DNA of 64,000 bases from Candidatus Babeliales bacterium (GCA_050179755.1 JBFXEV010000001.1:1033994-1097993), one strand, 5' to 3'; shown: positions 1-64,000, counted from the first letter of the stretch. The notes: a model not told the origin generated them from the letters alone. Numbers and translations: made by a program.

Positions 1-16
1 CCTGTACCGCCCACCA

Positions 17-117
17 TCCGCCTTCGCGCAGAGCGCTATGGCGTGATGCGCAGATGAGGTTTTAACCGAATCTGAAGGCGTGATGCCACGCCATAGCTCC
101 AAAAGGAGCGACGGCGG
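17..117. repeat. Inverted pair of REP-like palindromic elements (family A)
   Basis: 17-46 tccgccttcgcgcagagcgctatggcgtga; 87-117 reverse-complements to ccgccgtcgctccttttggagctatggcgtg; near-identical copy at 13776-13805. Confidence 0.75.
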
Positions 118-149
118 GCTGTTTCTTTATTGAAATATAAAAAATTGAT

Positions 150-225
150 TCCTCGGTAGCTCAGCTGGTAGAGCACACGACTGTTAATCGTTAGGTCGCA
201 GGTTCGAGTCCTGCCCGAGGAGCCA
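150..225 (+). tRNA. tRNA-Asn(GTT)
   Basis: Cloverleaf TCCTCGG...CCGAGGA-G-CCA, D-arm AGCTCAGCTGGTAGAGC, anticodon loop CT-GTT-AA, T-loop GGTTCGAGTCC, encoded CCA. Confidence 0.97.
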
Positions 226-265
226 AACAAACGAAGTTTATTTGGCAACAAGGGCATTTGCCCGG

Positions 266-315
266 CCTGTCCGCCGTAGCTTGCCGAGCCTGAAGGCCCG
301 GATAAGCGTAGGAGG
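266..315. repeat. REP-like palindromic element (family A variant)
   Basis: cctgtccgccgtagc...gcgtaggagg; same arms as cttgtcctccgtagctttatgcgtaggag at 52890-52918. Confidence 0.6.
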
Positions 316-390
316 AAGGAGCCAAAGCTTTGAAAATTCACCTTAACTATGTATACTAACATATATAGTTTATCTTCTCATGAAATATTG

Positions 391-468
391 GGGGCTGTAG
401 CTCAGTTTGGTTAGAGCGTTCGCCTGTCACGCGAAAGGTCGCGAGTTCGAGTCTCGTCAGCCCCGCCA
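391..468 (+). tRNA. tRNA-Asp(GTC)
   Basis: Acceptor GGGGCTG/CAGCCCC-G-CCA, anticodon loop CT-GTC-AC, T-loop GTTCGAGTC. Confidence 0.97.
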
Positions 469-651
469 TAAGTTACGTTCAGTACTTTTTACTAACAAAT
501 TGAATGGCGGATAAAGCTCCCAGACGATGTTCCCAGTGGTTATCGATAAGTTCTGAAATAGAAATTTGATAATCAATCGTTTTTCCTCCATTTCTGAACT
601 CACAAAAATCTCAAAAGCTCAGCTTGCCAGATCCAGTACGTATTTTGCGGT
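457..651 (-). pseudogene. C-terminal relic of a putative large serine recombinase ending inside tRNA-Asp
   Basis: Manual translation TAKYVLDLAS*AFEIFVSSEMEEKRLIIKFLFQNLSITTGNIVWELYPPFNLLVKSTERNLWRG*; EKRxxIxxLxxN and terminal W-R-G overlapping the tRNA 3' end; one internal stop. Confidence 0.6.
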
Positions 652-787
652 ATTCTTTGCAAATATCATCCTAGCCTGTTATTTTTTCAAGAATTTTGTA
701 TAGTAAAGACATGCAAGATTTCTTAAAAATAAAAATGATATCAAGTAAAATACGTAATGAAATTCACTGTGCACAAAGGGCCCGGAA

Positions 788-1396
788 ATGATATTAAGAA
801 GCTTAGATGGCAAAAAGCGCTGTTTTGGTGGCCAACCGGGTAAAGAATTTTATGCAGAATATCATGATAATGAATGGGGCATTCCTGTTCATAATGATCA
901 GCACTTATTTGAAATGCTCATTTTGGAGGGTGCCCAAGCGGGATTAAGTTGGGAAACTATTCTTAAAAGACGTACAGGTTATCGCAAAGCTTTCCATGAT
1001 TTTGATCCAGTTAAAGTGGCGTCAATGAGCGATGCTGAACTGGATGTATTATGTTCCAACCAGGAGATTATTCGTAATAAACGCAAAATATATACCGCAC
1101 GCCAGAACGCTCAAGCTTTTTTACGCATCAAGCAAGAATTTGGATCATTTGATCAGTATCTTTGGGATTTTGTTGGTAGCAAGCCTATGGTAAATCATTG
1201 GCAGCGGTTTGAAGATGTTCCGATTACCACGGTTGAAAGTGATGCATTATCAAAAGATCTCAAAAAGCGCGGGATGGCATTTGTTGGTTCTACAATTATG
1301 TATGCATACATACAGGCGGTAGGTCTAGTCAATGACCACTTGATCGAGTGCTGGAGGTATGGCCATGCTATCGCAGATAAGCAAAATAATTATTAG
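788..1396 (+). CDS. tag: DNA-3-methyladenine glycosylase I
   Basis: YHDNEWG, LFEMLILEGAQAGLSWETIL, IIRNKRKI, GLVNDH motifs. Confidence 0.95.
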   Translation: MILRSLDGKKRCFGGQPGKEFYAEYHDNEWGIPVHNDQHLFEMLILEGAQAGLSWETILKRRTGYRKAFHDFDPVKVASMSDAELDVLCSNQEIIRNKRKIYTARQNAQAFLRIKQEFGSFDQYLWDFVGSKPMVNHWQRFEDVPITTVESDALSKDLKKRGMAFVGSTIMYAYIQAVGLVNDHLIECWRYGHAIADKQNNY

Positions 1397-2412
1397 TTTT
1401 TTGAGGAACTAGCTGATTTAGGTATCCGAGGACTTTCTTTAATTGCTTTATTGATATTATAGATAATATCTCTTTGTAATTGAGCGTCAGGTGCATCAGG
1501 AAAATATTTTTTTGCTAATGCTAATTTATCGCGAACAATTTCTGGAATTAATTGAGCAGCAACAAGCCTTCCCATATCTCTACCAAGAATATTTTGTTTT
1601 TTAGTTAAGGCAATAATTGCCGGTATTACATGCTGAATCTCACTTGGAGAAACTCTCGTGAGTAATATTCTTAGCACTCCGCTAATATTCTGAATAATAA
1701 GTTGTCTTAATTCTTCCTCTTGACGAGGCAATAGCTCTTTTGCAGCATTTAATTTTTGTGTAACTAATTCGGGAACGAGCTGAGCTGCAACAACACTGCC
1801 AACAGTTTGCCCCAGGGCTGGATTAATTAGATGTTGTATTGAGGCAAGGTTTGGCAGTATAGATACTAATTCTAGGGGGGAAACTGATGTGCTTAAAGCA
1901 CGAATAGCTTGAACATTATTCGATTGCCGGGCACCTTGCATTGGAGTCAATTCAAATTTATCAGGTGTGTTAATATTGGCACCATACGCAATAAGAATTG
2001 GAATTGCGTTTGCACCAAGAAACCCAGAAGAAACTGCAGCATGCAATGGTGTTTGGCCATTGTTATCGAGTGCCTCAATATTTGCACCAGCTTGAATGAG
2101 CGTGCTCACGCCCACAGTATTTCCAGCTCTTGCAGCGTGATGAAGAGGTGTTTGGCCTTCTAGATCTTTGTAATGTAAGTCAGCGCCATAGTTAAGAAGC
2201 TGATTAATTTGTTGTATATGGGGGTCTATCTGCTCAATGTTTCTATAATAAGGCACAGATCCGGCTAGACTCAATAATATTTCATTCCTGATATCTTGGG
2301 ATCTCCCTTTACTATCTTGTGTTAACTGTACAGGTTCTTGCATAGCATGCACTAAGCAAGTCTGTGGCAGCATTAAGCCAATTAAGATAAATAACATACG
2401 TTTTCTATTCAT
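1393..2412 (-). CDS. Secreted ankyrin-repeat protein with two copies of a C-terminal helical domain
   Basis: Signal peptide; GQTPLHHAA and GQTPLHAAV repeats; duplicated SPxE...AAQLxPE...KL unit. Confidence 0.9.
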   Translation of the reverse strand: MNRKRMLFILIGLMLPQTCLVHAMQEPVQLTQDSKGRSQDIRNEILLSLAGSVPYYRNIEQIDPHIQQINQLLNYGADLHYKDLEGQTPLHHAARAGNTVGVSTLIQAGANIEALDNNGQTPLHAAVSSGFLGANAIPILIAYGANINTPDKFELTPMQGARQSNNVQAIRALSTSVSPLELVSILPNLASIQHLINPALGQTVGSVVAAQLVPELVTQKLNAAKELLPRQEEELRQLIIQNISGVLRILLTRVSPSEIQHVIPAIIALTKKQNILGRDMGRLVAAQLIPEIVRDKLALAKKYFPDAPDAQLQRDIIYNINKAIKESPRIPKSASSSKN

Positions 2413-2596
2413 GGTAATCCTTTTTTATCCGTAAATGAGCAGATAAGCCATATCTGGGGCATACTTTCTCACTTTCAAAGTACCAAATCTGAGGCATAAA
2501 AAGCAATGGTTTGGGGGCAAGAAGCCCCTTTGTTTCAGGTTTTTTACTCTTGAGCCTTGCGCAAATTTTGAGTTGCCTGGGCAAGGTTAGTAATGC

Positions 2597-3289
2597 TTAA
2601 TTATGGCTGTCTGCAGTGCATGAATTATTCTTTAATGCCGCTTTGTGACGCATTTCTAGAAACAATTGAGATGTTTTCAGCCTTCTAACTTTTTCCTTTT
2701 GGTCAGCATCGTGCCATGCATTTTGTAAGTATTTAATTGTTTCATAGCCACCAAAGATAATTCCTGGTATAACGCTCCCTATCACATTAATACTCAATGA
2801 AGCAGCATCAATACTTGTGGGCGTTTGCTGCAGTTGGCAATAGGAAAGTATGCTTAACGTGAGATTTACTACGGAGAAAGCGGTGACAGCTGCTGGAAAT
2901 ACTACTGTTCTATAGCGGGGGCAACACCGTGCACATTTCTTGGTGGCAATGCGATCTTGCTGCAAATTTACTTGCTCGTGAGTATAGTTGAGTGCATGGA
3001 GTAATTGGTGAGTGCACTGCGCAGTATCCGTCTGATTAATCTCGTTTGCATCTTGTTTGAATAGTTGACTGAGTTCCAGTATATTGCCATCTCCTATGTG
3101 TTTTTTTAATTCAACAGATAATGCGGTTGAGGCTTTCCCTTCTTCGATACTAACATTAACTTCAGGGGTCTGCTGGGATATAGTTGCAAGAGCAGTTCCT
3201 TGCACCTCCATCCCATTGAGTGTATGGCCTAATGCACAGGGTAAAACAACTATTGATTTGCATAACAAATATAAAAAGAGATTGTTCAT
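2597..3289 (-). CDS. Hypothetical exported protein with two hydrophobic helices
   Basis: 230-aa ORF, N-terminal signal-like segment, two internal TM-like segments. Confidence 0.7.
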   Translation of the reverse strand: MNNLFLYLLCKSIVVLPCALGHTLNGMEVQGTALATISQQTPEVNVSIEEGKASTALSVELKKHIGDGNILELSQLFKQDANEINQTDTAQCTHQLLHALNYTHEQVNLQQDRIATKKCARCCPRYRTVVFPAAVTAFSVVNLTLSILSYCQLQQTPTSIDAASLSINVIGSVIPGIIFGGYETIKYLQNAWHDADQKEKVRRLKTSQLFLEMRHKAALKNNSCTADSHN

Positions 3290-3477
3290 TTATTTTTCTT
3301 TTAAGAGTAAATCTTTTGGTACATAAAAATGCATAATTACAAAGCGTTGTTATTTTATCTGTGCATTCAAGAGTCGATTCATTTTGCCAAAAAAAATTGA
3401 CTTTATGTGTTTGAATAATGCTGCAATAAGCATTTGCTTAGATAAATAATGTGTGTGGTATGCAATGTAGATGTTAT

Positions 3478-3864
3478 TTAGAATGTAAGGCAGGCGGGGG
3501 GAGCTCGTAAAAACCGTGTCGTAAGAGAAATGACTTGTATAAAAGAGGTGAATTCTTCTTTTCTAAGAGTATTGAGTATTTGTAGCTTTAATAAGGTGGG
3601 GACAAATTTTTTAAAGGCAGTGGAAAGCCGCTGAGCAAATAACAATCGTTGGGGTTTGTGATTTTGTAATTGTGTAAGCGGTTGATAGCACTGTGCTTGA
3701 TCAAGGTGGGCTACTTTTGCCGCGGCAGAGATTGCTACTTGCTTGGATGGAGTGCTTGCAACGTATGAAGAATCTTGCGCCTGTGCCCCACGAGGCACTA
3801 AAAATGCCTCGAGTAAAAATAAGATTATTAGAAATTTTTTTAGCACATTAAATCCAGTTACCAA
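3478..3864 (-). CDS. Small signal-peptide protein ending in RAPP (candidate arrest peptide); start uncertain
   Basis: KKFLIILFLLEAFLVPRGAQA signal; C-terminal FLRAPPACLTF. Confidence 0.6.
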   Translation of the reverse strand: MVTGFNVLKKFLIILFLLEAFLVPRGAQAQDSSYVASTPSKQVAISAAAKVAHLDQAQCYQPLTQLQNHKPQRLLFAQRLSTAFKKFVPTLLKLQILNTLRKEEFTSFIQVISLTTRFLRAPPACLTF

Positions 3865-3928
3865 TAGAGTATATATGTTACCTTACCATTCTATGGTAAA
3901 AAGTACAATTGTTTAAACATTAGTAACT

Positions 3929-4408
3929 CTAAAATGTGCGTGGTTCTGTAAAATCGAGCACCTGCGCATTAGTAATGCGCATAAGATCCTGCGTGTTAAT
4001 CTTTAGGGTTGTTTTTGGAGCGCCTGAACCGCCATAACAATACGTGTTTTTTAGCACGGCTTCATCAACGATGGTTGGTACATCAAGATTGATTAAACAA
4101 ACCTCACCAATAGTTGCACCGGTGATTTCTTTAATAGTCTGTGGATCAGCCATACTGATATCTTTAACATCAAGTGCATGTTTTAATTTTTTAAATGAAA
4201 TCTTGGTATTTCCTGCAATAATGGCAGCTAGATAACCATCTTTTGTTTTTAATATGAGGGTAGGTGCAGCTTCGTGAAGTGCAATACCATATTGATTAGC
4301 ACCACTTTGTGCAGTTGCAAGACTAATTTCATCAGTAAGAATAGTAAAGTCTATGTTTTCTTTTTGAAGTAAGTTTTTTAATTGTTCTAATTTAATTGTT
4401 TCATTCAT
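3929..4408 (-). CDS. YbaK/EbsC-family aminoacyl-tRNA deacylase-like protein
   Basis: ISFKKLK...ADPQTIKEITGATIGEV, YCYGGSG; the usual conserved Lys (xKT) appears as APTL. Confidence 0.85.
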   Translation of the reverse strand: MNETIKLEQLKNLLQKENIDFTILTDEISLATAQSGANQYGIALHEAAPTLILKTKDGYLAAIIAGNTKISFKKLKHALDVKDISMADPQTIKEITGATIGEVCLINLDVPTIVDEAVLKNTYCYGGSGAPKTTLKINTQDLMRITNAQVLDFTEPRTF

Positions 4409-4856
4409 ATTTAAATCTCTTTACTATACCAAAATGATAGTTTTTCTTTTCTCGTTCTTTGGTAAGTTCCACAAACGCCCATGCACCCATAAACATAGCA
4501 AGCGCCCGTAAAGCTGTGTCATACTGTGAAACGGGTACGTAGCCTAGAGGTACATACCATCCTATGCTTATCAAATTAATAATTACCACCATGAGTAATG
4601 CCATGGTAATATAGCCGCCAAGCAGAGGTTTTATAAATACAAGCAGCCCTGTGGCAATTTCTAGTGCAGCAAGCATATACATAAATTGTGCCATTTCCAA
4701 ATGCAGTAATTTGGGAATATAGGGGTTAATATAATGCTGCCACTGCGCAAATATATTGCAGCATTTATCAATACCTACAATAATTGAAAATAGGCCATAG
4801 GTATAATACAATATATACCACGCTTTTTGTAGGTGAGCGCGCATTTGCGAGGCCAT
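4401..4856 (-). CDS. DoxX-like membrane protein
   Basis: Four hydrophobic segments, GIDK...W..YI.P and EIATG motifs. Confidence 0.65.
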   Translation of the reverse strand: MASQMRAHLQKAWYILYYTYGLFSIIVGIDKCCNIFAQWQHYINPYIPKLLHLEMAQFMYMLAALEIATGLLVFIKPLLGGYITMALLMVVIINLISIGWYVPLGYVPVSQYDTALRALAMFMGAWAFVELTKEREKKNYHFGIVKRFKYE

Positions 4857-4870
4857 TTTTTGCTCCCGTA

Positions 4871-5764
4871 TTACGTTAACACGCCTTTGGCAAGTAACAA
4901 GTTTTCTATTTCTGTATTATGTTGTTCACGCGCGTAAGAAAGTGCTGTATAGCCTAGGTCGTCTTCACGAGCGATATCAGCATTATGTTCAAGTAAATAT
5001 GCCACAAGCTCTTTATGGTTGCCTTGCACTGCCATAATGAGCGGTGTTTGGCCGTTTTGATCTTGAGCATCGATATTATAACCGTGTGCAGCTAGTAGCT
5101 TTACAATTTCTATGTGCTCTTGCATACAAGCTTCTACCAAGAGTGGTGGGTTTTGTTCATAATTTCTGCAATCTGCACCTTTTGCTAGCAAATAGGCAAC
5201 AATTTCACTATTGCCTGACGCAACAGCATTGTAAAGCGGTGCATATGATTCTTCAGGGCTAAGCGTAACGCCATGTTCTACTAAAAATTGCACAACATCA
5301 AGGTGGCCTGCACGGCAAGCAACGGGCAATGGTGTTTCAAAAGCGTTATACATATTATCCGCAATTGGTTGTGTTTCTTCTTGCACGTTAGCGCCATGAG
5401 CAACAAGTAATTCTAAAAGTGCAAGATGGCCAAACGCAGCTGCTTGATGGAGTGGCGTCCAGCCAGCTTCATAACTTTTTGCATGTACGTCAGCGCCGTG
5501 TTCTAAAAGTAATTTTGCAAGTGCCAGATCGCCTTTTTGTGCTGCTGCATGCAGTGCACTTTCACCTTCATAATCATTTACATTAATGCCTGTTGCAAGC
5601 AATTGTTCAACTTCTTCATATGATCCGTTCATAACGGCATCCCATAATGATGAATAACTAGTTGTCTCTGCCGATTCGGTTTGGATATGAGTAGCATCTT
5701 TTTGCAAGATAATAATGCTCAGTATGGTGATGATGATGCCGGTGGTAAGAAGTTTTTTGAGCAT
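4871..5764 (-). CDS. Ankyrin-repeat protein with N-terminal signal/anchor
   Basis: About seven ankyrin repeats (SALHAAA, WTPLHQAA, QTPLIMAV). Confidence 0.95.
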   Translation of the reverse strand: MLKKLLTTGIIITILSIIILQKDATHIQTESAETTSYSSLWDAVMNGSYEEVEQLLATGINVNDYEGESALHAAAQKGDLALAKLLLEHGADVHAKSYEAGWTPLHQAAAFGHLALLELLVAHGANVQEETQPIADNMYNAFETPLPVACRAGHLDVVQFLVEHGVTLSPEESYAPLYNAVASGNSEIVAYLLAKGADCRNYEQNPPLLVEACMQEHIEIVKLLAAHGYNIDAQDQNGQTPLIMAVQGNHKELVAYLLEHNADIAREDDLGYTALSYAREQHNTEIENLLLAKGVLT

Positions 5765-5941
5765 AGAAGATCCTTTTTTGTTATGTAATTTTATATGCTA
5801 GTTCTAATATAACCAGGTATTGTATGTATAAGCAAGTGCTGTAATGCACAAGAGTTTTTAAAATGTGATTAGTGTTGTGCTATTTGACAGTCGTTTGCAG
5901 TTGTTGCACACTTTGTAATAGTAAAAATGTAAGGATTTGGC

Positions 5942-6913
5942 ATGTCATATACTAGAATATTTTTGTTGGCTCTTTGGCTAACTTGTGCATGTAGGAGCGC
6001 GCTCTCAAGCCCACCATTGCTTGCAGTGCATGATGAAGCAAGTATTTGCAATGCCCTGTGTAATGAACTGCCTTCATTATCTATTCAGTCTTGCAAGTTA
6101 CTTATGAGTGGGTGGGATAATACGGTGGTAGAAGTAAACGGCCACTGGATTTTCCGTTTTCCACGCAAAGAACACATGGCTGTTACTCTTGAGCGTGAAA
6201 TCAAATTGCTTGATCGCCTACAAGGAAAAACATCGCTGTGCGTACCACACTATATTTTTATTGGTAAAGAGGTGGCTATGGTAGGCTATGCAAAATTGCA
6301 GGGAACAGATTTTTTAGCGCCAGATTATGCACTATTAGCAGAGCATGAAAAACAAGATATTGCACAATCGATCGCACAGTTTGCAACGCAACTACATAGA
6401 GCCATTTCTTTTGATGAAGCGCGTGTTCTTGGTTACGGTGACTATTGCCCACCGCTTGATGCTATTGAATGCAACATACTTGGTGCGTTACCTTCTCCAG
6501 AACTTGAATCTATGGTGCAATCTGCGGTTAGGTATGCAAGAAGTCATGCTCGTAAAGCAGCACGCCTTGCTCTTATTCATAATGATTTACATGGCGAAAA
6601 TATGGCATATAATTCTTTAGAAAAAAAAATTGTAGGCATATTTGATTTTTCAGATGTCATTATCGCGGATGTTGCCATTGAATTTGCCAAATTATTTTTG
6701 ATAGATGTTGATCTTGCTCTACGCACAATTTGTGAATATGAACTTTTGACGGGCCATACAGATATGGTGATGGTTGCAGCAACAGATTATGTTATTCGGC
6801 GTGCAACGTATGTGCTTGAATTTAGGCGAAATGGCGAGTTTGCAAAAGAAGCGGAAATGATAAACATGCTTGCATCATTTTTACCTCTATGGCACGAACT
6901 TTCATCTTTTTAA
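5942..6913 (+). CDS. Aminoglycoside phosphotransferase/choline-kinase family protein with signal peptide
   Basis: GWDN...WIFRFPR, HNDLHGEN, GIFDFSD. Confidence 0.85.
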   Translation: MSYTRIFLLALWLTCACRSALSSPPLLAVHDEASICNALCNELPSLSIQSCKLLMSGWDNTVVEVNGHWIFRFPRKEHMAVTLEREIKLLDRLQGKTSLCVPHYIFIGKEVAMVGYAKLQGTDFLAPDYALLAEHEKQDIAQSIAQFATQLHRAISFDEARVLGYGDYCPPLDAIECNILGALPSPELESMVQSAVRYARSHARKAARLALIHNDLHGENMAYNSLEKKIVGIFDFSDVIIADVAIEFAKLFLIDVDLALRTICEYELLTGHTDMVMVAATDYVIRRATYVLEFRRNGEFAKEAEMINMLASFLPLWHELSSF

Positions 6914-8125
6914 CAATAAGATTAGTAAGCTTGAAAGAAGACTCAGTATAAATGCATACAGAAATGCAATTTGATGCCCGAGGTTCGACCAAAGTGCTCC
7001 AATAACAATGCTTGCAAGTAAATTTGCAACACCGTCCATACTTTGTAAAAAGCCAAAACCTATGCCGCGTACATGTATTGGTAAAAGTTCCGCTGTATAT
7101 GATTTTCCTACAGCGGTGATAATGCCAGCGCTTAGACCTGCGCTGACAAAAATGACGAGCCAGAATAGCATATTCGCTTTTGCAAAAATCATGCATAATG
7201 TAACGATCGAGAATAGTGCGTAGCCAAAGGACATGATAAATTTTCTGTTTATAAAGTCACTGATCGAGCCACTGCATAATTCTGCAAAGGATCGCACTAC
7301 ATTAAAGAGCACATAAAGTAGTATTGCCCGACTTGACGCAATTAAAGTTGAATTGCCTGCAGCTTGGAATACTTCTTGCGCGCGATACATGATGAGCGTT
7401 TTATGAAAATTTGAAATACCAAAAATAAACATTACCAATACAAAATAGTTAAAATTGTTTGGTAATGCTCTAAGATGTGCCATAAAAGAACCATTTACTC
7501 TTTCAATCGAAGGTGCTTTATAATTACTGGTGAAGAATAAGACAATCAACACGGAGATAATGCCAGGAATAAATGCAATTGCGTAATTAAAGCGCATAGT
7601 AAAAAGCTGGATAGTAAAAAAAGCAACCAAGGGACCTGCAATAGCTCCTAATGTATCAAGCGCTCGTTCTAAACCAAAAACTTTGCCATAATACTGAGGT
7701 AAAGAAATATTAGTCAACCAAACGTCACGCAACGGTTCTCGCAAGCCACGGCCCATCCATGCCAAAGCTTGATAGATAAATACTTGCCAAATATAGGTGG
7801 CAGTGCCCGTTAAGCTGACGAACAAAGTAATGACAAAATAGCCCAAGACAACAAATGGTTTAAAGTTGATGATATGATGGCTAAGCCATCCGGAGACTAG
7901 TTTCATGGCGCTTGAAGCAGCATCAGCAAATCCGGTAATTATACCCAGTGCCAAGGGTGCATGTGCCACCCCAGTGAATTGCTGCACAAATGTAGGTAAT
8001 AAAGCAGTTGACATTTCATGGCAAAAATTACTAAAAAAACTAGTAAAGCTAAAAGCTAAAAGATCTCTTGAAAGCCAACTGGTTGCTGCCAATGAGCGTA
8101 ATGGGTTGAGGTATGGTCTGTGCAT
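6902..8125 (-). CDS. MFS transporter
   Basis: About 12 TM segments; GRGLREPLRD, FGLERALDTLGAIAGP. Confidence 0.9.
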   Translation of the reverse strand: MHRPYLNPLRSLAATSWLSRDLLAFSFTSFFSNFCHEMSTALLPTFVQQFTGVAHAPLALGIITGFADAASSAMKLVSGWLSHHIINFKPFVVLGYFVITLFVSLTGTATYIWQVFIYQALAWMGRGLREPLRDVWLTNISLPQYYGKVFGLERALDTLGAIAGPLVAFFTIQLFTMRFNYAIAFIPGIISVLIVLFFTSNYKAPSIERVNGSFMAHLRALPNNFNYFVLVMFIFGISNFHKTLIMYRAQEVFQAAGNSTLIASSRAILLYVLFNVVRSFAELCSGSISDFINRKFIMSFGYALFSIVTLCMIFAKANMLFWLVIFVSAGLSAGIITAVGKSYTAELLPIHVRGIGFGFLQSMDGVANLLASIVIGALWSNLGHQIAFLYAFILSLLSSLLILLLKR

Positions 8126-8267
8126 AGTAGATATCCTTTTTTTTACTCTAGCACGTGACTAACTACATTTAATAGAGTTACGTTTCTTTTGATATAACTC
8201 TTTAAATCATTATTTGCTTTTGCTATGCTGGTGTAATATAATTAAAAACCTTGTCTGCGGAGGATAT

Positions 8268-8981
8268 ATGAGTAGGCACTTTTCTTTTATAGTAATTTGT
8301 GGTGGCATTATTCTGCAGGCAACATTAGTGCATGCGCATCAACGCATGGTAATTTCTGGTGGCCCTGGTATTGGCAAAACTACCGTGCTTAAAGAATTGC
8401 GCAAGCGAGGATATCAAACAATTTCAGAAACGTTTACTTCATTATTCGAGCAAGCGGCAACGCAAGATGCATTGGATGTTTTTTTTAACGGGCCAAAACA
8501 ATTAGAAATGCTTTTTCTTACTGAACAAGTGCGTAAAGAATCATTACTAGCGCCCCAGCTGCCTGCGTTTCTTGATAGATCAGTTGTTGATATCATGGCA
8601 TATGGTTATTATTTGCACGTGCCGATATCAGATGAAATGCTCCGGCTATCTGATAGAAAGTATGATTTAGTATTTTTTCTTGAGCCGCTGCCAGAAGAAT
8701 ATTATAGAAATTCGTCTGTACGTAGAGAATCACGGGAGGTAGCTCTTGATATTCACCAGATGCTTAAAGCTGCCTACATGCAACGTGGTTATTATCCACA
8801 TCAAATGATTGATGTGCCATTTGGCACACCGCAAGAACGTGCGCAATTTATTATTGATGTAATGTTAGAGCGCTGTTTTCATATTGATGTGTTTGATAGT
8901 TTTGCAACTCAGAATGCATCAAACAAAGGCATATTCTTAGTGAATGTATTGCGTTTCCTTTCTCATATGCAAGTAGCATGA
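8268..8981 (+). CDS. AAA_28 (NadR/Ttd14-like) P-loop NTPase with signal peptide
   Basis: ISGGPGIGKTT, FLDRS, YDLVFFL; start moved to ATG 8268 behind GGAGG. Confidence 0.85.
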   Translation: MSRHFSFIVICGGIILQATLVHAHQRMVISGGPGIGKTTVLKELRKRGYQTISETFTSLFEQAATQDALDVFFNGPKQLEMLFLTEQVRKESLLAPQLPAFLDRSVVDIMAYGYYLHVPISDEMLRLSDRKYDLVFFLEPLPEEYYRNSSVRRESREVALDIHQMLKAAYMQRGYYPHQMIDVPFGTPQERAQFIIDVMLERCFHIDVFDSFATQNASNKGIFLVNVLRFLSHMQVA

Positions 8982-9595
8982 TAATTAAAGCAGTATTTTT
9001 TGTGAGCCTAACGTCAATTTCTCTTCCGGCAGCATGTGATGCTAAACGATTTGTTATAACGGGCGGGCCAGGCGTAGGCAAAACAACGCTTATTAATGAA
9101 TTGAAACAACAAGGATATCAAACTGTTCCCGAGATATATGGCGAGCTTTATGCGCATGCAGTAGCGCACAATATGCTTGCTAGTTTTTTTGCAGATCCTT
9201 GCGCATTATATACTCAGCTACTTGAGGAGCAAATTAAGTATGAATCTTTGTTAGATATGCACATGCCTGCTTTTCTTGATAGATCAGCAATTGATATATT
9301 AGCGTTTGCGCAGTATTTTAATGTGCCTCTATCTGAGCAATTTTGTGAACGCGCGCTCAGAGAGTATGATACAATATTTCTTTTAGACCCACTTCCACGG
9401 CACTTATATGAGCAATGCGCACGACGCAAAGAAACGCAAGAAGAAGCAGCTTGCTTGCATGCAATGATTAAGTTGATGTATATAAGTAAGGGGTATCAAG
9501 AACAGCAACTCATAGATGTACCTTTTGGAACTCCTTTACAACGCATTGAATTTATATTTGCAGCACTAAAATCAATTAATGGCATTGTTCCATGA
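8978..9595 (+). CDS. AAA_28 P-loop NTPase, tandem paralog, with signal peptide
   Basis: ITGGPGVGKTT, FLDRS, DVPFGTP shared with the upstream gene. Confidence 0.85.
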   Translation: MIIKAVFFVSLTSISLPAACDAKRFVITGGPGVGKTTLINELKQQGYQTVPEIYGELYAHAVAHNMLASFFADPCALYTQLLEEQIKYESLLDMHMPAFLDRSAIDILAFAQYFNVPLSEQFCERALREYDTIFLLDPLPRHLYEQCARRKETQEEAACLHAMIKLMYISKGYQEQQLIDVPFGTPLQRIEFIFAALKSINGIVP

Positions 9596-9665
9596 TGCCA
9601 ATAAAAAAGAAACTCATCTGGTATACTAAAAATACTGTTAATCTCAAGTTCATAAAGGAGTAGCA

Positions 9666-9989
9666 ATGAACGTTCTTGTTTCAAATCAATTTTTACATAC
9701 CATTCGCGATGCAATAGGTCTTATTGGCGTGGCCATTATTTGCATTGGTGCAATACGGGCAGTATATCAATTGTATAAAGGATTTGTGGATCACGCATAT
9801 GATATGAATGCTGTGCGGTTAGGGTTTGGCGATAGCATCATTCTTGGTTTAGAATTTATGATGGGCGCCGATATTATTGCTTCGCTCGTGGCACCCGACT
9901 ATTATAACCTTGGTCTTTTGGCAATTATTGTGGTCATTCGCACGGTTTTAAGTTATTTTTTAAGCCGAGAATTAGAGCAGCGCGCATAA
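9666..9989 (+). CDS. DUF1622-family membrane protein
   Basis: R.....ILGLEFMMGADII and IRTVLSYFLSRE motifs. Confidence 0.85.
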   Translation: MNVLVSNQFLHTIRDAIGLIGVAIICIGAIRAVYQLYKGFVDHAYDMNAVRLGFGDSIILGLEFMMGADIIASLVAPDYYNLGLLAIIVVIRTVLSYFLSRELEQRA

Positions 9990-9994
9990 TACAT

Positions 9995-10046
9995 CACTCA
10001 CTCTGAGTGTTTTTCCGATGGGAAAAGTATCGAAGGGTTTTGAGCG
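9995..10046. repeat. REP-like palindromic element (family B variant)
   Basis: cactcactctgagtg-hairpin(ttttcc/ggaaaa)-gtatcgaaggg..tgagcg; same architecture as 52828-52881. Confidence 0.55.
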
Positions 10047-10149
10047 ATAGTACCCGTGTGACTTGCTATAATAGCTTGCATATTACAACCCTGGCAGGTA
10101 TCATTGAAGTGTTTTAGATGCATTATAACCAGTTAATTATCAATGAAAG

Positions 10150-11016
10150 ATGATAAGCATGACTCAAATTAAAGACAAATTTTTGGACACGGTAAAATCG
10201 CTTTTGATTATTTTACCAATCGCTTTTTTTATACGCACGTTTGTATATGGTTTATATCAGGTGCCAACAAGCTCCATGGAAACCACTATGCTTGTGGGAG
10301 AGCGATTTTTGGCAGATAAGTTTTCTGTATGGCTTGGCAGGCTAGAGCGCGGCAATATTATTGCCTTTAATGATTATTGGCGATTTAAATATTCTACCAA
10401 TCCTGCAAAGCGTCTGTTCCAGATGTATGTCTGGGGACCCGAAAATTGGACCAAACGAATCATTGGAAAACCAGGAGATCATGTAAAAGGTGTGATTGAA
10501 GATGGTAAGCCGGTGGTATATTTGAATGGTCAAAAACTAGATGAGCCCTATGTAAATAAATATCCTCTTATTGCCACCTACGTGCCAGGAGGCGCACCAA
10601 TAGATGGTAGTTCTTATTTATATCGTTCATACGATCCCTCTGTATCACTTGAAGCGCAGCCGTTTTACCGTTTGGAACAAGCAAATGTAGCTCTTGCAAA
10701 ACGTATGTTCACGGCAATGGGTGCATCACCAATTCTTGAACCAGGTACTCCGGTGACTGATGGTAACCGTAACGTTGATGAATTTGACGAGCAGCTGGGT
10801 GAGAATGAATATTGGGTAATGGGTGATAATAGAATGAATAGTGGCGATTCCCGATTTAATGGGCCACTCCCTGCAGAATATATTCATGCAAAGATTGTGT
10901 TGAGATTATGGTCAATTGATAGTGCTGAATCATGGTGGATTGTTGATTTGATTAAACATCCTATTGATTTTTGGACACGCGTGCGTTGGTCAAGGTTCTT
11001 TCAAATTCTTTCATAA
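10150..11016 (+). CDS. lepB: Signal peptidase I
   Basis: N-terminal TM, VPTSSMETT (Ser), KRIIGKPGD (Lys), MGDNRMNSGDSR. Confidence 0.95.
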   Translation: MISMTQIKDKFLDTVKSLLIILPIAFFIRTFVYGLYQVPTSSMETTMLVGERFLADKFSVWLGRLERGNIIAFNDYWRFKYSTNPAKRLFQMYVWGPENWTKRIIGKPGDHVKGVIEDGKPVVYLNGQKLDEPYVNKYPLIATYVPGGAPIDGSSYLYRSYDPSVSLEAQPFYRLEQANVALAKRMFTAMGASPILEPGTPVTDGNRNVDEFDEQLGENEYWVMGDNRMNSGDSRFNGPLPAEYIHAKIVLRLWSIDSAESWWIVDLIKHPIDFWTRVRWSRFFQILS

Positions 11017-11028
11017 AGAATAAAATGC

Positions 11029-11054
11029 AAGGGAGCATCGCAAGATGCTCCCTT
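11029..11054. terminator. Bidirectional intrinsic terminator
   Basis: aagggagcatc-gcaa-gatgctccctt perfect stem between convergent genes. Confidence 0.8.
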
Positions 11055-11062
11055 AATTGTTT

Positions 11063-12013
11063 TTAAAGAAGGCCTTCCCATTCTTTGCAATATGCAATAC
11101 GTTCAGACAGCAATGGGTGCAAATTATCTCCCAAATTGTCGCCATTTTTATCAATAACTATACGGTGTTTCCAGCTTAGCTCACGCATTGGCTTTTGTTG
11201 TTCTTGTATCCGACTGAAAAAGTCACACGCACCTTTGCTTGATTTAAGGTGTTTTATTGCAAACCAATCAGCATCGCGTTCTACTTGGCGTGACCATGCA
11301 TTATATAATTTCCAAGCCACAAAGCACGTAGTAACGCCACATGTTGAAACCCAATTATTTGTGGTGTTAATGTTGGTGAGTGTAGTATCTGCAAAGCTGT
11401 GTGGAGCAACACGTTCTTTTAGATACGTTGTAGCTTTATTTACACCTGCATCCCATGCGCGTAAACCATAGTGGGCAATAAACGGTGCTGCCAAAGCAAC
11501 CACGATTCCTTCTGCATTATCTTTAGCTTGCAGATGTGCAAGTTCATGACCTACCAGAAATTCAAGTTCTTCTAATGAATAGTTGGCGACCATAGATTGA
11601 TTAATAAGCATAACGTTGCTACCTATTGCCAATGCAGGCTGTACATAAGGCGACGTGCTATTAAGCACGCGTATTGTCTTTGGATCAATGCCAAATTTTG
11701 TAAGAATAGTATTAATAGTTTCTTGTAGCTCTGGAGAAAGATCCTCACTTGCGCCAAATGTTGTTTTTGCCGTTTGAATAGGATCAAACTCCCGCAAGAT
11801 GCTTACCATTGCTGTGCGAGGAAAGCTCCACGTGGCCAGGAACCAATAACCATACTTTTTCATTTCTGGCGTGAGCCAGGCGTTGGCTTGCCCCGATGCT
11901 ACTTGATCAGCGCGCACAGGTGCCGAAAAGCACAGCAGGCCAATCAAAAGAATAGTTAAAGGTTTTTTTGTAAGGGAAGTGATTTTTTGAAAGATCATGA
12001 TGACCCCTTTCAA
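11063..12013 (-). CDS. M48-family zinc metallopeptidase, exported
   Basis: GHELAH, SRQVERDAD, HP..SERI. Confidence 0.9.
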   Translation of the reverse strand: MKGVIMIFQKITSLTKKPLTILLIGLLCFSAPVRADQVASGQANAWLTPEMKKYGYWFLATWSFPRTAMVSILREFDPIQTAKTTFGASEDLSPELQETINTILTKFGIDPKTIRVLNSTSPYVQPALAIGSNVMLINQSMVANYSLEELEFLVGHELAHLQAKDNAEGIVVALAAPFIAHYGLRAWDAGVNKATTYLKERVAPHSFADTTLTNINTTNNWVSTCGVTTCFVAWKLYNAWSRQVERDADWFAIKHLKSSKGACDFFSRIQEQQKPMRELSWKHRIVIDKNGDNLGDNLHPLLSERIAYCKEWEGLL

Positions 12014-12380
12014 GTAGAAGTGAGTATATTTTTGCCAGCTGAATTACTATTATATCTATTTTTTATATACTATAGTCCATTGTATGCCTGATAATGCATA
12101 AGTCAATTGAAAATAATGCAAAGATTACTTTCTTGCCAGTCAATTTGCGCACATTATGCGTTTTCCGCTGTATTTATTGCCTTTTTTAGGAAAAAGTTTA
12201 TAGTAATAGACGGTGCATTCGAGCGTATTTGGCAAGGTGTCTTGCAAAATAACTAGTTTAGTTAGATAGTATATTTTTAATACTACCAATAATTATGACA
12301 ATCTCCCTCGTTAAAAAGGGTATGTTGCACCGATTGGCATTACCATTGGTGTGATATTAATTTTTAGATAGAGGAGAGCT

Positions 12381-13775
12381 ATGCTCAGTTCCTTAATTCA
12401 TTATTTTTATCCGGATTTAAAACCAAATGAGGTAAAGAAATTCGGAATTTTAGCGTTAATTTTCTCATTAATTATTGGCGGCTATTGGTTAATACGTCTT
12501 CTTAAGAATACGTTATTTATTAAAGTTTGTTTCCCTGAAGATTTAGGTTGTATTCCAAACCAAGGTCTTCTTTTGCAACCTACAGCAAAATTAATTTCTC
12601 CACTAGTAGTGTTTGCCTTGGTGCTTGTCTACTCCAAGTTAGTAGATATGTATAAAAAGCACGTACTCTTCTATATTATTGCTTCTGTATATGTATTGCT
12701 TTTTGGTTCATTTACCGTGATGCTTTTTTTGAGAAACATGTATGGTAATGCTTTCTTGGGTAAAACATTGCTTGGAGCATTTGGTTGGGTGTCATACTTT
12801 ACCATTGAAAGTTTTGGCTCGTTAATTGTTGCGCTTTTCTGGTCTTTCACTAACAGTATCACTGCATCTGATTCTGCAAAACGTGGCTATCCGCTTATTA
12901 TTGCGTGTGCTCAAGTCGGCGCAATTATTGGTGCAGGGCTTATGATTTTTTCTCACACGTTTGGTTTGCCACAATTATTGGCAGTTGTAACTTTGACTAC
13001 AGCGGCTATTATTCCCGCTGTTTATTACTTTATGAAAGAAGTTCCTGCTTCTGATCAAGTGGGTGATCCAAAAAGTGCAAAAACTGAAGGTAAATCGGAA
13101 GGTTCTGCTGGCTTTTTAGAAGGTATTCGTTTACTTTTCACTAAGCCATATTTGATGGGTATTTTACTTGTTTCTACTATTTATGAAGTTATGAACCAAG
13201 TGCTTGAATATCAAATGCAGTATCAAGTTAATAGCTCATCTACTTTTGCTGGTGAATTAGGTTTTGCACAGTTCCAAGGTTATTATGGTGTGGCAACAAA
13301 CACGCTATCATTCTTAATGGCGCTTCTTGGCACAAGCTATTTGATTAAAAAGTATGGCTTACGTTTTGGTCTTTTATTCTTCCCAGCGTGCCTTGTAGCA
13401 GCGCTTGCGAGCTTGCTTGCATTCTACTATTTTGGCAATCCAACTGCTGGTGCATTGCTTGCAGCAACGTTTGTTGCCATGATGATTGCAAAAGGTCTTG
13501 GCTATGCGGTGAACAACCCAGTTAAAGAAATGATGTATATTCCAACAAGTAAAGATGCTAAATTCAAAACCAAAGGTTTCATTGACGTCTTTGGTAGCCG
13601 TATGGCAAAAATGGGTGGTGGTCAGATCAACAATATGTTTAAAACGAGCTTTAACGATCTTATTGTGTATGGCACGCTATTCAGCTTTGGTTTATCGGCA
13701 GTGTGGATCTTGGCAGCAGTCTATGTTGGTAACAAGAATGCTCAATTGATTAAAGATAATCAAATTGTTGAGTAA
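12381..13775 (+). CDS. Npt1/Tlc-family ATP/ADP (nucleotide) translocase
   Basis: 12 TM; LFWSFTNSIT...AKRGYP; KGLGYAVNNPVKEMMYIP...KFKTKGFIDVFGSR. Confidence 0.92.
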   Translation: MLSSLIHYFYPDLKPNEVKKFGILALIFSLIIGGYWLIRLLKNTLFIKVCFPEDLGCIPNQGLLLQPTAKLISPLVVFALVLVYSKLVDMYKKHVLFYIIASVYVLLFGSFTVMLFLRNMYGNAFLGKTLLGAFGWVSYFTIESFGSLIVALFWSFTNSITASDSAKRGYPLIIACAQVGAIIGAGLMIFSHTFGLPQLLAVVTLTTAAIIPAVYYFMKEVPASDQVGDPKSAKTEGKSEGSAGFLEGIRLLFTKPYLMGILLVSTIYEVMNQVLEYQMQYQVNSSSTFAGELGFAQFQGYYGVATNTLSFLMALLGTSYLIKKYGLRFGLLFFPACLVAALASLLAFYYFGNPTAGALLAATFVAMMIAKGLGYAVNNPVKEMMYIPTSKDAKFKTKGFIDVFGSRMAKMGGGQINNMFKTSFNDLIVYGTLFSFGLSAVWILAAVYVGNKNAQLIKDNQIVE

Positions 13776-13805
13776 TCCGCCTTCGCGCAATGCGCTACGG
13801 CGTGA
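13776..13805. repeat. REP-like palindromic element (family A) directly after the translocase stop
   Basis: tccgccttcgcgcaatgcgctacggcgtga, nearly identical to 17-46. Confidence 0.75.
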
Positions 13806-13840
13806 CTTTGGTCCGCTTTAGCATTAATAAATAATTTTTG

Positions 13841-13872
13841 TGGCATGAGAGTAAGCGATTATTCTCATGCCA
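13841..13872 (+). terminator. Hairpin terminator, copy 1 of 3 (also 14492-14523 and about 16128-16157)
   Basis: tggcatgaga...tctcatgcca stem. Confidence 0.65.
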
Positions 13873-13953
13873 TATTTAATGTAAAAAGTATTGGTGATAT
13901 GAATGAAGTGCGTATGTATAATAGCATTAATCTTAATATATTAAGGACGTGTC

Positions 13954-14478
13954 ATGTCATCTTCAAACTATGAATGGTCAAAAATTGTTCTCATGTTAGT
14001 GTTGCTTTGTTCAGCAGCAAGCAACTGTATGGACGCAGGATTTGCTGTGTCTGGGCAAATTAAAGTGGAAAAGCCAGCTGCGCCAAATGCATTAAAAATC
14101 ACAGAAATAATTAAAGACACTGATTTAAGATATTTGGCAACACTAGGTGCAGGTGCGGGTTTAACGGCAGCGGGAATTGCAGTATTGCTTAAAAGTTGTT
14201 GGGCTTCAAAAAATGTTGATGATTATAAAAAGGCATCTACGTTAGAAGAGTGGGAACGCTTGCGCTATCACTATGGTGAAGATAATATTCGCGGTGGCTC
14301 TGGATTTTTTTATATTTGTACTGGTTTATTTATTATTGCAAATGCTAAGAATATTCCGGCATTTTATGACAGAGTTGGTGAATGGCTAGGTACTGGGCTA
14401 CAAAGATTTTTAAATACGTATTCCGTGGTAAATGTACTTTCTAATGGTGCAAAAGATGTTCCAAAGTTTGATATATAA
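13954..14478 (+). CDS. Hypothetical exported membrane protein
   Basis: Signal peptide, two hydrophobic segments; 3' part duplicated at 15762-16141. Confidence 0.75.
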   Translation: MSSSNYEWSKIVLMLVLLCSAASNCMDAGFAVSGQIKVEKPAAPNALKITEIIKDTDLRYLATLGAGAGLTAAGIAVLLKSCWASKNVDDYKKASTLEEWERLRYHYGEDNIRGGSGFFYICTGLFIIANAKNIPAFYDRVGEWLGTGLQRFLNTYSVVNVLSNGAKDVPKFDI

Positions 14479-14506
14479 AGTATGACATTTTATGGCATGA
14501 GAGCAG
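14127..14506 (+). repeat. 380-bp direct repeat, copy 1 (copy 2 at 15762-16141)
   Basis: Eight substitutions counted by eye between the copies. Confidence 0.95.
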
Positions 14507-14575
14507 AATGGTTCTCATGCCATTTTCCATTTAAAACTGGTACAACCAATAATACTATAACAGCAGAAAAGATAC

Positions 14576-14930
14576 GTGTCATATTCAAAATTATTACTTT
14601 TGGTATGCTTGAGCACTCATAGTTTTACATTTGGGCATTTTGCCTGATGATCAAAAAGGCATAAAGATTTCAGATTATTTCAGATTCTGATTATAGATAT
14701 TTGACATATGTTGGGCTAGGTGGCGCAACTTCATTGGGCGGGATTGCGCTTATGGTTAAAAGCTTCTGGAAAACGCGAGCTGCTGAAGAGTATAAAAATA
14801 CAAACTTTTTGGAGAGAGTGCAGGAAGATTGTAAACAAAGTGGGCAATTTATTAATGGTGCTATTACAACGTGTGTGGATTGGCAATCATAGCAAACTTA
14901 AAAACTATGCCAACGTATTGTGACGCAAAT
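14576..14930 (+). pseudogene. Frameshifted diverged paralog of 13954-14478
   Basis: DSDYRYLTYVGLGGATSLGGIALMVKSFW aligns with DTDLRYLATLGAGAGLTAAGIAVLLKSCW; frame broken at both ends; boundaries approximate. Confidence 0.6.
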
Positions 14931-14991
14931 GCGCAGGCAGATCTTAATCGACGTGGTTTGTAAATAAATTTTAATTTTTCTAGAGGATATT

Positions 14992-15582
14992 ATGAAAATT
15001 ATTGGTTATATATCATTGGTGATTTCTTTAATGGTATCGCCTCTCTTTGGAATGGAGCTAGATGGTAGAGGAAAAGACGAAAGGCGCTCAATTCAATTTT
15101 TGGACCAAGCTGCCTATGTTAATGGTAGTTTGATAAATTCAGAAACAAGCCGTGCAATAGAAACATGGAAAAAAGCTGAGGATAAATTAACTGACTTAGA
15201 AGAACGTCAAAATAATAAGCCTGTTATAAGTCGATTGGCCTCTTTAGGTTTCCCCTCTGCTGTTGTATTATTGCATAATTTGTTTCCTAATGGTGTACCT
15301 CTGTGGGATGTACAAGGCCAATGGGTAGCTGGAGCAATACTTGTTGGTGGTTTGGCGGCATCTTTCTGGGGATTGAGCAAAGCAGATGAAGTAAAAAAAG
15401 TTGAAGAATTAGAAACAAAAACAATGAGTACTGATTTGCCTGCGTTGCGTCAAGTATTTCAGCAGTTAAAACCGGATGCAAGAGTTGATGCAAGTAATCT
15501 ATTACTATTACATGCTAAGTCTTACAAAGACTGGGACAAAGTAAGATCAGCGTTAGACGTCAATAATAATAATAACGATTAA
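14992..15582 (+). CDS. Hypothetical exported protein
   Basis: GAGG RBS, signal peptide ending LFG-M, internal hydrophobic hairpin. Confidence 0.75.
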   Translation: MKIIGYISLVISLMVSPLFGMELDGRGKDERRSIQFLDQAAYVNGSLINSETSRAIETWKKAEDKLTDLEERQNNKPVISRLASLGFPSAVVLLHNLFPNGVPLWDVQGQWVAGAILVGGLAASFWGLSKADEVKKVEELETKTMSTDLPALRQVFQQLKPDARVDASNLLLLHAKSYKDWDKVRSALDVNNNNND

Positions 15583-15603
15583 TATAAGTATATTATGCAT
15601 ACT

Positions 15604-16113
15604 ATGAATATGTTGCAAAAAATAGTGGTAATGGTTTTCTTGCTTAATCTAAGCGCTGGTTGAGTGATAGCTTCTGACAATGCGTGCAATGCTTTGCAGG
15701 AATTTGTTGCTGTATTGGAGCCTATTAAAACAAATGCTGAAATAATACCAAACAGTGACCCAAGATATTTGGCAACACTAGGTGCAGGTGCGGGTTTAAC
15801 GGCAGCGGGAATTGCAGTATTGCTTAAAAGTTGTTGGGCTTCAAAAAATGTAGATGATTATAAAAAGGCATCTACGTTAGAAGATTGGGAACGCTTGCGC
15901 TATCACTATGGTGAAGATAATATGCGCGGTGGTTCTGGATTTTTTTATATTTGTACTGGTTTATTTATTATTGCAAATGCTAAGAATATTCCAGCATTTT
16001 ATGACAGAGTTGGTGAATGGCTAGGTACTGGGCTACAAAGATTTTTAAATACGTATTCCGTGGTAAATGTACTTTCTAATGGGGCAAAAGATGTTTCAAA
16101 GTTTGATATATAA
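15604..16113 (+). pseudogene. Chimeric paralog of 13954-14478 with an in-frame TGA after its signal peptide
   Basis: ATG 15604 MNMLQKIVVMVFLLNLSAG-TGA(15661)-VIASD..., same frame as ORF 15664-16113. Confidence 0.6.
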
Positions 16114-16141
16114 AATATGACATTTTATGGCATGAGAGCAG
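15762..16141 (+). repeat. 380-bp direct repeat, copy 2
   Basis: Matches 14127-14506. Confidence 0.95.
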
Positions 16142-16194
16142 TAATGTGCTCACGCCTTTTATCATAGGTACATACATAGTATGGAAGGTTTATT

Positions 16195-17244
16195 ATGTCT
16201 TTTAAGAATTATATAATGCTCAGCATTATGGCTAGTTTGTTTAGTGAAGCTACAGCTTATCGCTTTGATTATCATGATGCACCTATTCGCCAATCGGATA
16301 GTCGTAGATACGTTGAAGATAATCGTTATTGGGTGCATACCGAATATTTTAATTCAAAAATAGGTAAAACTATTCGCTGTATTGATTATTGTGTTGATTC
16401 AAGACATTACTCGGTGAACTTGCATATTTGGTATCCGGATGCATTAAATCACAATGAAATTTTTATGTTTGCACCCTATCGCAAAAATGATCTTGATGCA
16501 AGAATAAAGGCGCTTATTAAGCGTGGTTTTTCACATGAAGATGCTTTTAAGCTTGATGATGTATATTGTTATGCGATTGATAATTGCCAATTAACATCAG
16601 AAACACTATGTCCTTTGCTATTTTTTTGCACGGGTGATTTGGGTACGTGCGCTGGTGATTATACAGCCATGTGCGAAAAGCTTGCAAGCAAAGGTTACGT
16701 GGTGGTTGCGCTTGAAAATACGCATGAAAACAGGCTTACAATTAATGATATAGAATATGCTTATCTGGCGATGCGTACATATAATACTACCACAGAAGAT
16801 ATGTTTTATAATCAGATGGATTTTGCTCGTGCGGGTATTATTGGGCATTTGCATGGCGGATCTCTTGCCTATACAATGTGCACACAAAATGATCGATTTA
16901 AAGCAGGTATTAGTTTAGATGGTATGCCTTTTATTACTGATAAAGCGTATTGCGATAATGATGTGCCTTTTATGATTATGTTTTCTGAAGAAATGCATAA
17001 TGATACAGAAACATATAATGTACCAAACGCTCATTTGTATCAACAGTATGTTCCCATTGCCGTGACCATTCCTAAGTTAAAAAGAAATGGTTTTTCTGAT
17101 TTGGCAATTCTTAAAGATCTGCCACCTTATAAAGATAATAAGCAATTGCTTGATCTGGAAGCTCTAGCAGGTACTGTTGAGGGTGAAAAAACCATTACGT
17201 TGATCAATACGTATATTGTTGATTTCTTTGCAAAAAACTTATAA
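16195..17244 (+). CDS. Alpha/beta-hydrolase-fold (PAF-acetylhydrolase-like) protein with degenerate catalytic motifs
   Basis: IWYP, CEKLASKGYVVVAL, GHLHGG in place of GHSxGG, RFKAGISLDG, FSD. Confidence 0.75.
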   Translation: MSFKNYIMLSIMASLFSEATAYRFDYHDAPIRQSDSRRYVEDNRYWVHTEYFNSKIGKTIRCIDYCVDSRHYSVNLHIWYPDALNHNEIFMFAPYRKNDLDARIKALIKRGFSHEDAFKLDDVYCYAIDNCQLTSETLCPLLFFCTGDLGTCAGDYTAMCEKLASKGYVVVALENTHENRLTINDIEYAYLAMRTYNTTTEDMFYNQMDFARAGIIGHLHGGSLAYTMCTQNDRFKAGISLDGMPFITDKAYCDNDVPFMIMFSEEMHNDTETYNVPNAHLYQQYVPIAVTIPKLKRNGFSDLAILKDLPPYKDNKQLLDLEALAGTVEGEKTITLINTYIVDFFAKNL

Positions 17245-17301
17245 GCTTTGCATACTATACAACACTAGAATTTCCGTTTAATTTTTTCCAAAGGATTATA
17301 C

Positions 17302-17991
17302 ATGCACAATATGAGTAAACTTTTGTTACAGGGCAGTTTATTAAGCGCATTAGTTCTTTTACCCGTACATCTTAAGTCTGATGGCTTTAAGATTATGGCT
17401 GCAGAGACTAAGCAGCATGAAAGTTTATCTTCGCACAAGTTGGTGCAAAAATCATTTTATTTTATACGCCATGGTCAAACAGATTGGAACATAGAAAATC
17501 GTTTGCAAGGGCAATTAGATATTCCTCTTAATGCTACAGGGCGTGCGCAAGCCAAGGCTTTGCAAGAGGATGTACGTGGATTAGATATTTCATGTGTGTA
17601 TTTTAGCCCGCTTTCTCGTACGCAAGAAACAATGGCAATTGTATGTAAGAATTTACCAGCGATTACCAAGATTTCAGTGCCTTCCTTGATGGAGCGTAAT
17701 TTTGGGGAATGGCAGGGGGAAATTTGGGATAATGAAGCTGCTCAGAAATATCGCAATGCATCGCCAGTTTCTGGTGAGACAGAAGAAGAATATTTTGATC
17801 GCGTGCTTACGTGCGTAAATGATCTATTGGCAACTACTGAAGGCCACGTGCTTATGGTGGCTCACGGCGGCGTGTTTTGGTCATTATGCAAAGCTGCAGG
17901 TATTGAGTATGATGTAATTAATAATTGCCGTATTTTACATTTTGTAGCGCCAAATGAAGCTACTGATCAATGGACGATTTACGAAATCTAA
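17302..17991 (+). CDS. Histidine phosphatase (PGM) family protein, exported
   Basis: RHGQTDWN, SPLSRTQET, ERNFGEWQG, VAHGG. Confidence 0.92.
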   Translation: MHNMSKLLLQGSLLSALVLLPVHLKSDGFKIMAAETKQHESLSSHKLVQKSFYFIRHGQTDWNIENRLQGQLDIPLNATGRAQAKALQEDVRGLDISCVYFSPLSRTQETMAIVCKNLPAITKISVPSLMERNFGEWQGEIWDNEAAQKYRNASPVSGETEEEYFDRVLTCVNDLLATTEGHVLMVAHGGVFWSLCKAAGIEYDVINNCRILHFVAPNEATDQWTIYEI

Positions 17992-18043
17992 GGGCTCGTA
18001 TATTCCAGAGTAGCATATGAGAAATAAGAGCCGGATTTTAATT

Positions 18044-18934
18044 TTACGTAAAAAAATCATCAAGAAATTCGCGGTTATAGCGATATAACCGTGCGTCTTG
18101 ATTTTGCCATGTTCCACGTTTGACGGTAAAGCCAATTACCGCAAGTGCTTTGCAAAGGCGCAAAAGTGGCATTATCGCATGGTAATCTGGAATTGCTCGA
18201 ATGCTTGCATAACCTTGCATAAAAGATTCTTTGTGCTCGGGATTTGCAGGCCAATTGTTATGCTCGAGTGAACAAAAATCTTCTTGCGCAAAACTAGCGC
18301 GTGCTGCCGACCAATCAATGATTCCTTGCAATTTGCCATTGTTAATTATTATATTTCCAGGCCTAAAGTCTCGGTGCACAATGCATGGCCCATCCGCTTG
18401 CAAAAGCAAATCAATTTGTGCATTAAAGTATGCACGGCATTGATCAACTAATGTTTGTGGCAGTAATGTGCCGCATTCTGCCAAACCTTCTTCAAATTTG
18501 TGTATAAAATAAGTGCGAGGGTCATTGCTCAGTGAATCGGGCTGCGATAGATCACCGTAGCTTGTTGTGCGTTGTTGATGAATACGCGCAAGCGTTTGGC
18601 CTATTTGATACGCAAGTTCATTGGTAAAATCATTCAGAGTCAGTAGCGTGCCGGGGATATATTCCATTAAAATGGCACCATTCACACCTTCCTCTGGTTC
18701 AATAACTTGAATAATTCGTGGCACGGTTAGTATGTTTGCAAAGTAGTTCAAGAAGTATACTTCATTAAGATAATCTTTTGCACGTGTGCATATTTTTAAA
18801 ATGTATGATGTGTTGCTACTTTGTATTCTTATTTTATAGACAATCGCAACAATTGCATTCTCGTGAATGATTGGCTCAAAAATAGCGTCTCTTAAGTTTA
18901 GATGTTGTTGATAGAACGCAATATGACTTTTCAT
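18044..18934 (-). CDS. Aminoglycoside phosphotransferase-family kinase
   Basis: ILKI, HRDFRPGN, GIIDW. Confidence 0.85.
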   Translation of the reverse strand: MKSHIAFYQQHLNLRDAIFEPIIHENAIVAIVYKIRIQSSNTSYILKICTRAKDYLNEVYFLNYFANILTVPRIIQVIEPEEGVNGAILMEYIPGTLLTLNDFTNELAYQIGQTLARIHQQRTTSYGDLSQPDSLSNDPRTYFIHKFEEGLAECGTLLPQTLVDQCRAYFNAQIDLLLQADGPCIVHRDFRPGNIIINNGKLQGIIDWSAARASFAQEDFCSLEHNNWPANPEHKESFMQGYASIRAIPDYHAIMPLLRLCKALAVIGFTVKRGTWQNQDARLYRYNREFLDDFFT

Positions 18935-19170
18935 AGAAGTTGATCGTTTTGTTTTGTAATTATAAAGTGATATCTAGAATAACATTTTTTTCATATTCGC
19001 GATAATTTGGAAAAGCTTTAAAATAAAGGGCTTTTAAGCATTATACGCATCTACAAGTTTAATGCATGCTTGCAACTCTTGATAAATGGCCGTAGTCTAT
19101 CAATGCGTAAGTTGTATTGAATCTCGTTAAATGGCCTAGAATAATTGCAAACTTAAAAAGGGTTACAACA

Positions 19171-20946
19171 ATGATATACCGCAAAGCGTCTCTATTTTTA
19201 TTTTTTGCAACATTTTTTATTTGTTCACGTATAAAAGCTGGCTTTATTGAAGGAACGCTCGTTAAAACCTCTCAAGGCTTTGTGCCAATACAAGAATTGA
19301 GAATTGATGACGAAGTCTATGCATATGATACACGCACAGAAGAATTTGCAATACGCAGCATTGTGGCTAGTAATAGTCATGCAATATCTTCTTTGATCCA
19401 TCTGCAAGCCAATGGAAAACACCTTTTTGCTGATGCTGAACAGTTGTTTTACTTAGTCCTTGAAAAGAAATGGTGTTGTGCAAAAGATCTTCAGCCCGGA
19501 ATGTTGATGCAATCTTATCATGGGCAAAAAATTTTGGTGGAAAAGGTCAATGAACTCAATGTAAATAGCACTGTACATGAGATTACGCTTAATGAACCTC
19601 ACACTTTTTGCGTGACTGGCGATGGCATAGTTGTTCATAATTTTGCTTTTACCATCCCAATTTTGATTTTTGGTGCAGAAGGTATATCTCTTGCTAGTGG
19701 TATTGGTTCCGCATTAGTAAGCGGCGTCTGTGCAATAATTTGTTATAAAATTATTGCAGACACCGCTGGAGCAACCGTTGACCCTAATTTAGGTGTTTCT
19801 CAAGCTGATTTTTTAGGATCACAACAACAAAATATTAATCAAACAATAAATTATAACGCTCAAGCGAAGCATTATTCTCTAGCGCCTGATCACTCTCAAG
19901 CTACTGCAAAAAATACTGTCTTTTCTAGTCCAAAAACATCTGCTGACTTGGCAAGTAGCAGTTTTGAAAGATATCCTGGTGTGCATGATACACGGTCTTT
20001 CCCTGTCCCAAAATTGCCTATAGTCAATGCATGTGAAATTCCTGAAAAAAATAAGAATGGGCAGGAAATATCCACGTGCCCACCACCCAAAGAAGAAGAA
20101 CTATTACCAACGCTTGGTTGCGGCCAACCTCAAATGCCTGAGCCAATTATTTCTGGAGAATGTTTGCCCGATGTGCCAGAAGCGGACAGACTACAGTGTC
20201 CAGGAATTATTGGAGCATGGAAGCCGGAAGATGCGCAGACCTCATGCAATTGGAGCCGATCTCCACAGATACCCGGTTTGCTTGATATAAGTCCTGAAAA
20301 CGATTTACAAGAAGATTCAGGTGATAGTGAAGATGAAGCGCAAGTTGCCGACGATGAAATAACTGGCCAAAATGATGATGTTGCTCCCGCCAAGCCCAAA
20401 GAGAAAAATCAAAGGCAATCCAAAAAGAACTCACGACCATGGGATCTACCTAATCATGACCCAGCAATCGATATTGAGAAAATTGATTTTTCTGAAGTGC
20501 CTTATTTAACTCAAGAAGAAATCGAATTAATTAAAGAATGTATTGAACGATTTTTAGAGGTAGAAGGCTTTCTAGCAAATGATGGTGCTTTGTGGAGAAT
20601 ACTTAAATTTGAGGATCAAAAAAATGGAGCATTGTTTGAATTAGAATACATCAGTGAGTTGACTGATCAAGGCAGTACCATTATCAAAATGGGCTATGAA
20701 GTAAAAATACAAGGTGAAGTAATAGAAATTGATATTGAAACTGATACTGAATTAATAGAATGTAAATCTGGTACCTGGGAACTAAAAGAAGAAAATTACA
20801 TTAAGAAACTAAAGAAAAAGCTGCAGTTGGGAAAAGAACATAGCAAGAATCTGCAAAAGGAATTTGTAGTTGTTTCGAAAAAGTCAATTCCTACAATGTG
20901 GAAAAATTGGTTCATCGAAAACAATATAAATTTTAGAGAAAAATAA
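19171..20946 (+). CDS. Polymorphic toxin: signal peptide, Hint domain, linker, PD-(D/E)xK (REase-fold) nuclease tip
   Basis: GFIEGTLVKTSQGFVPIQEL...VHEITLNEPHTFCVTGDGIVVHN (Hint, 19240-19641); tip GALFELE...EIDIETDTELIECKSG; ATG 19171 preferred over TTG 19117. Confidence 0.85.
   Translation: MIYRKASLFLFFATFFICSRIKAGFIEGTLVKTSQGFVPIQELRIDDEVYAYDTRTEEFAIRSIVASNSHAISSLIHLQANGKHLFADAEQLFYLVLEKKWCCAKDLQPGMLMQSYHGQKILVEKVNELNVNSTVHEITLNEPHTFCVTGDGIVVHNFAFTIPILIFGAEGISLASGIGSALVSGVCAIICYKIIADTAGATVDPNLGVSQADFLGSQQQNINQTINYNAQAKHYSLAPDHSQATAKNTVFSSPKTSADLASSSFERYPGVHDTRSFPVPKLPIVNACEIPEKNKNGQEISTCPPPKEEELLPTLGCGQPQMPEPIISGECLPDVPEADRLQCPGIIGAWKPEDAQTSCNWSRSPQIPGLLDISPENDLQEDSGDSEDEAQVADDEITGQNDDVAPAKPKEKNQRQSKKNSRPWDLPNHDPAIDIEKIDFSEVPYLTQEEIELIKECIERFLEVEGFLANDGALWRILKFEDQKNGALFELEYISELTDQGSTIIKMGYEVKIQGEVIEIDIETDTELIECKSGTWELKEENYIKKLKKKLQLGKEHSKNLQKEFVVVSKKSIPTMWKNWFIENNINFREK
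20407..20562 (+). repeat. 156-bp perfect direct repeat (copy 2 at 22020-22175) just upstream of the variable toxin tip
   Basis: aatcaaaggcaatcc...tttttagaggta identical in both copies; flanks diverge. Confidence 0.95.
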
Positions 20947-20948
20947 TC

Positions 20949-21812
20949 ATGAAAAGAACTTATTCATTTTGCGTTATGCTTAATTTAGATTATTCAGAGG
21001 AAAATATTTTTTCAATTCTCGAAAATGGTTCAAAATTAGGCTGCGTCTATAGAGATCATGGCCTCGGTGATACTCTTTCAAATATAGTTAATAGCAAAGA
21101 TGCCACAAAAGTTGTGTTGACTCGTTTTATCCAAGAATATGAATATGGACCTTATATTTTAGCAAAATTGGGTAAAACACATTATACTATTTGGTTTTAT
21201 CGTAGAAATAGTAAAATTTACTTGTGTATCGACCCTGATCATATCACATGGAAAAAACGTTATGAGCTGTGTGATTGGCAGGGTATCAATTTCTATCGCT
21301 ATCAAAGTTTTATATTAAGCTTAGTCGGTAACAATGTAATCACACATTTTAAAACGTATGAGTATTATAATGCAATTTATGCTGCAGAGTACAAAGAGCG
21401 TGATAAAAAAATATATGTAAAATTGAATACATATTGGGCGTATGATGTGTATCATCACCTAAAAGTGAATGGCAAGATACTAGGCATCATTTGGTTAGAT
21501 GCGAAGATGCAACCAATAAACATTAAAACTGAAGATAATACGCTTGAAAATATAATATATGATGAAAATAGGCAGCAATGTTGGTACGCTCTACACAACA
21601 ATATTGTATTAAAATTTTCTCTTATCGTAGGTCCAATTTTTATCATTGAGCCTATGAGTAATGGTAATTCCACCACAATGGATCAAGCACACGTGCTTGA
21701 TAGTGGCTTAAGAACTACTATTGAATTATTTAAAAATATGCCTGTTTTTAGATTTATCACCTTCAAGAGCGATGAAGACATAATTAATATCAACAAAATG
21801 GATGATAGATAG
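20949..21812 (+). CDS. Putative cognate immunity protein 1
   Basis: Starts 2 bp after the toxin stop; aromatic-rich, AT-rich; two paralogs downstream. Confidence 0.75.
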   Translation: MKRTYSFCVMLNLDYSEENIFSILENGSKLGCVYRDHGLGDTLSNIVNSKDATKVVLTRFIQEYEYGPYILAKLGKTHYTIWFYRRNSKIYLCIDPDHITWKKRYELCDWQGINFYRYQSFILSLVGNNVITHFKTYEYYNAIYAAEYKERDKKIYVKLNTYWAYDVYHHLKVNGKILGIIWLDAKMQPINIKTEDNTLENIIYDENRQQCWYALHNNIVLKFSLIVGPIFIIEPMSNGNSTTMDQAHVLDSGLRTTIELFKNMPVFRFITFKSDEDIININKMDDR

Positions 21813-21848
21813 TTATGTTTTCCGCATTAGCTTGGTTTTCTTGATTAG

Positions 21849-22565
21849 AGCAGGCATCCACATATATCCGGACTGCTTGATATAAGTCCTGAGAAAGATT
21901 ATCAAGAAGATGCTGACAATCAAGAAGATCCTGGTAATTGTGAAGATGATGCACCAGTTGTCGAAGGTGAAATAACTGGCCAAAATGATGATGTCGCTCC
22001 AACGAAGCCTAAAGAGAAGAATCAAAGGCAATCCAAAAAGAACTCACGACCATGGGATCTACCTAATCATGACCCAGCAATCGATATTGAGAAAATTGAT
22101 TTTTCTGAAGTGCCTTATTTAACTCAAGAAGAAATCGAATTAATTAAAGAATGTATTGAACGATTTTTAGAGGTACAAGGATTTATTGCAAAAGATGGTG
22201 CTCTCTGGAGAATACTTAAATTTGAAGCTCAAAAAGATGGGGCATATTTTGAATTAGAATACATCATTGAGCTGAGTGATCAAGGCCGTAAAATTATTAA
22301 AATGGGTGAGGAAGTCAAAGTACATGATGGATTAGTTGAAATTGACATTGAAACTGACATTGAATTAATAGAATGTAAATCCGGTATTTGGGAAATTAAG
22401 AATGCGCAAATAATTAAGAATTTACAAGATAAACTATTGTCTGCAAAAGAATATGGCAAACAGTTACAAAAATCATTTGTTGTAGTTACTAAAAAACAAA
22501 TTCCACCGATGTGGCAAAACTGGCTTGATCAAAATAATATTAACCATAGAGATTGGGAACCATAA
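21849..22565 (+). pseudogene. Orphan toxin C-terminal cassette (tip 2), lacking the N-terminal region
   Basis: Open frame from 21849 (after a TAG aligning with a Trp codon of the full toxin) homologous to toxin nt ~20255-20946; catalytic EIDIETDIELIECKSG intact. Confidence 0.85.
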
Positions 22566-22619
22566 GGAATAGTTATTCTTTGAAAAATTAGTTAATTAAA
22601 AATACTTAAAATGATTTTT

Positions 22620-23016
22620 TGGTTATTGAATAATTTCTTACAAATGCTAATGCTCTCTTGAGTTACTCGAATCCGTAGAGCAAAAATTGAGCATTATTTA
22701 AATTAGAATATATCATGGAGCTGAAATGAACAAGACTAGACCAATTATTAAAATGGGACATAAGTTTGCAGTGCAGGAGGAACTAATAGAAATTGATATT
22801 GAAACTGATACTGAATTAATAATATGTAAATCTAGCGTTTGGGAGCAAACGAGAACAGATAAAATTAATAATTTAAAAAATAAGTTATTCCTTGCAGGAA
22901 AATGTGGCAATGGCATGGGAAAGCCATTCGTCATAGTTTCTAAAAAAATCATTCCGCTAGAGTGGAAAAATTGGTTTAATAAAAATAATATTAAATATAG
23001 AGAATGGCAACGATGA
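22620..23016 (+). pseudogene. Degraded orphan toxin tip 3
   Basis: IIKMG...EIDIETDTELIICKSS...IPLEWKNWF; frameshifted homology upstream of 22726; start boundary approximate. Confidence 0.8.
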
Positions 23017-23873
23017 GTAAAAATTATGAATTTTTAGCTATGTTAGACTTAAAATATTCAAAAGAGAACAGTCTATTAATTCTTGAAAATGGAACAAGAA
23101 TGGGATGCATTTTCAAAAACCAAAGATTTACTAATCCTGAGGTAGCTATAATTGATAAATTTTCTGCCATGGAACTTGTTTGGTCACGTCATCTAGAAAA
23201 TTATGAATATGGGCCACTTGTATATGCTAAATATTATAAAACGCATTTTGCAATTTGGTTTTACAATAAAAATAATAAAATATATTTATACTTAAGCCCG
23301 ACTCATATTGGATGGAAAAAACGATATGATCTGTGTGATTGGTATGGCATTCATTTTTACCGCTATCAAAGTTTTATGTTGCGCTTAATTGGCAACAATA
23401 AAATTACACATTTTGAAACGTATGAGTACTTTAATGCTTCCTATGATGCTGAAGATATGTCTTATAACACCAAAATATATGTAAAATTGTATACGTATTG
23501 GGCTTATGATGTGCACCATCACTTAAAAGTAAATGGCAAGATACTAGGCATTATTTGGTTAGATGCTAAGATGCAACCAATGAGCATTAAAACTGAAGAC
23601 AATTCGATTGAAAATATTCTATATGATGAAAATAGGCAGCAATGTTGGTTCGCTATACACCATAACATCTTATTAAAATTTTCTATGCCAGCAGACCGTA
23701 CTTTTATCATTGAGCCTATGAGTAACGGCAGCTCTGCCATAAATCAAGCAGAATTGCTCGATAGTGGTTTAAGAACTATTATTGAACTATTTAAAAATAT
23801 GCCTGTTTTTAGATTAATTACCTTTAAGAGCGATGAAGATCTAATTAATATCAATAAGATGGATGATAGATAA
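23013..23873 (+). CDS. Putative immunity protein 2 (paralog)
   Basis: Shares WKKRYxLC, FYRYQSF, HHLKVNGK and INKMDD with 20949-21812; ATG 23013 overlaps the tip-3 stop (ATGA). Confidence 0.8.
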   Translation: MSKNYEFLAMLDLKYSKENSLLILENGTRMGCIFKNQRFTNPEVAIIDKFSAMELVWSRHLENYEYGPLVYAKYYKTHFAIWFYNKNNKIYLYLSPTHIGWKKRYDLCDWYGIHFYRYQSFMLRLIGNNKITHFETYEYFNASYDAEDMSYNTKIYVKLYTYWAYDVHHHLKVNGKILGIIWLDAKMQPMSIKTEDNSIENILYDENRQQCWFAIHHNILLKFSMPADRTFIIEPMSNGSSAINQAELLDSGLRTIIELFKNMPVFRLITFKSDEDLININKMDDR

Positions 23874-23951
23874 TTGCATTTTATGTATTTGCATTATTTT
23901 CTTGAAGAGTTGACTTGATTTAAATAATATTAAATATACGAAATGGCAATC

Positions 23952-24818
23952 ATGAGTAGAAATTTTGAATTTTCCGCAATGCTAAATTTATGCCATTCTA
24001 AGGAAAATATTTTTTCAATTCTAGAAAATGGGGCAAAATTAGGTTGCGTTTATAAAAACACCAGATTTACAAATCCTAATGTTAAGATAGTTAATATTTC
24101 TCTTGCTGCTGAACTTGTTTTGTCTCGTTTTATTGAGGACAGCGAAGAGGGTCCGCTTATTTATGTTAAATATCATAAAAATAATTTTGCTCTTTGGTTT
24201 TATAATATAAGCAACAAAATCTATTTGTTTATGAGCCCGACTCATATTGGATGGAAAAAAAGATATGATCTTTGTAATTCCTATGGTATTAATTTCTATC
24301 GTTATCAAAGTTTTATGTTGCGCTTAATCGGCAACAATATAATCACACATTTTGAAACTTTTGAATATTTCAATGAAGCCTTTGATGCAGAAGATATGCT
24401 TCATAACACCAAAGTATATGTAAAATTGTATATGTATTGGCCATATGATGTGTATCATCATCTAAAAGTAAATGGCAAGATGCTAGGCATTACCTGGTTA
24501 GATGCAAACAAACAGCCAATAGATCTTAAAGCTAAAGATAATGCGCTTGAAAGCATGCTCAACGATGAAGAAAGTGAGCAATGTTGGTATGCTATTCGTA
24601 ATAATATTGTATTAAAATTTTCTCTTACCGCAGGTCCTATTTTTATCATTGAACCTATGATCTCACCTTCGCTGAATTCCGGTACGCTAGATCAAGCACA
24701 AGTGTTTGATACTGGCTTGAGAACGACTATCGAATTATTTAGAAACGTGCACGTTTTTAGATTAATTACCTTTAAAAGTAATGAAGATCTAATTAATATC
24801 AACAAAATGGATGATTGA
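23952..24818 (+). CDS. Putative immunity protein 3 (orphan paralog)
   Basis: Same motifs; preceded by about 30 nt resembling the end of a toxin tip. Confidence 0.8.
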   Translation: MSRNFEFSAMLNLCHSKENIFSILENGAKLGCVYKNTRFTNPNVKIVNISLAAELVLSRFIEDSEEGPLIYVKYHKNNFALWFYNISNKIYLFMSPTHIGWKKRYDLCNSYGINFYRYQSFMLRLIGNNIITHFETFEYFNEAFDAEDMLHNTKVYVKLYMYWPYDVYHHLKVNGKMLGITWLDANKQPIDLKAKDNALESMLNDEESEQCWYAIRNNIVLKFSLTAGPIFIIEPMISPSLNSGTLDQAQVFDTGLRTTIELFRNVHVFRLITFKSNEDLININKMDD

Positions 24819-24863
24819 TAATTACCGTATTGTGCATTCGTATTGTTTTTTTGTAACGACTTT

Positions 24864-25313
24864 TTACAAAACAATACTCTTGCTTTCATTGTGACTCTTG
24901 AGTAGTTCTTCTATGTGGTGCTGCTGTAAGTGTATGATCTTTTTAATATTTGGATGCAACGCACTATGCTCAAGTTCATCAAGTTTAATCCATCTAAAAC
25001 TATCATGCTCACGCGGACTAATCGTAACATCTTTGGTATCAACTACAGCACAGAACAAATACTCTAACACCATCTTGCCAGAGGGATGCGGCCATTCGTG
25101 AGTAGTTAATTGTTGCATCCTTTTTAGAGTTAAACCCGCTTCCTCTTGAACTTCACGTACTGCCCCATCTGCTACAGACTCGCCACTCTCAATCGTGCCG
25201 CCAGGAAGATCTTCCATTCCAGGGCTCACTAGAGCTTTTGAAGTTCGCTTAAGTAAAAGGAGTAAAGGTTGTTCGCCTACATTATAAAAAACAAGAACTT
25301 TAGCAACTAACAT
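24864..25313 (-). CDS. NUDIX hydrolase
   Basis: PGGTIESGESVADGAVREVQEEAGL Nudix box. Confidence 0.92.
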   Translation of the reverse strand: MLVAKVLVFYNVGEQPLLLLLKRTSKALVSPGMEDLPGGTIESGESVADGAVREVQEEAGLTLKRMQQLTTHEWPHPSGKMVLEYLFCAVVDTKDVTISPREHDSFRWIKLDELEHSALHPNIKKIIHLQQHHIEELLKSHNESKSIVL

Positions 25314-25718
25314 GACATGCTATACCTTGATTACAAATACGTTGTTAAGACTGATTAATTTTAAGGTTACCTATCTTTTGGAAAATGTTAATTTATATTC
25401 GTAAACAGGATGTATTTTATAACCACATGTAAGTAAACTAATATTCATAAACTATAAGTAAATATTCAAACCCACAAGGGCTATTCAATGAAAATGCGTA
25501 AATTCATACGTCTCAGAAGTCATAGACACAATGTGTGCTTTGCATGTAATAAGTAAAGAAGAAATTCAAATTCTTCAAACAAAAACATAATGAGCGTGGT
25601 GGCTTTTTAGAGCGCTAATATGTTACTACTGCTGAACATCCTGAATGTAGTTAGGGAGTGGAGTATTGCTTGGCTCAACCAGAGAAATATCCGGAAATTA
25701 AGTGAGGGCAATGTTATT

Positions 25719-26435
25719 ATGAAAAAAAAAAGTGCTATCTTGGGTTTTATATTAGTAGTGTCTGCAAGTAAGATATTCGCACAAACTTATCAATCTCACT
25801 TTCCTAAGTTAGTATTCAAGTATGATTGGCGTGGTAAAAGCCTCGATCTTATTGGCAGATGGAGTTTGGATGGGGTTACATTAGCGCAACTTAAAGAACA
25901 ATATGATCTTCTTTCTCCAGAATTAGTGAGATCTTGTGAGCATGATTTGCCGTTATTTTTCGAAGAACTTTTTTCTGTTTTTAATCGGGGTATTAAGGCA
26001 AAAGAAAGAACAGTATTGATTTCCTTAACTAATCGTTGGTCGTATGGGAGCCACCGTTTTTTAGTTTTGGGACTCCGCAATATCCTTGACCCCAGCCCTT
26101 GGTGCAGAAAAGGCAGTCGTAGCGATGAATTTACTACTACTATGTTTCATGAATTATTACATGTTTGGGTTGATGAGAATGTGAGCCAGGAATCACCTCT
26201 TGTGAAAAAGTATAGTAAAGAAGATATTGTTGTAAATGCACATATACATTTGATGGCTTTACAAAAGATGGTATATCTAAATCTTAATAGACCAGATTTA
26301 CTGGAGATGATTGATGATGGCTATCGTAATTACGCTCCGCTTTCATATAAGCGGGCATGGGAGATAGTTAATGATATTGAAGGGTATGAGGCAGTGCTTA
26401 AAGATATTACGCACTGCAAAAACCTTGAGGCTTAG
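25719..26435 (+). CDS. Hypothetical exported protein with HExxH motif
   Basis: MKKKSAILGFIL signal; MFHELLHVW. Confidence 0.7.
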   Translation: MKKKSAILGFILVVSASKIFAQTYQSHFPKLVFKYDWRGKSLDLIGRWSLDGVTLAQLKEQYDLLSPELVRSCEHDLPLFFEELFSVFNRGIKAKERTVLISLTNRWSYGSHRFLVLGLRNILDPSPWCRKGSRSDEFTTTMFHELLHVWVDENVSQESPLVKKYSKEDIVVNAHIHLMALQKMVYLNLNRPDLLEMIDDGYRNYAPLSYKRAWEIVNDIEGYEAVLKDITHCKNLEA

Positions 26436-26824
26436 TGTTGCGCAGCTTGTGCTTTATGACTTGCTATCGATCTTTGTATAAGAAATTGCATTCGTTCCAT
26501 GTACCTCTCACCAAGATCATTTTCATAGAAGTTGGCAATTTGTAAAGCATGGAGCAACAAATCGGGAAGTACTTCATTAATTAACTGTGCAGGATCAGGT
26601 TCTATTTTTCCATGCTCCTTAACTTCACAGTATGTCGCCATTTTACCCGTTGTTTTAACAAGATGAAGTAAGATATGTCGTAATTTCTCAAAATCATGAT
26701 TGATTTCAAAGTATTTTTCATCAAACTCATATTGAAATAGTTGTGCATCATGGGTATTGATAACAGTTGCATGCGTATAAGAAGTAGATGCTGTAAAAGC
26801 GAGGATAAAAAGTAATCGTTTCGT
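26432..26824 (-). CDS. Exported MazG-like all-helical protein with ACG in place of the start codon
   Basis: Frame open upstream of the 69-aa ORF: (ACG)KRLLFILAFTASTSYTHA...LRHILLHLVKTTGKMA...EVLPDLLLHALQIAN. Confidence 0.55.
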   Translation of the reverse strand, partial: TKRLLFILAFTASTSYTHATVINTHDAQLFQYEFDEKYFEINHDFEKLRHILLHLVKTTGKMATYCEVKEHGKIEPDPAQLINEVLPDLLLHALQIANFYENDLGERYMERMQFLIQRSIASHKAQAAQH

Positions 26825-26943
26825 GATGTTACAGTTTCTCTATTATAAAGCTAAAAGAGTTTTGACATGAGTAGTGCTATGGCATTATTCTTAGAAAATA
26901 GTATACTGGAATTTCAAAATATTTTCCGCTACTAAAGGCTTTT

Positions 26944-27882
26944 ATGTCTATTCTAAAAGTACAAAACCTCACAAAAACGTTCACATCTGGTTGGTGGCCA
27001 TTCAGTGTGCGTAAAACTTATACTGCTGTGAATGGTATTTCTTTTGAAGTGCAAAAAGGTGAAATTGTAGGCTTTCTTGGCCCCAATGGCGCTGGTAAAA
27101 CCACTACTATTCAAATGCTTCTTGGCACATTAACGCCAACTTCTGGATCAATTTCTTTTTTTGGAAAAAATTTTGAACAGCATAAAATTGAAATTCTCAA
27201 AAAAGTTGGCTTTGCAAGTGGCTATGATAGACTGCCAGCGCGGTTAACCGTGTGGGAAAATTTAGACATTATTGGCCGTTTATATGGTGTGCCAGATCAA
27301 GAGCGCAGTGTGCGTATTGAAAATTTACTTACTTTTTTTGGTATGTGGCACATGCGTGATCATGAAATGGGTTCACTTTCTGCAGGGCAAGCAACGCGCG
27401 TATTGCTTGCAAAAGCATTTATTAATAATCCAGAAATAGTGTTGCTTGATGAGCCAACAGCATCACTTGACCCTGATATTGCATTTGAAGTGCGGCAATT
27501 TATTTTGGCGCAGCGTAAAGAACGGGGTGTTTCTATTTTGGTAACATCTCACAACATGGAAGAAGTTACTGAACTTTGTGATCGCGTTTTGGTGCTTAAA
27601 CAAGGTACTATTATTGCTGATAACACGCCAGAAATGCTTGCCACGTCAGTTTCTAAAGTTCGCGTGCATTTGACAGTGCTTTATGATAGCCCAGCACTTA
27701 TTGCTTATTTAACGCAAAATAAATTAATCTATGCGCAGCATGATGTAACGTTTTCAATTGAAGTTGATGAAACGAATATTGCTGCATTGCTTGCGGATTT
27801 GGCACAGTATAAAATTATGTATACACAAATTAGTATTGATAAACCTACGCTTGAAGATTATTTTTTAAGCATTGCAAAGTAA
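26944..27882 (+). CDS. ABC-2 type exporter ATP-binding protein
   Basis: GPNGAGKTT, LSAGQ, LLDEPT. Confidence 0.95.
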   Translation: MSILKVQNLTKTFTSGWWPFSVRKTYTAVNGISFEVQKGEIVGFLGPNGAGKTTTIQMLLGTLTPTSGSISFFGKNFEQHKIEILKKVGFASGYDRLPARLTVWENLDIIGRLYGVPDQERSVRIENLLTFFGMWHMRDHEMGSLSAGQATRVLLAKAFINNPEIVLLDEPTASLDPDIAFEVRQFILAQRKERGVSILVTSHNMEEVTELCDRVLVLKQGTIIADNTPEMLATSVSKVRVHLTVLYDSPALIAYLTQNKLIYAQHDVTFSIEVDETNIAALLADLAQYKIMYTQISIDKPTLEDYFLSIAK

Positions 27883-28681
27883 CATTATGTTTTCTTTATC
27901 CCCCATTTGGGCCATCGTGCTGCGTTATACCAGGTTATGGCGCCGTGATTTAAATTCATTATTATTTGCTTTTTATTGGCCTATTCTCGATGTGCTAGTC
28001 TGGGGGTTCATGGGTGCATGGATACAGAGCGCGCAGACTGACGGTTTTCAAAACTATCAAGCGGTTGCATTGCTTGGCATATTGCTTTGGCAAACGGCAT
28101 CGCGTGGAGCTAACGTTATTGGTATTGCCTTTATGGAAGAGTTATGGTCGGCAAACGTGGTGAATTTATTTTCACTGCCCATACGCATTAGGGAATGGAT
28201 TATGGGAGTAATTCTGTATACTATGATCATGATGCTCATGACCACGCTGTTTTCTATGGTTCTTATTTATCTATTGTATACTGTTTCAGTGCTGCAAGTC
28301 CTCAAAACATTTCTTATTTTTTTTCTTCCCATGTTTTTTTGTGGTATTTGGCTTGGGTTTACTATTTTGCAGCTTTTGGTGCTTTTGGGTAAACGTGGCA
28401 TGGAACTTGCCTTTGTGATTGCTTGGTTTTTACTGCCATTTAGTGGAGCGTTTTACCCTATTGATGTGTTGCCCTACTGGCTGCAAGTGGTGAGTAATGT
28501 ATTCCCTATGAACTATGTGTTTGAAGGAATGCGTGGTTATTTGATGCATCAACAAGATCCGACGCTCTATCTCATTAAAGGCTTTGTTTTAAGCGTCTTG
28601 TATGCTGCCTTTGCGATCGCTATGTTTGTGTATTGCTTTAACAGAAGTAAGCAAAAAGGGCTTGCTCGATTAGTGGATTGA
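27872..28681 (+). CDS. ABC-2 type exporter permease
   Basis: Six TM segments, FSGAFYPIDVLP; coupled to the ATPase. Confidence 0.9.
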   Translation: MQSNIMFSLSPIWAIVLRYTRLWRRDLNSLLFAFYWPILDVLVWGFMGAWIQSAQTDGFQNYQAVALLGILLWQTASRGANVIGIAFMEELWSANVVNLFSLPIRIREWIMGVILYTMIMMLMTTLFSMVLIYLLYTVSVLQVLKTFLIFFLPMFFCGIWLGFTILQLLVLLGKRGMELAFVIAWFLLPFSGAFYPIDVLPYWLQVVSNVFPMNYVFEGMRGYLMHQQDPTLYLIKGFVLSVLYAAFAIAMFVYCFNRSKQKGLARLVD

Positions 28682-28767
28682 GCGTGGAGAAATGCTCACC
28701 TGCCAGGCTATTTACTCTATTGAAAACTTAGAATGCATAATGGACATGTTGCTTTAGAGAATTAACG

Positions 28768-29409
28768 ATGCGCAAAGTTTTTTGGGATAACCCCTATCAA
28801 CATACTCTTGTTACCAAAGTTGTCTCTGTAGATCGCGATATACTACTTTTTGAGTCAACGATTGCTTATTCTTTTGCTGGTGGACAGGAAAGTGATAAGG
28901 CTTTTGTTAATGGGATTTCTGTCTTAGATTCCAAAAGTGAGGGTAATCTCATTTACTATACTTTACCTGACGGTCATGAACTTAGAGTGGGCGATGAAGT
29001 TACCATGATAATTGATTGGCCACGTAGGCATAAACTGATGCGATTACATTTTGCGGCAGAACTAATTTTGGAAATAGTAACGCAAAAATATGGGCTAGAA
29101 AAAGTTGGTGCTCATATTGCAGAAACTAAATCTCGCATTGATTTTATCTCAGATACTAATATTTCTACACTATTTGATGCAATATTAAGCGAATATAGTC
29201 ACATAATTAGAAGTAATCTCCCTATAGAAAAAGGGTATTCAGATGTCCTGAATCAAAGGAGGTATTGGAAGATTGACAATTTTGCTCAGGTGCCTTGTGG
29301 TGGTACGCATGTTGACACAACAGGTGAAGTTGGATTTGTAACCTTAAAAAGGGACCGTCCGGGTAAATCAATTGAAAGAATTGAAATTAGGTTAGTTGAT
29401 TCATACTAG
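28768..29409 (+). CDS. AlaX-type alanyl-tRNA editing protein
   Basis: GGQESD, IDWPRRHKLMRLHFAAE, CGGTHV. Confidence 0.9.
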   Translation: MRKVFWDNPYQHTLVTKVVSVDRDILLFESTIAYSFAGGQESDKAFVNGISVLDSKSEGNLIYYTLPDGHELRVGDEVTMIIDWPRRHKLMRLHFAAELILEIVTQKYGLEKVGAHIAETKSRIDFISDTNISTLFDAILSEYSHIIRSNLPIEKGYSDVLNQRRYWKIDNFAQVPCGGTHVDTTGEVGFVTLKRDRPGKSIERIEIRLVDSY

Positions 29410-29656
29410 TTGTTGTAGCACTTATTTTTCTGGTGAAGTTGTATGGAAGATAGCATTTTGATTATACATTAGAACCCAACGATTACATGATGTTCGTGTT
29501 CTTTGCGAATGCTGTGGCATACCTGTTTTTTGGCTTTTAACGCCACCCTTAGATCATAGACTAAGTCGTAATTGGATATTTGCGGGTATAATCGGGTATA
29601 ATCGGATACATAGTTATACGCTTGGTAATCGCAACTATTTGTAAAGATAATAAAAA

Positions 29657-30088
29657 ATGTTAGCAAAAACCGTAGCAAAAATTCTTATTTTTTATCTTAA
29701 AGATGAAAAGCCGCTCCTTTTGGTTCTTACGCGTTCTGCAAGTTCCTCTGCACCAGGTCTTGGTGATTTGCCTGGTGGTAAAATTGAAGATCATGAATCG
29801 ATAGAAGAGGGTGCAAAAAGGGAAGTGATTGAGGAAACAGGCCTATGTTTGCAGGAACTGCACTCTATTTGTTCTTACACTATGCCGCATCCTTCTGGCA
29901 TTGATAAAATTGAACATTTATTTTGTGCCATTAGTGATATAAAAGATATCAGGCTTAATCCAGATGAGCATAGTGAGTATGATTGGATTACGCTTGATTA
30001 CTTATCAGCAAGCAAAATACATCCGGTAACACTTGGTGCAATTAAAGATCAGATCTCATCTATTGAGGACATGTTGCTTAAAAATTAA
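29657..30088 (+). CDS. NUDIX hydrolase (paralog of 24864-25313)
   Basis: PGGKIEDHESIEEGAKREVIEETGL. Confidence 0.92.
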   Translation: MLAKTVAKILIFYLKDEKPLLLVLTRSASSSAPGLGDLPGGKIEDHESIEEGAKREVIEETGLCLQELHSICSYTMPHPSGIDKIEHLFCAISDIKDIRLNPDEHSEYDWITLDYLSASKIHPVTLGAIKDQISSIEDMLLKN

Positions 30089-30101
30089 CTGCTTCTGTGA
30101 A

Positions 30102-30827
30102 TCATTTTAGGTGATTTGCAAGTTCGGCAAATGCTTTTGGCGCTCGTTCATGCGTAATAAAGTTATAAATCTTGTGTGCACATTGCTCTGCTGTTAATTT
30201 GGAAGTATCAACGCGCAGGTCATAGTTGTTATCAAAGTGATCATGCACCGTTATATAATGGCTGCGCGCATGGCCTTCTACAAAGCTTCTACCGCGTGCT
30301 TTTTCACGCTCTTCTAATATTTCAATTGGGCAATCAACACCAATAAGGTATACGGTGGCGGCAGAGTGCCATGCTGCGTATAAATTGCTTATCCATGAAC
30401 GTTTATATGCAATGTAATCAACAATACAATTACTGCCTTGCTGTGCATAGGCTGCTATGGCATAATGCATGCCGTGCATTACTTTATCACCTTCGGGGCC
30501 CACGAGTAAAGTAAATAAGCGATTGCCTTGATCATCTTTCCCCACTTCGCCTTTCATAACAAGTTCGTGACTAATATCGTGGGGCAATTGTGGGCCAGTA
30601 ACAAATCGTAGGGGCAATACGCCTACAAAAAAAGAATCAAGCCCCATGCCTAAATAGGGTGTAGAAAAAAGTTTTTGTAATTCTTTTTGTATACTTGATT
30701 TGCCACTTGCTGATGCACCATTTAAAAGAATAATAATGGGTTTTGGTTGTTCAAGTTTGTTGCAGAGCACAAGCAGTGTTGTGAGAGCGCAGATGCTTAA
30801 AGCAATACTAATACTATATTTTTTCAT
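30102..30827 (-). CDS. Chloramphenicol phosphotransferase-like kinase with N-terminal signal/anchor
   Basis: ILLNGASASGKSSI, GVDCPIEILEEREKARG, YDLRVDTS. Confidence 0.85.
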   Translation of the reverse strand: MKKYSISIALSICALTTLLVLCNKLEQPKPIIILLNGASASGKSSIQKELQKLFSTPYLGMGLDSFFVGVLPLRFVTGPQLPHDISHELVMKGEVGKDDQGNRLFTLLVGPEGDKVMHGMHYAIAAYAQQGSNCIVDYIAYKRSWISNLYAAWHSAATVYLIGVDCPIEILEEREKARGRSFVEGHARSHYITVHDHFDNNYDLRVDTSKLTAEQCAHKIYNFITHERAPKAFAELANHLK

Positions 30828-30981
30828 ACTAAATAGTTGATCATTGGGTGAAATGTGGCTACCTTCTAATAATGTAACTTAGCATGTGGGAAACTGCAAA
30901 TGTGATAATAAGTTACCAATCGAATATTGGTGAGTGCGCACAGGTGATTGTTACAAAAGGCCACAATGAATTCTTTTAAAA

Positions 30982-31033
30982 TCCAGCCTACGCTGAGGTC
31001 CGCTCATGCTGAGCTTGTCGAAGGAAGGCGGAC
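30982..31033. repeat. Composite palindrome: family B element nested in a family A element
   Basis: 30999-31025 tccgctcatgctgagcttgtcgaagga matches the reverse complement of 60793-60819 at 26/27; flanked by cagcctacgctgagg and ggcggac. Confidence 0.75.
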
Positions 31034-31050
31034 TAGAGAGTGTCACTAAT

Positions 31051-31812
31051 ATGTGTACGCAACAATTTTTATTAACATGTCTTCTTTTTTTAAATGAAGG
31101 TACGGGGTTTAACGTTAACCAGATAACAGAAAATTGCCGTTTGTTTAATAGTGGTAGTGCTGTAGAAACATGCAATAGAGTGTTGCATAATGGCATACCC
31201 ACGTCTGCTGAAATATCGCTTATTAAAGAACAGTTTGGTAAATTGCCTTTTACGTGGGCAACTAATCCTGCGGATAAAAAGACGCATGCATTATTAGCAG
31301 CGCATGGCTTTACTTTGATTAATACGTTCCCCGCTATGTCAGTTTCTCTTACTGATTTTACGTGCTCTCCTTGTGATAATGATATTAGCATCCAAGAACT
31401 TACGCTTGCAGATCCAGAATTAATTGAATGGGCTTCAATCTTGGTGAGTTCCTTCTCTAATTTTGGGCATACCAAGCACGTGCTAAAAATGTTGCACACA
31501 TTCCAAGAACAATTAGGTTCAAAGACTTATACTATTTTTCTTGCTCGCTATAATGGTGAGCCTGCAGCAGCGGGGCTTGTAGTAATTCATGGGGAGATTG
31601 CGAGCTTGCATAAAATTGGCACGCGGCCAGAATTTCGCCATAAAGGATTGGGGTATGCAGTAACGCAAGCGCTCTTGGTACATGCAAAGAATAGAGGGTG
31701 TAAACAAGCTTTATTGATAGCATCTCCGCTTGGTAGGCCAGTATATGAACGGTTAGGGTTTAGAGAATATGCAACATATACGTTTTATCGCTATGGTAAA
31801 TTGCCTGAGTAG
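31051..31812 (+). CDS. GNAT N-acetyltransferase
   Basis: IGTRPEFRHKGLG, VYERLGF; ATG 31006 lies inside the repeat so 31051 is preferred. Confidence 0.88.
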   Translation: MCTQQFLLTCLLFLNEGTGFNVNQITENCRLFNSGSAVETCNRVLHNGIPTSAEISLIKEQFGKLPFTWATNPADKKTHALLAAHGFTLINTFPAMSVSLTDFTCSPCDNDISIQELTLADPELIEWASILVSSFSNFGHTKHVLKMLHTFQEQLGSKTYTIFLARYNGEPAAAGLVVIHGEIASLHKIGTRPEFRHKGLGYAVTQALLVHAKNRGCKQALLIASPLGRPVYERLGFREYATYTFYRYGKLPE

Positions 31813-31875
31813 GCACACTGTTGTAGTATTCTTGCTTTCGGAACAGTTTTTTTTTACGGAAAATGAAGGAGTTTT

Positions 31876-33060
31876 ATGATTGAATATATGGTTCGTCAAG
31901 TAATATTAGTAATAATAGTAGCGAGTCTTTTTGCAAATGTAACAGCTCAGACGTTGCTGCATTTATTTGAAGCGTTTCCTCAATTAAAAGCACAGATCCC
32001 GCACATTACGTTATGTGATTTGCCAACACCGGTTATGCAGCTTGAGAGCTTTGGTAACTACATTGGGCATGAAAATATCTATATTAAACGCGATGATCTT
32101 TCAGGCACTTATAAGGGAAATGGATTTCGGCTCAATGGTGGTAATAAACCGCGTAAATTAGAATTTCTGCTTGCTGATGCCATTGCTCATGATGCAGAAA
32201 CTATTATTACTTATGGTTGTGCGGGCTCTAATCATGCTTTGGCAACGGCAGTATATGCAAAAACATTGGGATTAAATTCCATATTGATGCTTAAGCCACA
32301 ACCAAATTCATACACTGTTCGGCATAATTTGTTATTGGATTTGGCACAAGATGCAGATATTCGTTGGTTTGCAAATAATACAACGCGCGCGGATGCTGCG
32401 CAAGAACTATTGTTTGAAGATCCGCATGCATATTTAATTCCGACCGGCGGTTCAAATGCAATTGGCGGGTTAGGGTTTGTAAATGCGGCGTTTGAGCTAT
32501 ATGAACAAGTTAAGCAAAATGAAGTGCCAATGCCAGACTATATATATCTTGCAACAAGTAGCTGCGCAACCACCGCAGGGCTGCTTTTAGGATTTAAATT
32601 ACTTGATATGCCTACCAAGGTGATGGCAATATGCATTGAACCAGAAGATTATCCAGGTCAGTTATTGCACACGCTTGAACAACTTTTTAAAGCGGTAAAT
32701 CAAAAGTTACACGAGGCCGATGCATCAATTCCAGTGGTTGATTTTCCTCATGATCACCTGATTATTAATAAAAAATTCTGTGGCACTACGTATGGCTTAT
32801 TTATTCCGGAGGGTCAAAACGCGGCGCAAGTTTTTAAAGATACAGAAAACATTCGCCTTGACGGTACGTATAGTGCAAAGCCTGTTGCAGCTATTATTGA
32901 TGATGTACAAGCTGGCTTGCTCCAAGACAAAGTGGTATTATTTTGGAATACGTATTGCGGTATTGATTATTCTTATATGACGCATATGGCGCAGTTTCAT
33001 GCATTGCCGCACGAGTTTCATTGCTATTTTGAAGAACCGGTGCAGCCATTTGCAAATTAA
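31876..33060 (+). CDS. D-cysteine desulfhydrase/ACC deaminase family PLP enzyme with signal peptide
   Basis: LPTPV, YIKRDD, GGNKPRKLEFLLADA, GSNHALATA, IPTGGSN, LDGTYSAK. Confidence 0.9.
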   Translation: MIEYMVRQVILVIIVASLFANVTAQTLLHLFEAFPQLKAQIPHITLCDLPTPVMQLESFGNYIGHENIYIKRDDLSGTYKGNGFRLNGGNKPRKLEFLLADAIAHDAETIITYGCAGSNHALATAVYAKTLGLNSILMLKPQPNSYTVRHNLLLDLAQDADIRWFANNTTRADAAQELLFEDPHAYLIPTGGSNAIGGLGFVNAAFELYEQVKQNEVPMPDYIYLATSSCATTAGLLLGFKLLDMPTKVMAICIEPEDYPGQLLHTLEQLFKAVNQKLHEADASIPVVDFPHDHLIINKKFCGTTYGLFIPEGQNAAQVFKDTENIRLDGTYSAKPVAAIIDDVQAGLLQDKVVLFWNTYCGIDYSYMTHMAQFHALPHEFHCYFEEPVQPFAN

Positions 33061-33156
33061 GACATTTGCTTTTTGACCATTTGCGCGCGATTTTACTCTG
33101 GAGTACTCTAACAGTAAAGAAGTAGTAAGATTAACCTTTAAAACTAAGGTGCGTCA

Positions 33157-33654
33157 ATGAAAAAGCACGTCTTTTATAATTCTATTTTTCTCTTATGTGC
33201 ACTATGTATGTATGCTCATGATAGTATGTGCATGCGTAAAGTTAGCGCACAAGCAAGTGCATTGCAACGTTTACTAATGCCAAACGTTTTGCAGCGCGCG
33301 TATTCACTGCCCACCGTGCCCAAAGAAGTTGCTCCTCACATTATAGCTCTTGATGAGCAGATTAAGCAGCGTGAACAAGCGGTGAAAGCAATTAAGCGAA
33401 CCAATTGGAAGGTGCGATTACAAGATATAGAATATATAAGTTACCTTCCTCTGCTCGTTGAATCTTGTTTTATTCTAAAATACGGGATTAAAGCAATGCT
33501 GCATCCTATAGGAATGACGGCACTGGCTGCAAGCTTGTTTGTTATGGCAGTAACGCCATTGACTCCTTATGATAAGCGTTTGATTGTACAACATAAAGCA
33601 GCAATTTCTGTATTGCAAGAAGAAAAAGTAGGGCTTTTCAAAAAACATACCTAG
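33157..33654 (+). CDS. Hypothetical exported protein
   Basis: Signal peptide, basic presequence-like segment, coiled coil, hydrophobic segments. Confidence 0.7.
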   Translation: MKKHVFYNSIFLLCALCMYAHDSMCMRKVSAQASALQRLLMPNVLQRAYSLPTVPKEVAPHIIALDEQIKQREQAVKAIKRTNWKVRLQDIEYISYLPLLVESCFILKYGIKAMLHPIGMTALAASLFVMAVTPLTPYDKRLIVQHKAAISVLQEEKVGLFKKHT

Positions 33655-33724
33655 CTAAATTAATTTGCCGTGCTAAAATTTGGTGATTGATTAACGTGAA
33701 CTTACTACTAACAAAAGGTGTTTT

Positions 33725-34399
33725 ATGATATCATTGCAAAAACAAGCGCGTTATACAAGTATTTGGGTAGTGCTTATAAGTGGCACTTTGTATGCGCAAC
33801 AAACTACTGAAATTAATCCTGTTACGTTAGAATATAAATACATGAAATTAACACCAAAATCATTTTATTTTATTCGGCATGGGCAAACTGATTGGAACAA
33901 AATCCATCGTTTGCAAGGCCAAATTGATATTCCGTTAAACGAAGAAGGCCGCAGCCAAGCGCGCCAGCTGCAGCAACTTTTGCATAATCTGGATATTTGC
34001 CATGTTTATTATAGCCCATTATCCCGTGCGCAAGAGACCATGCACATTGCGTGCGCGCATTTAGATATTCCTAAATTTGAGGTTGATGCGCTCAAAGAAC
34101 GGCATTTTGGTGAATGGCAAGGCACAGAGTGGGATGAAGTTAAAAAGGATACGCATATGCATGTAGTGCCACAAAATGGTGAATCATATGCAGCATTTCA
34201 TGAACGCGTGCTTACCACCATAAATGGGGTGCTAGAAGCTTCAGAAGGCACCGTGCTTTTTGTGGCGCATGCAGGAACATTTAGAGCCTTGTGTAGAGTT
34301 ATTGATACGCATTTTGAGGCAGCAGTGCATAATTGCCAGTTATTTCATTTTGTGGCACCAGATGCAACATGTGATCAATGGATGATTTATCAAATATAA
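33725..34399 (+). CDS. Histidine phosphatase family protein
   Basis: RHGQTDWN, ERHFGEWQG, VAHAG. Confidence 0.92.
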   Translation: MISLQKQARYTSIWVVLISGTLYAQQTTEINPVTLEYKYMKLTPKSFYFIRHGQTDWNKIHRLQGQIDIPLNEEGRSQARQLQQLLHNLDICHVYYSPLSRAQETMHIACAHLDIPKFEVDALKERHFGEWQGTEWDEVKKDTHMHVVPQNGESYAAFHERVLTTINGVLEASEGTVLFVAHAGTFRALCRVIDTHFEAAVHNCQLFHFVAPDATCDQWMIYQI

Positions 34400-34414
34400 A
34401 CTTTAGGATAATTA

Positions 34415-35026
34415 GTGAAAAGATATATTTTTTTAGGCAGCATTTTATTGTTTCAAACAATGTTTCTGCATGGTGAGAGCTGCCTGGATCAGGGGTCTAG
34501 TACTTTTGAAAGAGAAGCATCATGTGGCAAATTTATTGATGAGAAAGTAACTATGGTGGAACGGAATCTAGAAGAATTAGTGGGTGATTGGCAAACATTT
34601 TTTCAAACACATGACTGGCGCTCATTGGTTGCTGGAAGAACCGGGCTAAATCTAGGATGTGGGCTTGTATATGAATTGCCAAACTTTTTGAAGTATCCAA
34701 ATGAAGATCTGGCCATTGTTGATATGACCGGTATTTCTATTTCGGAACCACATTATCATCCTAACATGACAGAAATTTACTTTATGGTAGAAGGGTCAGG
34801 ATGTGTCTATGTTGAAGGGGAAAAATATTGGCTGCAGCAAGGTGATACACTGGTAATTGCACCAAATAAAGCGCATTTTACCGTTCCTGATAAACAATGT
34901 GTGCTTGGCTGTGTGTGCACGCCGCCGTTTCACCCAGATAATTATATTCCGCTTATGCAAACCAATTCAGAAGTAGGCTTTGATTTTGAACAGTTTAAAA
35001 ATTTGCAAGAAAATTGCCGCACATGA
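34415..35026 (+). CDS. Cupin-domain protein, exported
   Basis: PHYHPNMTEIYFMVEGSG, GDTLVIAPNKAH. Confidence 0.88.
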   Translation: MKRYIFLGSILLFQTMFLHGESCLDQGSSTFEREASCGKFIDEKVTMVERNLEELVGDWQTFFQTHDWRSLVAGRTGLNLGCGLVYELPNFLKYPNEDLAIVDMTGISISEPHYHPNMTEIYFMVEGSGCVYVEGEKYWLQQGDTLVIAPNKAHFTVPDKQCVLGCVCTPPFHPDNYIPLMQTNSEVGFDFEQFKNLQENCRT

Positions 35027-35580
35027 AATTAGTTCCTAAATCTTTTTATTTCATTCGCCATGGTCAAACTGATTGGAATGAAGAACAGCGTTTGCAAGGT
35101 CAGACAGATATTCCTTTAAACTTTATGGGGAAACAGCAAGCAGAAACATTGCAGGCATTGGTTGCTACTATTCCTGTTTCTCATGTGTATTATAGCCCGC
35201 TTTCGCGTGCACAAGAAACTATGCATATTGCCTGCAAACATTTGCATGTGCCTAAGGTGGTGTTAGAAGGGCTTAAGGAACGGCATTGTGGCGAGTGGGA
35301 AGGGGTAATACTAGATAAGGCAAAAAAAGAAACATTATTTTTCCATCATGTTCCAGTAAAAGGTGAATCATATCAAGTTTATCATGATCGGGTGATTGGT
35401 GCTATAAATGCCGTGCTTAATGAAGCAGAAGGCCTTGTATTATTTGTAGGGCATGGTGGCAATTTTAGAGTATTATGTAAGGCAATTGAGACCAGCTTTG
35501 CTTTAGCAGGCAATTGTCAGCTTTTTTATTTTGAAGCACCAGATGATGCAAATGATCAGTGGCGAATTTATGTGTTATGA
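35023..35580 (+). CDS. Histidine phosphatase family protein (third paralog, no signal peptide)
   Basis: RHGQTDWN, VGHGG. Confidence 0.92.
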   Translation: MKLVPKSFYFIRHGQTDWNEEQRLQGQTDIPLNFMGKQQAETLQALVATIPVSHVYYSPLSRAQETMHIACKHLHVPKVVLEGLKERHCGEWEGVILDKAKKETLFFHHVPVKGESYQVYHDRVIGAINAVLNEAEGLVLFVGHGGNFRVLCKAIETSFALAGNCQLFYFEAPDDANDQWRIYVL

Positions 35581-35634
35581 CACATTGAAACGCTTGAAGA
35601 TTATGCAAAGGATCGGCATTGTTGTTTGCACGCT

Positions 35635-36102
35635 TCAGTCAATGATAGTTCCACCGTCTTTTGGTGAAGATAGCACTATATGTGTCAATGACCTCACTAT
35701 CCCCAGTTTGCTTTTAAGTGAATCAGTAATAAATGATTCAAGTTCGTGAGTGTTCTTTACGCGGACTTTAAGAACATACGAGTATTCACCGGTGATATGA
35801 TGGCATTCCATAATAGAAGGATTTTTTATTATTTCTTTTAAAAAAAATTTATTATGTTGTGGCGTGTCTATAAGTACATAAATAAAGGCACACAGTGATT
35901 TTTCAATAGCAGTAGCTTGTACAAAGGCTGCTATTTTTTTTATAATTCCCTGCGTATGCAGTTTGCGGATCCGCTCATGCGTTGCAGACGGGGAGAGGTT
36001 TATTTTCTGGGCAACTTCACTGTTGGTGAGACTTGCGTCTTCTTGCATTGTTTCTAAAATCTTCTTGTCTATCTCGTCTATGGGCGTATTTTCTATTGAC
36101 AT
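35635..36102 (-). CDS. Lrp/AsnC transcriptional regulator
   Basis: IDEIDKKILETMQEDASLTNSEVAQKINLSPSATHERIRKL HTH, ECHHITGEYSY; start at MSIEN. Confidence 0.93.
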   Translation of the reverse strand: MSIENTPIDEIDKKILETMQEDASLTNSEVAQKINLSPSATHERIRKLHTQGIIKKIAAFVQATAIEKSLCAFIYVLIDTPQHNKFFLKEIIKNPSIMECHHITGEYSYVLKVRVKNTHELESFITDSLKSKLGIVRSLTHIVLSSPKDGGTIID

Positions 36103-36196
36103 TTTTTTATTTCTCCGTATAATATTCTGTATACTATGTGTTCCGTAGTAAATTATACTAAAATTAGCAGGTTTTGTCAACTTATGGAGGTTATTT

Positions 36197-36802
36197 ATGA
36201 GTTTAGTTACAGAAGGCATTGCTGTAGGCTTTTCTATTGCAGCTCCAGTGGGTGCTATTGGTTTGCTCTGTATAGAACATACCATAAATGGAGGGATTAG
36301 GCGCGGAATTGCTGCTGGATTAGGTGCTGCTACTGCTGACATGTTGTATGGTGTTTTGGTTGCACTTGGTTTTACCGCATTGCAAACAACGCTGCTTGAA
36401 TATAAAGCGCCCTTAACTGTTATGGGTGGCTTATTTTTATGCTACCTTGGGATTAAGAAATTTTTCTCATCGCCAAAAAAGGCGGTGGCGCGTCCATTGA
36501 GTGGAGGGCTACTGGCAGCATTTGTGGTTACTTTTTTCTTAACGCTTACTAATCCTGCAACAATATTAGATTTTATGGCTCTTTTTACTGGTCTTAATAT
36601 AAATATGTCTGGATTTATGGAATCTCTTAGTTTTGTTGCCGGTGTCTTTTTAGGATCCGCATTATGGTGGTGTATATTGTGTTTCGTTGTTAATGCGTTT
36701 AGAGTAAAAATTACTACACAAATTCTTAAGTATATTAATTATGTTGCTGGAATAGTAATTTTTGGTTTTGGCGTGTATGCCTTAAGTAAGTTATGGAATT
36801 AA
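36197..36802 (+). CDS. LysE-family amino-acid exporter
   Basis: GFSIAAPVGAIG, GAATAD, LTLTNP, GSALWW; divergent from Lrp. Confidence 0.93.
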   Translation: MSLVTEGIAVGFSIAAPVGAIGLLCIEHTINGGIRRGIAAGLGAATADMLYGVLVALGFTALQTTLLEYKAPLTVMGGLFLCYLGIKKFFSSPKKAVARPLSGGLLAAFVVTFFLTLTNPATILDFMALFTGLNINMSGFMESLSFVAGVFLGSALWWCILCFVVNAFRVKITTQILKYINYVAGIVIFGFGVYALSKLWN

Positions 36803-37404
36803 ATATGATAAAATATATAATGGGATACGTAAACGTTTTTATTTTGGTAGTAACTATAAATTTATTTGCGCAACCGCACATGCAGTATGTGATTAGAAAT
36901 GTTGACTATTCAGATAAAGAAAATTTAATGGCTCTTTACAAACGGGTGACTGCTTTGCCTGGTGGATTGATTCGCACGCCGTCAGAAGTTACTGACGGGT
37001 ACATTGATGATCTTCTTAAGAATGGCATTAATCAAGGATTATGTTTAGTTGTTGATTGCAACGGTCTATTAATTGGTGCCATGACTAAATATAAGTTGGG
37101 TCCTCAAAATTTTGCACATGTGTTTTCCGGAGGAAGCATATTAGTGGATCCTGCGTATCAAGGAATAGGCGTGGGCACTCATTTGATCACTACATTTTTA
37201 GAACAGATTAAAGAGCAGTACCATGATATTTTACGCGTTGAAATTGTGGTGCGTGAGTCTAATCCTGCAATTTCTTTATACAAACGTCTTGGCTTTATAG
37301 AAGAGGGCAGATTAGAAAAACGATCACATACAAAAACAGGTAGTTTGGAAGCTGATATACAAATGGTTTGGTTTAATCCCAATTATAAACATAACAACGA
37401 GTAA
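36793..37404 (+). CDS. GNAT N-acetyltransferase
   Basis: VDPAYQGIGVG, NPAISLYKRLGFIEEG. Confidence 0.9.
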   Translation: MELNMIKYIMGYVNVFILVVTINLFAQPHMQYVIRNVDYSDKENLMALYKRVTALPGGLIRTPSEVTDGYIDDLLKNGINQGLCLVVDCNGLLIGAMTKYKLGPQNFAHVFSGGSILVDPAYQGIGVGTHLITTFLEQIKEQYHDILRVEIVVRESNPAISLYKRLGFIEEGRLEKRSHTKTGSLEADIQMVWFNPNYKHNNE

Positions 37405-37408
37405 AAAC

Positions 37409-37786
37409 ATGAAAAGAATTACCTTTTTTGCGCTCAGCATTATGATTTTTAAAACTATGCACGTGTGCGGTATGGATCGAGAATCTATTACCAAAGTCAC
37501 ACCCCAAGAAATTAGTACGTTGCTTGAAAAAAAAGCATACGACTATCAAAGAGCAATGTTTGCATCGTATACTGCTAGTGGCAAATTTCTTGATGGGCAT
37601 ATAAACCCAATAGAAGTGGATTATGACATTCTTCTGAAAGAGCAAGTTATTCCGCTATTGATAGCACAAAGAATACAAGGTGCAAAAGCGCAGGGAATAG
37701 CAATAGAAGAAACTGAAATTAGTAATGGAGTTACTGCGCAGGTTCATGCACTATGGAATGCACGCAAAAAAACACGTAAACAATGA
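37409..37786 (+). CDS. Hypothetical exported protein
   Basis: Signal peptide ending VCG-M. Confidence 0.7.
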   Translation: MKRITFFALSIMIFKTMHVCGMDRESITKVTPQEISTLLEKKAYDYQRAMFASYTASGKFLDGHINPIEVDYDILLKEQVIPLLIAQRIQGAKAQGIAIEETEISNGVTAQVHALWNARKKTRKQ

Positions 37787-37801
37787 TACTTTAAGGGGTG
37801 T

Positions 37802-38773
37802 ATGAAAATAAAACCCATAATCATAAGTTTGCTAGTACTTGCTTGTTTTTCTCTGTATGCATCACAAGATGCGTATACAATAATCAAGCGACTGCCCAAA
37901 GCAGAATTGCATATACATTTAGGTGGTGCGTATCCTCTTAGTTATTTACGCACAATTGCAACGCCAGAGCAATTTGCAGCACTTCAAATGGGTCTAGATA
38001 AAGTAGCAGATAAAGTTGAGTATCAAAATATATTTTCTGCATTTGGTCTTGTCAGCCAAATTGTTAATTCTGAACAAAAGGTTGAAGATGGCACGTATGC
38101 TCTATGCAAAGAATTGCAAGCTGATAGCGTGGAATACGTAGAAATTCGTACGGGCCTTAAAAATATGGGTAATGGATATCAAAGTTATTTAGAGGCCGTA
38201 CTGCGTGGTATAGAACGTGCAATGTGTGCAAACTTTAGAGCATGCGTTATTTTAAGTTTGCAACGCAATGCGACTATGGCATATGCACAAGCCACGATTG
38301 ATCTTGCACGCGCGTATAAAGATCGCGGCATTGTGGGTATAGATATTTCTGGCGATTCAGCCATTGGTGATATAAGGCCAATTTTGCCAATAGTGCTTCA
38401 AGCCAAAACTGCAGGTCTTAAAATTCTCGTGCATATTGGTGAATCCCAATTTGAAACTGACCAAATGCTGTTGCTGGAGACATTGCAGCCAGATAGAGTT
38501 GGCCATGCAGTGCATTTGTGTGATGAGGCATATCAATGGATTATTGCCCACAAAATTCCAGTAGAAGTTTGCTTAACAAGCGCTGAATTGACCATGATGA
38601 TCGACCATCATACTATGCATCCTTGGATTGCATATTATCGCAAAGGTCATCCAATTATTATTGGTACTGATGATCCATTACTATTCAGAACTAATTTAAC
38701 TAATGAATATATGCTGCTTTATGATGCAGGGTTGCTTACACTTGAAGAAATAGCAAATCTTACGCACAATTAA
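37802..38773 (+). CDS. add: Adenosine deaminase family protein with signal peptide
   Basis: LPKAELHIHLGG, HIGE, RVGHAV, EVCLTS, GTDDP. Confidence 0.88.
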   Translation: MKIKPIIISLLVLACFSLYASQDAYTIIKRLPKAELHIHLGGAYPLSYLRTIATPEQFAALQMGLDKVADKVEYQNIFSAFGLVSQIVNSEQKVEDGTYALCKELQADSVEYVEIRTGLKNMGNGYQSYLEAVLRGIERAMCANFRACVILSLQRNATMAYAQATIDLARAYKDRGIVGIDISGDSAIGDIRPILPIVLQAKTAGLKILVHIGESQFETDQMLLLETLQPDRVGHAVHLCDEAYQWIIAHKIPVEVCLTSAELTMMIDHHTMHPWIAYYRKGHPIIIGTDDPLLFRTNLTNEYMLLYDAGLLTLEEIANLTHN

Positions 38774-38800
38774 TAATTTTAAAGATGCCAAGTCTATATT

Positions 38801-39151
38801 TTAAATATCTTTTCTATCTGCCTGTTCTTGTTGCTCTTGGTATTTTAATGCCAATAGCTTATAAAGTTTGTCTGGATCGCCGGTAAGATTTCGAGTGTTT
38901 GTAGACATGCTTGCCCTGCACAGCCCCAAATGATTACGAGTTACCTCTATAAACTCGTTTTGACTATTTCTAGCGTCATAACCTGGGTAGTGATGACCGT
39001 AAATCTGAGTAATTTTTGTTATCTTAAATTCTTTGAGCGCCGTTTCTATGCGTTGCGTTTCATCCATGGCATACAGCGTTGTATTTTGAAAGTGAACACA
39101 CATAATAACAAGAATTGCGTGAATAGAGAGATAACGTCTAACAATAAACAT
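38801..39151 (-). CDS. Hypothetical exported protein
   Basis: Signal peptide ending LYA-M. Confidence 0.7.
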   Translation of the reverse strand: MFIVRRYLSIHAILVIMCVHFQNTTLYAMDETQRIETALKEFKITKITQIYGHHYPGYDARNSQNEFIEVTRNHLGLCRASMSTNTRNLTGDPDKLYKLLALKYQEQQEQADRKDI

Positions 39152-39171
39152 GAATTCTGTTCTTTCTTTGT

Positions 39172-40143
39172 TTAGTTTTGAGTAAACAGATGTTGCAATT
39201 TGGTATTAATATCTTGCATGCTTGTTTGTGCGGTAAAATCACACATAAATGGCACTATAGTAATATAGCCTTGTGCAAGAGCAAGGTTGTCTGAATGAGC
39301 GGCAGTATCTTTATAATCTACTACGCATAAATCAATACAAAAATTGTTATCACCTTTATCATACGCTCTAAACACTGTATTTCCTTTAAGATACGTATCA
39401 TACACTGCGTGGCCTGATTTGCATAATGCAATTCCTTTAATAGGAGCTTGTTCTGTTGCGTCAGCTTGTAATGCGGGAATATTCATATTTAATAAAACGC
39501 CATCAGGCAGAAGTTGATCGTTATCATCACGCTGTGCATCAAGTAATTCCACAAAATAAGTAACAAATTTTGCCGTTTCTTGTATACGTGATTCATTTGC
39601 TCCTAAATTAATGCTTATGGCAATACTGGGTAGTGATTTTCTCCCCATGCATACGCTGCGTGCCACTTGTGCAGCACCCACGGTGCCAGAATGCACACAA
39701 CGAATGCTTACATTTTCACCACGGTTAGGCCCAGAAAGCACAATATCAGGCTCACATCCAGCGCGGTACATTAATTCTTCACCCACAAGCACGCATTGGC
39801 CCGGAGTGGCCGGCCAGGATTTCCCTGCAAGTGGCCCAGCAATGTAGCCTATTTCTGTGCTTTGTACTGCAAATTCTTGATGGCCAAGTGGGATTAATTG
39901 CACATGCTTGCTTGAAAGTTGTACTGAGGTGCCGCAACCACTTTGGTTTGAAGAAGGGGCCACTAAAAATACGTTGTGGCCAGCATCACGCAGAGTTTGT
40001 TTGAGTGCTTGTATTTCAAGCGTGTGATAGCCATCATCATTAGTCAGAAGAATATTGAGCTTGCGTGGTTCTTTTGCGCAGACAAAATTTATTATAGTGG
40101 TGTTTGTAAGCACGATGCTGAGTAGGAGAAACATTTTCTTCAT
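39172..40143 (-). CDS. surE: SurE 5'/3'-nucleotidase with signal peptide
   Basis: NILLTNDDG, VAPSSNQSG, SGPNRGEN, SGTVGAA. Confidence 0.92.
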   Translation of the reverse strand: MKKMFLLLSIVLTNTTIINFVCAKEPRKLNILLTNDDGYHTLEIQALKQTLRDAGHNVFLVAPSSNQSGCGTSVQLSSKHVQLIPLGHQEFAVQSTEIGYIAGPLAGKSWPATPGQCVLVGEELMYRAGCEPDIVLSGPNRGENVSIRCVHSGTVGAAQVARSVCMGRKSLPSIAISINLGANESRIQETAKFVTYFVELLDAQRDDNDQLLPDGVLLNMNIPALQADATEQAPIKGIALCKSGHAVYDTYLKGNTVFRAYDKGDNNFCIDLCVVDYKDTAAHSDNLALAQGYITIVPFMCDFTAQTSMQDINTKLQHLFTQN

Positions 40144-40160
40144 GTGGTTCCTTTAAAGTG

Positions 40161-40343
40161 AAAATTTTCTTGGTAATCGTATGCCAAACATAGTAGTAAT
40201 TTCGCGTGCATTACCGTCTGGTAATGTGCTTGCCAATTCTTCAAGCGTTATTGTGTGATTGCCTTGTTTGCCAATGATAATTACTTCTTCATCATTATAA
40301 ACTTCATCTTGCCCAATATCCACCATAAATTGATCCATGCAAA
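40161..40343 (-). repeat. 183-bp duplicate of the alr 3' end (other copy 45896-46078)
   Basis: One mismatch seen; encodes CMDQFMVDIG...GIRLPRKF. Confidence 0.97.
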
Positions 40344-40350
40344 ATAGATG

Positions 40351-40443
40351 CATGCGCAATACATCCAATTGCCTCAAGAGCTTCATCGTTATTTTGAGCT
40401 GCTGATGCAAGCGCTTGCCCGCTTTTCTTATAGACCACATTAA
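40351..40443 (+). pseudogene. 3' remnant of a D-cysteine desulfhydrase paralog
   Basis: HAQYIQLPQELHRYFELLMQALA versus MAQFHALPHEFHCYFEEPVQPFA at the end of 31876-33060. Confidence 0.5.
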
Positions 40444-40538
40444 GTTTTACAAAATCTGACCCTTTGCAATATAATCAGAAAATCTTGGGATGCGCTCAGT
40501 CTCATATGTGTTGAACTAGTATACTTATTGGAGTATAA

Positions 40539-43500
40539 TTGAATGAGTTTTTACATCATGGAAGTGTCATCATTCCTATGTTTCGCTTAAGCTTGTCGGT
40601 ACGTTTTCAACTAATATTAAGTTTGATTTACTTAGGTCTGATTTTTTTTGTATGGCCTAGCAAGCTGTACACATATTCTGTGGATACAATAACTTTTTCA
40701 GGCTCTTCGTATCCAAATGATTCAAACACCATTAGAGATCAAAAACCGCGCATTTCGCAAGAAACTGCAAACATTCGTAGTCGTATTGAAAGCATTAATA
40801 ATCCTGATACTATCCCTTCTGGTACGTTTCCAAAAAATAACAATTATAGTGAGTATGAATTTATAGAAGAACGAGACCGAGATAGAAAAAGAGCAGAAAA
40901 AGAAAGACGTGGGCAAGCAGAAAACCAAAAACAAAAAGAAGAAAAAATTATACAGAAGGAAGTTGCAAAAAAGTTATTAGATCAATCAAATAGAATTTCA
41001 TCTTTTACACAGCAAACATCTTCCTCATCTCACTACGCTAAACAAGACAAATCACCTGACTATATAACAAAACGCGCCACGTATTTAAAAAAGTTCCATG
41101 ATGATCCTGATTATTACTACAGATCTACCGTCTATTTAAGGTATTCAAATTACCAAACAAGATCTCTTCTCGAGCAACACACGATTGATACGGATGAGTT
41201 TTATAATGAATTCTTCGGCAATCACTTGCAACATGGAATTCATGAAGAATATTTAAACATTGTCTCTCGTGTAACTAAAATTAATTTTGATAAAAACAAC
41301 TGTCAACTCAGATCATTTATTGTATTGGCTGTGCAAACTTCCCGCGATAACAATGTAAAAGGCAATTGTGTGACATCTTTAGAAATTAATGATTTTTGTC
41401 ATCATATCCTGAATCCTAATTATCATGGTTTTCTTGCAGGTCAAATTGCTCACTTACAAACAACTATTACCTATTATGAATCAAGTCATTGGAAACAAGC
41501 TCTAGGGTATCTAGCAGACGCTGCTCTAGGTGATCAAGAAATGCGCGCTTGCTTGAATGCTGCTCAAAAGTTTACTGAACAATTCAACATAATAAGGGAT
41601 TCTCAATATAATGTGCAAGTTATAGAAATTATGGAGCAATTAAGCTTCAATGAACTTTCTGATCTCACGGCGCAGCGCCAATTTGAATTGTTAGAAAAAC
41701 ATCATGAAGCGATTGCCATAAAAGCATTACGAGCGCTAAATCAACAAAATATAAAAGATTTGCCAATTTTTGGTTATGCAGTTTCTATTCTTAAATTAGA
41801 TAATCCACATAATGCATCAAATAGAAAGCTCATTGATTATTTATTATATTCTAATGATTGTCTACATCGCGTTCATGAGCTCACGAATACGCCATATAGC
41901 TCTTTTCAGCAAAAAAATCCTTTCTTCACCGATAAAGGTATTCTTAAAGAATATGCTATTATTGCAGATATTGATAATTTGCCTATTCCGCCATTAGATC
42001 ATTTAAAAAGCCCCGTATCTGCCCACGATTTATTATACACCTATTGTACAACTAATAAACTTGAGAAAAAAAAATTGGCTTATAGTGGCCTTTATCATGC
42101 AACCTATGCAACGATTCATCATCATTCTGAACGCTCAAAAGGCCATGAGTTGCTTGCCGATAAGTATTATAAAACACTCTATAGTAGTGTGTTCAGTAAA
42201 AATGAAAAACTTATTGATTGGTGTGATGATCTTGCGTGCAGTTATGAAAACGTGTATCAACAAGAGGTGCACGATGAGCTTGTTTGGCTAACTAATTATT
42301 ATATTGATACTCAAGAAAAAAGTATTAAAAAAGATGCAATCACCCTCAGATTGCTTGATGATATTGAGGATACTTTAATTACTGCCCATGGTTATAATCA
42401 AGATAATCAGTCAGAAAAAAGTCATGACCTTATTGCAAATATCGTACATAACTTTGGTATGCTGCCAAAAGAAAATCAAAAAACACCCGATCTATTTCAA
42501 TCACTCAATCTACTAGATGTTTCTAGAAATATAAGTAATAAAATACAAGCAAGAGTTGCACATATTAAAGTGCATGCATGGTTAAATGATTATAATCTTG
42601 AAGAAACACTAGAGTATGCTCGGCATGAGCTTTCAAAAATGGAAATACAGCATGGCAAATTAATATGCCAAGCCGATTCAATTCAAGAAAGACCTGATGA
42701 GGTAATTCAATCACTATGTTTAGCAGAAGTTCTTGGATTTAGCGTAAAAACTGATGCAGATACTATTGATATTGGTTGCATTCCTAAAAAAGATCTTGCA
42801 ACATTTAAAGACAATTGGCCAGAAGAAGAAGTGGTACAGAATGTATTCAACCTTTGGCCTGAAGAAGTCCCCTTGTGTTCTGCAGGGTCACAAGGTGCAG
42901 CATATGAACGATATGCTGATCGCTATGATGCCTATCAAGAAACCAAACTCACGCCGTATGTTTTTTTTGAAAGAACGTATGAAATTTCGAAAGAAGCTCA
43001 ACAATTGCTTGATAAAAATGGAATAGATAGTGATTATTTAAAAGTTGGAACATACAATCGTATACAACATCAATTACATATAGAACTCATTGATATTCTT
43101 GAACAAACAACATCTTTAGACGCTCATCAAGAAGTGTGCGATTTATTACGCTCGACAAACACTATGATGCTTGATTTTATATCAAGTGCAGCATATGAGA
43201 ATAAAAATGGCAATATTTTACGCACGTGGACTATTGCTGATTTTTGTTGGGCAACGCTAGATTGTGGTCAAGCAATTCTTGAGGGAGCTCTTGAGGGCGG
43301 TGCTAATGCATTGATCTATCCTTTCAATTGTCCTGTTGAAACAATCTTGTTTACCGTAGCAGGTAAATATATGTTGTATTATCAACTTACAAAGCTTACT
43401 TATGAACTTGGCAGTGCGGTGTACGATCATCTTTCAAAAGAACAAGAAGAAAATACATCCAGCGAAACAAAAACTGCAATACAATTACGCGATATTTTAA

Positions 43501-44462
43501 AAGCTGCATCTTCTTTCGGTGCACAATTTTTGGTAGACCATAAAATAGTAAATCCTATAGTTACGCAACGTATTAATTTAATGCAAAGTAAATTGGTCGA
43601 TAAGTTTGTATTAGAAAATACGACTCAATGGTCTAAAATGAGACCAGAGGCTATTAAAGCTCCACAGACAGCGCAAGTGCAATTGGCAAGTGGTGAAAAA
43701 ATTGAAGTAACTTTTCACAATGAAAATTTAGGGCAACGGCCGCAAGGCTTAAATTCTCCACAGAAACCGCGGAATTCATCGGGTGATAAAAAAGAATATC
43801 CAAGACCATCACCTGAAGAAATAGATCGCAATAGAGTAAATAAAAATTTAGCAGATAAAGCTCGTAAACAAAAAGCTATTGATAATGCATCTCAAAAAGT
43901 GGAAAGAACCAATCGTCAAAAAATTAATACTGCCCAAAATATTCAAGATGCACAAATTTGTATCTTACATAAATATGACGAATTAGAAAAAATTTTTTAT
44001 AAACATCTTTCACCTCATGCTGAATTTTTATATAAAAAATTTGGGATAAGGATAAAAGGAATTGATTTTTATCATCATATGGAAAGAGATTTTAATCAAA
44101 ATATAAAAGGTTATACAGGTTTTCATTCGGCACGCAATCATCCTGAGCATGTTTTTAAACTATTAGATGGTCCTAATGAGCATGGATTTGAAAATATTAT
44201 TGTTGGTAGTGCAAGAAAAATAAAAAAAGCTCCTACCAGTACGTATCCAAAAAACTGGGATGAAATTACTATCGGCCAGAGAGTTATTGAAGGGTTGCTT
44301 TCAGGAGAAGTTCATAAAAATAAGGGTGGAATCTTGGAAATACATGGAAAAGCTCAAAATTATTTACCTCATAGGGGTGTTGTTCCGTTTGATATTACAA
44401 TTTTTTTAGAACCTAGTGGAATGATAAGGTCATCATTTCCACAATTAAATTTTAGGAAATAA
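40539..44462 (+). CDS. Large exported polymorphic toxin with C-terminal bacterial EndoU-like nuclease
   Basis: N-terminal hydrophobic segment; internal repeats; tip FYHHMER...YTGFHS...STYPKNW...IRSSFP. Confidence 0.8.
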   Translation: MNEFLHHGSVIIPMFRLSLSVRFQLILSLIYLGLIFFVWPSKLYTYSVDTITFSGSSYPNDSNTIRDQKPRISQETANIRSRIESINNPDTIPSGTFPKNNNYSEYEFIEERDRDRKRAEKERRGQAENQKQKEEKIIQKEVAKKLLDQSNRISSFTQQTSSSSHYAKQDKSPDYITKRATYLKKFHDDPDYYYRSTVYLRYSNYQTRSLLEQHTIDTDEFYNEFFGNHLQHGIHEEYLNIVSRVTKINFDKNNCQLRSFIVLAVQTSRDNNVKGNCVTSLEINDFCHHILNPNYHGFLAGQIAHLQTTITYYESSHWKQALGYLADAALGDQEMRACLNAAQKFTEQFNIIRDSQYNVQVIEIMEQLSFNELSDLTAQRQFELLEKHHEAIAIKALRALNQQNIKDLPIFGYAVSILKLDNPHNASNRKLIDYLLYSNDCLHRVHELTNTPYSSFQQKNPFFTDKGILKEYAIIADIDNLPIPPLDHLKSPVSAHDLLYTYCTTNKLEKKKLAYSGLYHATYATIHHHSERSKGHELLADKYYKTLYSSVFSKNEKLIDWCDDLACSYENVYQQEVHDELVWLTNYYIDTQEKSIKKDAITLRLLDDIEDTLITAHGYNQDNQSEKSHDLIANIVHNFGMLPKENQKTPDLFQSLNLLDVSRNISNKIQARVAHIKVHAWLNDYNLEETLEYARHELSKMEIQHGKLICQADSIQERPDEVIQSLCLAEVLGFSVKTDADTIDIGCIPKKDLATFKDNWPEEEVVQNVFNLWPEEVPLCSAGSQGAAYERYADRYDAYQETKLTPYVFFERTYEISKEAQQLLDKNGIDSDYLKVGTYNRIQHQLHIELIDILEQTTSLDAHQEVCDLLRSTNTMMLDFISSAAYENKNGNILRTWTIADFCWATLDCGQAILEGALEGGANALIYPFNCPVETILFTVAGKYMLYYQLTKLTYELGSAVYDHLSKEQEENTSSETKTAIQLRDILKAASSFGAQFLVDHKIVNPIVTQRINLMQSKLVDKFVLENTTQWSKMRPEAIKAPQTAQVQLASGEKIEVTFHNENLGQRPQGLNSPQKPRNSSGDKKEYPRPSPEEIDRNRVNKNLADKARKQKAIDNASQKVERTNRQKINTAQNIQDAQICILHKYDELEKIFYKHLSPHAEFLYKKFGIRIKGIDFYHHMERDFNQNIKGYTGFHSARNHPEHVFKLLDGPNEHGFENIIVGSARKIKKAPTSTYPKNWDEITIGQRVIEGLLSGEVHKNKGGILEIHGKAQNYLPHRGVVPFDITIFLEPSGMIRSSFPQLNFRK

Positions 44463-44463
44463 T

Positions 44464-45264
44464 ATGAATTCATTAATATTAAAGTATAATGATGGTTTTT
44501 ATCGTTATAATGCATTCCAAATAACGAATGAATTGCTTGATTTGGCTGTGAGTCTGTTAACTACCGAAGAAATATGTACATCGGATTATTATAAAGAATT
44601 TATATACGAATTACCCTATAATACATACTCGGGTAATGCATATTATATGGAAAGAATAGATGATTATATCATTTTGGGTTGTCAATATAGCTTTGAAAGA
44701 GCATATTTGCATTTATATCAATTTGAAAATCTTATGAGTCAATGGCGAAAAGCATATGAAGATAAGCCAACTGAAATGATAATTTCAGTTGATGATAAAA
44801 ATTTTATTATCTCGTATGAAAAAGATAGTAAGAGTATAAAATTAACTTCAACATCAGAATATATAACATCAACATCGTTTTTAAGCGAATATCCTTATGC
44901 TGATAACTATGTTGAAATAGAGCCAATCTATGATGAATTACATGTGTTTGAATCTGATGATCGTAGGTTTAACGTATTTGCTTATTTACTGACAAGCAAT
45001 ATTCCTTCTTCAGATTATGTAGAAAAGTTGCAACAACCTCCTTATGAATATTATGATGATCGGTACTATTTAGCAATTGTTGAAGATAGAATTCTTATCT
45101 ATGATAAAACAATGGAAATAAAAGTATTGCCAGCCTATAATAAATTTCTTGATCTTATGAAACAATGGCCACTAGCAGTACATAAAAAACCAAAACTTAT
45201 TCGTATATATATTGAAAATGACTATGATCTTAAGATTTTTATATTGCAGCCAGTTTCTTTATAA
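44464..45264 (+). CDS. Putative immunity protein with internal duplication
   Basis: 1 bp after the toxin stop; acidic and Tyr-rich; LLT...F..LM.QW..A...KP unit occurs twice. Confidence 0.75.
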   Translation: MNSLILKYNDGFYRYNAFQITNELLDLAVSLLTTEEICTSDYYKEFIYELPYNTYSGNAYYMERIDDYIILGCQYSFERAYLHLYQFENLMSQWRKAYEDKPTEMIISVDDKNFIISYEKDSKSIKLTSTSEYITSTSFLSEYPYADNYVEIEPIYDELHVFESDDRRFNVFAYLLTSNIPSSDYVEKLQQPPYEYYDDRYYLAIVEDRILIYDKTMEIKVLPAYNKFLDLMKQWPLAVHKKPKLIRIYIENDYDLKIFILQPVSL

Positions 45265-45501
45265 TAGTTTTTGCATGGCTTAAACAATTGAGTTAAATCT
45301 TAGAAAGACAAAAAGTTAATGAATAGCGGATTGAACTTTATATTATTTTTTTAACCAGGTGAAAATTTTATCTGGTAGGTTGTCGTTTGATGATCTAGTC
45401 GTTTGTATGTTCTGTGTATACGCTGTGACTGTATATAATCACATTTAATATGATAAAATAGATGTTAAGAGCATTTCTTAATTTTAATAAAGAGTAATAC
45501 A

Positions 45502-45836
45502 ATGAAAAAAACTATATGGTTGGTTGTTGTCCTGAGTGTAAATATTATTTCTCCGTAATGGGTATGATGCGTTATGTGTATTGTGCAGAAGATGATACAA
45601 CTGCTTCCTATTCAGCGATTTTATTAGCGACTGGCGTTGAAATTGTGACATGTGACAAAGAAAAAAAAGTATATCGTGCTTGTTTGACTCGTGTTGTATT
45701 ATCACAAAAACCGGGTCGATTTACATTTGAGGAACAAGACCTTGATTTTCCGCAATCAGTGTATGAGCAGTTAAAAGATAGGTATGAAGCAAATAAAACA
45801 CGTGCATTGCAGACTTTTCAAACAAATATAGATTAA
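45502..45836 (+). pseudogene. Small exported protein with a frameshift in the signal peptide
   Basis: ATG 45502 MKKTIWLVVVLSVNII shifts frame near 45548 into SVMGMMRY... of ORF 45516-45836. Confidence 0.5.
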
Positions 45837-45887
45837 CAAAAACAGGAAGGCTTGAAATTGAAGAGATTGCGTGCGCATTTTCTTTTT

Positions 45888-47012
45888 TTATTGTAAAAAT
45901 TTTCTTGGTAATCGTATGCCAAACATAGTAGTAATTTCGCGTGCATTACCGTCTGGTAATGTGCTTGCCAATTCTTCAAGCGTTATTGTGTGACTGCCTT
46001 GTTTGCCAATGATAATTACTTCTTCATCATTATAAACTTCATCTTGCCCAATATCCACCATAAATTGATCCATGCAAATGCGCCCAATTATAGGGTAACG
46101 TTTGCCACGAATGATCACTTGCCCGCCATGCATAAATTGCCGATTAAAGCCGTCACCATAGCCAAGCGGCACCGTGATTACACGAGTATCTTTGGGTGCC
46201 TTCCACGTAAGGCCATAGCTCACGCCAGCACCCTCTTTGACTACTTTAAAATACACCACGCGTGAGCTGAGCGCCATAACTGCCTTTAATGCAATGCTGG
46301 TATGCATATGGGGTGCAGGTACTATGCCATACATAATGAGACCTGGCCGCACCATATCTAAATGGCTTTCTGGAAATTGTAAAATTGCGCCAGATGCTGC
46401 TATATGAAAAAGAGGTTTATTAGCAAAAATATGTGCATGGGCAACGCTTTGTTTAAAACGTTCAAGTTGTGTGCGAGCAAAAGTAAGGTCTTGTTCTTCA
46501 CCCATTGCAAAATGAGAGAAAATGCCCACAACATCGCACCATTGTGTGGTGCTTGCATACTCGATGAGTTTATGCGCATTGTAATAATGAATGCCCGTGC
46601 GCTCAATGCCGGTATCAATTTCAAGATGTATGCGTGCGCGCTTTCGTGCGTGCTTTGCATGTTGTTCAATAGATTCTAGCTTGTTTAGTGATGCTGCGTT
46701 AATATCAAGATCATACTGTAAAAAGAGTTCAATTTGCCGGTGTAAAATACCGCCAAGCACCACAATGGGCACTTTAATGTTTGCTTTTCTGAGTGCTATT
46801 CCTTCTTCAAGTAGTGCTACACCAAGCCATGAGGCTCCAATTTTTTGTAAGTGCTGAGCACATTCAATAAGGCCGTGCCCATACGCATTGCCTTTTACAA
46901 TGGGCATAACATGCGCAGAGCCTACAAACGCTTGTATGGCGTGGAAGTTATGCTCAAGAGCAGAAAGATTAATGTTAATATAGGTGGGCCGTTGTTGCAG
47001 TTCTTCATACAT
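45888..47012 (-). CDS. alr: Alanine racemase
   Basis: VKGNAYGHG, MVRPGL, VSYG, GYGDG, IGRICMDQ. Confidence 0.97.
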   Translation of the reverse strand: MYEELQQRPTYININLSALEHNFHAIQAFVGSAHVMPIVKGNAYGHGLIECAQHLQKIGASWLGVALLEEGIALRKANIKVPIVVLGGILHRQIELFLQYDLDINAASLNKLESIEQHAKHARKRARIHLEIDTGIERTGIHYYNAHKLIEYASTTQWCDVVGIFSHFAMGEEQDLTFARTQLERFKQSVAHAHIFANKPLFHIAASGAILQFPESHLDMVRPGLIMYGIVPAPHMHTSIALKAVMALSSRVVYFKVVKEGAGVSYGLTWKAPKDTRVITVPLGYGDGFNRQFMHGGQVIIRGKRYPIIGRICMDQFMVDIGQDEVYNDEEVIIIGKQGSHTITLEELASTLPDGNAREITTMFGIRLPRKFLQ

Positions 47013-47038
47013 GGTTTATTTCTTTCCGCTCATCCCGA

Positions 47039-48094
47039 TCAAACCTTTAGTTGAGTTGAGGGACCAAAATAGTCACGCGCTCTTTCTAGCATTGCATTAA
47101 ATTCATGCATATTGGTTTGCGTATCACGAACACCTTCAATATAAGTAATTCCTAAAATTCCGGAAGCTTTTGGTGCAAAATAAATATAGGCGGGTTTGCC
47201 GTGTTGCATTACGCGTACGTGTATAATGTATGTTAATGCGGCAATGGGCTGCTCTTTAAGGCGAATCAGATGGCCTTGCACAGGAATAATGCCCGAGTCA
47301 TTGTTAAGTTGTTGTGCGCCTAGCCCGGTACAGTTAATAATAATTGATTCATCTAGTTCATCAAAGGAAGTAATAGTGCGTTCATGCAACGAAATGCCAA
47401 GCTTTTGAGCGTGTGCTTTCATCTGTTGCATCATGTGATATGTGTGAATAAAGAGCGTGTTATATTCTCTTACCGCGTGCTGTTTGCCGTTGCCAAAATC
47501 TAGAGTGGCAAGCTTGGGCAATCCCCAAAAATTAAGCCGTGAATATTTGCTTGTTAGATCTACATATTGCGGCAAGCGTTGTGCGGCAGAGGGTGCAATA
47601 AAAGGATGCTCTCCGTTGATAATGGCAGTATACTCTCGTAATGAAACTTCTTGTGCGCGTTGGTATTTATTATACACGGGCGTAAAAGCAGTGTAAGGGA
47701 AAAATAAACCGACGGCGTTTTGCGACGTGGTGTTATCAAATTGTTTGGCAACTATTGTTACGGCATAGCCTTTTTGTGCGAGCGCAATGGCGCTTAAAAG
47801 CCCCATGCAGCCTGCACCAATAACGCAAATAGGTTTACTTTTGAATGAGGGATGTTGCGTAAGTTGCGCTTCAAATTCTTCGAGCACTTGTTCTATAACG
47901 CCAAAAAGGAGTGTCCACCCCGATCCGCTGTGGCCATAATTGTGAATAATAAGTTTATCATTTTTTACTTCCCCATAGAGTTGATAACCGTTTGCATGCT
48001 TAGGGCGAATGCATGATAAAAATTCTTCAATATGATCGGCTGAAAGAATGGGGGGTGTTAAATGGATTGTTTCCATGTAAGATTCTTGTTGCAT
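47039..48094 (-). CDS. D-amino-acid oxidase family flavoprotein, circularly permuted
   Basis: CIRP...IHNYGHSGSGWT precedes VIGAGCMG; INCTGLGA, PVQGHL. Confidence 0.85.
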   Translation of the reverse strand: MQQESYMETIHLTPPILSADHIEEFLSCIRPKHANGYQLYGEVKNDKLIIHNYGHSGSGWTLLFGVIEQVLEEFEAQLTQHPSFKSKPICVIGAGCMGLLSAIALAQKGYAVTIVAKQFDNTTSQNAVGLFFPYTAFTPVYNKYQRAQEVSLREYTAIINGEHPFIAPSAAQRLPQYVDLTSKYSRLNFWGLPKLATLDFGNGKQHAVREYNTLFIHTYHMMQQMKAHAQKLGISLHERTITSFDELDESIIINCTGLGAQQLNNDSGIIPVQGHLIRLKEQPIAALTYIIHVRVMQHGKPAYIYFAPKASGILGITYIEGVRDTQTNMHEFNAMLERARDYFGPSTQLKV

Positions 48095-48204
48095 AAGTAA
48101 TAAAAGAATATTTGTTCAAGTATACAAAGAGTACCATGTGTCATGAAGAATGGGAATATGATATGCTAGTACTACTATATATTGGGATCTCTATAGGAAA
48201 ATTA

Positions 48205-49830
48205 ATGAGAAAATTACACATTTTTTTAATTGTTATAATTTTAAGCCTTGGTGTCTATTGGGTTTGGTTTAAGCAATCTACGTTATCTCCATATGAGCTC
48301 TATAAAAATGAAATCCCTTATACATATCGTCTTGGACTTACTTCGTTAGAGCAAGAAATAATTATAGATAAGGTATCTATAATGGGGCACATTCCTGCAT
48401 GGCTTTCTGGTACCTTGTTTCGTAATGGACCAGCCAAATTTACGCAAGGATCTAATTGGGTTTCCAATTGGTTTGATGGGCTTGCTATGATTCATGCTTT
48501 TTCCTTTCATGATGGCAAAGTTTCTTATGCCAACAAATTTTTACGCTCCGATGATTATGATTTTGTAGAGAAAACTGGAACTATGTCATATGCTGGTTTT
48601 GCACAAGATCCCTGTAAATCATATTTTAAACAATTATTTTCTTTGTTTGTGCCCGAAAAGAAGATAAAAAAAGAGTACGCATTGCCGAATGCAAATGTTA
48701 ATATTGCATGTTATGGGCATCATATGGTGGCACTCACAGAAACACCTTTACCTATTGAATTTGACCCAAAAACTTTAAAAACAATTGGCGGTTTGCTTTA
48801 CGATGATAAACTTCCAAAGCGTAGTATTCACGATACTGCTCATCCACACTACGATAAAGAACGTAAAGAACATTTAGGGTATTATTCTCAATTTGGTAGA
48901 ATTAGTACGCATAATCTTTTTCGTATACAAGATGGGTCTACTACTCGGGAAGTTCTGGCATCTATAGAAGTGCAAGAGCCTTCATACATGCATAGTTTTT
49001 TCTTGACAGAACATTATGCAATATTGACATTGCTGCCTTTGGTGGTGAATCCTCTTGATTTATTAACGAGTAAGAAGTCATTTATCAAGAACTTTAGATG
49101 GAAACCAGAGCTTGGAACCAAGCTAGTAGTCATTGATAGAATTAATAATAAGATTCAGGGGTCATATAACACGCATGCGTTTTTTGCCTTTCATACGGTA
49201 AATGCTTTTGAGCAAGGTGACTCTCTTATAATGGACATTGTTACCTATCCTGATGGTTCAGGAATTGGACAAGCAAAAATAGCCACAATTTTTGAAGGGA
49301 AGAATCCGGGAAACTTAGAACGCAATAAAGTATATACCGGAGAGCCAGACACAGATATTCTTGAGGTAGGTCAGCTAAATCGATTAACAGTGAATCTTTC
49401 GAGTGCGACTGTTGCTGTGCGTACGTTATATGATAACTTTATTGAGTTACCTCGTATTAATTATGAGCATTATAATACAAAACAATATTCCTATATCTAT
49501 GCCTATGGAAAAAAGTATGCACCATTATTTGTTGCCGATAGGCTTGTAAAGGTTAATGTGAATACGGGTAAGTCTATTGAATGGTGGCAAGAGCATTGTT
49601 ACCCCGGAGAGCCGATATTTGTAGCAGCTCCTTCGTTAAAATCGGAAGACGATGGAGTTATTCTTTCTGTTGTGCTTGATACACAAAAACAGACATCATT
49701 TTTGTTAGTGCTAGATGGTGAAACTTTTAAAGAACTGGCGCGAGCTTATGTGCCACATCATATTCCTTTTGGGATTCATGGACTCTTTATGGCTAATTCT
49801 TTCTTTTTAGGTGCGCCCAGCCGGGGTTGA
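48205..49830 (+). CDS. Carotenoid oxygenase (RPE65/CCD) family protein with N-terminal anchor
   Basis: GTLFRNGP, WFDGLAMIH, TAHPH, YMHSF, FHTVNAFE, EPIFV, EDDG, GIHG. Confidence 0.93.
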   Translation: MRKLHIFLIVIILSLGVYWVWFKQSTLSPYELYKNEIPYTYRLGLTSLEQEIIIDKVSIMGHIPAWLSGTLFRNGPAKFTQGSNWVSNWFDGLAMIHAFSFHDGKVSYANKFLRSDDYDFVEKTGTMSYAGFAQDPCKSYFKQLFSLFVPEKKIKKEYALPNANVNIACYGHHMVALTETPLPIEFDPKTLKTIGGLLYDDKLPKRSIHDTAHPHYDKERKEHLGYYSQFGRISTHNLFRIQDGSTTREVLASIEVQEPSYMHSFFLTEHYAILTLLPLVVNPLDLLTSKKSFIKNFRWKPELGTKLVVIDRINNKIQGSYNTHAFFAFHTVNAFEQGDSLIMDIVTYPDGSGIGQAKIATIFEGKNPGNLERNKVYTGEPDTDILEVGQLNRLTVNLSSATVAVRTLYDNFIELPRINYEHYNTKQYSYIYAYGKKYAPLFVADRLVKVNVNTGKSIEWWQEHCYPGEPIFVAAPSLKSEDDGVILSVVLDTQKQTSFLLVLDGETFKELARAYVPHHIPFGIHGLFMANSFFLGAPSRG

Positions 49831-49937
49831 CACGTTCAGGCGGGTTTTCTTCAATTGCCGGCATAAATTTTTTTTGTGTATTTAGATAACATTGTTAGTA
49901 TAAAGTAAAGTAACATTTCCGCGTGGCATGCCATGAA

Positions 49938-50487
49938 TTACCTATATTTCTCATAAAAATAATTCGTGAATAGTTCATGAGGATCATGCTGCTTTCTTAA
50001 ATTAAGTAATTTGTGTAGAGAAGGATAAGCAGCTTGTATGTGCTTTGCGTCAGCATGAAGTTGGATTGGCAAGTAATAGGTTCCGTTTAAAGATATAGCA
50101 GTATTAATTAATTGCTGCGTCCATAATTTTGTAGTCGTGTTAGCATCTTCTGTCATTGGTTGATTGAAAAATACTACAATACCAACACGATCTGTTGTGG
50201 TATAAGAAAGAAAGCTTTCTGTATTGCGGGGAATAAAGCGAAATGCCGCATGAAACCCTATTGTTGGGTCTTGCGATACGATTTTTAGATGTTCTACATA
50301 TGCGGGCATTGTTAAATGTACCGTTTCTTGTTTGTAGAAGCTATGCCCGCCATTGGTAAGGCGAAAAAGTTCAGCGTTTTCACTACGGCTTGCGGTCACG
50401 ATTGTGCCGTCAGCTTCATAATCTTGAGCGAATGTACAGACTCAATGAGAGAGCAAAAAGGATAATAAAGATCAGTTTTTTCTGCAT
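49938..50487 (-). pseudogene. Internally deleted FAD-linked oxidoreductase
   Basis: Short signal ORF at 50487, ASRSENAELF (FAD-domain end) joined to C-terminal GTYYLP...DPHELFTNYFYEKY. Confidence 0.65.
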
Positions 50488-50703
50488 AGTTTATTTTGGC
50501 ATAAATTGGTAAAAAATCTATATTTATCAATTTCAAATAGAATTTCCACATGACTGAGATGATTGATAAAAGAGCAGAAAATATAAGGACTTACTACACG
50601 AGAGAGGACAATTTTGTATGCTTGATTGCTTTGTTTACTTTGTGATGTTTATCATTGTATCTTAAGTATTGGTATTAACTTTTTTTAATTTGAAAGGATT
50701 ATT

Positions 50704-50928
50704 ATGTTTAGACAACTGATTACACGGTTTCATGATCTGGAATCGCATCATCAAATAATAATTACGGTGATTGTGGCATTTGCTGCGATATGCGTGTCAT
50801 GGGGAATAGAGAGATTATTAGAGCAATATTTTTTTCCTAATAAGCCAGCTCTTAGATATTTGATTGCAGTGATTGGTGGCTTATTAGTTCTTTATTTGGT
50901 TAAACATTTTTTATTGCGCGAAATATAA
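50704..50928 (+). CDS. Small two-TM membrane protein
   Basis: AAGGA RBS; two hydrophobic helices. Confidence 0.7.
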   Translation: MFRQLITRFHDLESHHQIIITVIVAFAAICVSWGIERLLEQYFFPNKPALRYLIAVIGGLLVLYLVKHFLLREI

Positions 50929-50943
50929 TAGAGCATAACGCGT

Positions 50944-51017
50944 TTATGCATTTTTTGCTTCAAGTTGCTGTGCAGCTTTTGCAAAGTATTTTGCCCGCGT
51001 TGTGTGCGAAGGATGTG
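50944..51017 (-). repeat. Stranded 3' end of an M48-like peptidase gene (matches 51687-51757)
   Basis: Encodes HPSHTTRAKYFAKAAQQLEAKNA*. Confidence 0.85.
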
Positions 51018-51042
51018 CTAAATTAATTAACATTTAAGGGGA

Positions 51043-51681
51043 ATGATAATGAGTAACGCAGCAATGCAAACTGGTAAATATAGATTATCGGTTGATAATG
51101 CAGTTCTTTTGCTGGTTGATCATCAAACAGGGCTTTTCCAATTGGTTCGGGATTATAGTCCAGATGAATTTAAGAATAACGTATGTGTATTGGCAGCTAT
51201 TGGTAAAATGTATAATTTGCCTACTATTTTGACAACAAGTTTTGAATCTGGGCCCAATGGCCCCTTGTTCCCCGAAATTCGTACATTACATCCTCACGCT
51301 ACATTTATTGCGCGACCGGGTGAAATTAATGCTTGGGATAATAAAGACTTTGTTGATGCGGTAAAAGCCACCGGCAGAAAAAAATTGCTCATTGCAGGCA
51401 TTGTTACCGACGTGTGCGTGGCATTGCCAACACTTGCAGCACTTGCCGAAGGCTTTGATGTATATGTAGTAGCAGACGCTTGTGGCACCACAAGTGTTGC
51501 AGTGCGTGAACTTGCGCTCATGCGTATGGTACATGCGGGTGCAGTCATTACTAATTGGTTTGCAGTATCATCTGAGTTACACCGTGATTGGCGGCATAAT
51601 GGAGAGGCACTTGCAGCGCTATTGGGCCAGTACTTTGTGCCCTATGCTAATTTAATGAGCAGTTATAAAGCTAAGAAATAA
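51043..51681 (+). CDS. ycaC: Isochorismatase-family hydrolase (YcaC-like)
   Basis: LLVDHQTGL, GPNGPL, RPGEINAWDN, GIVTDVCV, ELHRDWR. Confidence 0.9.
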   Translation: MIMSNAAMQTGKYRLSVDNAVLLLVDHQTGLFQLVRDYSPDEFKNNVCVLAAIGKMYNLPTILTTSFESGPNGPLFPEIRTLHPHATFIARPGEINAWDNKDFVDAVKATGRKKLLIAGIVTDVCVALPTLAALAEGFDVYVVADACGTTSVAVRELALMRMVHAGAVITNWFAVSSELHRDWRHNGEALAALLGQYFVPYANLMSSYKAKK

Positions 51682-52676
51682 TGTGCTATGCATTTTGTTT
51701 CAAGTTGTTGTGCAGCTCTTGCAAAGTATTTTGCGCGTGTTGTGTGCGAAGGATGTGGATCCATAATATCGGTTACTACTTGCGCTGGTGAATGATCATG
51801 CTCCGATAAAGCATTAAAATACTCACTGCGTGCTTTGAGTATTTCTGGGTCGCGTGTACGCTTGATAGAATCTTGATCGGCGCGATATTCTTGCCAATAA
51901 GTCCAAGCAGCGTTACATACTGCAGTGATTCCTATTTTGCCAAGTAATGAAGGAATATGAGCAAGTCCGTGTAATACGGTATCTACAATGGTTGGGTCTG
52001 AAGCTAAGGTGTGTATATCAAAATAGCTTTTTAATTTTTCAGTTGTATAAAGTGCCACTAAAACACTTGTGCCAAGGATTGCTATTCTTGTACGTGCATC
52101 TTTATGCAATAAATGTGAGCCTTCATGCAAAAGGGTGCCTTTCCATAGAGCAAGCGTAGAGGCATCAATTGCAAATCCTGCTTGCTTTGCATTGGCAATA
52201 AAGACAGCAACAGGTAATTTGTTGAGTGCACTTTTTTGTGTAAGTTCTATTTCACTAAATCGTTGGGCATCTTGATTTTCTAATGCTTGTGCTTGATGCA
52301 GTTCAGCATCAGTTAAGTGTTCAGGTATGCTGATATATGATTTATTGTTGTAGTTTGTTGCAGCAAAATGAGATTGTGGTATTTTTACCACTTCAATATC
52401 AGCGCCTTGTAATTCAGGGTATCCTGCAAGTAACTGCTCACGCACGAATTTTTGGGTTTTAGGTTCCACGGGGCGTGCCTTGGCAACAAAGTCTTGCCGG
52501 TCTTGGAAGACCAAATACGCAGGAAGTGCCATAGGTATAACATAGTCAAGAGCTTGCATAGTTACATTAAAGCCAGAGGCTGCCAGATGGCCAACCCAGT
52601 CCATTGCTTTTGATTGCTGGATTATAGTAGATGCTGCTAAGAAGATGAATCCGTAAAGTAGAGATTGCTTTTTCAT
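51663..52676 (-). CDS. Exported M48-like zinc metallopeptidase
   Basis: LLHEGSH, QEYRAD, HPSHTTR. Confidence 0.8.
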   Translation of the reverse strand: MKKQSLLYGFIFLAASTIIQQSKAMDWVGHLAASGFNVTMQALDYVIPMALPAYLVFQDRQDFVAKARPVEPKTQKFVREQLLAGYPELQGADIEVVKIPQSHFAATNYNNKSYISIPEHLTDAELHQAQALENQDAQRFSEIELTQKSALNKLPVAVFIANAKQAGFAIDASTLALWKGTLLHEGSHLLHKDARTRIAILGTSVLVALYTTEKLKSYFDIHTLASDPTIVDTVLHGLAHIPSLLGKIGITAVCNAAWTYWQEYRADQDSIKRTRDPEILKARSEYFNALSEHDHSPAQVVTDIMDPHPSHTTRAKYFARAAQQLETKCIAHYFLAL

Positions 52677-52827
52677 AGATTTACCCTTTTTTTACCCTGT
52701 TGCCAGAGATAATGCCTTTTTTATATTACTAATAGTATATATTATCTGGCAAATTTTGCAAGTTTTAGAGGGGGGGCCACATAGGGCAATTGCACTTAAA
52801 AGTCTTTATTCAAAAGATGCATTCATA

Positions 52828-52918
52828 CCGCTCACCCTTCCCTCGATACTAATCGCTGCGCGATTCACTCGGGATGAGCGGTTTATCGACTTGTCCTCCG
52901 TAGCTTTATGCGTAGGAG
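52828..52918. repeat. Adjacent family B (52828-52881) and family A (52890-52918) palindromic elements
   Basis: ccgctca...tgagcgg arms with inner aatcgc/gcgatt hairpin; tcctccgtagc-ttta-tgcgtaggag. Confidence 0.75.
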
Positions 52919-53058
52919 AAAAGGTCAAAGCGGGAAAATGAATGAGATTAATCCCTATCTACACAATTTTAAATACATCTGCCTGAGGGGAAAGGTTTAG
53001 AGAAAAAAGCAAATTGAAACTGAAAGCTTACATTAGGGTAATTCCCGATTTGTGGTGG

Positions 53059-54108
53059 TTAATCACGCTTTATTAGTGCTTGTTTTTTTTCAAGCTTTTG
53101 TGCTGCATCAGCAAAATACTGAGCACGAGTCTTGAAGTTGAGATGACTATCACCTAAATAATAATTTATTTTTTCTGGGATAGTTACAGGGCATGGCTGT
53201 GGTAAGGTAGCAAAATTACTACTAATTGCTTTTAATAAATTAGGATTTTGTGTTCTTTTTATTGCATCTTGATCGGCACGATATTCATGCCAATAACGCC
53301 AAGTGCTAATGAGTAGGCCACAAGCTGCGACCTTGAGTGGTAATGAAACAATAGATCCTATTCCTCTTATCATATTATTGGCAGTTATGTTCTTAGGGTA
53401 TTTTAGTGAAGTTAAACCAACAATTTTTTTAATTTTTTCTGTACCGAGAAGCACCAGAATATGCGGAGTAGGATTATATACAGTGCTAGGATCATAATGC
53501 AAAATGTGAGATCCTTCGTGTAAAAGAACGCCTTGCCAAAGGTTAATAGTGGTAGGAGTCATCGCTTTGCCTTCAAGTTCACATTTGCTAATATATTCAG
53601 GCAATGTGAGTCTCTCTTTCCATCGTTCATTACTTGCAACTTTTCTCGTATAACCTAATACATTTTTTTCTTTAAGCGCACATGCTTTCCTATACTCTCG
53701 CTCATTAAAAGCAACGCTTATATACGCTGTGTTATTATGATACATAGCACCAAATGAATTGTTTTCAATAATTTGTATTTTAGTATCATTTAATTCTGGA
53801 TAGGCATTTTTGATAAATGCTATTATTTTTCCTGCAGACTGTTCAGATAGGCCTAGTAACGGATCTCGTGAACTTAGATCTTCATTATAGTCTTTTATGC
53901 TTATGAGTGCCCTTTGCCTTTCTTTATTCACTTTGTCGACGGTATAGCCAAAATAACCTATTACGCCCGCATAATTAAGCGCTTTCATGCCAAGCCTAAA
54001 CCCATTACTGGCTTTTGGTGCAAAGCCTTTCATGGCATATGTTTGTTGGCCGAGAAAGGTCACTAGTAATAAGGTGAGTCCGTAGAATAAAGATTGTTTT
54101 TTAATCAT
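53059..54108 (-). CDS. Exported M48-like zinc metallopeptidase (paralog)
   Basis: LLHEGSH, HEYRAD. Confidence 0.8.
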   Translation of the reverse strand: MIKKQSLFYGLTLLLVTFLGQQTYAMKGFAPKASNGFRLGMKALNYAGVIGYFGYTVDKVNKERQRALISIKDYNEDLSSRDPLLGLSEQSAGKIIAFIKNAYPELNDTKIQIIENNSFGAMYHNNTAYISVAFNEREYRKACALKEKNVLGYTRKVASNERWKERLTLPEYISKCELEGKAMTPTTINLWQGVLLHEGSHILHYDPSTVYNPTPHILVLLGTEKIKKIVGLTSLKYPKNITANNMIRGIGSIVSLPLKVAACGLLISTWRYWHEYRADQDAIKRTQNPNLLKAISSNFATLPQPCPVTIPEKINYYLGDSHLNFKTRAQYFADAAQKLEKKQALIKRD

Positions 54109-55159
54109 GACTTATTTCAACTTTGTTCATTTCATGTGCTTGTTTTTCTTCAAGCTTTTGTGCTGCATCAGCAAAATACTTTGCACGAGTTTTAAATGCT
54201 GGGTGTGGATTACGAAGCATCATAAGTTTTGCAAATAAAGTAAGATCCTGTGTTTTTTCAGCGCGTTCGTTGACGTAATGCATTTGTTCAAAAAAGTTAC
54301 TCATAGCTTTTAGAACTCTTGGATCTTGCGTTTTTTCAATAGCATTTTGGTCAGCAGCATATTCACGCCAATTATCAAATGGCCATCGTAGGATCATGCA
54401 ACATGCTATTTTGAGTGGGGTTGAAGGAATATAGCCTAATCCTTTTAGGATATTATTGGTGAGCGTTGGCTTTTGCAATAAATTACCAAGCCCGGTTGCG
54501 CGTTTTAAGATAGAGCTGCCAGCAATTACGAAAAGCGGTAGAGTATTGCAAAGGCGATTTCTATTACGACAGTCGTTATGTGCAATGTGCGAAGCTTCAT
54601 GAAGTAGCGATCCAGTCCACAAGGGCAGGGTTTGCGCTGTCATTGCGGTTCCCTCTGCTTCACACATAGCAATATATTCTGGAATGCTCATGCCATAATC
54701 TTGACCGATTAATTCAAGTTTTTCAGGCGTATAACGAGAAGTATTAAGCCTATTATACGTAAGAGCTGAGATGAGATCTTTATCACTGCATGGAGCAACT
54801 AAATAATCTTGATTGTTATGTAGTACTGCAGCCCATGATGTAAATGGTGCATGCACTACTTTAATATCTCTGTCTTTGAGCTCTGGATAAGCGTCGCGCA
54901 TGGTGCTGAGAATGTATTCTTTTGATTCAGCGCCCAGTTTGTGCTCGTGTGGATTATTTGCCAAGTAGTCACTAAAAAGGCTTGCGCCGAGCTTATGTTC
55001 GTAAGCATAACATCCAGCAACTGCTGCTATGCTGAGTGCTTGCATGCCAAGCCTAAAGCCATGACTGGCTTTGTGCCCAAAGCCTTTCATGGCATGGGCT
55101 TCTTGGCACGTAATAATCAATAGGAATAGAATTGCGTAAAACGGGGATTTTGTGTTCAT
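54101..55159 (-). CDS. Exported M48-like zinc metallopeptidase (paralog)
   Basis: LLHEASH, REYAAD, HPAFKTR. Confidence 0.8.
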   Translation of the reverse strand: MNTKSPFYAILFLLIITCQEAHAMKGFGHKASHGFRLGMQALSIAAVAGCYAYEHKLGASLFSDYLANNPHEHKLGAESKEYILSTMRDAYPELKDRDIKVVHAPFTSWAAVLHNNQDYLVAPCSDKDLISALTYNRLNTSRYTPEKLELIGQDYGMSIPEYIAMCEAEGTAMTAQTLPLWTGSLLHEASHIAHNDCRNRNRLCNTLPLFVIAGSSILKRATGLGNLLQKPTLTNNILKGLGYIPSTPLKIACCMILRWPFDNWREYAADQNAIEKTQDPRVLKAMSNFFEQMHYVNERAEKTQDLTLFAKLMMLRNPHPAFKTRAKYFADAAQKLEEKQAHEMNKVEISHD

Positions 55160-55329
55160 ATATACGCTTTTAGTATTTTGGTAGGATTCAATCTATTTTA
55201 AGATATTTTATACTCTTAGTGTATATATACCAAAAAATTATACAAATAAAATAAGGATATAATTTCACACTGTAATTTTTAAAAAGGGTGTTTGGCTGAA
55301 CGATCTAGAAAATTGGTACATAGGGCAGC

Positions 55330-55357
55330 AAAAAAAGGGCGGGTATAAGCCGCCCTT
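55330..55357 (-). terminator. Intrinsic terminator
   Basis: AAGGGCGG-cttatac-CCGCCCTT followed by a T-run on the minus strand. Confidence 0.8.
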
Positions 55358-55373
55358 ATGCCAAATACTTTAG

Positions 55374-55808
55374 TTATGTTGGAAGAATTGGTCCTACCGC
55401 AGGAACTGGAGCTGTGGTAAGATCTGGTCGAGTTGAAACAGTTGGCAAGCTGCGTTTAGCATTTGCAATTTGTGCACGTAGTGCATTAATTCTATTTACA
55501 AAGGCAGGATTAGTATCTGTTTTTGCAAGTTCTGCAAATTGTGCATCAGCCTTATCAAGGGCTTGATATAACTTAAGTACTAAATCATCTCTGTCTTTAC
55601 CAGCAGGCATCGCTTTAATTTTGTCTACTGCAGCTTGTTGTAATGACATTGCTTTTTCTGCAACCCATAATACGCCTCTTTGCAATAGCGTTGGTTCTTG
55701 CTGAGAGGGAGTTGGTTGCTGTTGGCCGCCAGTTGCTATAAGTTGGTTAGAGCCTAGTGCTCCTATAACAAGTGCAAGTAATGCACTATATACTAAATTT
55801 CTTTTCAT
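55374..55808 (-). CDS. Hypothetical secreted helical protein
   Basis: AAGGAAG RBS, signal peptide. Confidence 0.8.
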   Translation of the reverse strand: MKRNLVYSALLALVIGALGSNQLIATGGQQQPTPSQQEPTLLQRGVLWVAEKAMSLQQAAVDKIKAMPAGKDRDDLVLKLYQALDKADAQFAELAKTDTNPAFVNRINALRAQIANAKRSLPTVSTRPDLTTAPVPAVGPILPT

Positions 55809-55971
55809 GGAACTTCCTTTTTATTATATTTTTTCAACACCATGAGTGTGCCGAAAGCCTCTCCTATCCCTTATATTCTAGCATATTCAGGGTGAAATTC
55901 GCAATGGTTCAGGTTTATTAGAAAAGTTTTAATAAGTCGGTCAGGAAGGATTTTGCATAATGCAGGGCAAG

Positions 55972-56694
55972 TTATGTGGCTTTACTCTGCAGCCCAGGTT
56001 CAAGGCGCAAAGTATAGCCTTGCGCAGATTTCGCCAGAGGCTTCCATTCAAGCAAATTAGGCGTATTAAGCATAATGGTTATAGCATCGTCTTCTGGTGA
56101 GGACGTGAGAAGGACTGGCTCCTCTGATGCTGCATGTTGTTTGAGCATATTTTGAAGAATAGACACGATGTTTTTACCCTCACGCGCATTGGTGAGCAGA
56201 TAAAGTTCGCGTTTCAATTTTAAGGTGAATGAAAAATTGAGCGTAATATATTCATTCATACTTAATTCGCTGCAAAGAATATAGGCAACGTCACTTTTGG
56301 TAAGATGTGCTAATTGATTTTGCTTGGGACAATTTGGCAGTAGCGTGCATAGCTGTTCATATTGTGCAATGGTAAAGTAGAAAATACCTCCATTAAGGCT
56401 ATAAGGGTATTTAAGATCATAACCATAAACAATAGTGCCAAAAGTGTCAGCGTCGCAGTGATCGTAATTATATTTTTTGAGTCTTGCATAATCAGGAAGT
56501 ATAACTACATAATCACCAGCATTTTTTATACAAATGAGTGCATAGCAGCAGGGGCAATCTTCATCGTCAGAAACGGTATACACTTGCCCTGCTAGTACGC
56601 CAATTGAATTAATAAAGTCTTTATCATTCAAAAAAATAACAGGAGAGCGCTCATGAGCAAGTTGTTTTTTCTCAATTTTGAATATGGGTGTCAT
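55972..56694 (-). CDS. Hypothetical protein
   Basis: AAAGGA RBS before ATG 56694; last gene of the argR-ABC run. Confidence 0.65.
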   Translation of the reverse strand: MTPIFKIEKKQLAHERSPVIFLNDKDFINSIGVLAGQVYTVSDDEDCPCCYALICIKNAGDYVVILPDYARLKKYNYDHCDADTFGTIVYGYDLKYPYSLNGGIFYFTIAQYEQLCTLLPNCPKQNQLAHLTKSDVAYILCSELSMNEYITLNFSFTLKLKRELYLLTNAREGKNIVSILQNMLKQHAASEEPVLLTSSPEDDAITIMLNTPNLLEWKPLAKSAQGYTLRLEPGLQSKAT

Positions 56695-56704
56695 GAGTCT
56701 TCCT

Positions 56705-57442
56705 TTATGCTTGAGGAATGGATCTTTGCTTACCAGCAATAAATTGTGCAATTTGTGGATATTGTTGCGGATTATTGAACAATGCGTGTTGAGGCGCTGA
56801 TTCTATAATAGCACCGTTTTCCATTAAATGAATAGTTGCCGTTTTCAGGTGATTGACTAATGACGTATCATGCGTGGTTATAAGCACGGTAACACCATGC
56901 TGTGCAAGTTCCATAATGGTTTGTGCAACATGTGCGGTCAGCACAGGATCAAGTGCCGACGTAGGCTCATCAAGGCACAAAATGCGCGGCTTGAGCGCAA
57001 GCATACGCGCAAGAGCAAGCCGTTGTTTTTGCCCTCCGGAAAGATCTTGGGGATACATATGCGCTTTATCGGCAAGATCATACTGAGCAAGAAGAGCTTT
57101 TGCCTGTTCTTCTGCTTCTTGTTTTGCAACGCCTTGCACCTTTTCTAATGCGAGCGTGATGTTTTGGAGCGCACTCAAATGATCAAATAAATGAAATTGC
57201 TGAAACACCATCCCAATGATATGCGTGTTTGTTATGGTATCTTGATTAAGTGGTTTGCCGTCAAACGTTATGGTGCCTGCGTCATACGTTTCTAAATTAT
57301 TTAAAATGCGTAGCAACGTTGATTTGCCTACGCCAGATGATCCTAAAAGAATTGCAATCTCTCCTTGCGTGACGGTAAGCGATACGTTATTAAGAATCTT
57401 TTTTTTTCCAAACGCTTTGGAAAGATTAGTGATCGTAAGCAT
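56705..57442 (-). CDS. Polar amino-acid (likely arginine) ABC transporter ATPase
   Basis: GSSGVGKST, MVFQQFHLF, LSGGQKQR, LDEPTSALDP. Confidence 0.92.
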   Translation of the reverse strand: MLTITNLSKAFGKKKILNNVSLTVTQGEIAILLGSSGVGKSTLLRILNNLETYDAGTITFDGKPLNQDTITNTHIIGMVFQQFHLFDHLSALQNITLALEKVQGVAKQEAEEQAKALLAQYDLADKAHMYPQDLSGGQKQRLALARMLALKPRILCLDEPTSALDPVLTAHVAQTIMELAQHGVTVLITTHDTSLVNHLKTATIHLMENGAIIESAPQHALFNNPQQYPQIAQFIAGKQRSIPQA

Positions 57443-58085
57443 AATGCATTTTCCTTGCTGCATACGATGCAGCAATTGATAAGAGGGTTGTTATTAGTAA
57501 ATATATACATGCCATAGCGATATACACCGGTATTGGCTGATAAGTAACGCTTATTATTCGTGAGCTTGATTTAAACAGTTCTACCACCCCGATAGTAGAT
57601 GCCAGGCTTGAATCTTTAATGAGCGTAATGCTTTCATTAAGGAGTGCGGGAATTACCACGCGTAATGCTTGGGGCAGAATGATATACCGCATTGTTTGCG
57701 TTTTGGTAAAGCCTAAAACATGCGCTGCCTGCCATTGCCCTTTGTCAATCGATTGAATGCCACTCTTTATAATTTGGCTAATGTAGGCGGCGCTATTAAG
57801 ACTTATTGCAAGAACGGCGCAAGTAAAAGCGGAAAGAGTAATGCCCAGCTGCGGGAGCAGTAAATAAATGCATGAAATTTGAATAAGCATTGGCGTGCCA
57901 CGAAAAAGTGTTACATACAATGTAATAAGCGGATGCAAGAATTTATTTGTTAGTGTGTGTAATGCGCCAAGTATGGTGCCACCAATAAAGCCAAACGTTG
58001 TTGAAAGCGCTGCAATTTTAAGTGTTGTAATGGTGCCTTCAATAAGTTGAGGGAGTATGGTAGTGATAAAAGAACTATCTATCAT
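57426..58085 (-). CDS. Polar amino-acid ABC transporter permease
   Basis: FRGTPMLIQ, GQWQAAHVLG, LIKDSSL. Confidence 0.92.
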   Translation of the reverse strand: MIDSSFITTILPQLIEGTITTLKIAALSTTFGFIGGTILGALHTLTNKFLHPLITLYVTLFRGTPMLIQISCIYLLLPQLGITLSAFTCAVLAISLNSAAYISQIIKSGIQSIDKGQWQAAHVLGFTKTQTMRYIILPQALRVVIPALLNESITLIKDSSLASTIGVVELFKSSSRIISVTYQPIPVYIAMACIYLLITTLLSIAASYAARKMHYAYDH

Positions 58086-58837
58086 GAAAGCCCCCATTTT
58101 TTTGCAAGTTTTGAGATGGTGCCATCAGCAAACAAAGCATTGAGTTGTTGTTGAAGATCATGATGTAACTCAGGATATTTTTTTGAAACTGCAAGAGCTG
58201 CTGTATCTTCTGTATTTGGTATGTTGGTTACTAACCATTGTTCTTTGCCATGGAGAGCAAAAAATGGTTGCACAGAAGATGCTGCAGAAACAAAAGCGTC
58301 TGCTCGCCCACTATTCAATGTTAAAAATGCATCAGCTACGGATGGTAATCGCACGATATGGATATCATCTAGCGTTGAAATAAATGAATCGGCCGTAAAC
58401 CCTTCATTTACAATAACTGTTTTTCCTTTGAGATTATTAAGTGACGTAACGCCTGAGCCTTGTGGTGTGATAAGTACTAATGGATCGCCGCTGTGATGCG
58501 GCGCTAAAAACAAGACATGCTGTGCGCGCTGTGCAGTGGGCGACATTCCTGCAGCAATAACGTGAATGCTTCCCATTTGTAATTCAGGCAGCAGCGTGGT
58601 AAACGCCATATCTTTGAGAACTACTTTTTTGCCCATGCGCTGTGCAAGCTCGCGCACAAGATCAATATCAAAGCCAGTGATGTTGCCATCTTTTACGAAG
58701 CTATAGGGTTGATATTCAGCATTAGTGCCTACAATGAGCGTGTTATGCATATCTAATGCTTCTTTTTTAAAATAATTCATCATTAAAGCTGCCGATAGTG
58801 CGGCAAGCACGAGTGGGGTTACGTATTTAAGCTGCAT
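58082..58837 (-). CDS. Polar amino-acid ABC substrate-binding protein (SBP family 3)
   Basis: VGTNAEYQPY, GFDIDL, GMSPTAQR. Confidence 0.92.
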   Translation of the reverse strand: MQLKYVTPLVLAALSAALMMNYFKKEALDMHNTLIVGTNAEYQPYSFVKDGNITGFDIDLVRELAQRMGKKVVLKDMAFTTLLPELQMGSIHVIAAGMSPTAQRAQHVLFLAPHHSGDPLVLITPQGSGVTSLNNLKGKTVIVNEGFTADSFISTLDDIHIVRLPSVADAFLTLNSGRADAFVSAASSVQPFFALHGKEQWLVTNIPNTEDTAALAVSKKYPELHHDLQQQLNALFADGTISKLAKKWGLS

Positions 58838-58839
58838 GA

Positions 58840-64000: not shown

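Follow-up and report, generated by a model that had tools for sequence, protein, structure and literature searches.

A putative polymorphic toxin–immunity locus with decaying nuclease tips and orphan immunity genes in Candidatus Babeliales

The toxins of the CDI and Rhs types carry conserved junction motifs (VENN and PxxxxDPxGL), the orphan modules of the CDI, Rhs, and MafB loci have been proposed to act as a reservoir of cassettes, and EsaG is a DUF600 protein. In the CDI, Rhs, and Maf loci, the toxin gene is followed by an immunity gene, and then by start-less tips with upstream homology and further immunity genes, with recombination at a conserved junction before the tip (see also PMC4927057). 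In Staphylococcus aureus, strings of non-identical esaG genes adjoin the polymorphic esaD, with recombination occurring between the paralogues (PMC9484751, available portion). Toxin domains of the REase fold are also found at the C-terminus of Sec/T2SS-type polymorphic toxins, such as Tox-REase-3 with Imm7/Imm-SUKH, and Tox-REase-5 with Imm52, the motifs of Tox-REase-3 being [KR]ExD, K, and ExQxK (PMC3482391, excerpt). The SitA proteins of the myxobacteria are polymorphic toxins of small size that are exported by Sec and encoded ahead of their immunity genes, and they serve kin discrimination with no specialized injection apparatus (PMC5562445, excerpt).

The locus described here is found in a window of 64,000 nucleotides, which is the whole stretch of DNA that was analyzed. 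All the parts listed in the original prediction (the toxin, three immunity genes, and tips 2–4) are present, as follows:

19171–24818: whole locus, Candidatus Babeliales (phylum Dependentiae); toxin, three immunity genes, and spare tips
19171..20946, + strand: complete toxin gene, encoding 591 aa when read from ATG 19171 (ORF listing, PT-HINT match)
19171..19239, + strand: predicted Sec signal peptide, 23 aa (hydropathy peak centered at residue 17)
19240..19641, + strand: pretoxin HINT domain (PF07591 match; VVHN invariant in 4/4)
19642..19761, + strand: hydrophobic, glycine-rich segment of ~40 aa, directly after the His-Asn (Kyte-Doolittle)
19762..20496, + strand: Pro/Asp/Ser-rich linker with six cysteines (composition; Cys positions 288–359)
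20407..20562, + strand: 156-bp perfect block, copy 1, at the linker/nuclease junction (exact, maximal)
20497..20946, + strand: tip 1, PD-(D/E)xK nuclease domain, 149 aa (AF2 model, Foldseek, motif counts)
20949..21812, + strand: imm1, putatively the cognate immunity gene (287 aa), 2 nt past the toxin stop
21849..22565, + strand: orphan tip 2 (translation; repeat families D4 and D10)
22020..22175, + strand: 156-bp perfect block, copy 2 (exact match to copy 1)
22592..23016, + strand: decayed tip 3 (5' stops, tblastn similarity, Ile for the catalytic Glu)
23004..23873, + strand: imm2, 289 aa, alternative start 23013 (ORF; overlaps the end of tip 3)
23903..23951, + strand: 3'-terminal trace of tip 4, ~49 nt (local alignment; repeat family D3)
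23943..24818, + strand: imm3, 291 aa, alternative start 23952 (intact putative orphan immunity gene)

This order of toxin, immunity gene, and start-less tips, and the recombination at the junction, are shared with the CDI, Rhs, and Maf modules, whereas the toxin itself is small (591 aa), combines a signal peptide, a Hint domain, and a hydrophobic segment, and has DPAIDIEKIDFS as its junction motif, in place of VENN or PxxxxDPxGL. The restriction of the tips to one family, and of the immunity proteins to another, had been considered unusual, but esaD/esaG already provides an example in which one family of nuclease toxins is accompanied by several immunity genes in tandem, all of them paralogues (PMC9484751, available portion). 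EsaD differs in its nuclease fold and its T7SS/LXG-type export, whereas here the remnants of toxin tips lie between the immunity genes. The locus also resembles SitA in its small, predicted Sec-exported polymorphic toxin and downstream putative immunity gene (PMC5562445, excerpt), although the SitA proteins are lipoproteins transferred by outer-membrane exchange, whereas the present toxin contains a Hint domain and no canonical lipobox. Overall, this appears to be a familiar type of bacterial warfare locus, made from uncatalogued protein families.

The toxin ORF (19117–20946) is open from a TTG at 19117 (609 aa), and its likely start is the ATG at 19171, where the database prediction P0019 also begins. 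The claimed HINT domain proved to be real, given that PT-HINT (PF07591) matches residues 48–175 of the 609-aa ORF with an E of 2.4e-10 and 41.2 bits, above the Pfam gathering cut-off of 27.7. This is the only Pfam match on the toxin, which has no TPS/FHA, RHS, or MafB-N domain. A CDI (CdiA/CdiB) or Rhs toxin was considered and rejected, as Pfam shows no TPS/FHA domain or RHS/YD repeats, and CdiB is not found among the neighbors. The neighboring genes encode a hydrolase, a phosphatase, a kinase, and a Nudix enzyme, and no partner secretion gene adjoins the toxin. The cleavage site of the signal peptide was placed by hydropathy and by the invariant A-G-F with which the Hint domain opens (A23, G24, and F25 in 4/4 HINT-type relatives), rather than by a dedicated predictor.

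Hint domains have two catalytic ends, a first-position Cys, Ser, or Thr and a His-Asn at the C-terminus. In the present case, none of these three residues is found at the first Hint position, which is Gly in 4/4 relatives, while the C-terminal His-Asn is invariant (VVHN in 4/4), so only one of the two catalytic ends is in place. Beyond the His-Asn, the means of the 19-residue Kyte-Doolittle windows centered on residues 167–190 reach 1.97. The tip does not adjoin the Hint domain, but is placed ~285 residues downstream.

The AF2 model of tip 1 (pLDDT 96.2, pTM 0.89) has the order alpha-beta-beta-beta-alpha-beta (H39-57, E62-71, E74-82, E85-90, H99-118, and E122-127), with D79 on E74-82 and E88/K90 on E85-90. 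The E-x-E, D, and E-x-K motifs are complete, and in the 53-row alignment of the tip family, D79 and K90 are found in every row, and E88 and E48 in 52. The top Foldseek matches in the PDB are the nuclease domains of VC1899, Card1, Cdn1, and Can2, together with AF1548 and XisH (probability 0.98–1.00, TM by query 0.42–0.55), with NucS (EndoMS), Bax1, and PspGI at a probability of 0.77–0.97 and a TM by query of 0.37–0.52, and CdiA-CT at rank 36. None of the Foldseek matches reached E <= 0.001, the best being 1.4e-3. Tip 1 is, in this confident model, a PD-(D/E)xK nuclease fold, and the assignment of the tips to this class in the original prediction is supported by both the fold and the motif counts.

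The tip family, with 109 clusters, is uncatalogued. The [KR]ExD motif of Tox-REase-3 (PMC3482391, excerpt) is also found in the consensus of the tip family, with an Arg or Lys before the ExD in 32 of the 53 members, and I or V in the tips of the window. In Pfam, the window tips had no match to Tox-REase-3 (PF15647) at E <= 1, while 12 of the 53 relatives had matches below the threshold (best E 5.7e-4), and P0108, in a separate scan of 40 proteins, scored 24.8 bits against a cut-off of 25. Membership in Tox-REase-3 was rejected on these scores, which fall short of the gathering cut-off, and on the final motif, which is E-C-K in 52/53 members, instead of ExQxK. The immunity proteins, for their part, have no Pfam match to Imm7, SUKH, or Imm52.

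Three relatives of the first 300 residues of the toxin were found, of which P0130 and P0132 combine PT-HINT with Ntox37, and P0131 combines it with another C-terminus. The linker and tip, in turn, are found on a different N-terminus of ~650 aa in P0020, P0021, and the toxin of L001, a locus in another Babeliales genome. The linker from ~20017 onward is common to these non-HINT toxins, with residues 494–793 of P0021 aligning to 20017–20943 at 49% (tblastn). Both halves of the toxin are reused in modular fashion among relatives, the HINT N-terminus with alternative C-termini and the tip with another N-terminus, which is the hallmark of a polymorphic toxin. Alternative C-termini and stand-alone tip cassettes with upstream homology also characterize a polymorphic toxin in the sense of Zhang et al. 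2012, and the predicted polymorphic-toxin locus, with its orphan tips and extra immunity genes, is supported by both its anatomy and its relatives. The same definition asks for a gene directly downstream that neutralizes the toxin; here, the toxin and the putative immunity gene are coupled by a gap of 2 nt in the window and an overlap of 1 nt in L001, whose immunity protein shares only 56% identity. No orphans are found at L001, which is the only other genome locus.

The farther an orphan tip lies from the main gene, the more it has decayed, whereas all three immunity genes are intact. The tip 2 frame is open from 21849 to 22565, with its first in-frame ATG/GTG/TTG at the GTG 22110, and comprises ~87 codons homologous to the linker, after which the nuclease domain (22110–22565) is intact and has all the catalytic residues. 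Its dN/dS against tip 1 is 0.22. No immunity gene is found directly behind tip 2, which is a misfit for simple serial displacement and would require an additional deletion. Tip 3 is truncated, with stops in its 5' part, a residual ORF of 96 aa (22726–23016), and tblastn similarity back to 22592, and the Glu of its E-x-K is replaced by Ile, the sole exception among the 53 aligned members. Pairwise identity is 70.9% between tips 1 and 2, 56.3% between tips 1 and 3, and 50.5% between tips 2 and 3. The trace of tip 4 was correctly recognized in the original prediction, although it is longer than the ~30 nt proposed (23915–23951), extending over ~49 nt from 23903. Across ~23903–23938, 27 of 35 positions agree with the tip 3 sequence at its 3' end, giving a local score of 21, where 500 shuffles reached 17 at most, and the similarity continues into the start of the immunity gene.

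The 156-bp block (20407–20562 = 22020–22175) is exact, as predicted, and is the maximal exact run, but it is not located where the conserved region ends, being an island of identity instead, which reaches 22 codons into the nuclease domain. The homology between tips 1 and 2 begins at ~20249/21844, with an identity of 82.9% before the block and 78.9% after it. Tip 2 keeps ~330 nt of sequence homologous to the main gene on its upstream side, including the 156 exact bases. At a background identity of 79–90%, the probability of 156 consecutive matches is 1e-16 to 7e-8. With a dS of 0 in the block and 0.98 (~1) beside it, the island shows a recent gene conversion at the junction.

The three immunity genes are paralogous (287–291 aa), with pairwise identities of 61.5–67.0% (amino acid) and 75–77% (nucleotide), dN/dS ratios of 0.22–0.33 (0.22–0.30 for imm2 against its paralogues), and a dS of 0.74–0.91. 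These genes and tip 2 are shown, at the sequence level, to be under purifying selection. The family, with 46 invariant columns in 18 rows, comprises 16 clusters, with one locus among 185,579 species genomes, and its named records are from Candidatus Babeliales only. The earlier failure to recognize this family was borne out by the lack of any match in Pfam, NCBIfam, or the PDB, and neither Imm52 (PF15579) nor TsiV (PF11876) matched at E <= 1. Given that the tip family is larger (109 vs 16 clusters), most tips would be paired elsewhere with something else, or with nothing. The model of imm1 has a pLDDT of 83.8, and the low-confidence Atlas model of imm3 (pLDDT 0.60) provides leads only, with a TM of 0.43/0.51 to Imm52 and 0.42/0.38 to TsiV, the latter also being retrieved, likewise as a lead only, by feature similarity (0.83). 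The downstream protein is large for a putative immunity protein, and is strongly conserved.

Taken as a whole, the locus is probably (at roughly seven chances in ten) a polymorphic toxin–immunity locus in which the array is a record of successive tip replacements. The toxin would be exported by Sec, with the Hint domain as the mature N-terminus, and type II secretion may provide the onward route, the Dependentiae and Babeliales being reported to have type II secretion components, together with Sec and pilus genes in the latter (PMC4776705, available text). The Hint domain would probably cut only at its own C-terminus, because the first nucleophile is lost and the His-Asn is retained, and this cut would free the hydrophobic segment, linker, and tip. 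The freed tip may then attack nucleic acid in a recipient cell, presumably bacterial, while the cytoplasmic 287-aa product of imm1 would neutralize the tip in the producer. Incoming tip–immunity cassettes would be joined to the main gene by recombination in the conserved junction, pushing the older ones downstream, if this direction is correct, where the displaced tips would decay with distance, becoming start-less, then truncated and catalytically dead, and finally a trace of 49 nt. The orphan immunity genes would be kept by selection against strains that still make the displaced toxins. The 156-bp identity island shows that recombination at the junction is ongoing, so tip 2 could, in principle, move onto the main gene. 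The decay gradient and the intact immunity genes fit this serial displacement with retained orphan immunity. Several points were counted against this scheme: the size and strong conservation of the downstream protein, its tiny family beside that of the tips, the missing immunity gene behind tip 2, the ankyrin repeats of distant tip relatives, the lack of a Foldseek match at E <= 0.001, the lack of a known route of entry into the recipient for the signal peptide–Hint architecture, and the remoteness of the Hint domain from the tip. A more speculative extension, which is unlikely as it stands, is a self-contained Babeliales delivery system, in which the nucleophile-less Hint domain frees a membrane-active segment–linker–nuclease fragment that enters rivals in the same protist cell, the immunity protein is a new fold, and the orphan immunity alleles decide the outcome of co-infection.

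The array might, alternatively, be a working store of cassettes, with silent tips being recombined regularly onto the HINT gene to switch the toxin allele. The intact, constrained tip 2, with its catalytic residues and its upstream homology including the perfect block, is what such a store would contain, but only one of the three orphans is usable, tips 3 and 4 being dead, and a crossover in the block would lose tip 1 and imm1, leaving tip 2 before a dead tip, rather than its own immunity gene. A fusion of tip 2 to the HINT N-terminus, which the original prediction had proposed to seek in related genomes, was looked for among the retrieved relatives and not found, and L001 has no orphans at all. 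This possibility is doubtful. Of the proposed tip-exchange system, the gene conversion at the junction stands, while the regular use of the orphans is overstated, and past displacements account for the array better than a working store does. It is even less probable that the nuclease is an effector secreted into the protist host, with the immunity protein protecting the producer prior to export, and the array resulting from tandem duplication and decay, with no bacterial rivalry. The Babeliales are parasites of protists (PMC4776705, available text), many toxins of intracellular bacteria have been argued to be aimed at the host (Zhang et al. 2012; PMC3482391, excerpt), and ankyrin repeats are fused to the distant tip relatives P0113, P0107, and P0128 (3/9 scanned), which suggests that part of the tip family is host-targeted. 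The competition among co-infecting intracellular strains put forward in the original prediction was likewise overstated in view of these fusions. Set against this, host-directed toxins mostly lack immunity genes (PMC3482391, excerpt), the locus maintains two intact immunity genes (dN/dS 0.22–0.33) with no live partner toxin, which would be useless against its own effector, and the paralogues are old (dS 0.74–0.91), rather than recent duplicates.

An assembly artefact was also considered. The source was judged to be a metagenome-assembled genome, in which strain variants of a single toxin–immunity pair might be strung together, and the repeats are 75–79% identical, with one exact block of 156 bp. 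Such an artefact is highly improbable, given that the copies differ by 21–25% of their DNA, far above strain variation, and that the junctions are of differing kinds, tip 2 being intact, tip 3 truncated, and tip 4 reduced to 49 nt. The proteins are recorded on 2 contigs, the longest being 1,526,461 bp. The tip 3 remnant, in particular, is unlikely to have been created by this assembly, because a tip 3-like remnant (88%) and an imm2-like protein (84%) are taken to share a separate contig of 2,291 bp.

The locus between window positions 19171 and 24818 has the layout set out in the original prediction, which is borne out by the ORF map, the repeat map and the translations of the reading frames. 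The full toxin gene, whose C-terminal nuclease domain is referred to here as tip 1, is followed by three paralogous putative immunity genes (imm1, imm2 and imm3) and by orphan copies of the tip (tips 2-4):

19171-20946 (+): full toxin, 591 aa; the ORF is open from TTG 19117, and P0019, the database prediction of this toxin, begins at ATG 19171
20949-21812 (+): imm1, 287 aa, beginning 2 nt past the toxin gene
21849-22565 (+): tip 2, an open frame in which the first possible start is GTG 22110
22592-23016 (+): tip 3 remnant, interrupted by stop codons in the 5' part, with a 96-aa ORF left over
23004-23873 (+): imm2, which overlaps the end of tip 3
about 23903-23951 (+): tip 4 trace, 49 nt, in the 3' part of the spacer between imm2 and imm3
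23943-24818 (+): imm3, from the ORF map

Tip 2 is a repeat of the C-terminal ~229 residues of the toxin, with 73% identity, and the tip 4 trace matches the 3' end of a tip at 27 of 35 positions, with a local score of 21, where 500 shuffles reached 17 at most. The scan of the locus for promoters and terminators was uninformative, given that the sites were rarer than in the shuffled sequences (24 vs 31.1 and 2 vs 3.5, respectively). The toxin array has no flanking tRNA; genes for tRNA-Asn and tRNA-Asp are located at window positions 150-468 (+), far from the locus.

The only Pfam family found on the toxin is PT-HINT (E 2.4e-10, 41.2 bits, with a cut-off of 27.7), and the search of NCBIfam returned zero matches for the toxin, the tip and the immunity proteins. 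The hydropathy profile has two hydrophobic regions, the first at the N-terminus and signal-like, the second a glycine-rich segment of ~40 residues right after the Hint domain. A Pro/Asp/Ser-rich linker, containing six cysteines, separates this second segment from the tip. Hint domains have a nucleophile in the first position, and require a His-Asn pair for C-terminal cleavage. In the alignment of four HINT-type relatives, an invariant A-G-F marks the start of the domain and an invariant VVHN its end, and the first Hint position is therefore a glycine, with no nucleophile, and the His-Asn is retained. The predicted signal peptide would end at this glycine, and the mature toxin would start with the Hint domain, which, we infer, could release only what comes after it.

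The modules of this toxin are also found in other combinations. The HINT N-terminus (residues 1-300) recurs, above threshold, with Ntox37 in the database proteins P0130 (E 1.7e-11) and P0132 (8e-10), and with a third type of C-terminus in P0131. The Cys-rich linker and the tip, for their part, are found on an unrelated N-terminus of ~650 aa in P0020, P0021, and the 930-aa toxin of L001, a related locus in a second Babeliales genome. In both genomes, the toxin and immunity genes are translationally coupled, with 2 nt between them in the window and an overlap of 1 nt in L001, even though the immunity proteins are just 56% identical. The longest contig is of 7,760 bp for both the toxin fragment P0018 and the immunity protein P0016, and of 2,291 bp for both P0129, a tip 3-like remnant, and the imm2-like P0003, and from these equal sizes we infer that the members of each pair are found on one contig. 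Given that the HINT and tip modules are swapped, that the partner gene is coupled, and that the relatives are apparently co-located, the locus is classed as a polymorphic toxin system, with toxicity, neutralisation, Hint cleavage, export and target cell all being predictions from sequence. A reading of the locus as a toxin-antitoxin or abortive-infection system is rejected on account of the export signal of the toxin and its polymorphic C-terminus. The toxin loci of the window genome and the L001 genome are not syntenic, and two large proteins of 604 and 510 aa, with repeats that by eye are WD40-like, are encoded upstream of the toxin in L001, at positions 809-4252 (-).

The full HMMER search with tip 2 against 1.84 billion representatives (E <= 0.001) matched 109 proteins of 78-1,359 aa, most of which have the tip domain at the C-terminus, with six matches at E <= 1e-10, and the tip profile recovered 10 proteins in the word-indexed search. 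Pfam recognised no family at E <= 0.001 in 36 of the 40 tip relatives scanned, one of the 40 reaching Tox-REase-3 at 24.8 bits, with a cut-off of 25. Among the 53 aligned members, 12 have a sub-threshold match to Tox-REase-3 (best E 5.7e-4), and the same Pfam scan found neither Tox-REase-3 nor any other match for the tip in the window. The motif residues D79 and K90 are present in all 53 of these members, and E88 and E48 in 52. The motifs of Tox-REase-3 are given as [KR]ExD, K and ExQxK in the available text of PMC3482391, whereas the tip family has R/K-E-x-D in 32 of the 53 members, and E-C-K instead of ExQxK. Given these sub-threshold scores and different motifs, the tip family is filed as a PD-(D/E)xK toxin domain beside Tox-REase-3, but outside it, and its 109 clusters make up a putative REase toxin family that is not yet catalogued.

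The AlphaFold (AF2) model of tip 1 is confident (pLDDT 96.2, pTM 0.89), and its elements are ordered alpha-beta-beta-beta-alpha-beta, as in the restriction-endonuclease core. The Foldseek search of the PDB with this model found no match at E <= 0.001, and its top rows are occupied by nuclease domains, those of VC1899, Card1, Cdn1 and Can2, together with AF1548 and XisH (E 1.4e-3 to 3.7e-2, probability 0.98-1.00, TM by query 0.42-0.55), followed by NucS (EndoMS), Bax1 and PspGI (probability 0.77-0.97), with a Burkholderia CdiA-CT at rank 36. Enzymes that cut RNA are found among these nearest folds (Card1/Can2, CdiA-CT). The best match of the family profile to the PDB sequences, a CARF-nuclease, was not significant (E 0.086). 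A nuclease combined with ankyrin repeats is the usual appearance of the host-directed effectors of intracellular bacteria. These repeats were found in three of the nine distant tip relatives scanned (P0113, with Ank_2 at E 2.8e-35, P0107 and P0128), and part of the wider tip family may thus act on eukaryotic hosts. In the available portion of their paper, Zhang et al. (PMC3482391) argue that many of the toxins of intracellular bacteria are host-directed.

The family encoded downstream of the toxin was not recognised in the original prediction, and it has no match in either Pfam or NCBIfam, with imm1, imm2 and imm3 all lacking a Pfam match even at E <= 1. Among 5.8 billion clusters, the word-indexed search recovered 16 family proteins, 51-100% identical to imm1, of which three are the window's own, and the scanning of one genome per species, in 185,579 species, found one locus (1/82 pattern matches confirmed), in a Babeliales MAG (OY970310.1). 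The immunity alignment has 46 invariant columns over 18 rows, and the imm1 model has a pLDDT of 83.8 and a pTM of 0.86. The Foldseek search of the PDB with this model found no match at E <= 0.001 (best E 1.1e-2, TM ~0.2), and the rows for TBP, SAM-decarboxylase and a START-like di-domain were scattered and unconvincing. The single match to the viral models (E 4.8e-4) is unusable, with a TM of just 0.22, the best E of the family profile against the PDB sequences was 0.35, and no internal repeat was found by the hhalign comparison of the N- and C-terminal halves (probability 0.6%). The downstream family is a candidate new immunity family, with no above-chance PDB match. The Atlas feature scores, all <= 0.87 (TsiV 0.83), are leads only, and the Atlas structure rows (Imm52, TM 0.43/0.51; TsiV, 0.42/0.38) refer to its own low-confidence model. 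As Imm52 is listed as the partner immunity of Tox-REase-5 in the available text of PMC3482391, it is a lead worth testing, rather than evidence.

On inspection, the immunity translations have no hydrophobic N-terminus, and the proteins are thus probably cytoplasmic. The complex prediction for tip 1 and imm1, with a score of 0.00 in both runs, made without controls, counts neither for nor against binding. A fourth paralogue, P0011, has 282 aa and is 57% identical to imm1. The window has no full-identity copy of it, the best tblastn match there being 59%. As its longest contig (1,526,461 bp) is equal in length to that of the window's proteins, it probably derives from the window's genome, which would probably contain at least one further locus of this type. 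The immunity paralogues P0008 and P0009 share the size of their longest contig (10,311 bp each), as do P0012 and P0013 (5,977 bp each), and other Babeliales assemblies may thus also contain tandem immunity arrays.

The repeat predicted between the toxin gene (20407-20562) and tip 2 (22020-22175) is exact over 156 bp, with no possible extension. The main gene and tip 2 are homologous from ~20249/21844 onwards, with 82.9% identity upstream of this block and 78.9% downstream, and a dS of 0.52 for the linker and 0.98 for the nuclease, with zero differences inside the block. As the block is free of differences between diverged flanks, and the chance of a run of 156 matches is 1e-16 to 7e-8 at a background identity of 79-90%, it is a recent gene-conversion or crossover tract between two old alleles, more than a conserved segment. 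The block codes for the junction motif DPAIDIEKIDFS together with the first helix of the nuclease domain, and near variants of this junction are found in the toxins P0018, P0020, P0021 and that of L001. A crossover in the block would remove 1,613 bp, containing tip 1 and imm1, and put tip 2 on the HINT gene, with the survival of the cell depending on whether one of the immunity proteins present covers tip 2.

In the displacement model proposed for the orphans of the CDI and Rhs systems, the end of the main gene is exchanged for that of a newly arrived tip-immunity cassette, and the older cassettes are pushed downstream, where the displaced immunity genes stay useful against other strains. At the present locus, decay rises with distance from the main gene across tips 2, 3 and 4. 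Tip 2 is intact, with all its catalytic residues, and its dN/dS of 0.22 in relation to tip 1 reflects evolution under purifying selection. Tip 3 is truncated, and is the sole member among the 53 aligned that lacks the E of E-x-K. The three immunity genes, by contrast with this gradient, are all full length, with pairwise dN/dS of 0.22-0.33 and dS of 0.74-0.91, and this combination fits the displacement model, in which the array would have arisen through serial displacement, with decaying tips and retained immunity genes. The remnant P0129, from another source, is 88% identical to tip 3 and has an equivalent start, and whereas the Glu of E-x-K was lost in the window copy, P0129 retains it and has a Gly in place of D79. 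One relic has thus been knocked out independently in two lineages, through the loss of different catalytic residues. Tip 2 is the misfit for the displacement model, given that tip 3 comes next, with no immunity gene between the two; either a gene in this position was removed by deletion, or one of the immunity proteins present covers tip 2.

Like the CDI, Rhs and MafB loci, the present locus has orphan modules, and, like the esaD/esaG loci described in the available text of PMC9484751, it has a string of non-identical immunity paralogues. The original prediction considered its same-family make-up to be unusual, but this was already known from the same esaD/esaG loci. Unlike the toxins of all these systems, however, that of the window has no TPS, RHS or LXG features in Pfam, which places the locus outside them. 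What is new is the phylum, the REase toxin family, the unrecognised immunity family and the front end, whose compact architecture (signal peptide, nucleophile-less Hint and hydrophobic segment) lends itself to tests of autocleavage and export.

The Dependentiae are described, in the available text of PMC4776705, as protist parasites whose genes include those for type II secretion and, possibly, pili. The window encodes a TLC-family ATP/ADP translocase (12381-13775 (+), PF03219, E 2.3e-30), which is typical of energy parasites and consistent with such a lifestyle. According to the available text of Zhang et al. (2012, PMC3482391), the intracellular bacteria mostly have toxins without immunity genes, and are probably not fighting conspecifics, Odyssella being among the few exceptions. 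A further exception is provided by the present Dependentiae genome, which combines one live toxin and three intact immunity alleles with the relics of three earlier tips, and the locus suggests that strains meet and compete, presumably in or around their protist hosts. The literature search found no published polymorphic toxin system for the Dependentiae, and its matches for Babeliales toxins and immunity, in the text available, concern animal gut microbiomes.

A further stretch of the window, at 40539-45264 (+), contains a 1,307-aa ORF with a hydrophobic N-terminus, followed 1 nt on by a 266-aa ORF, in the part of the window with the lowest GC content (0.29-0.35). The larger ORF has no sequence match in Pfam or the PDB, and has a 106-residue segment in common with P0023 (25% identity, pairwise E 1e-11), a protein of 1,073 aa that ends in a nuclease of the tip family. 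One possibility is that this ORF encodes another large polymorphic toxin, with a different type of C-terminus and a partner of its own.
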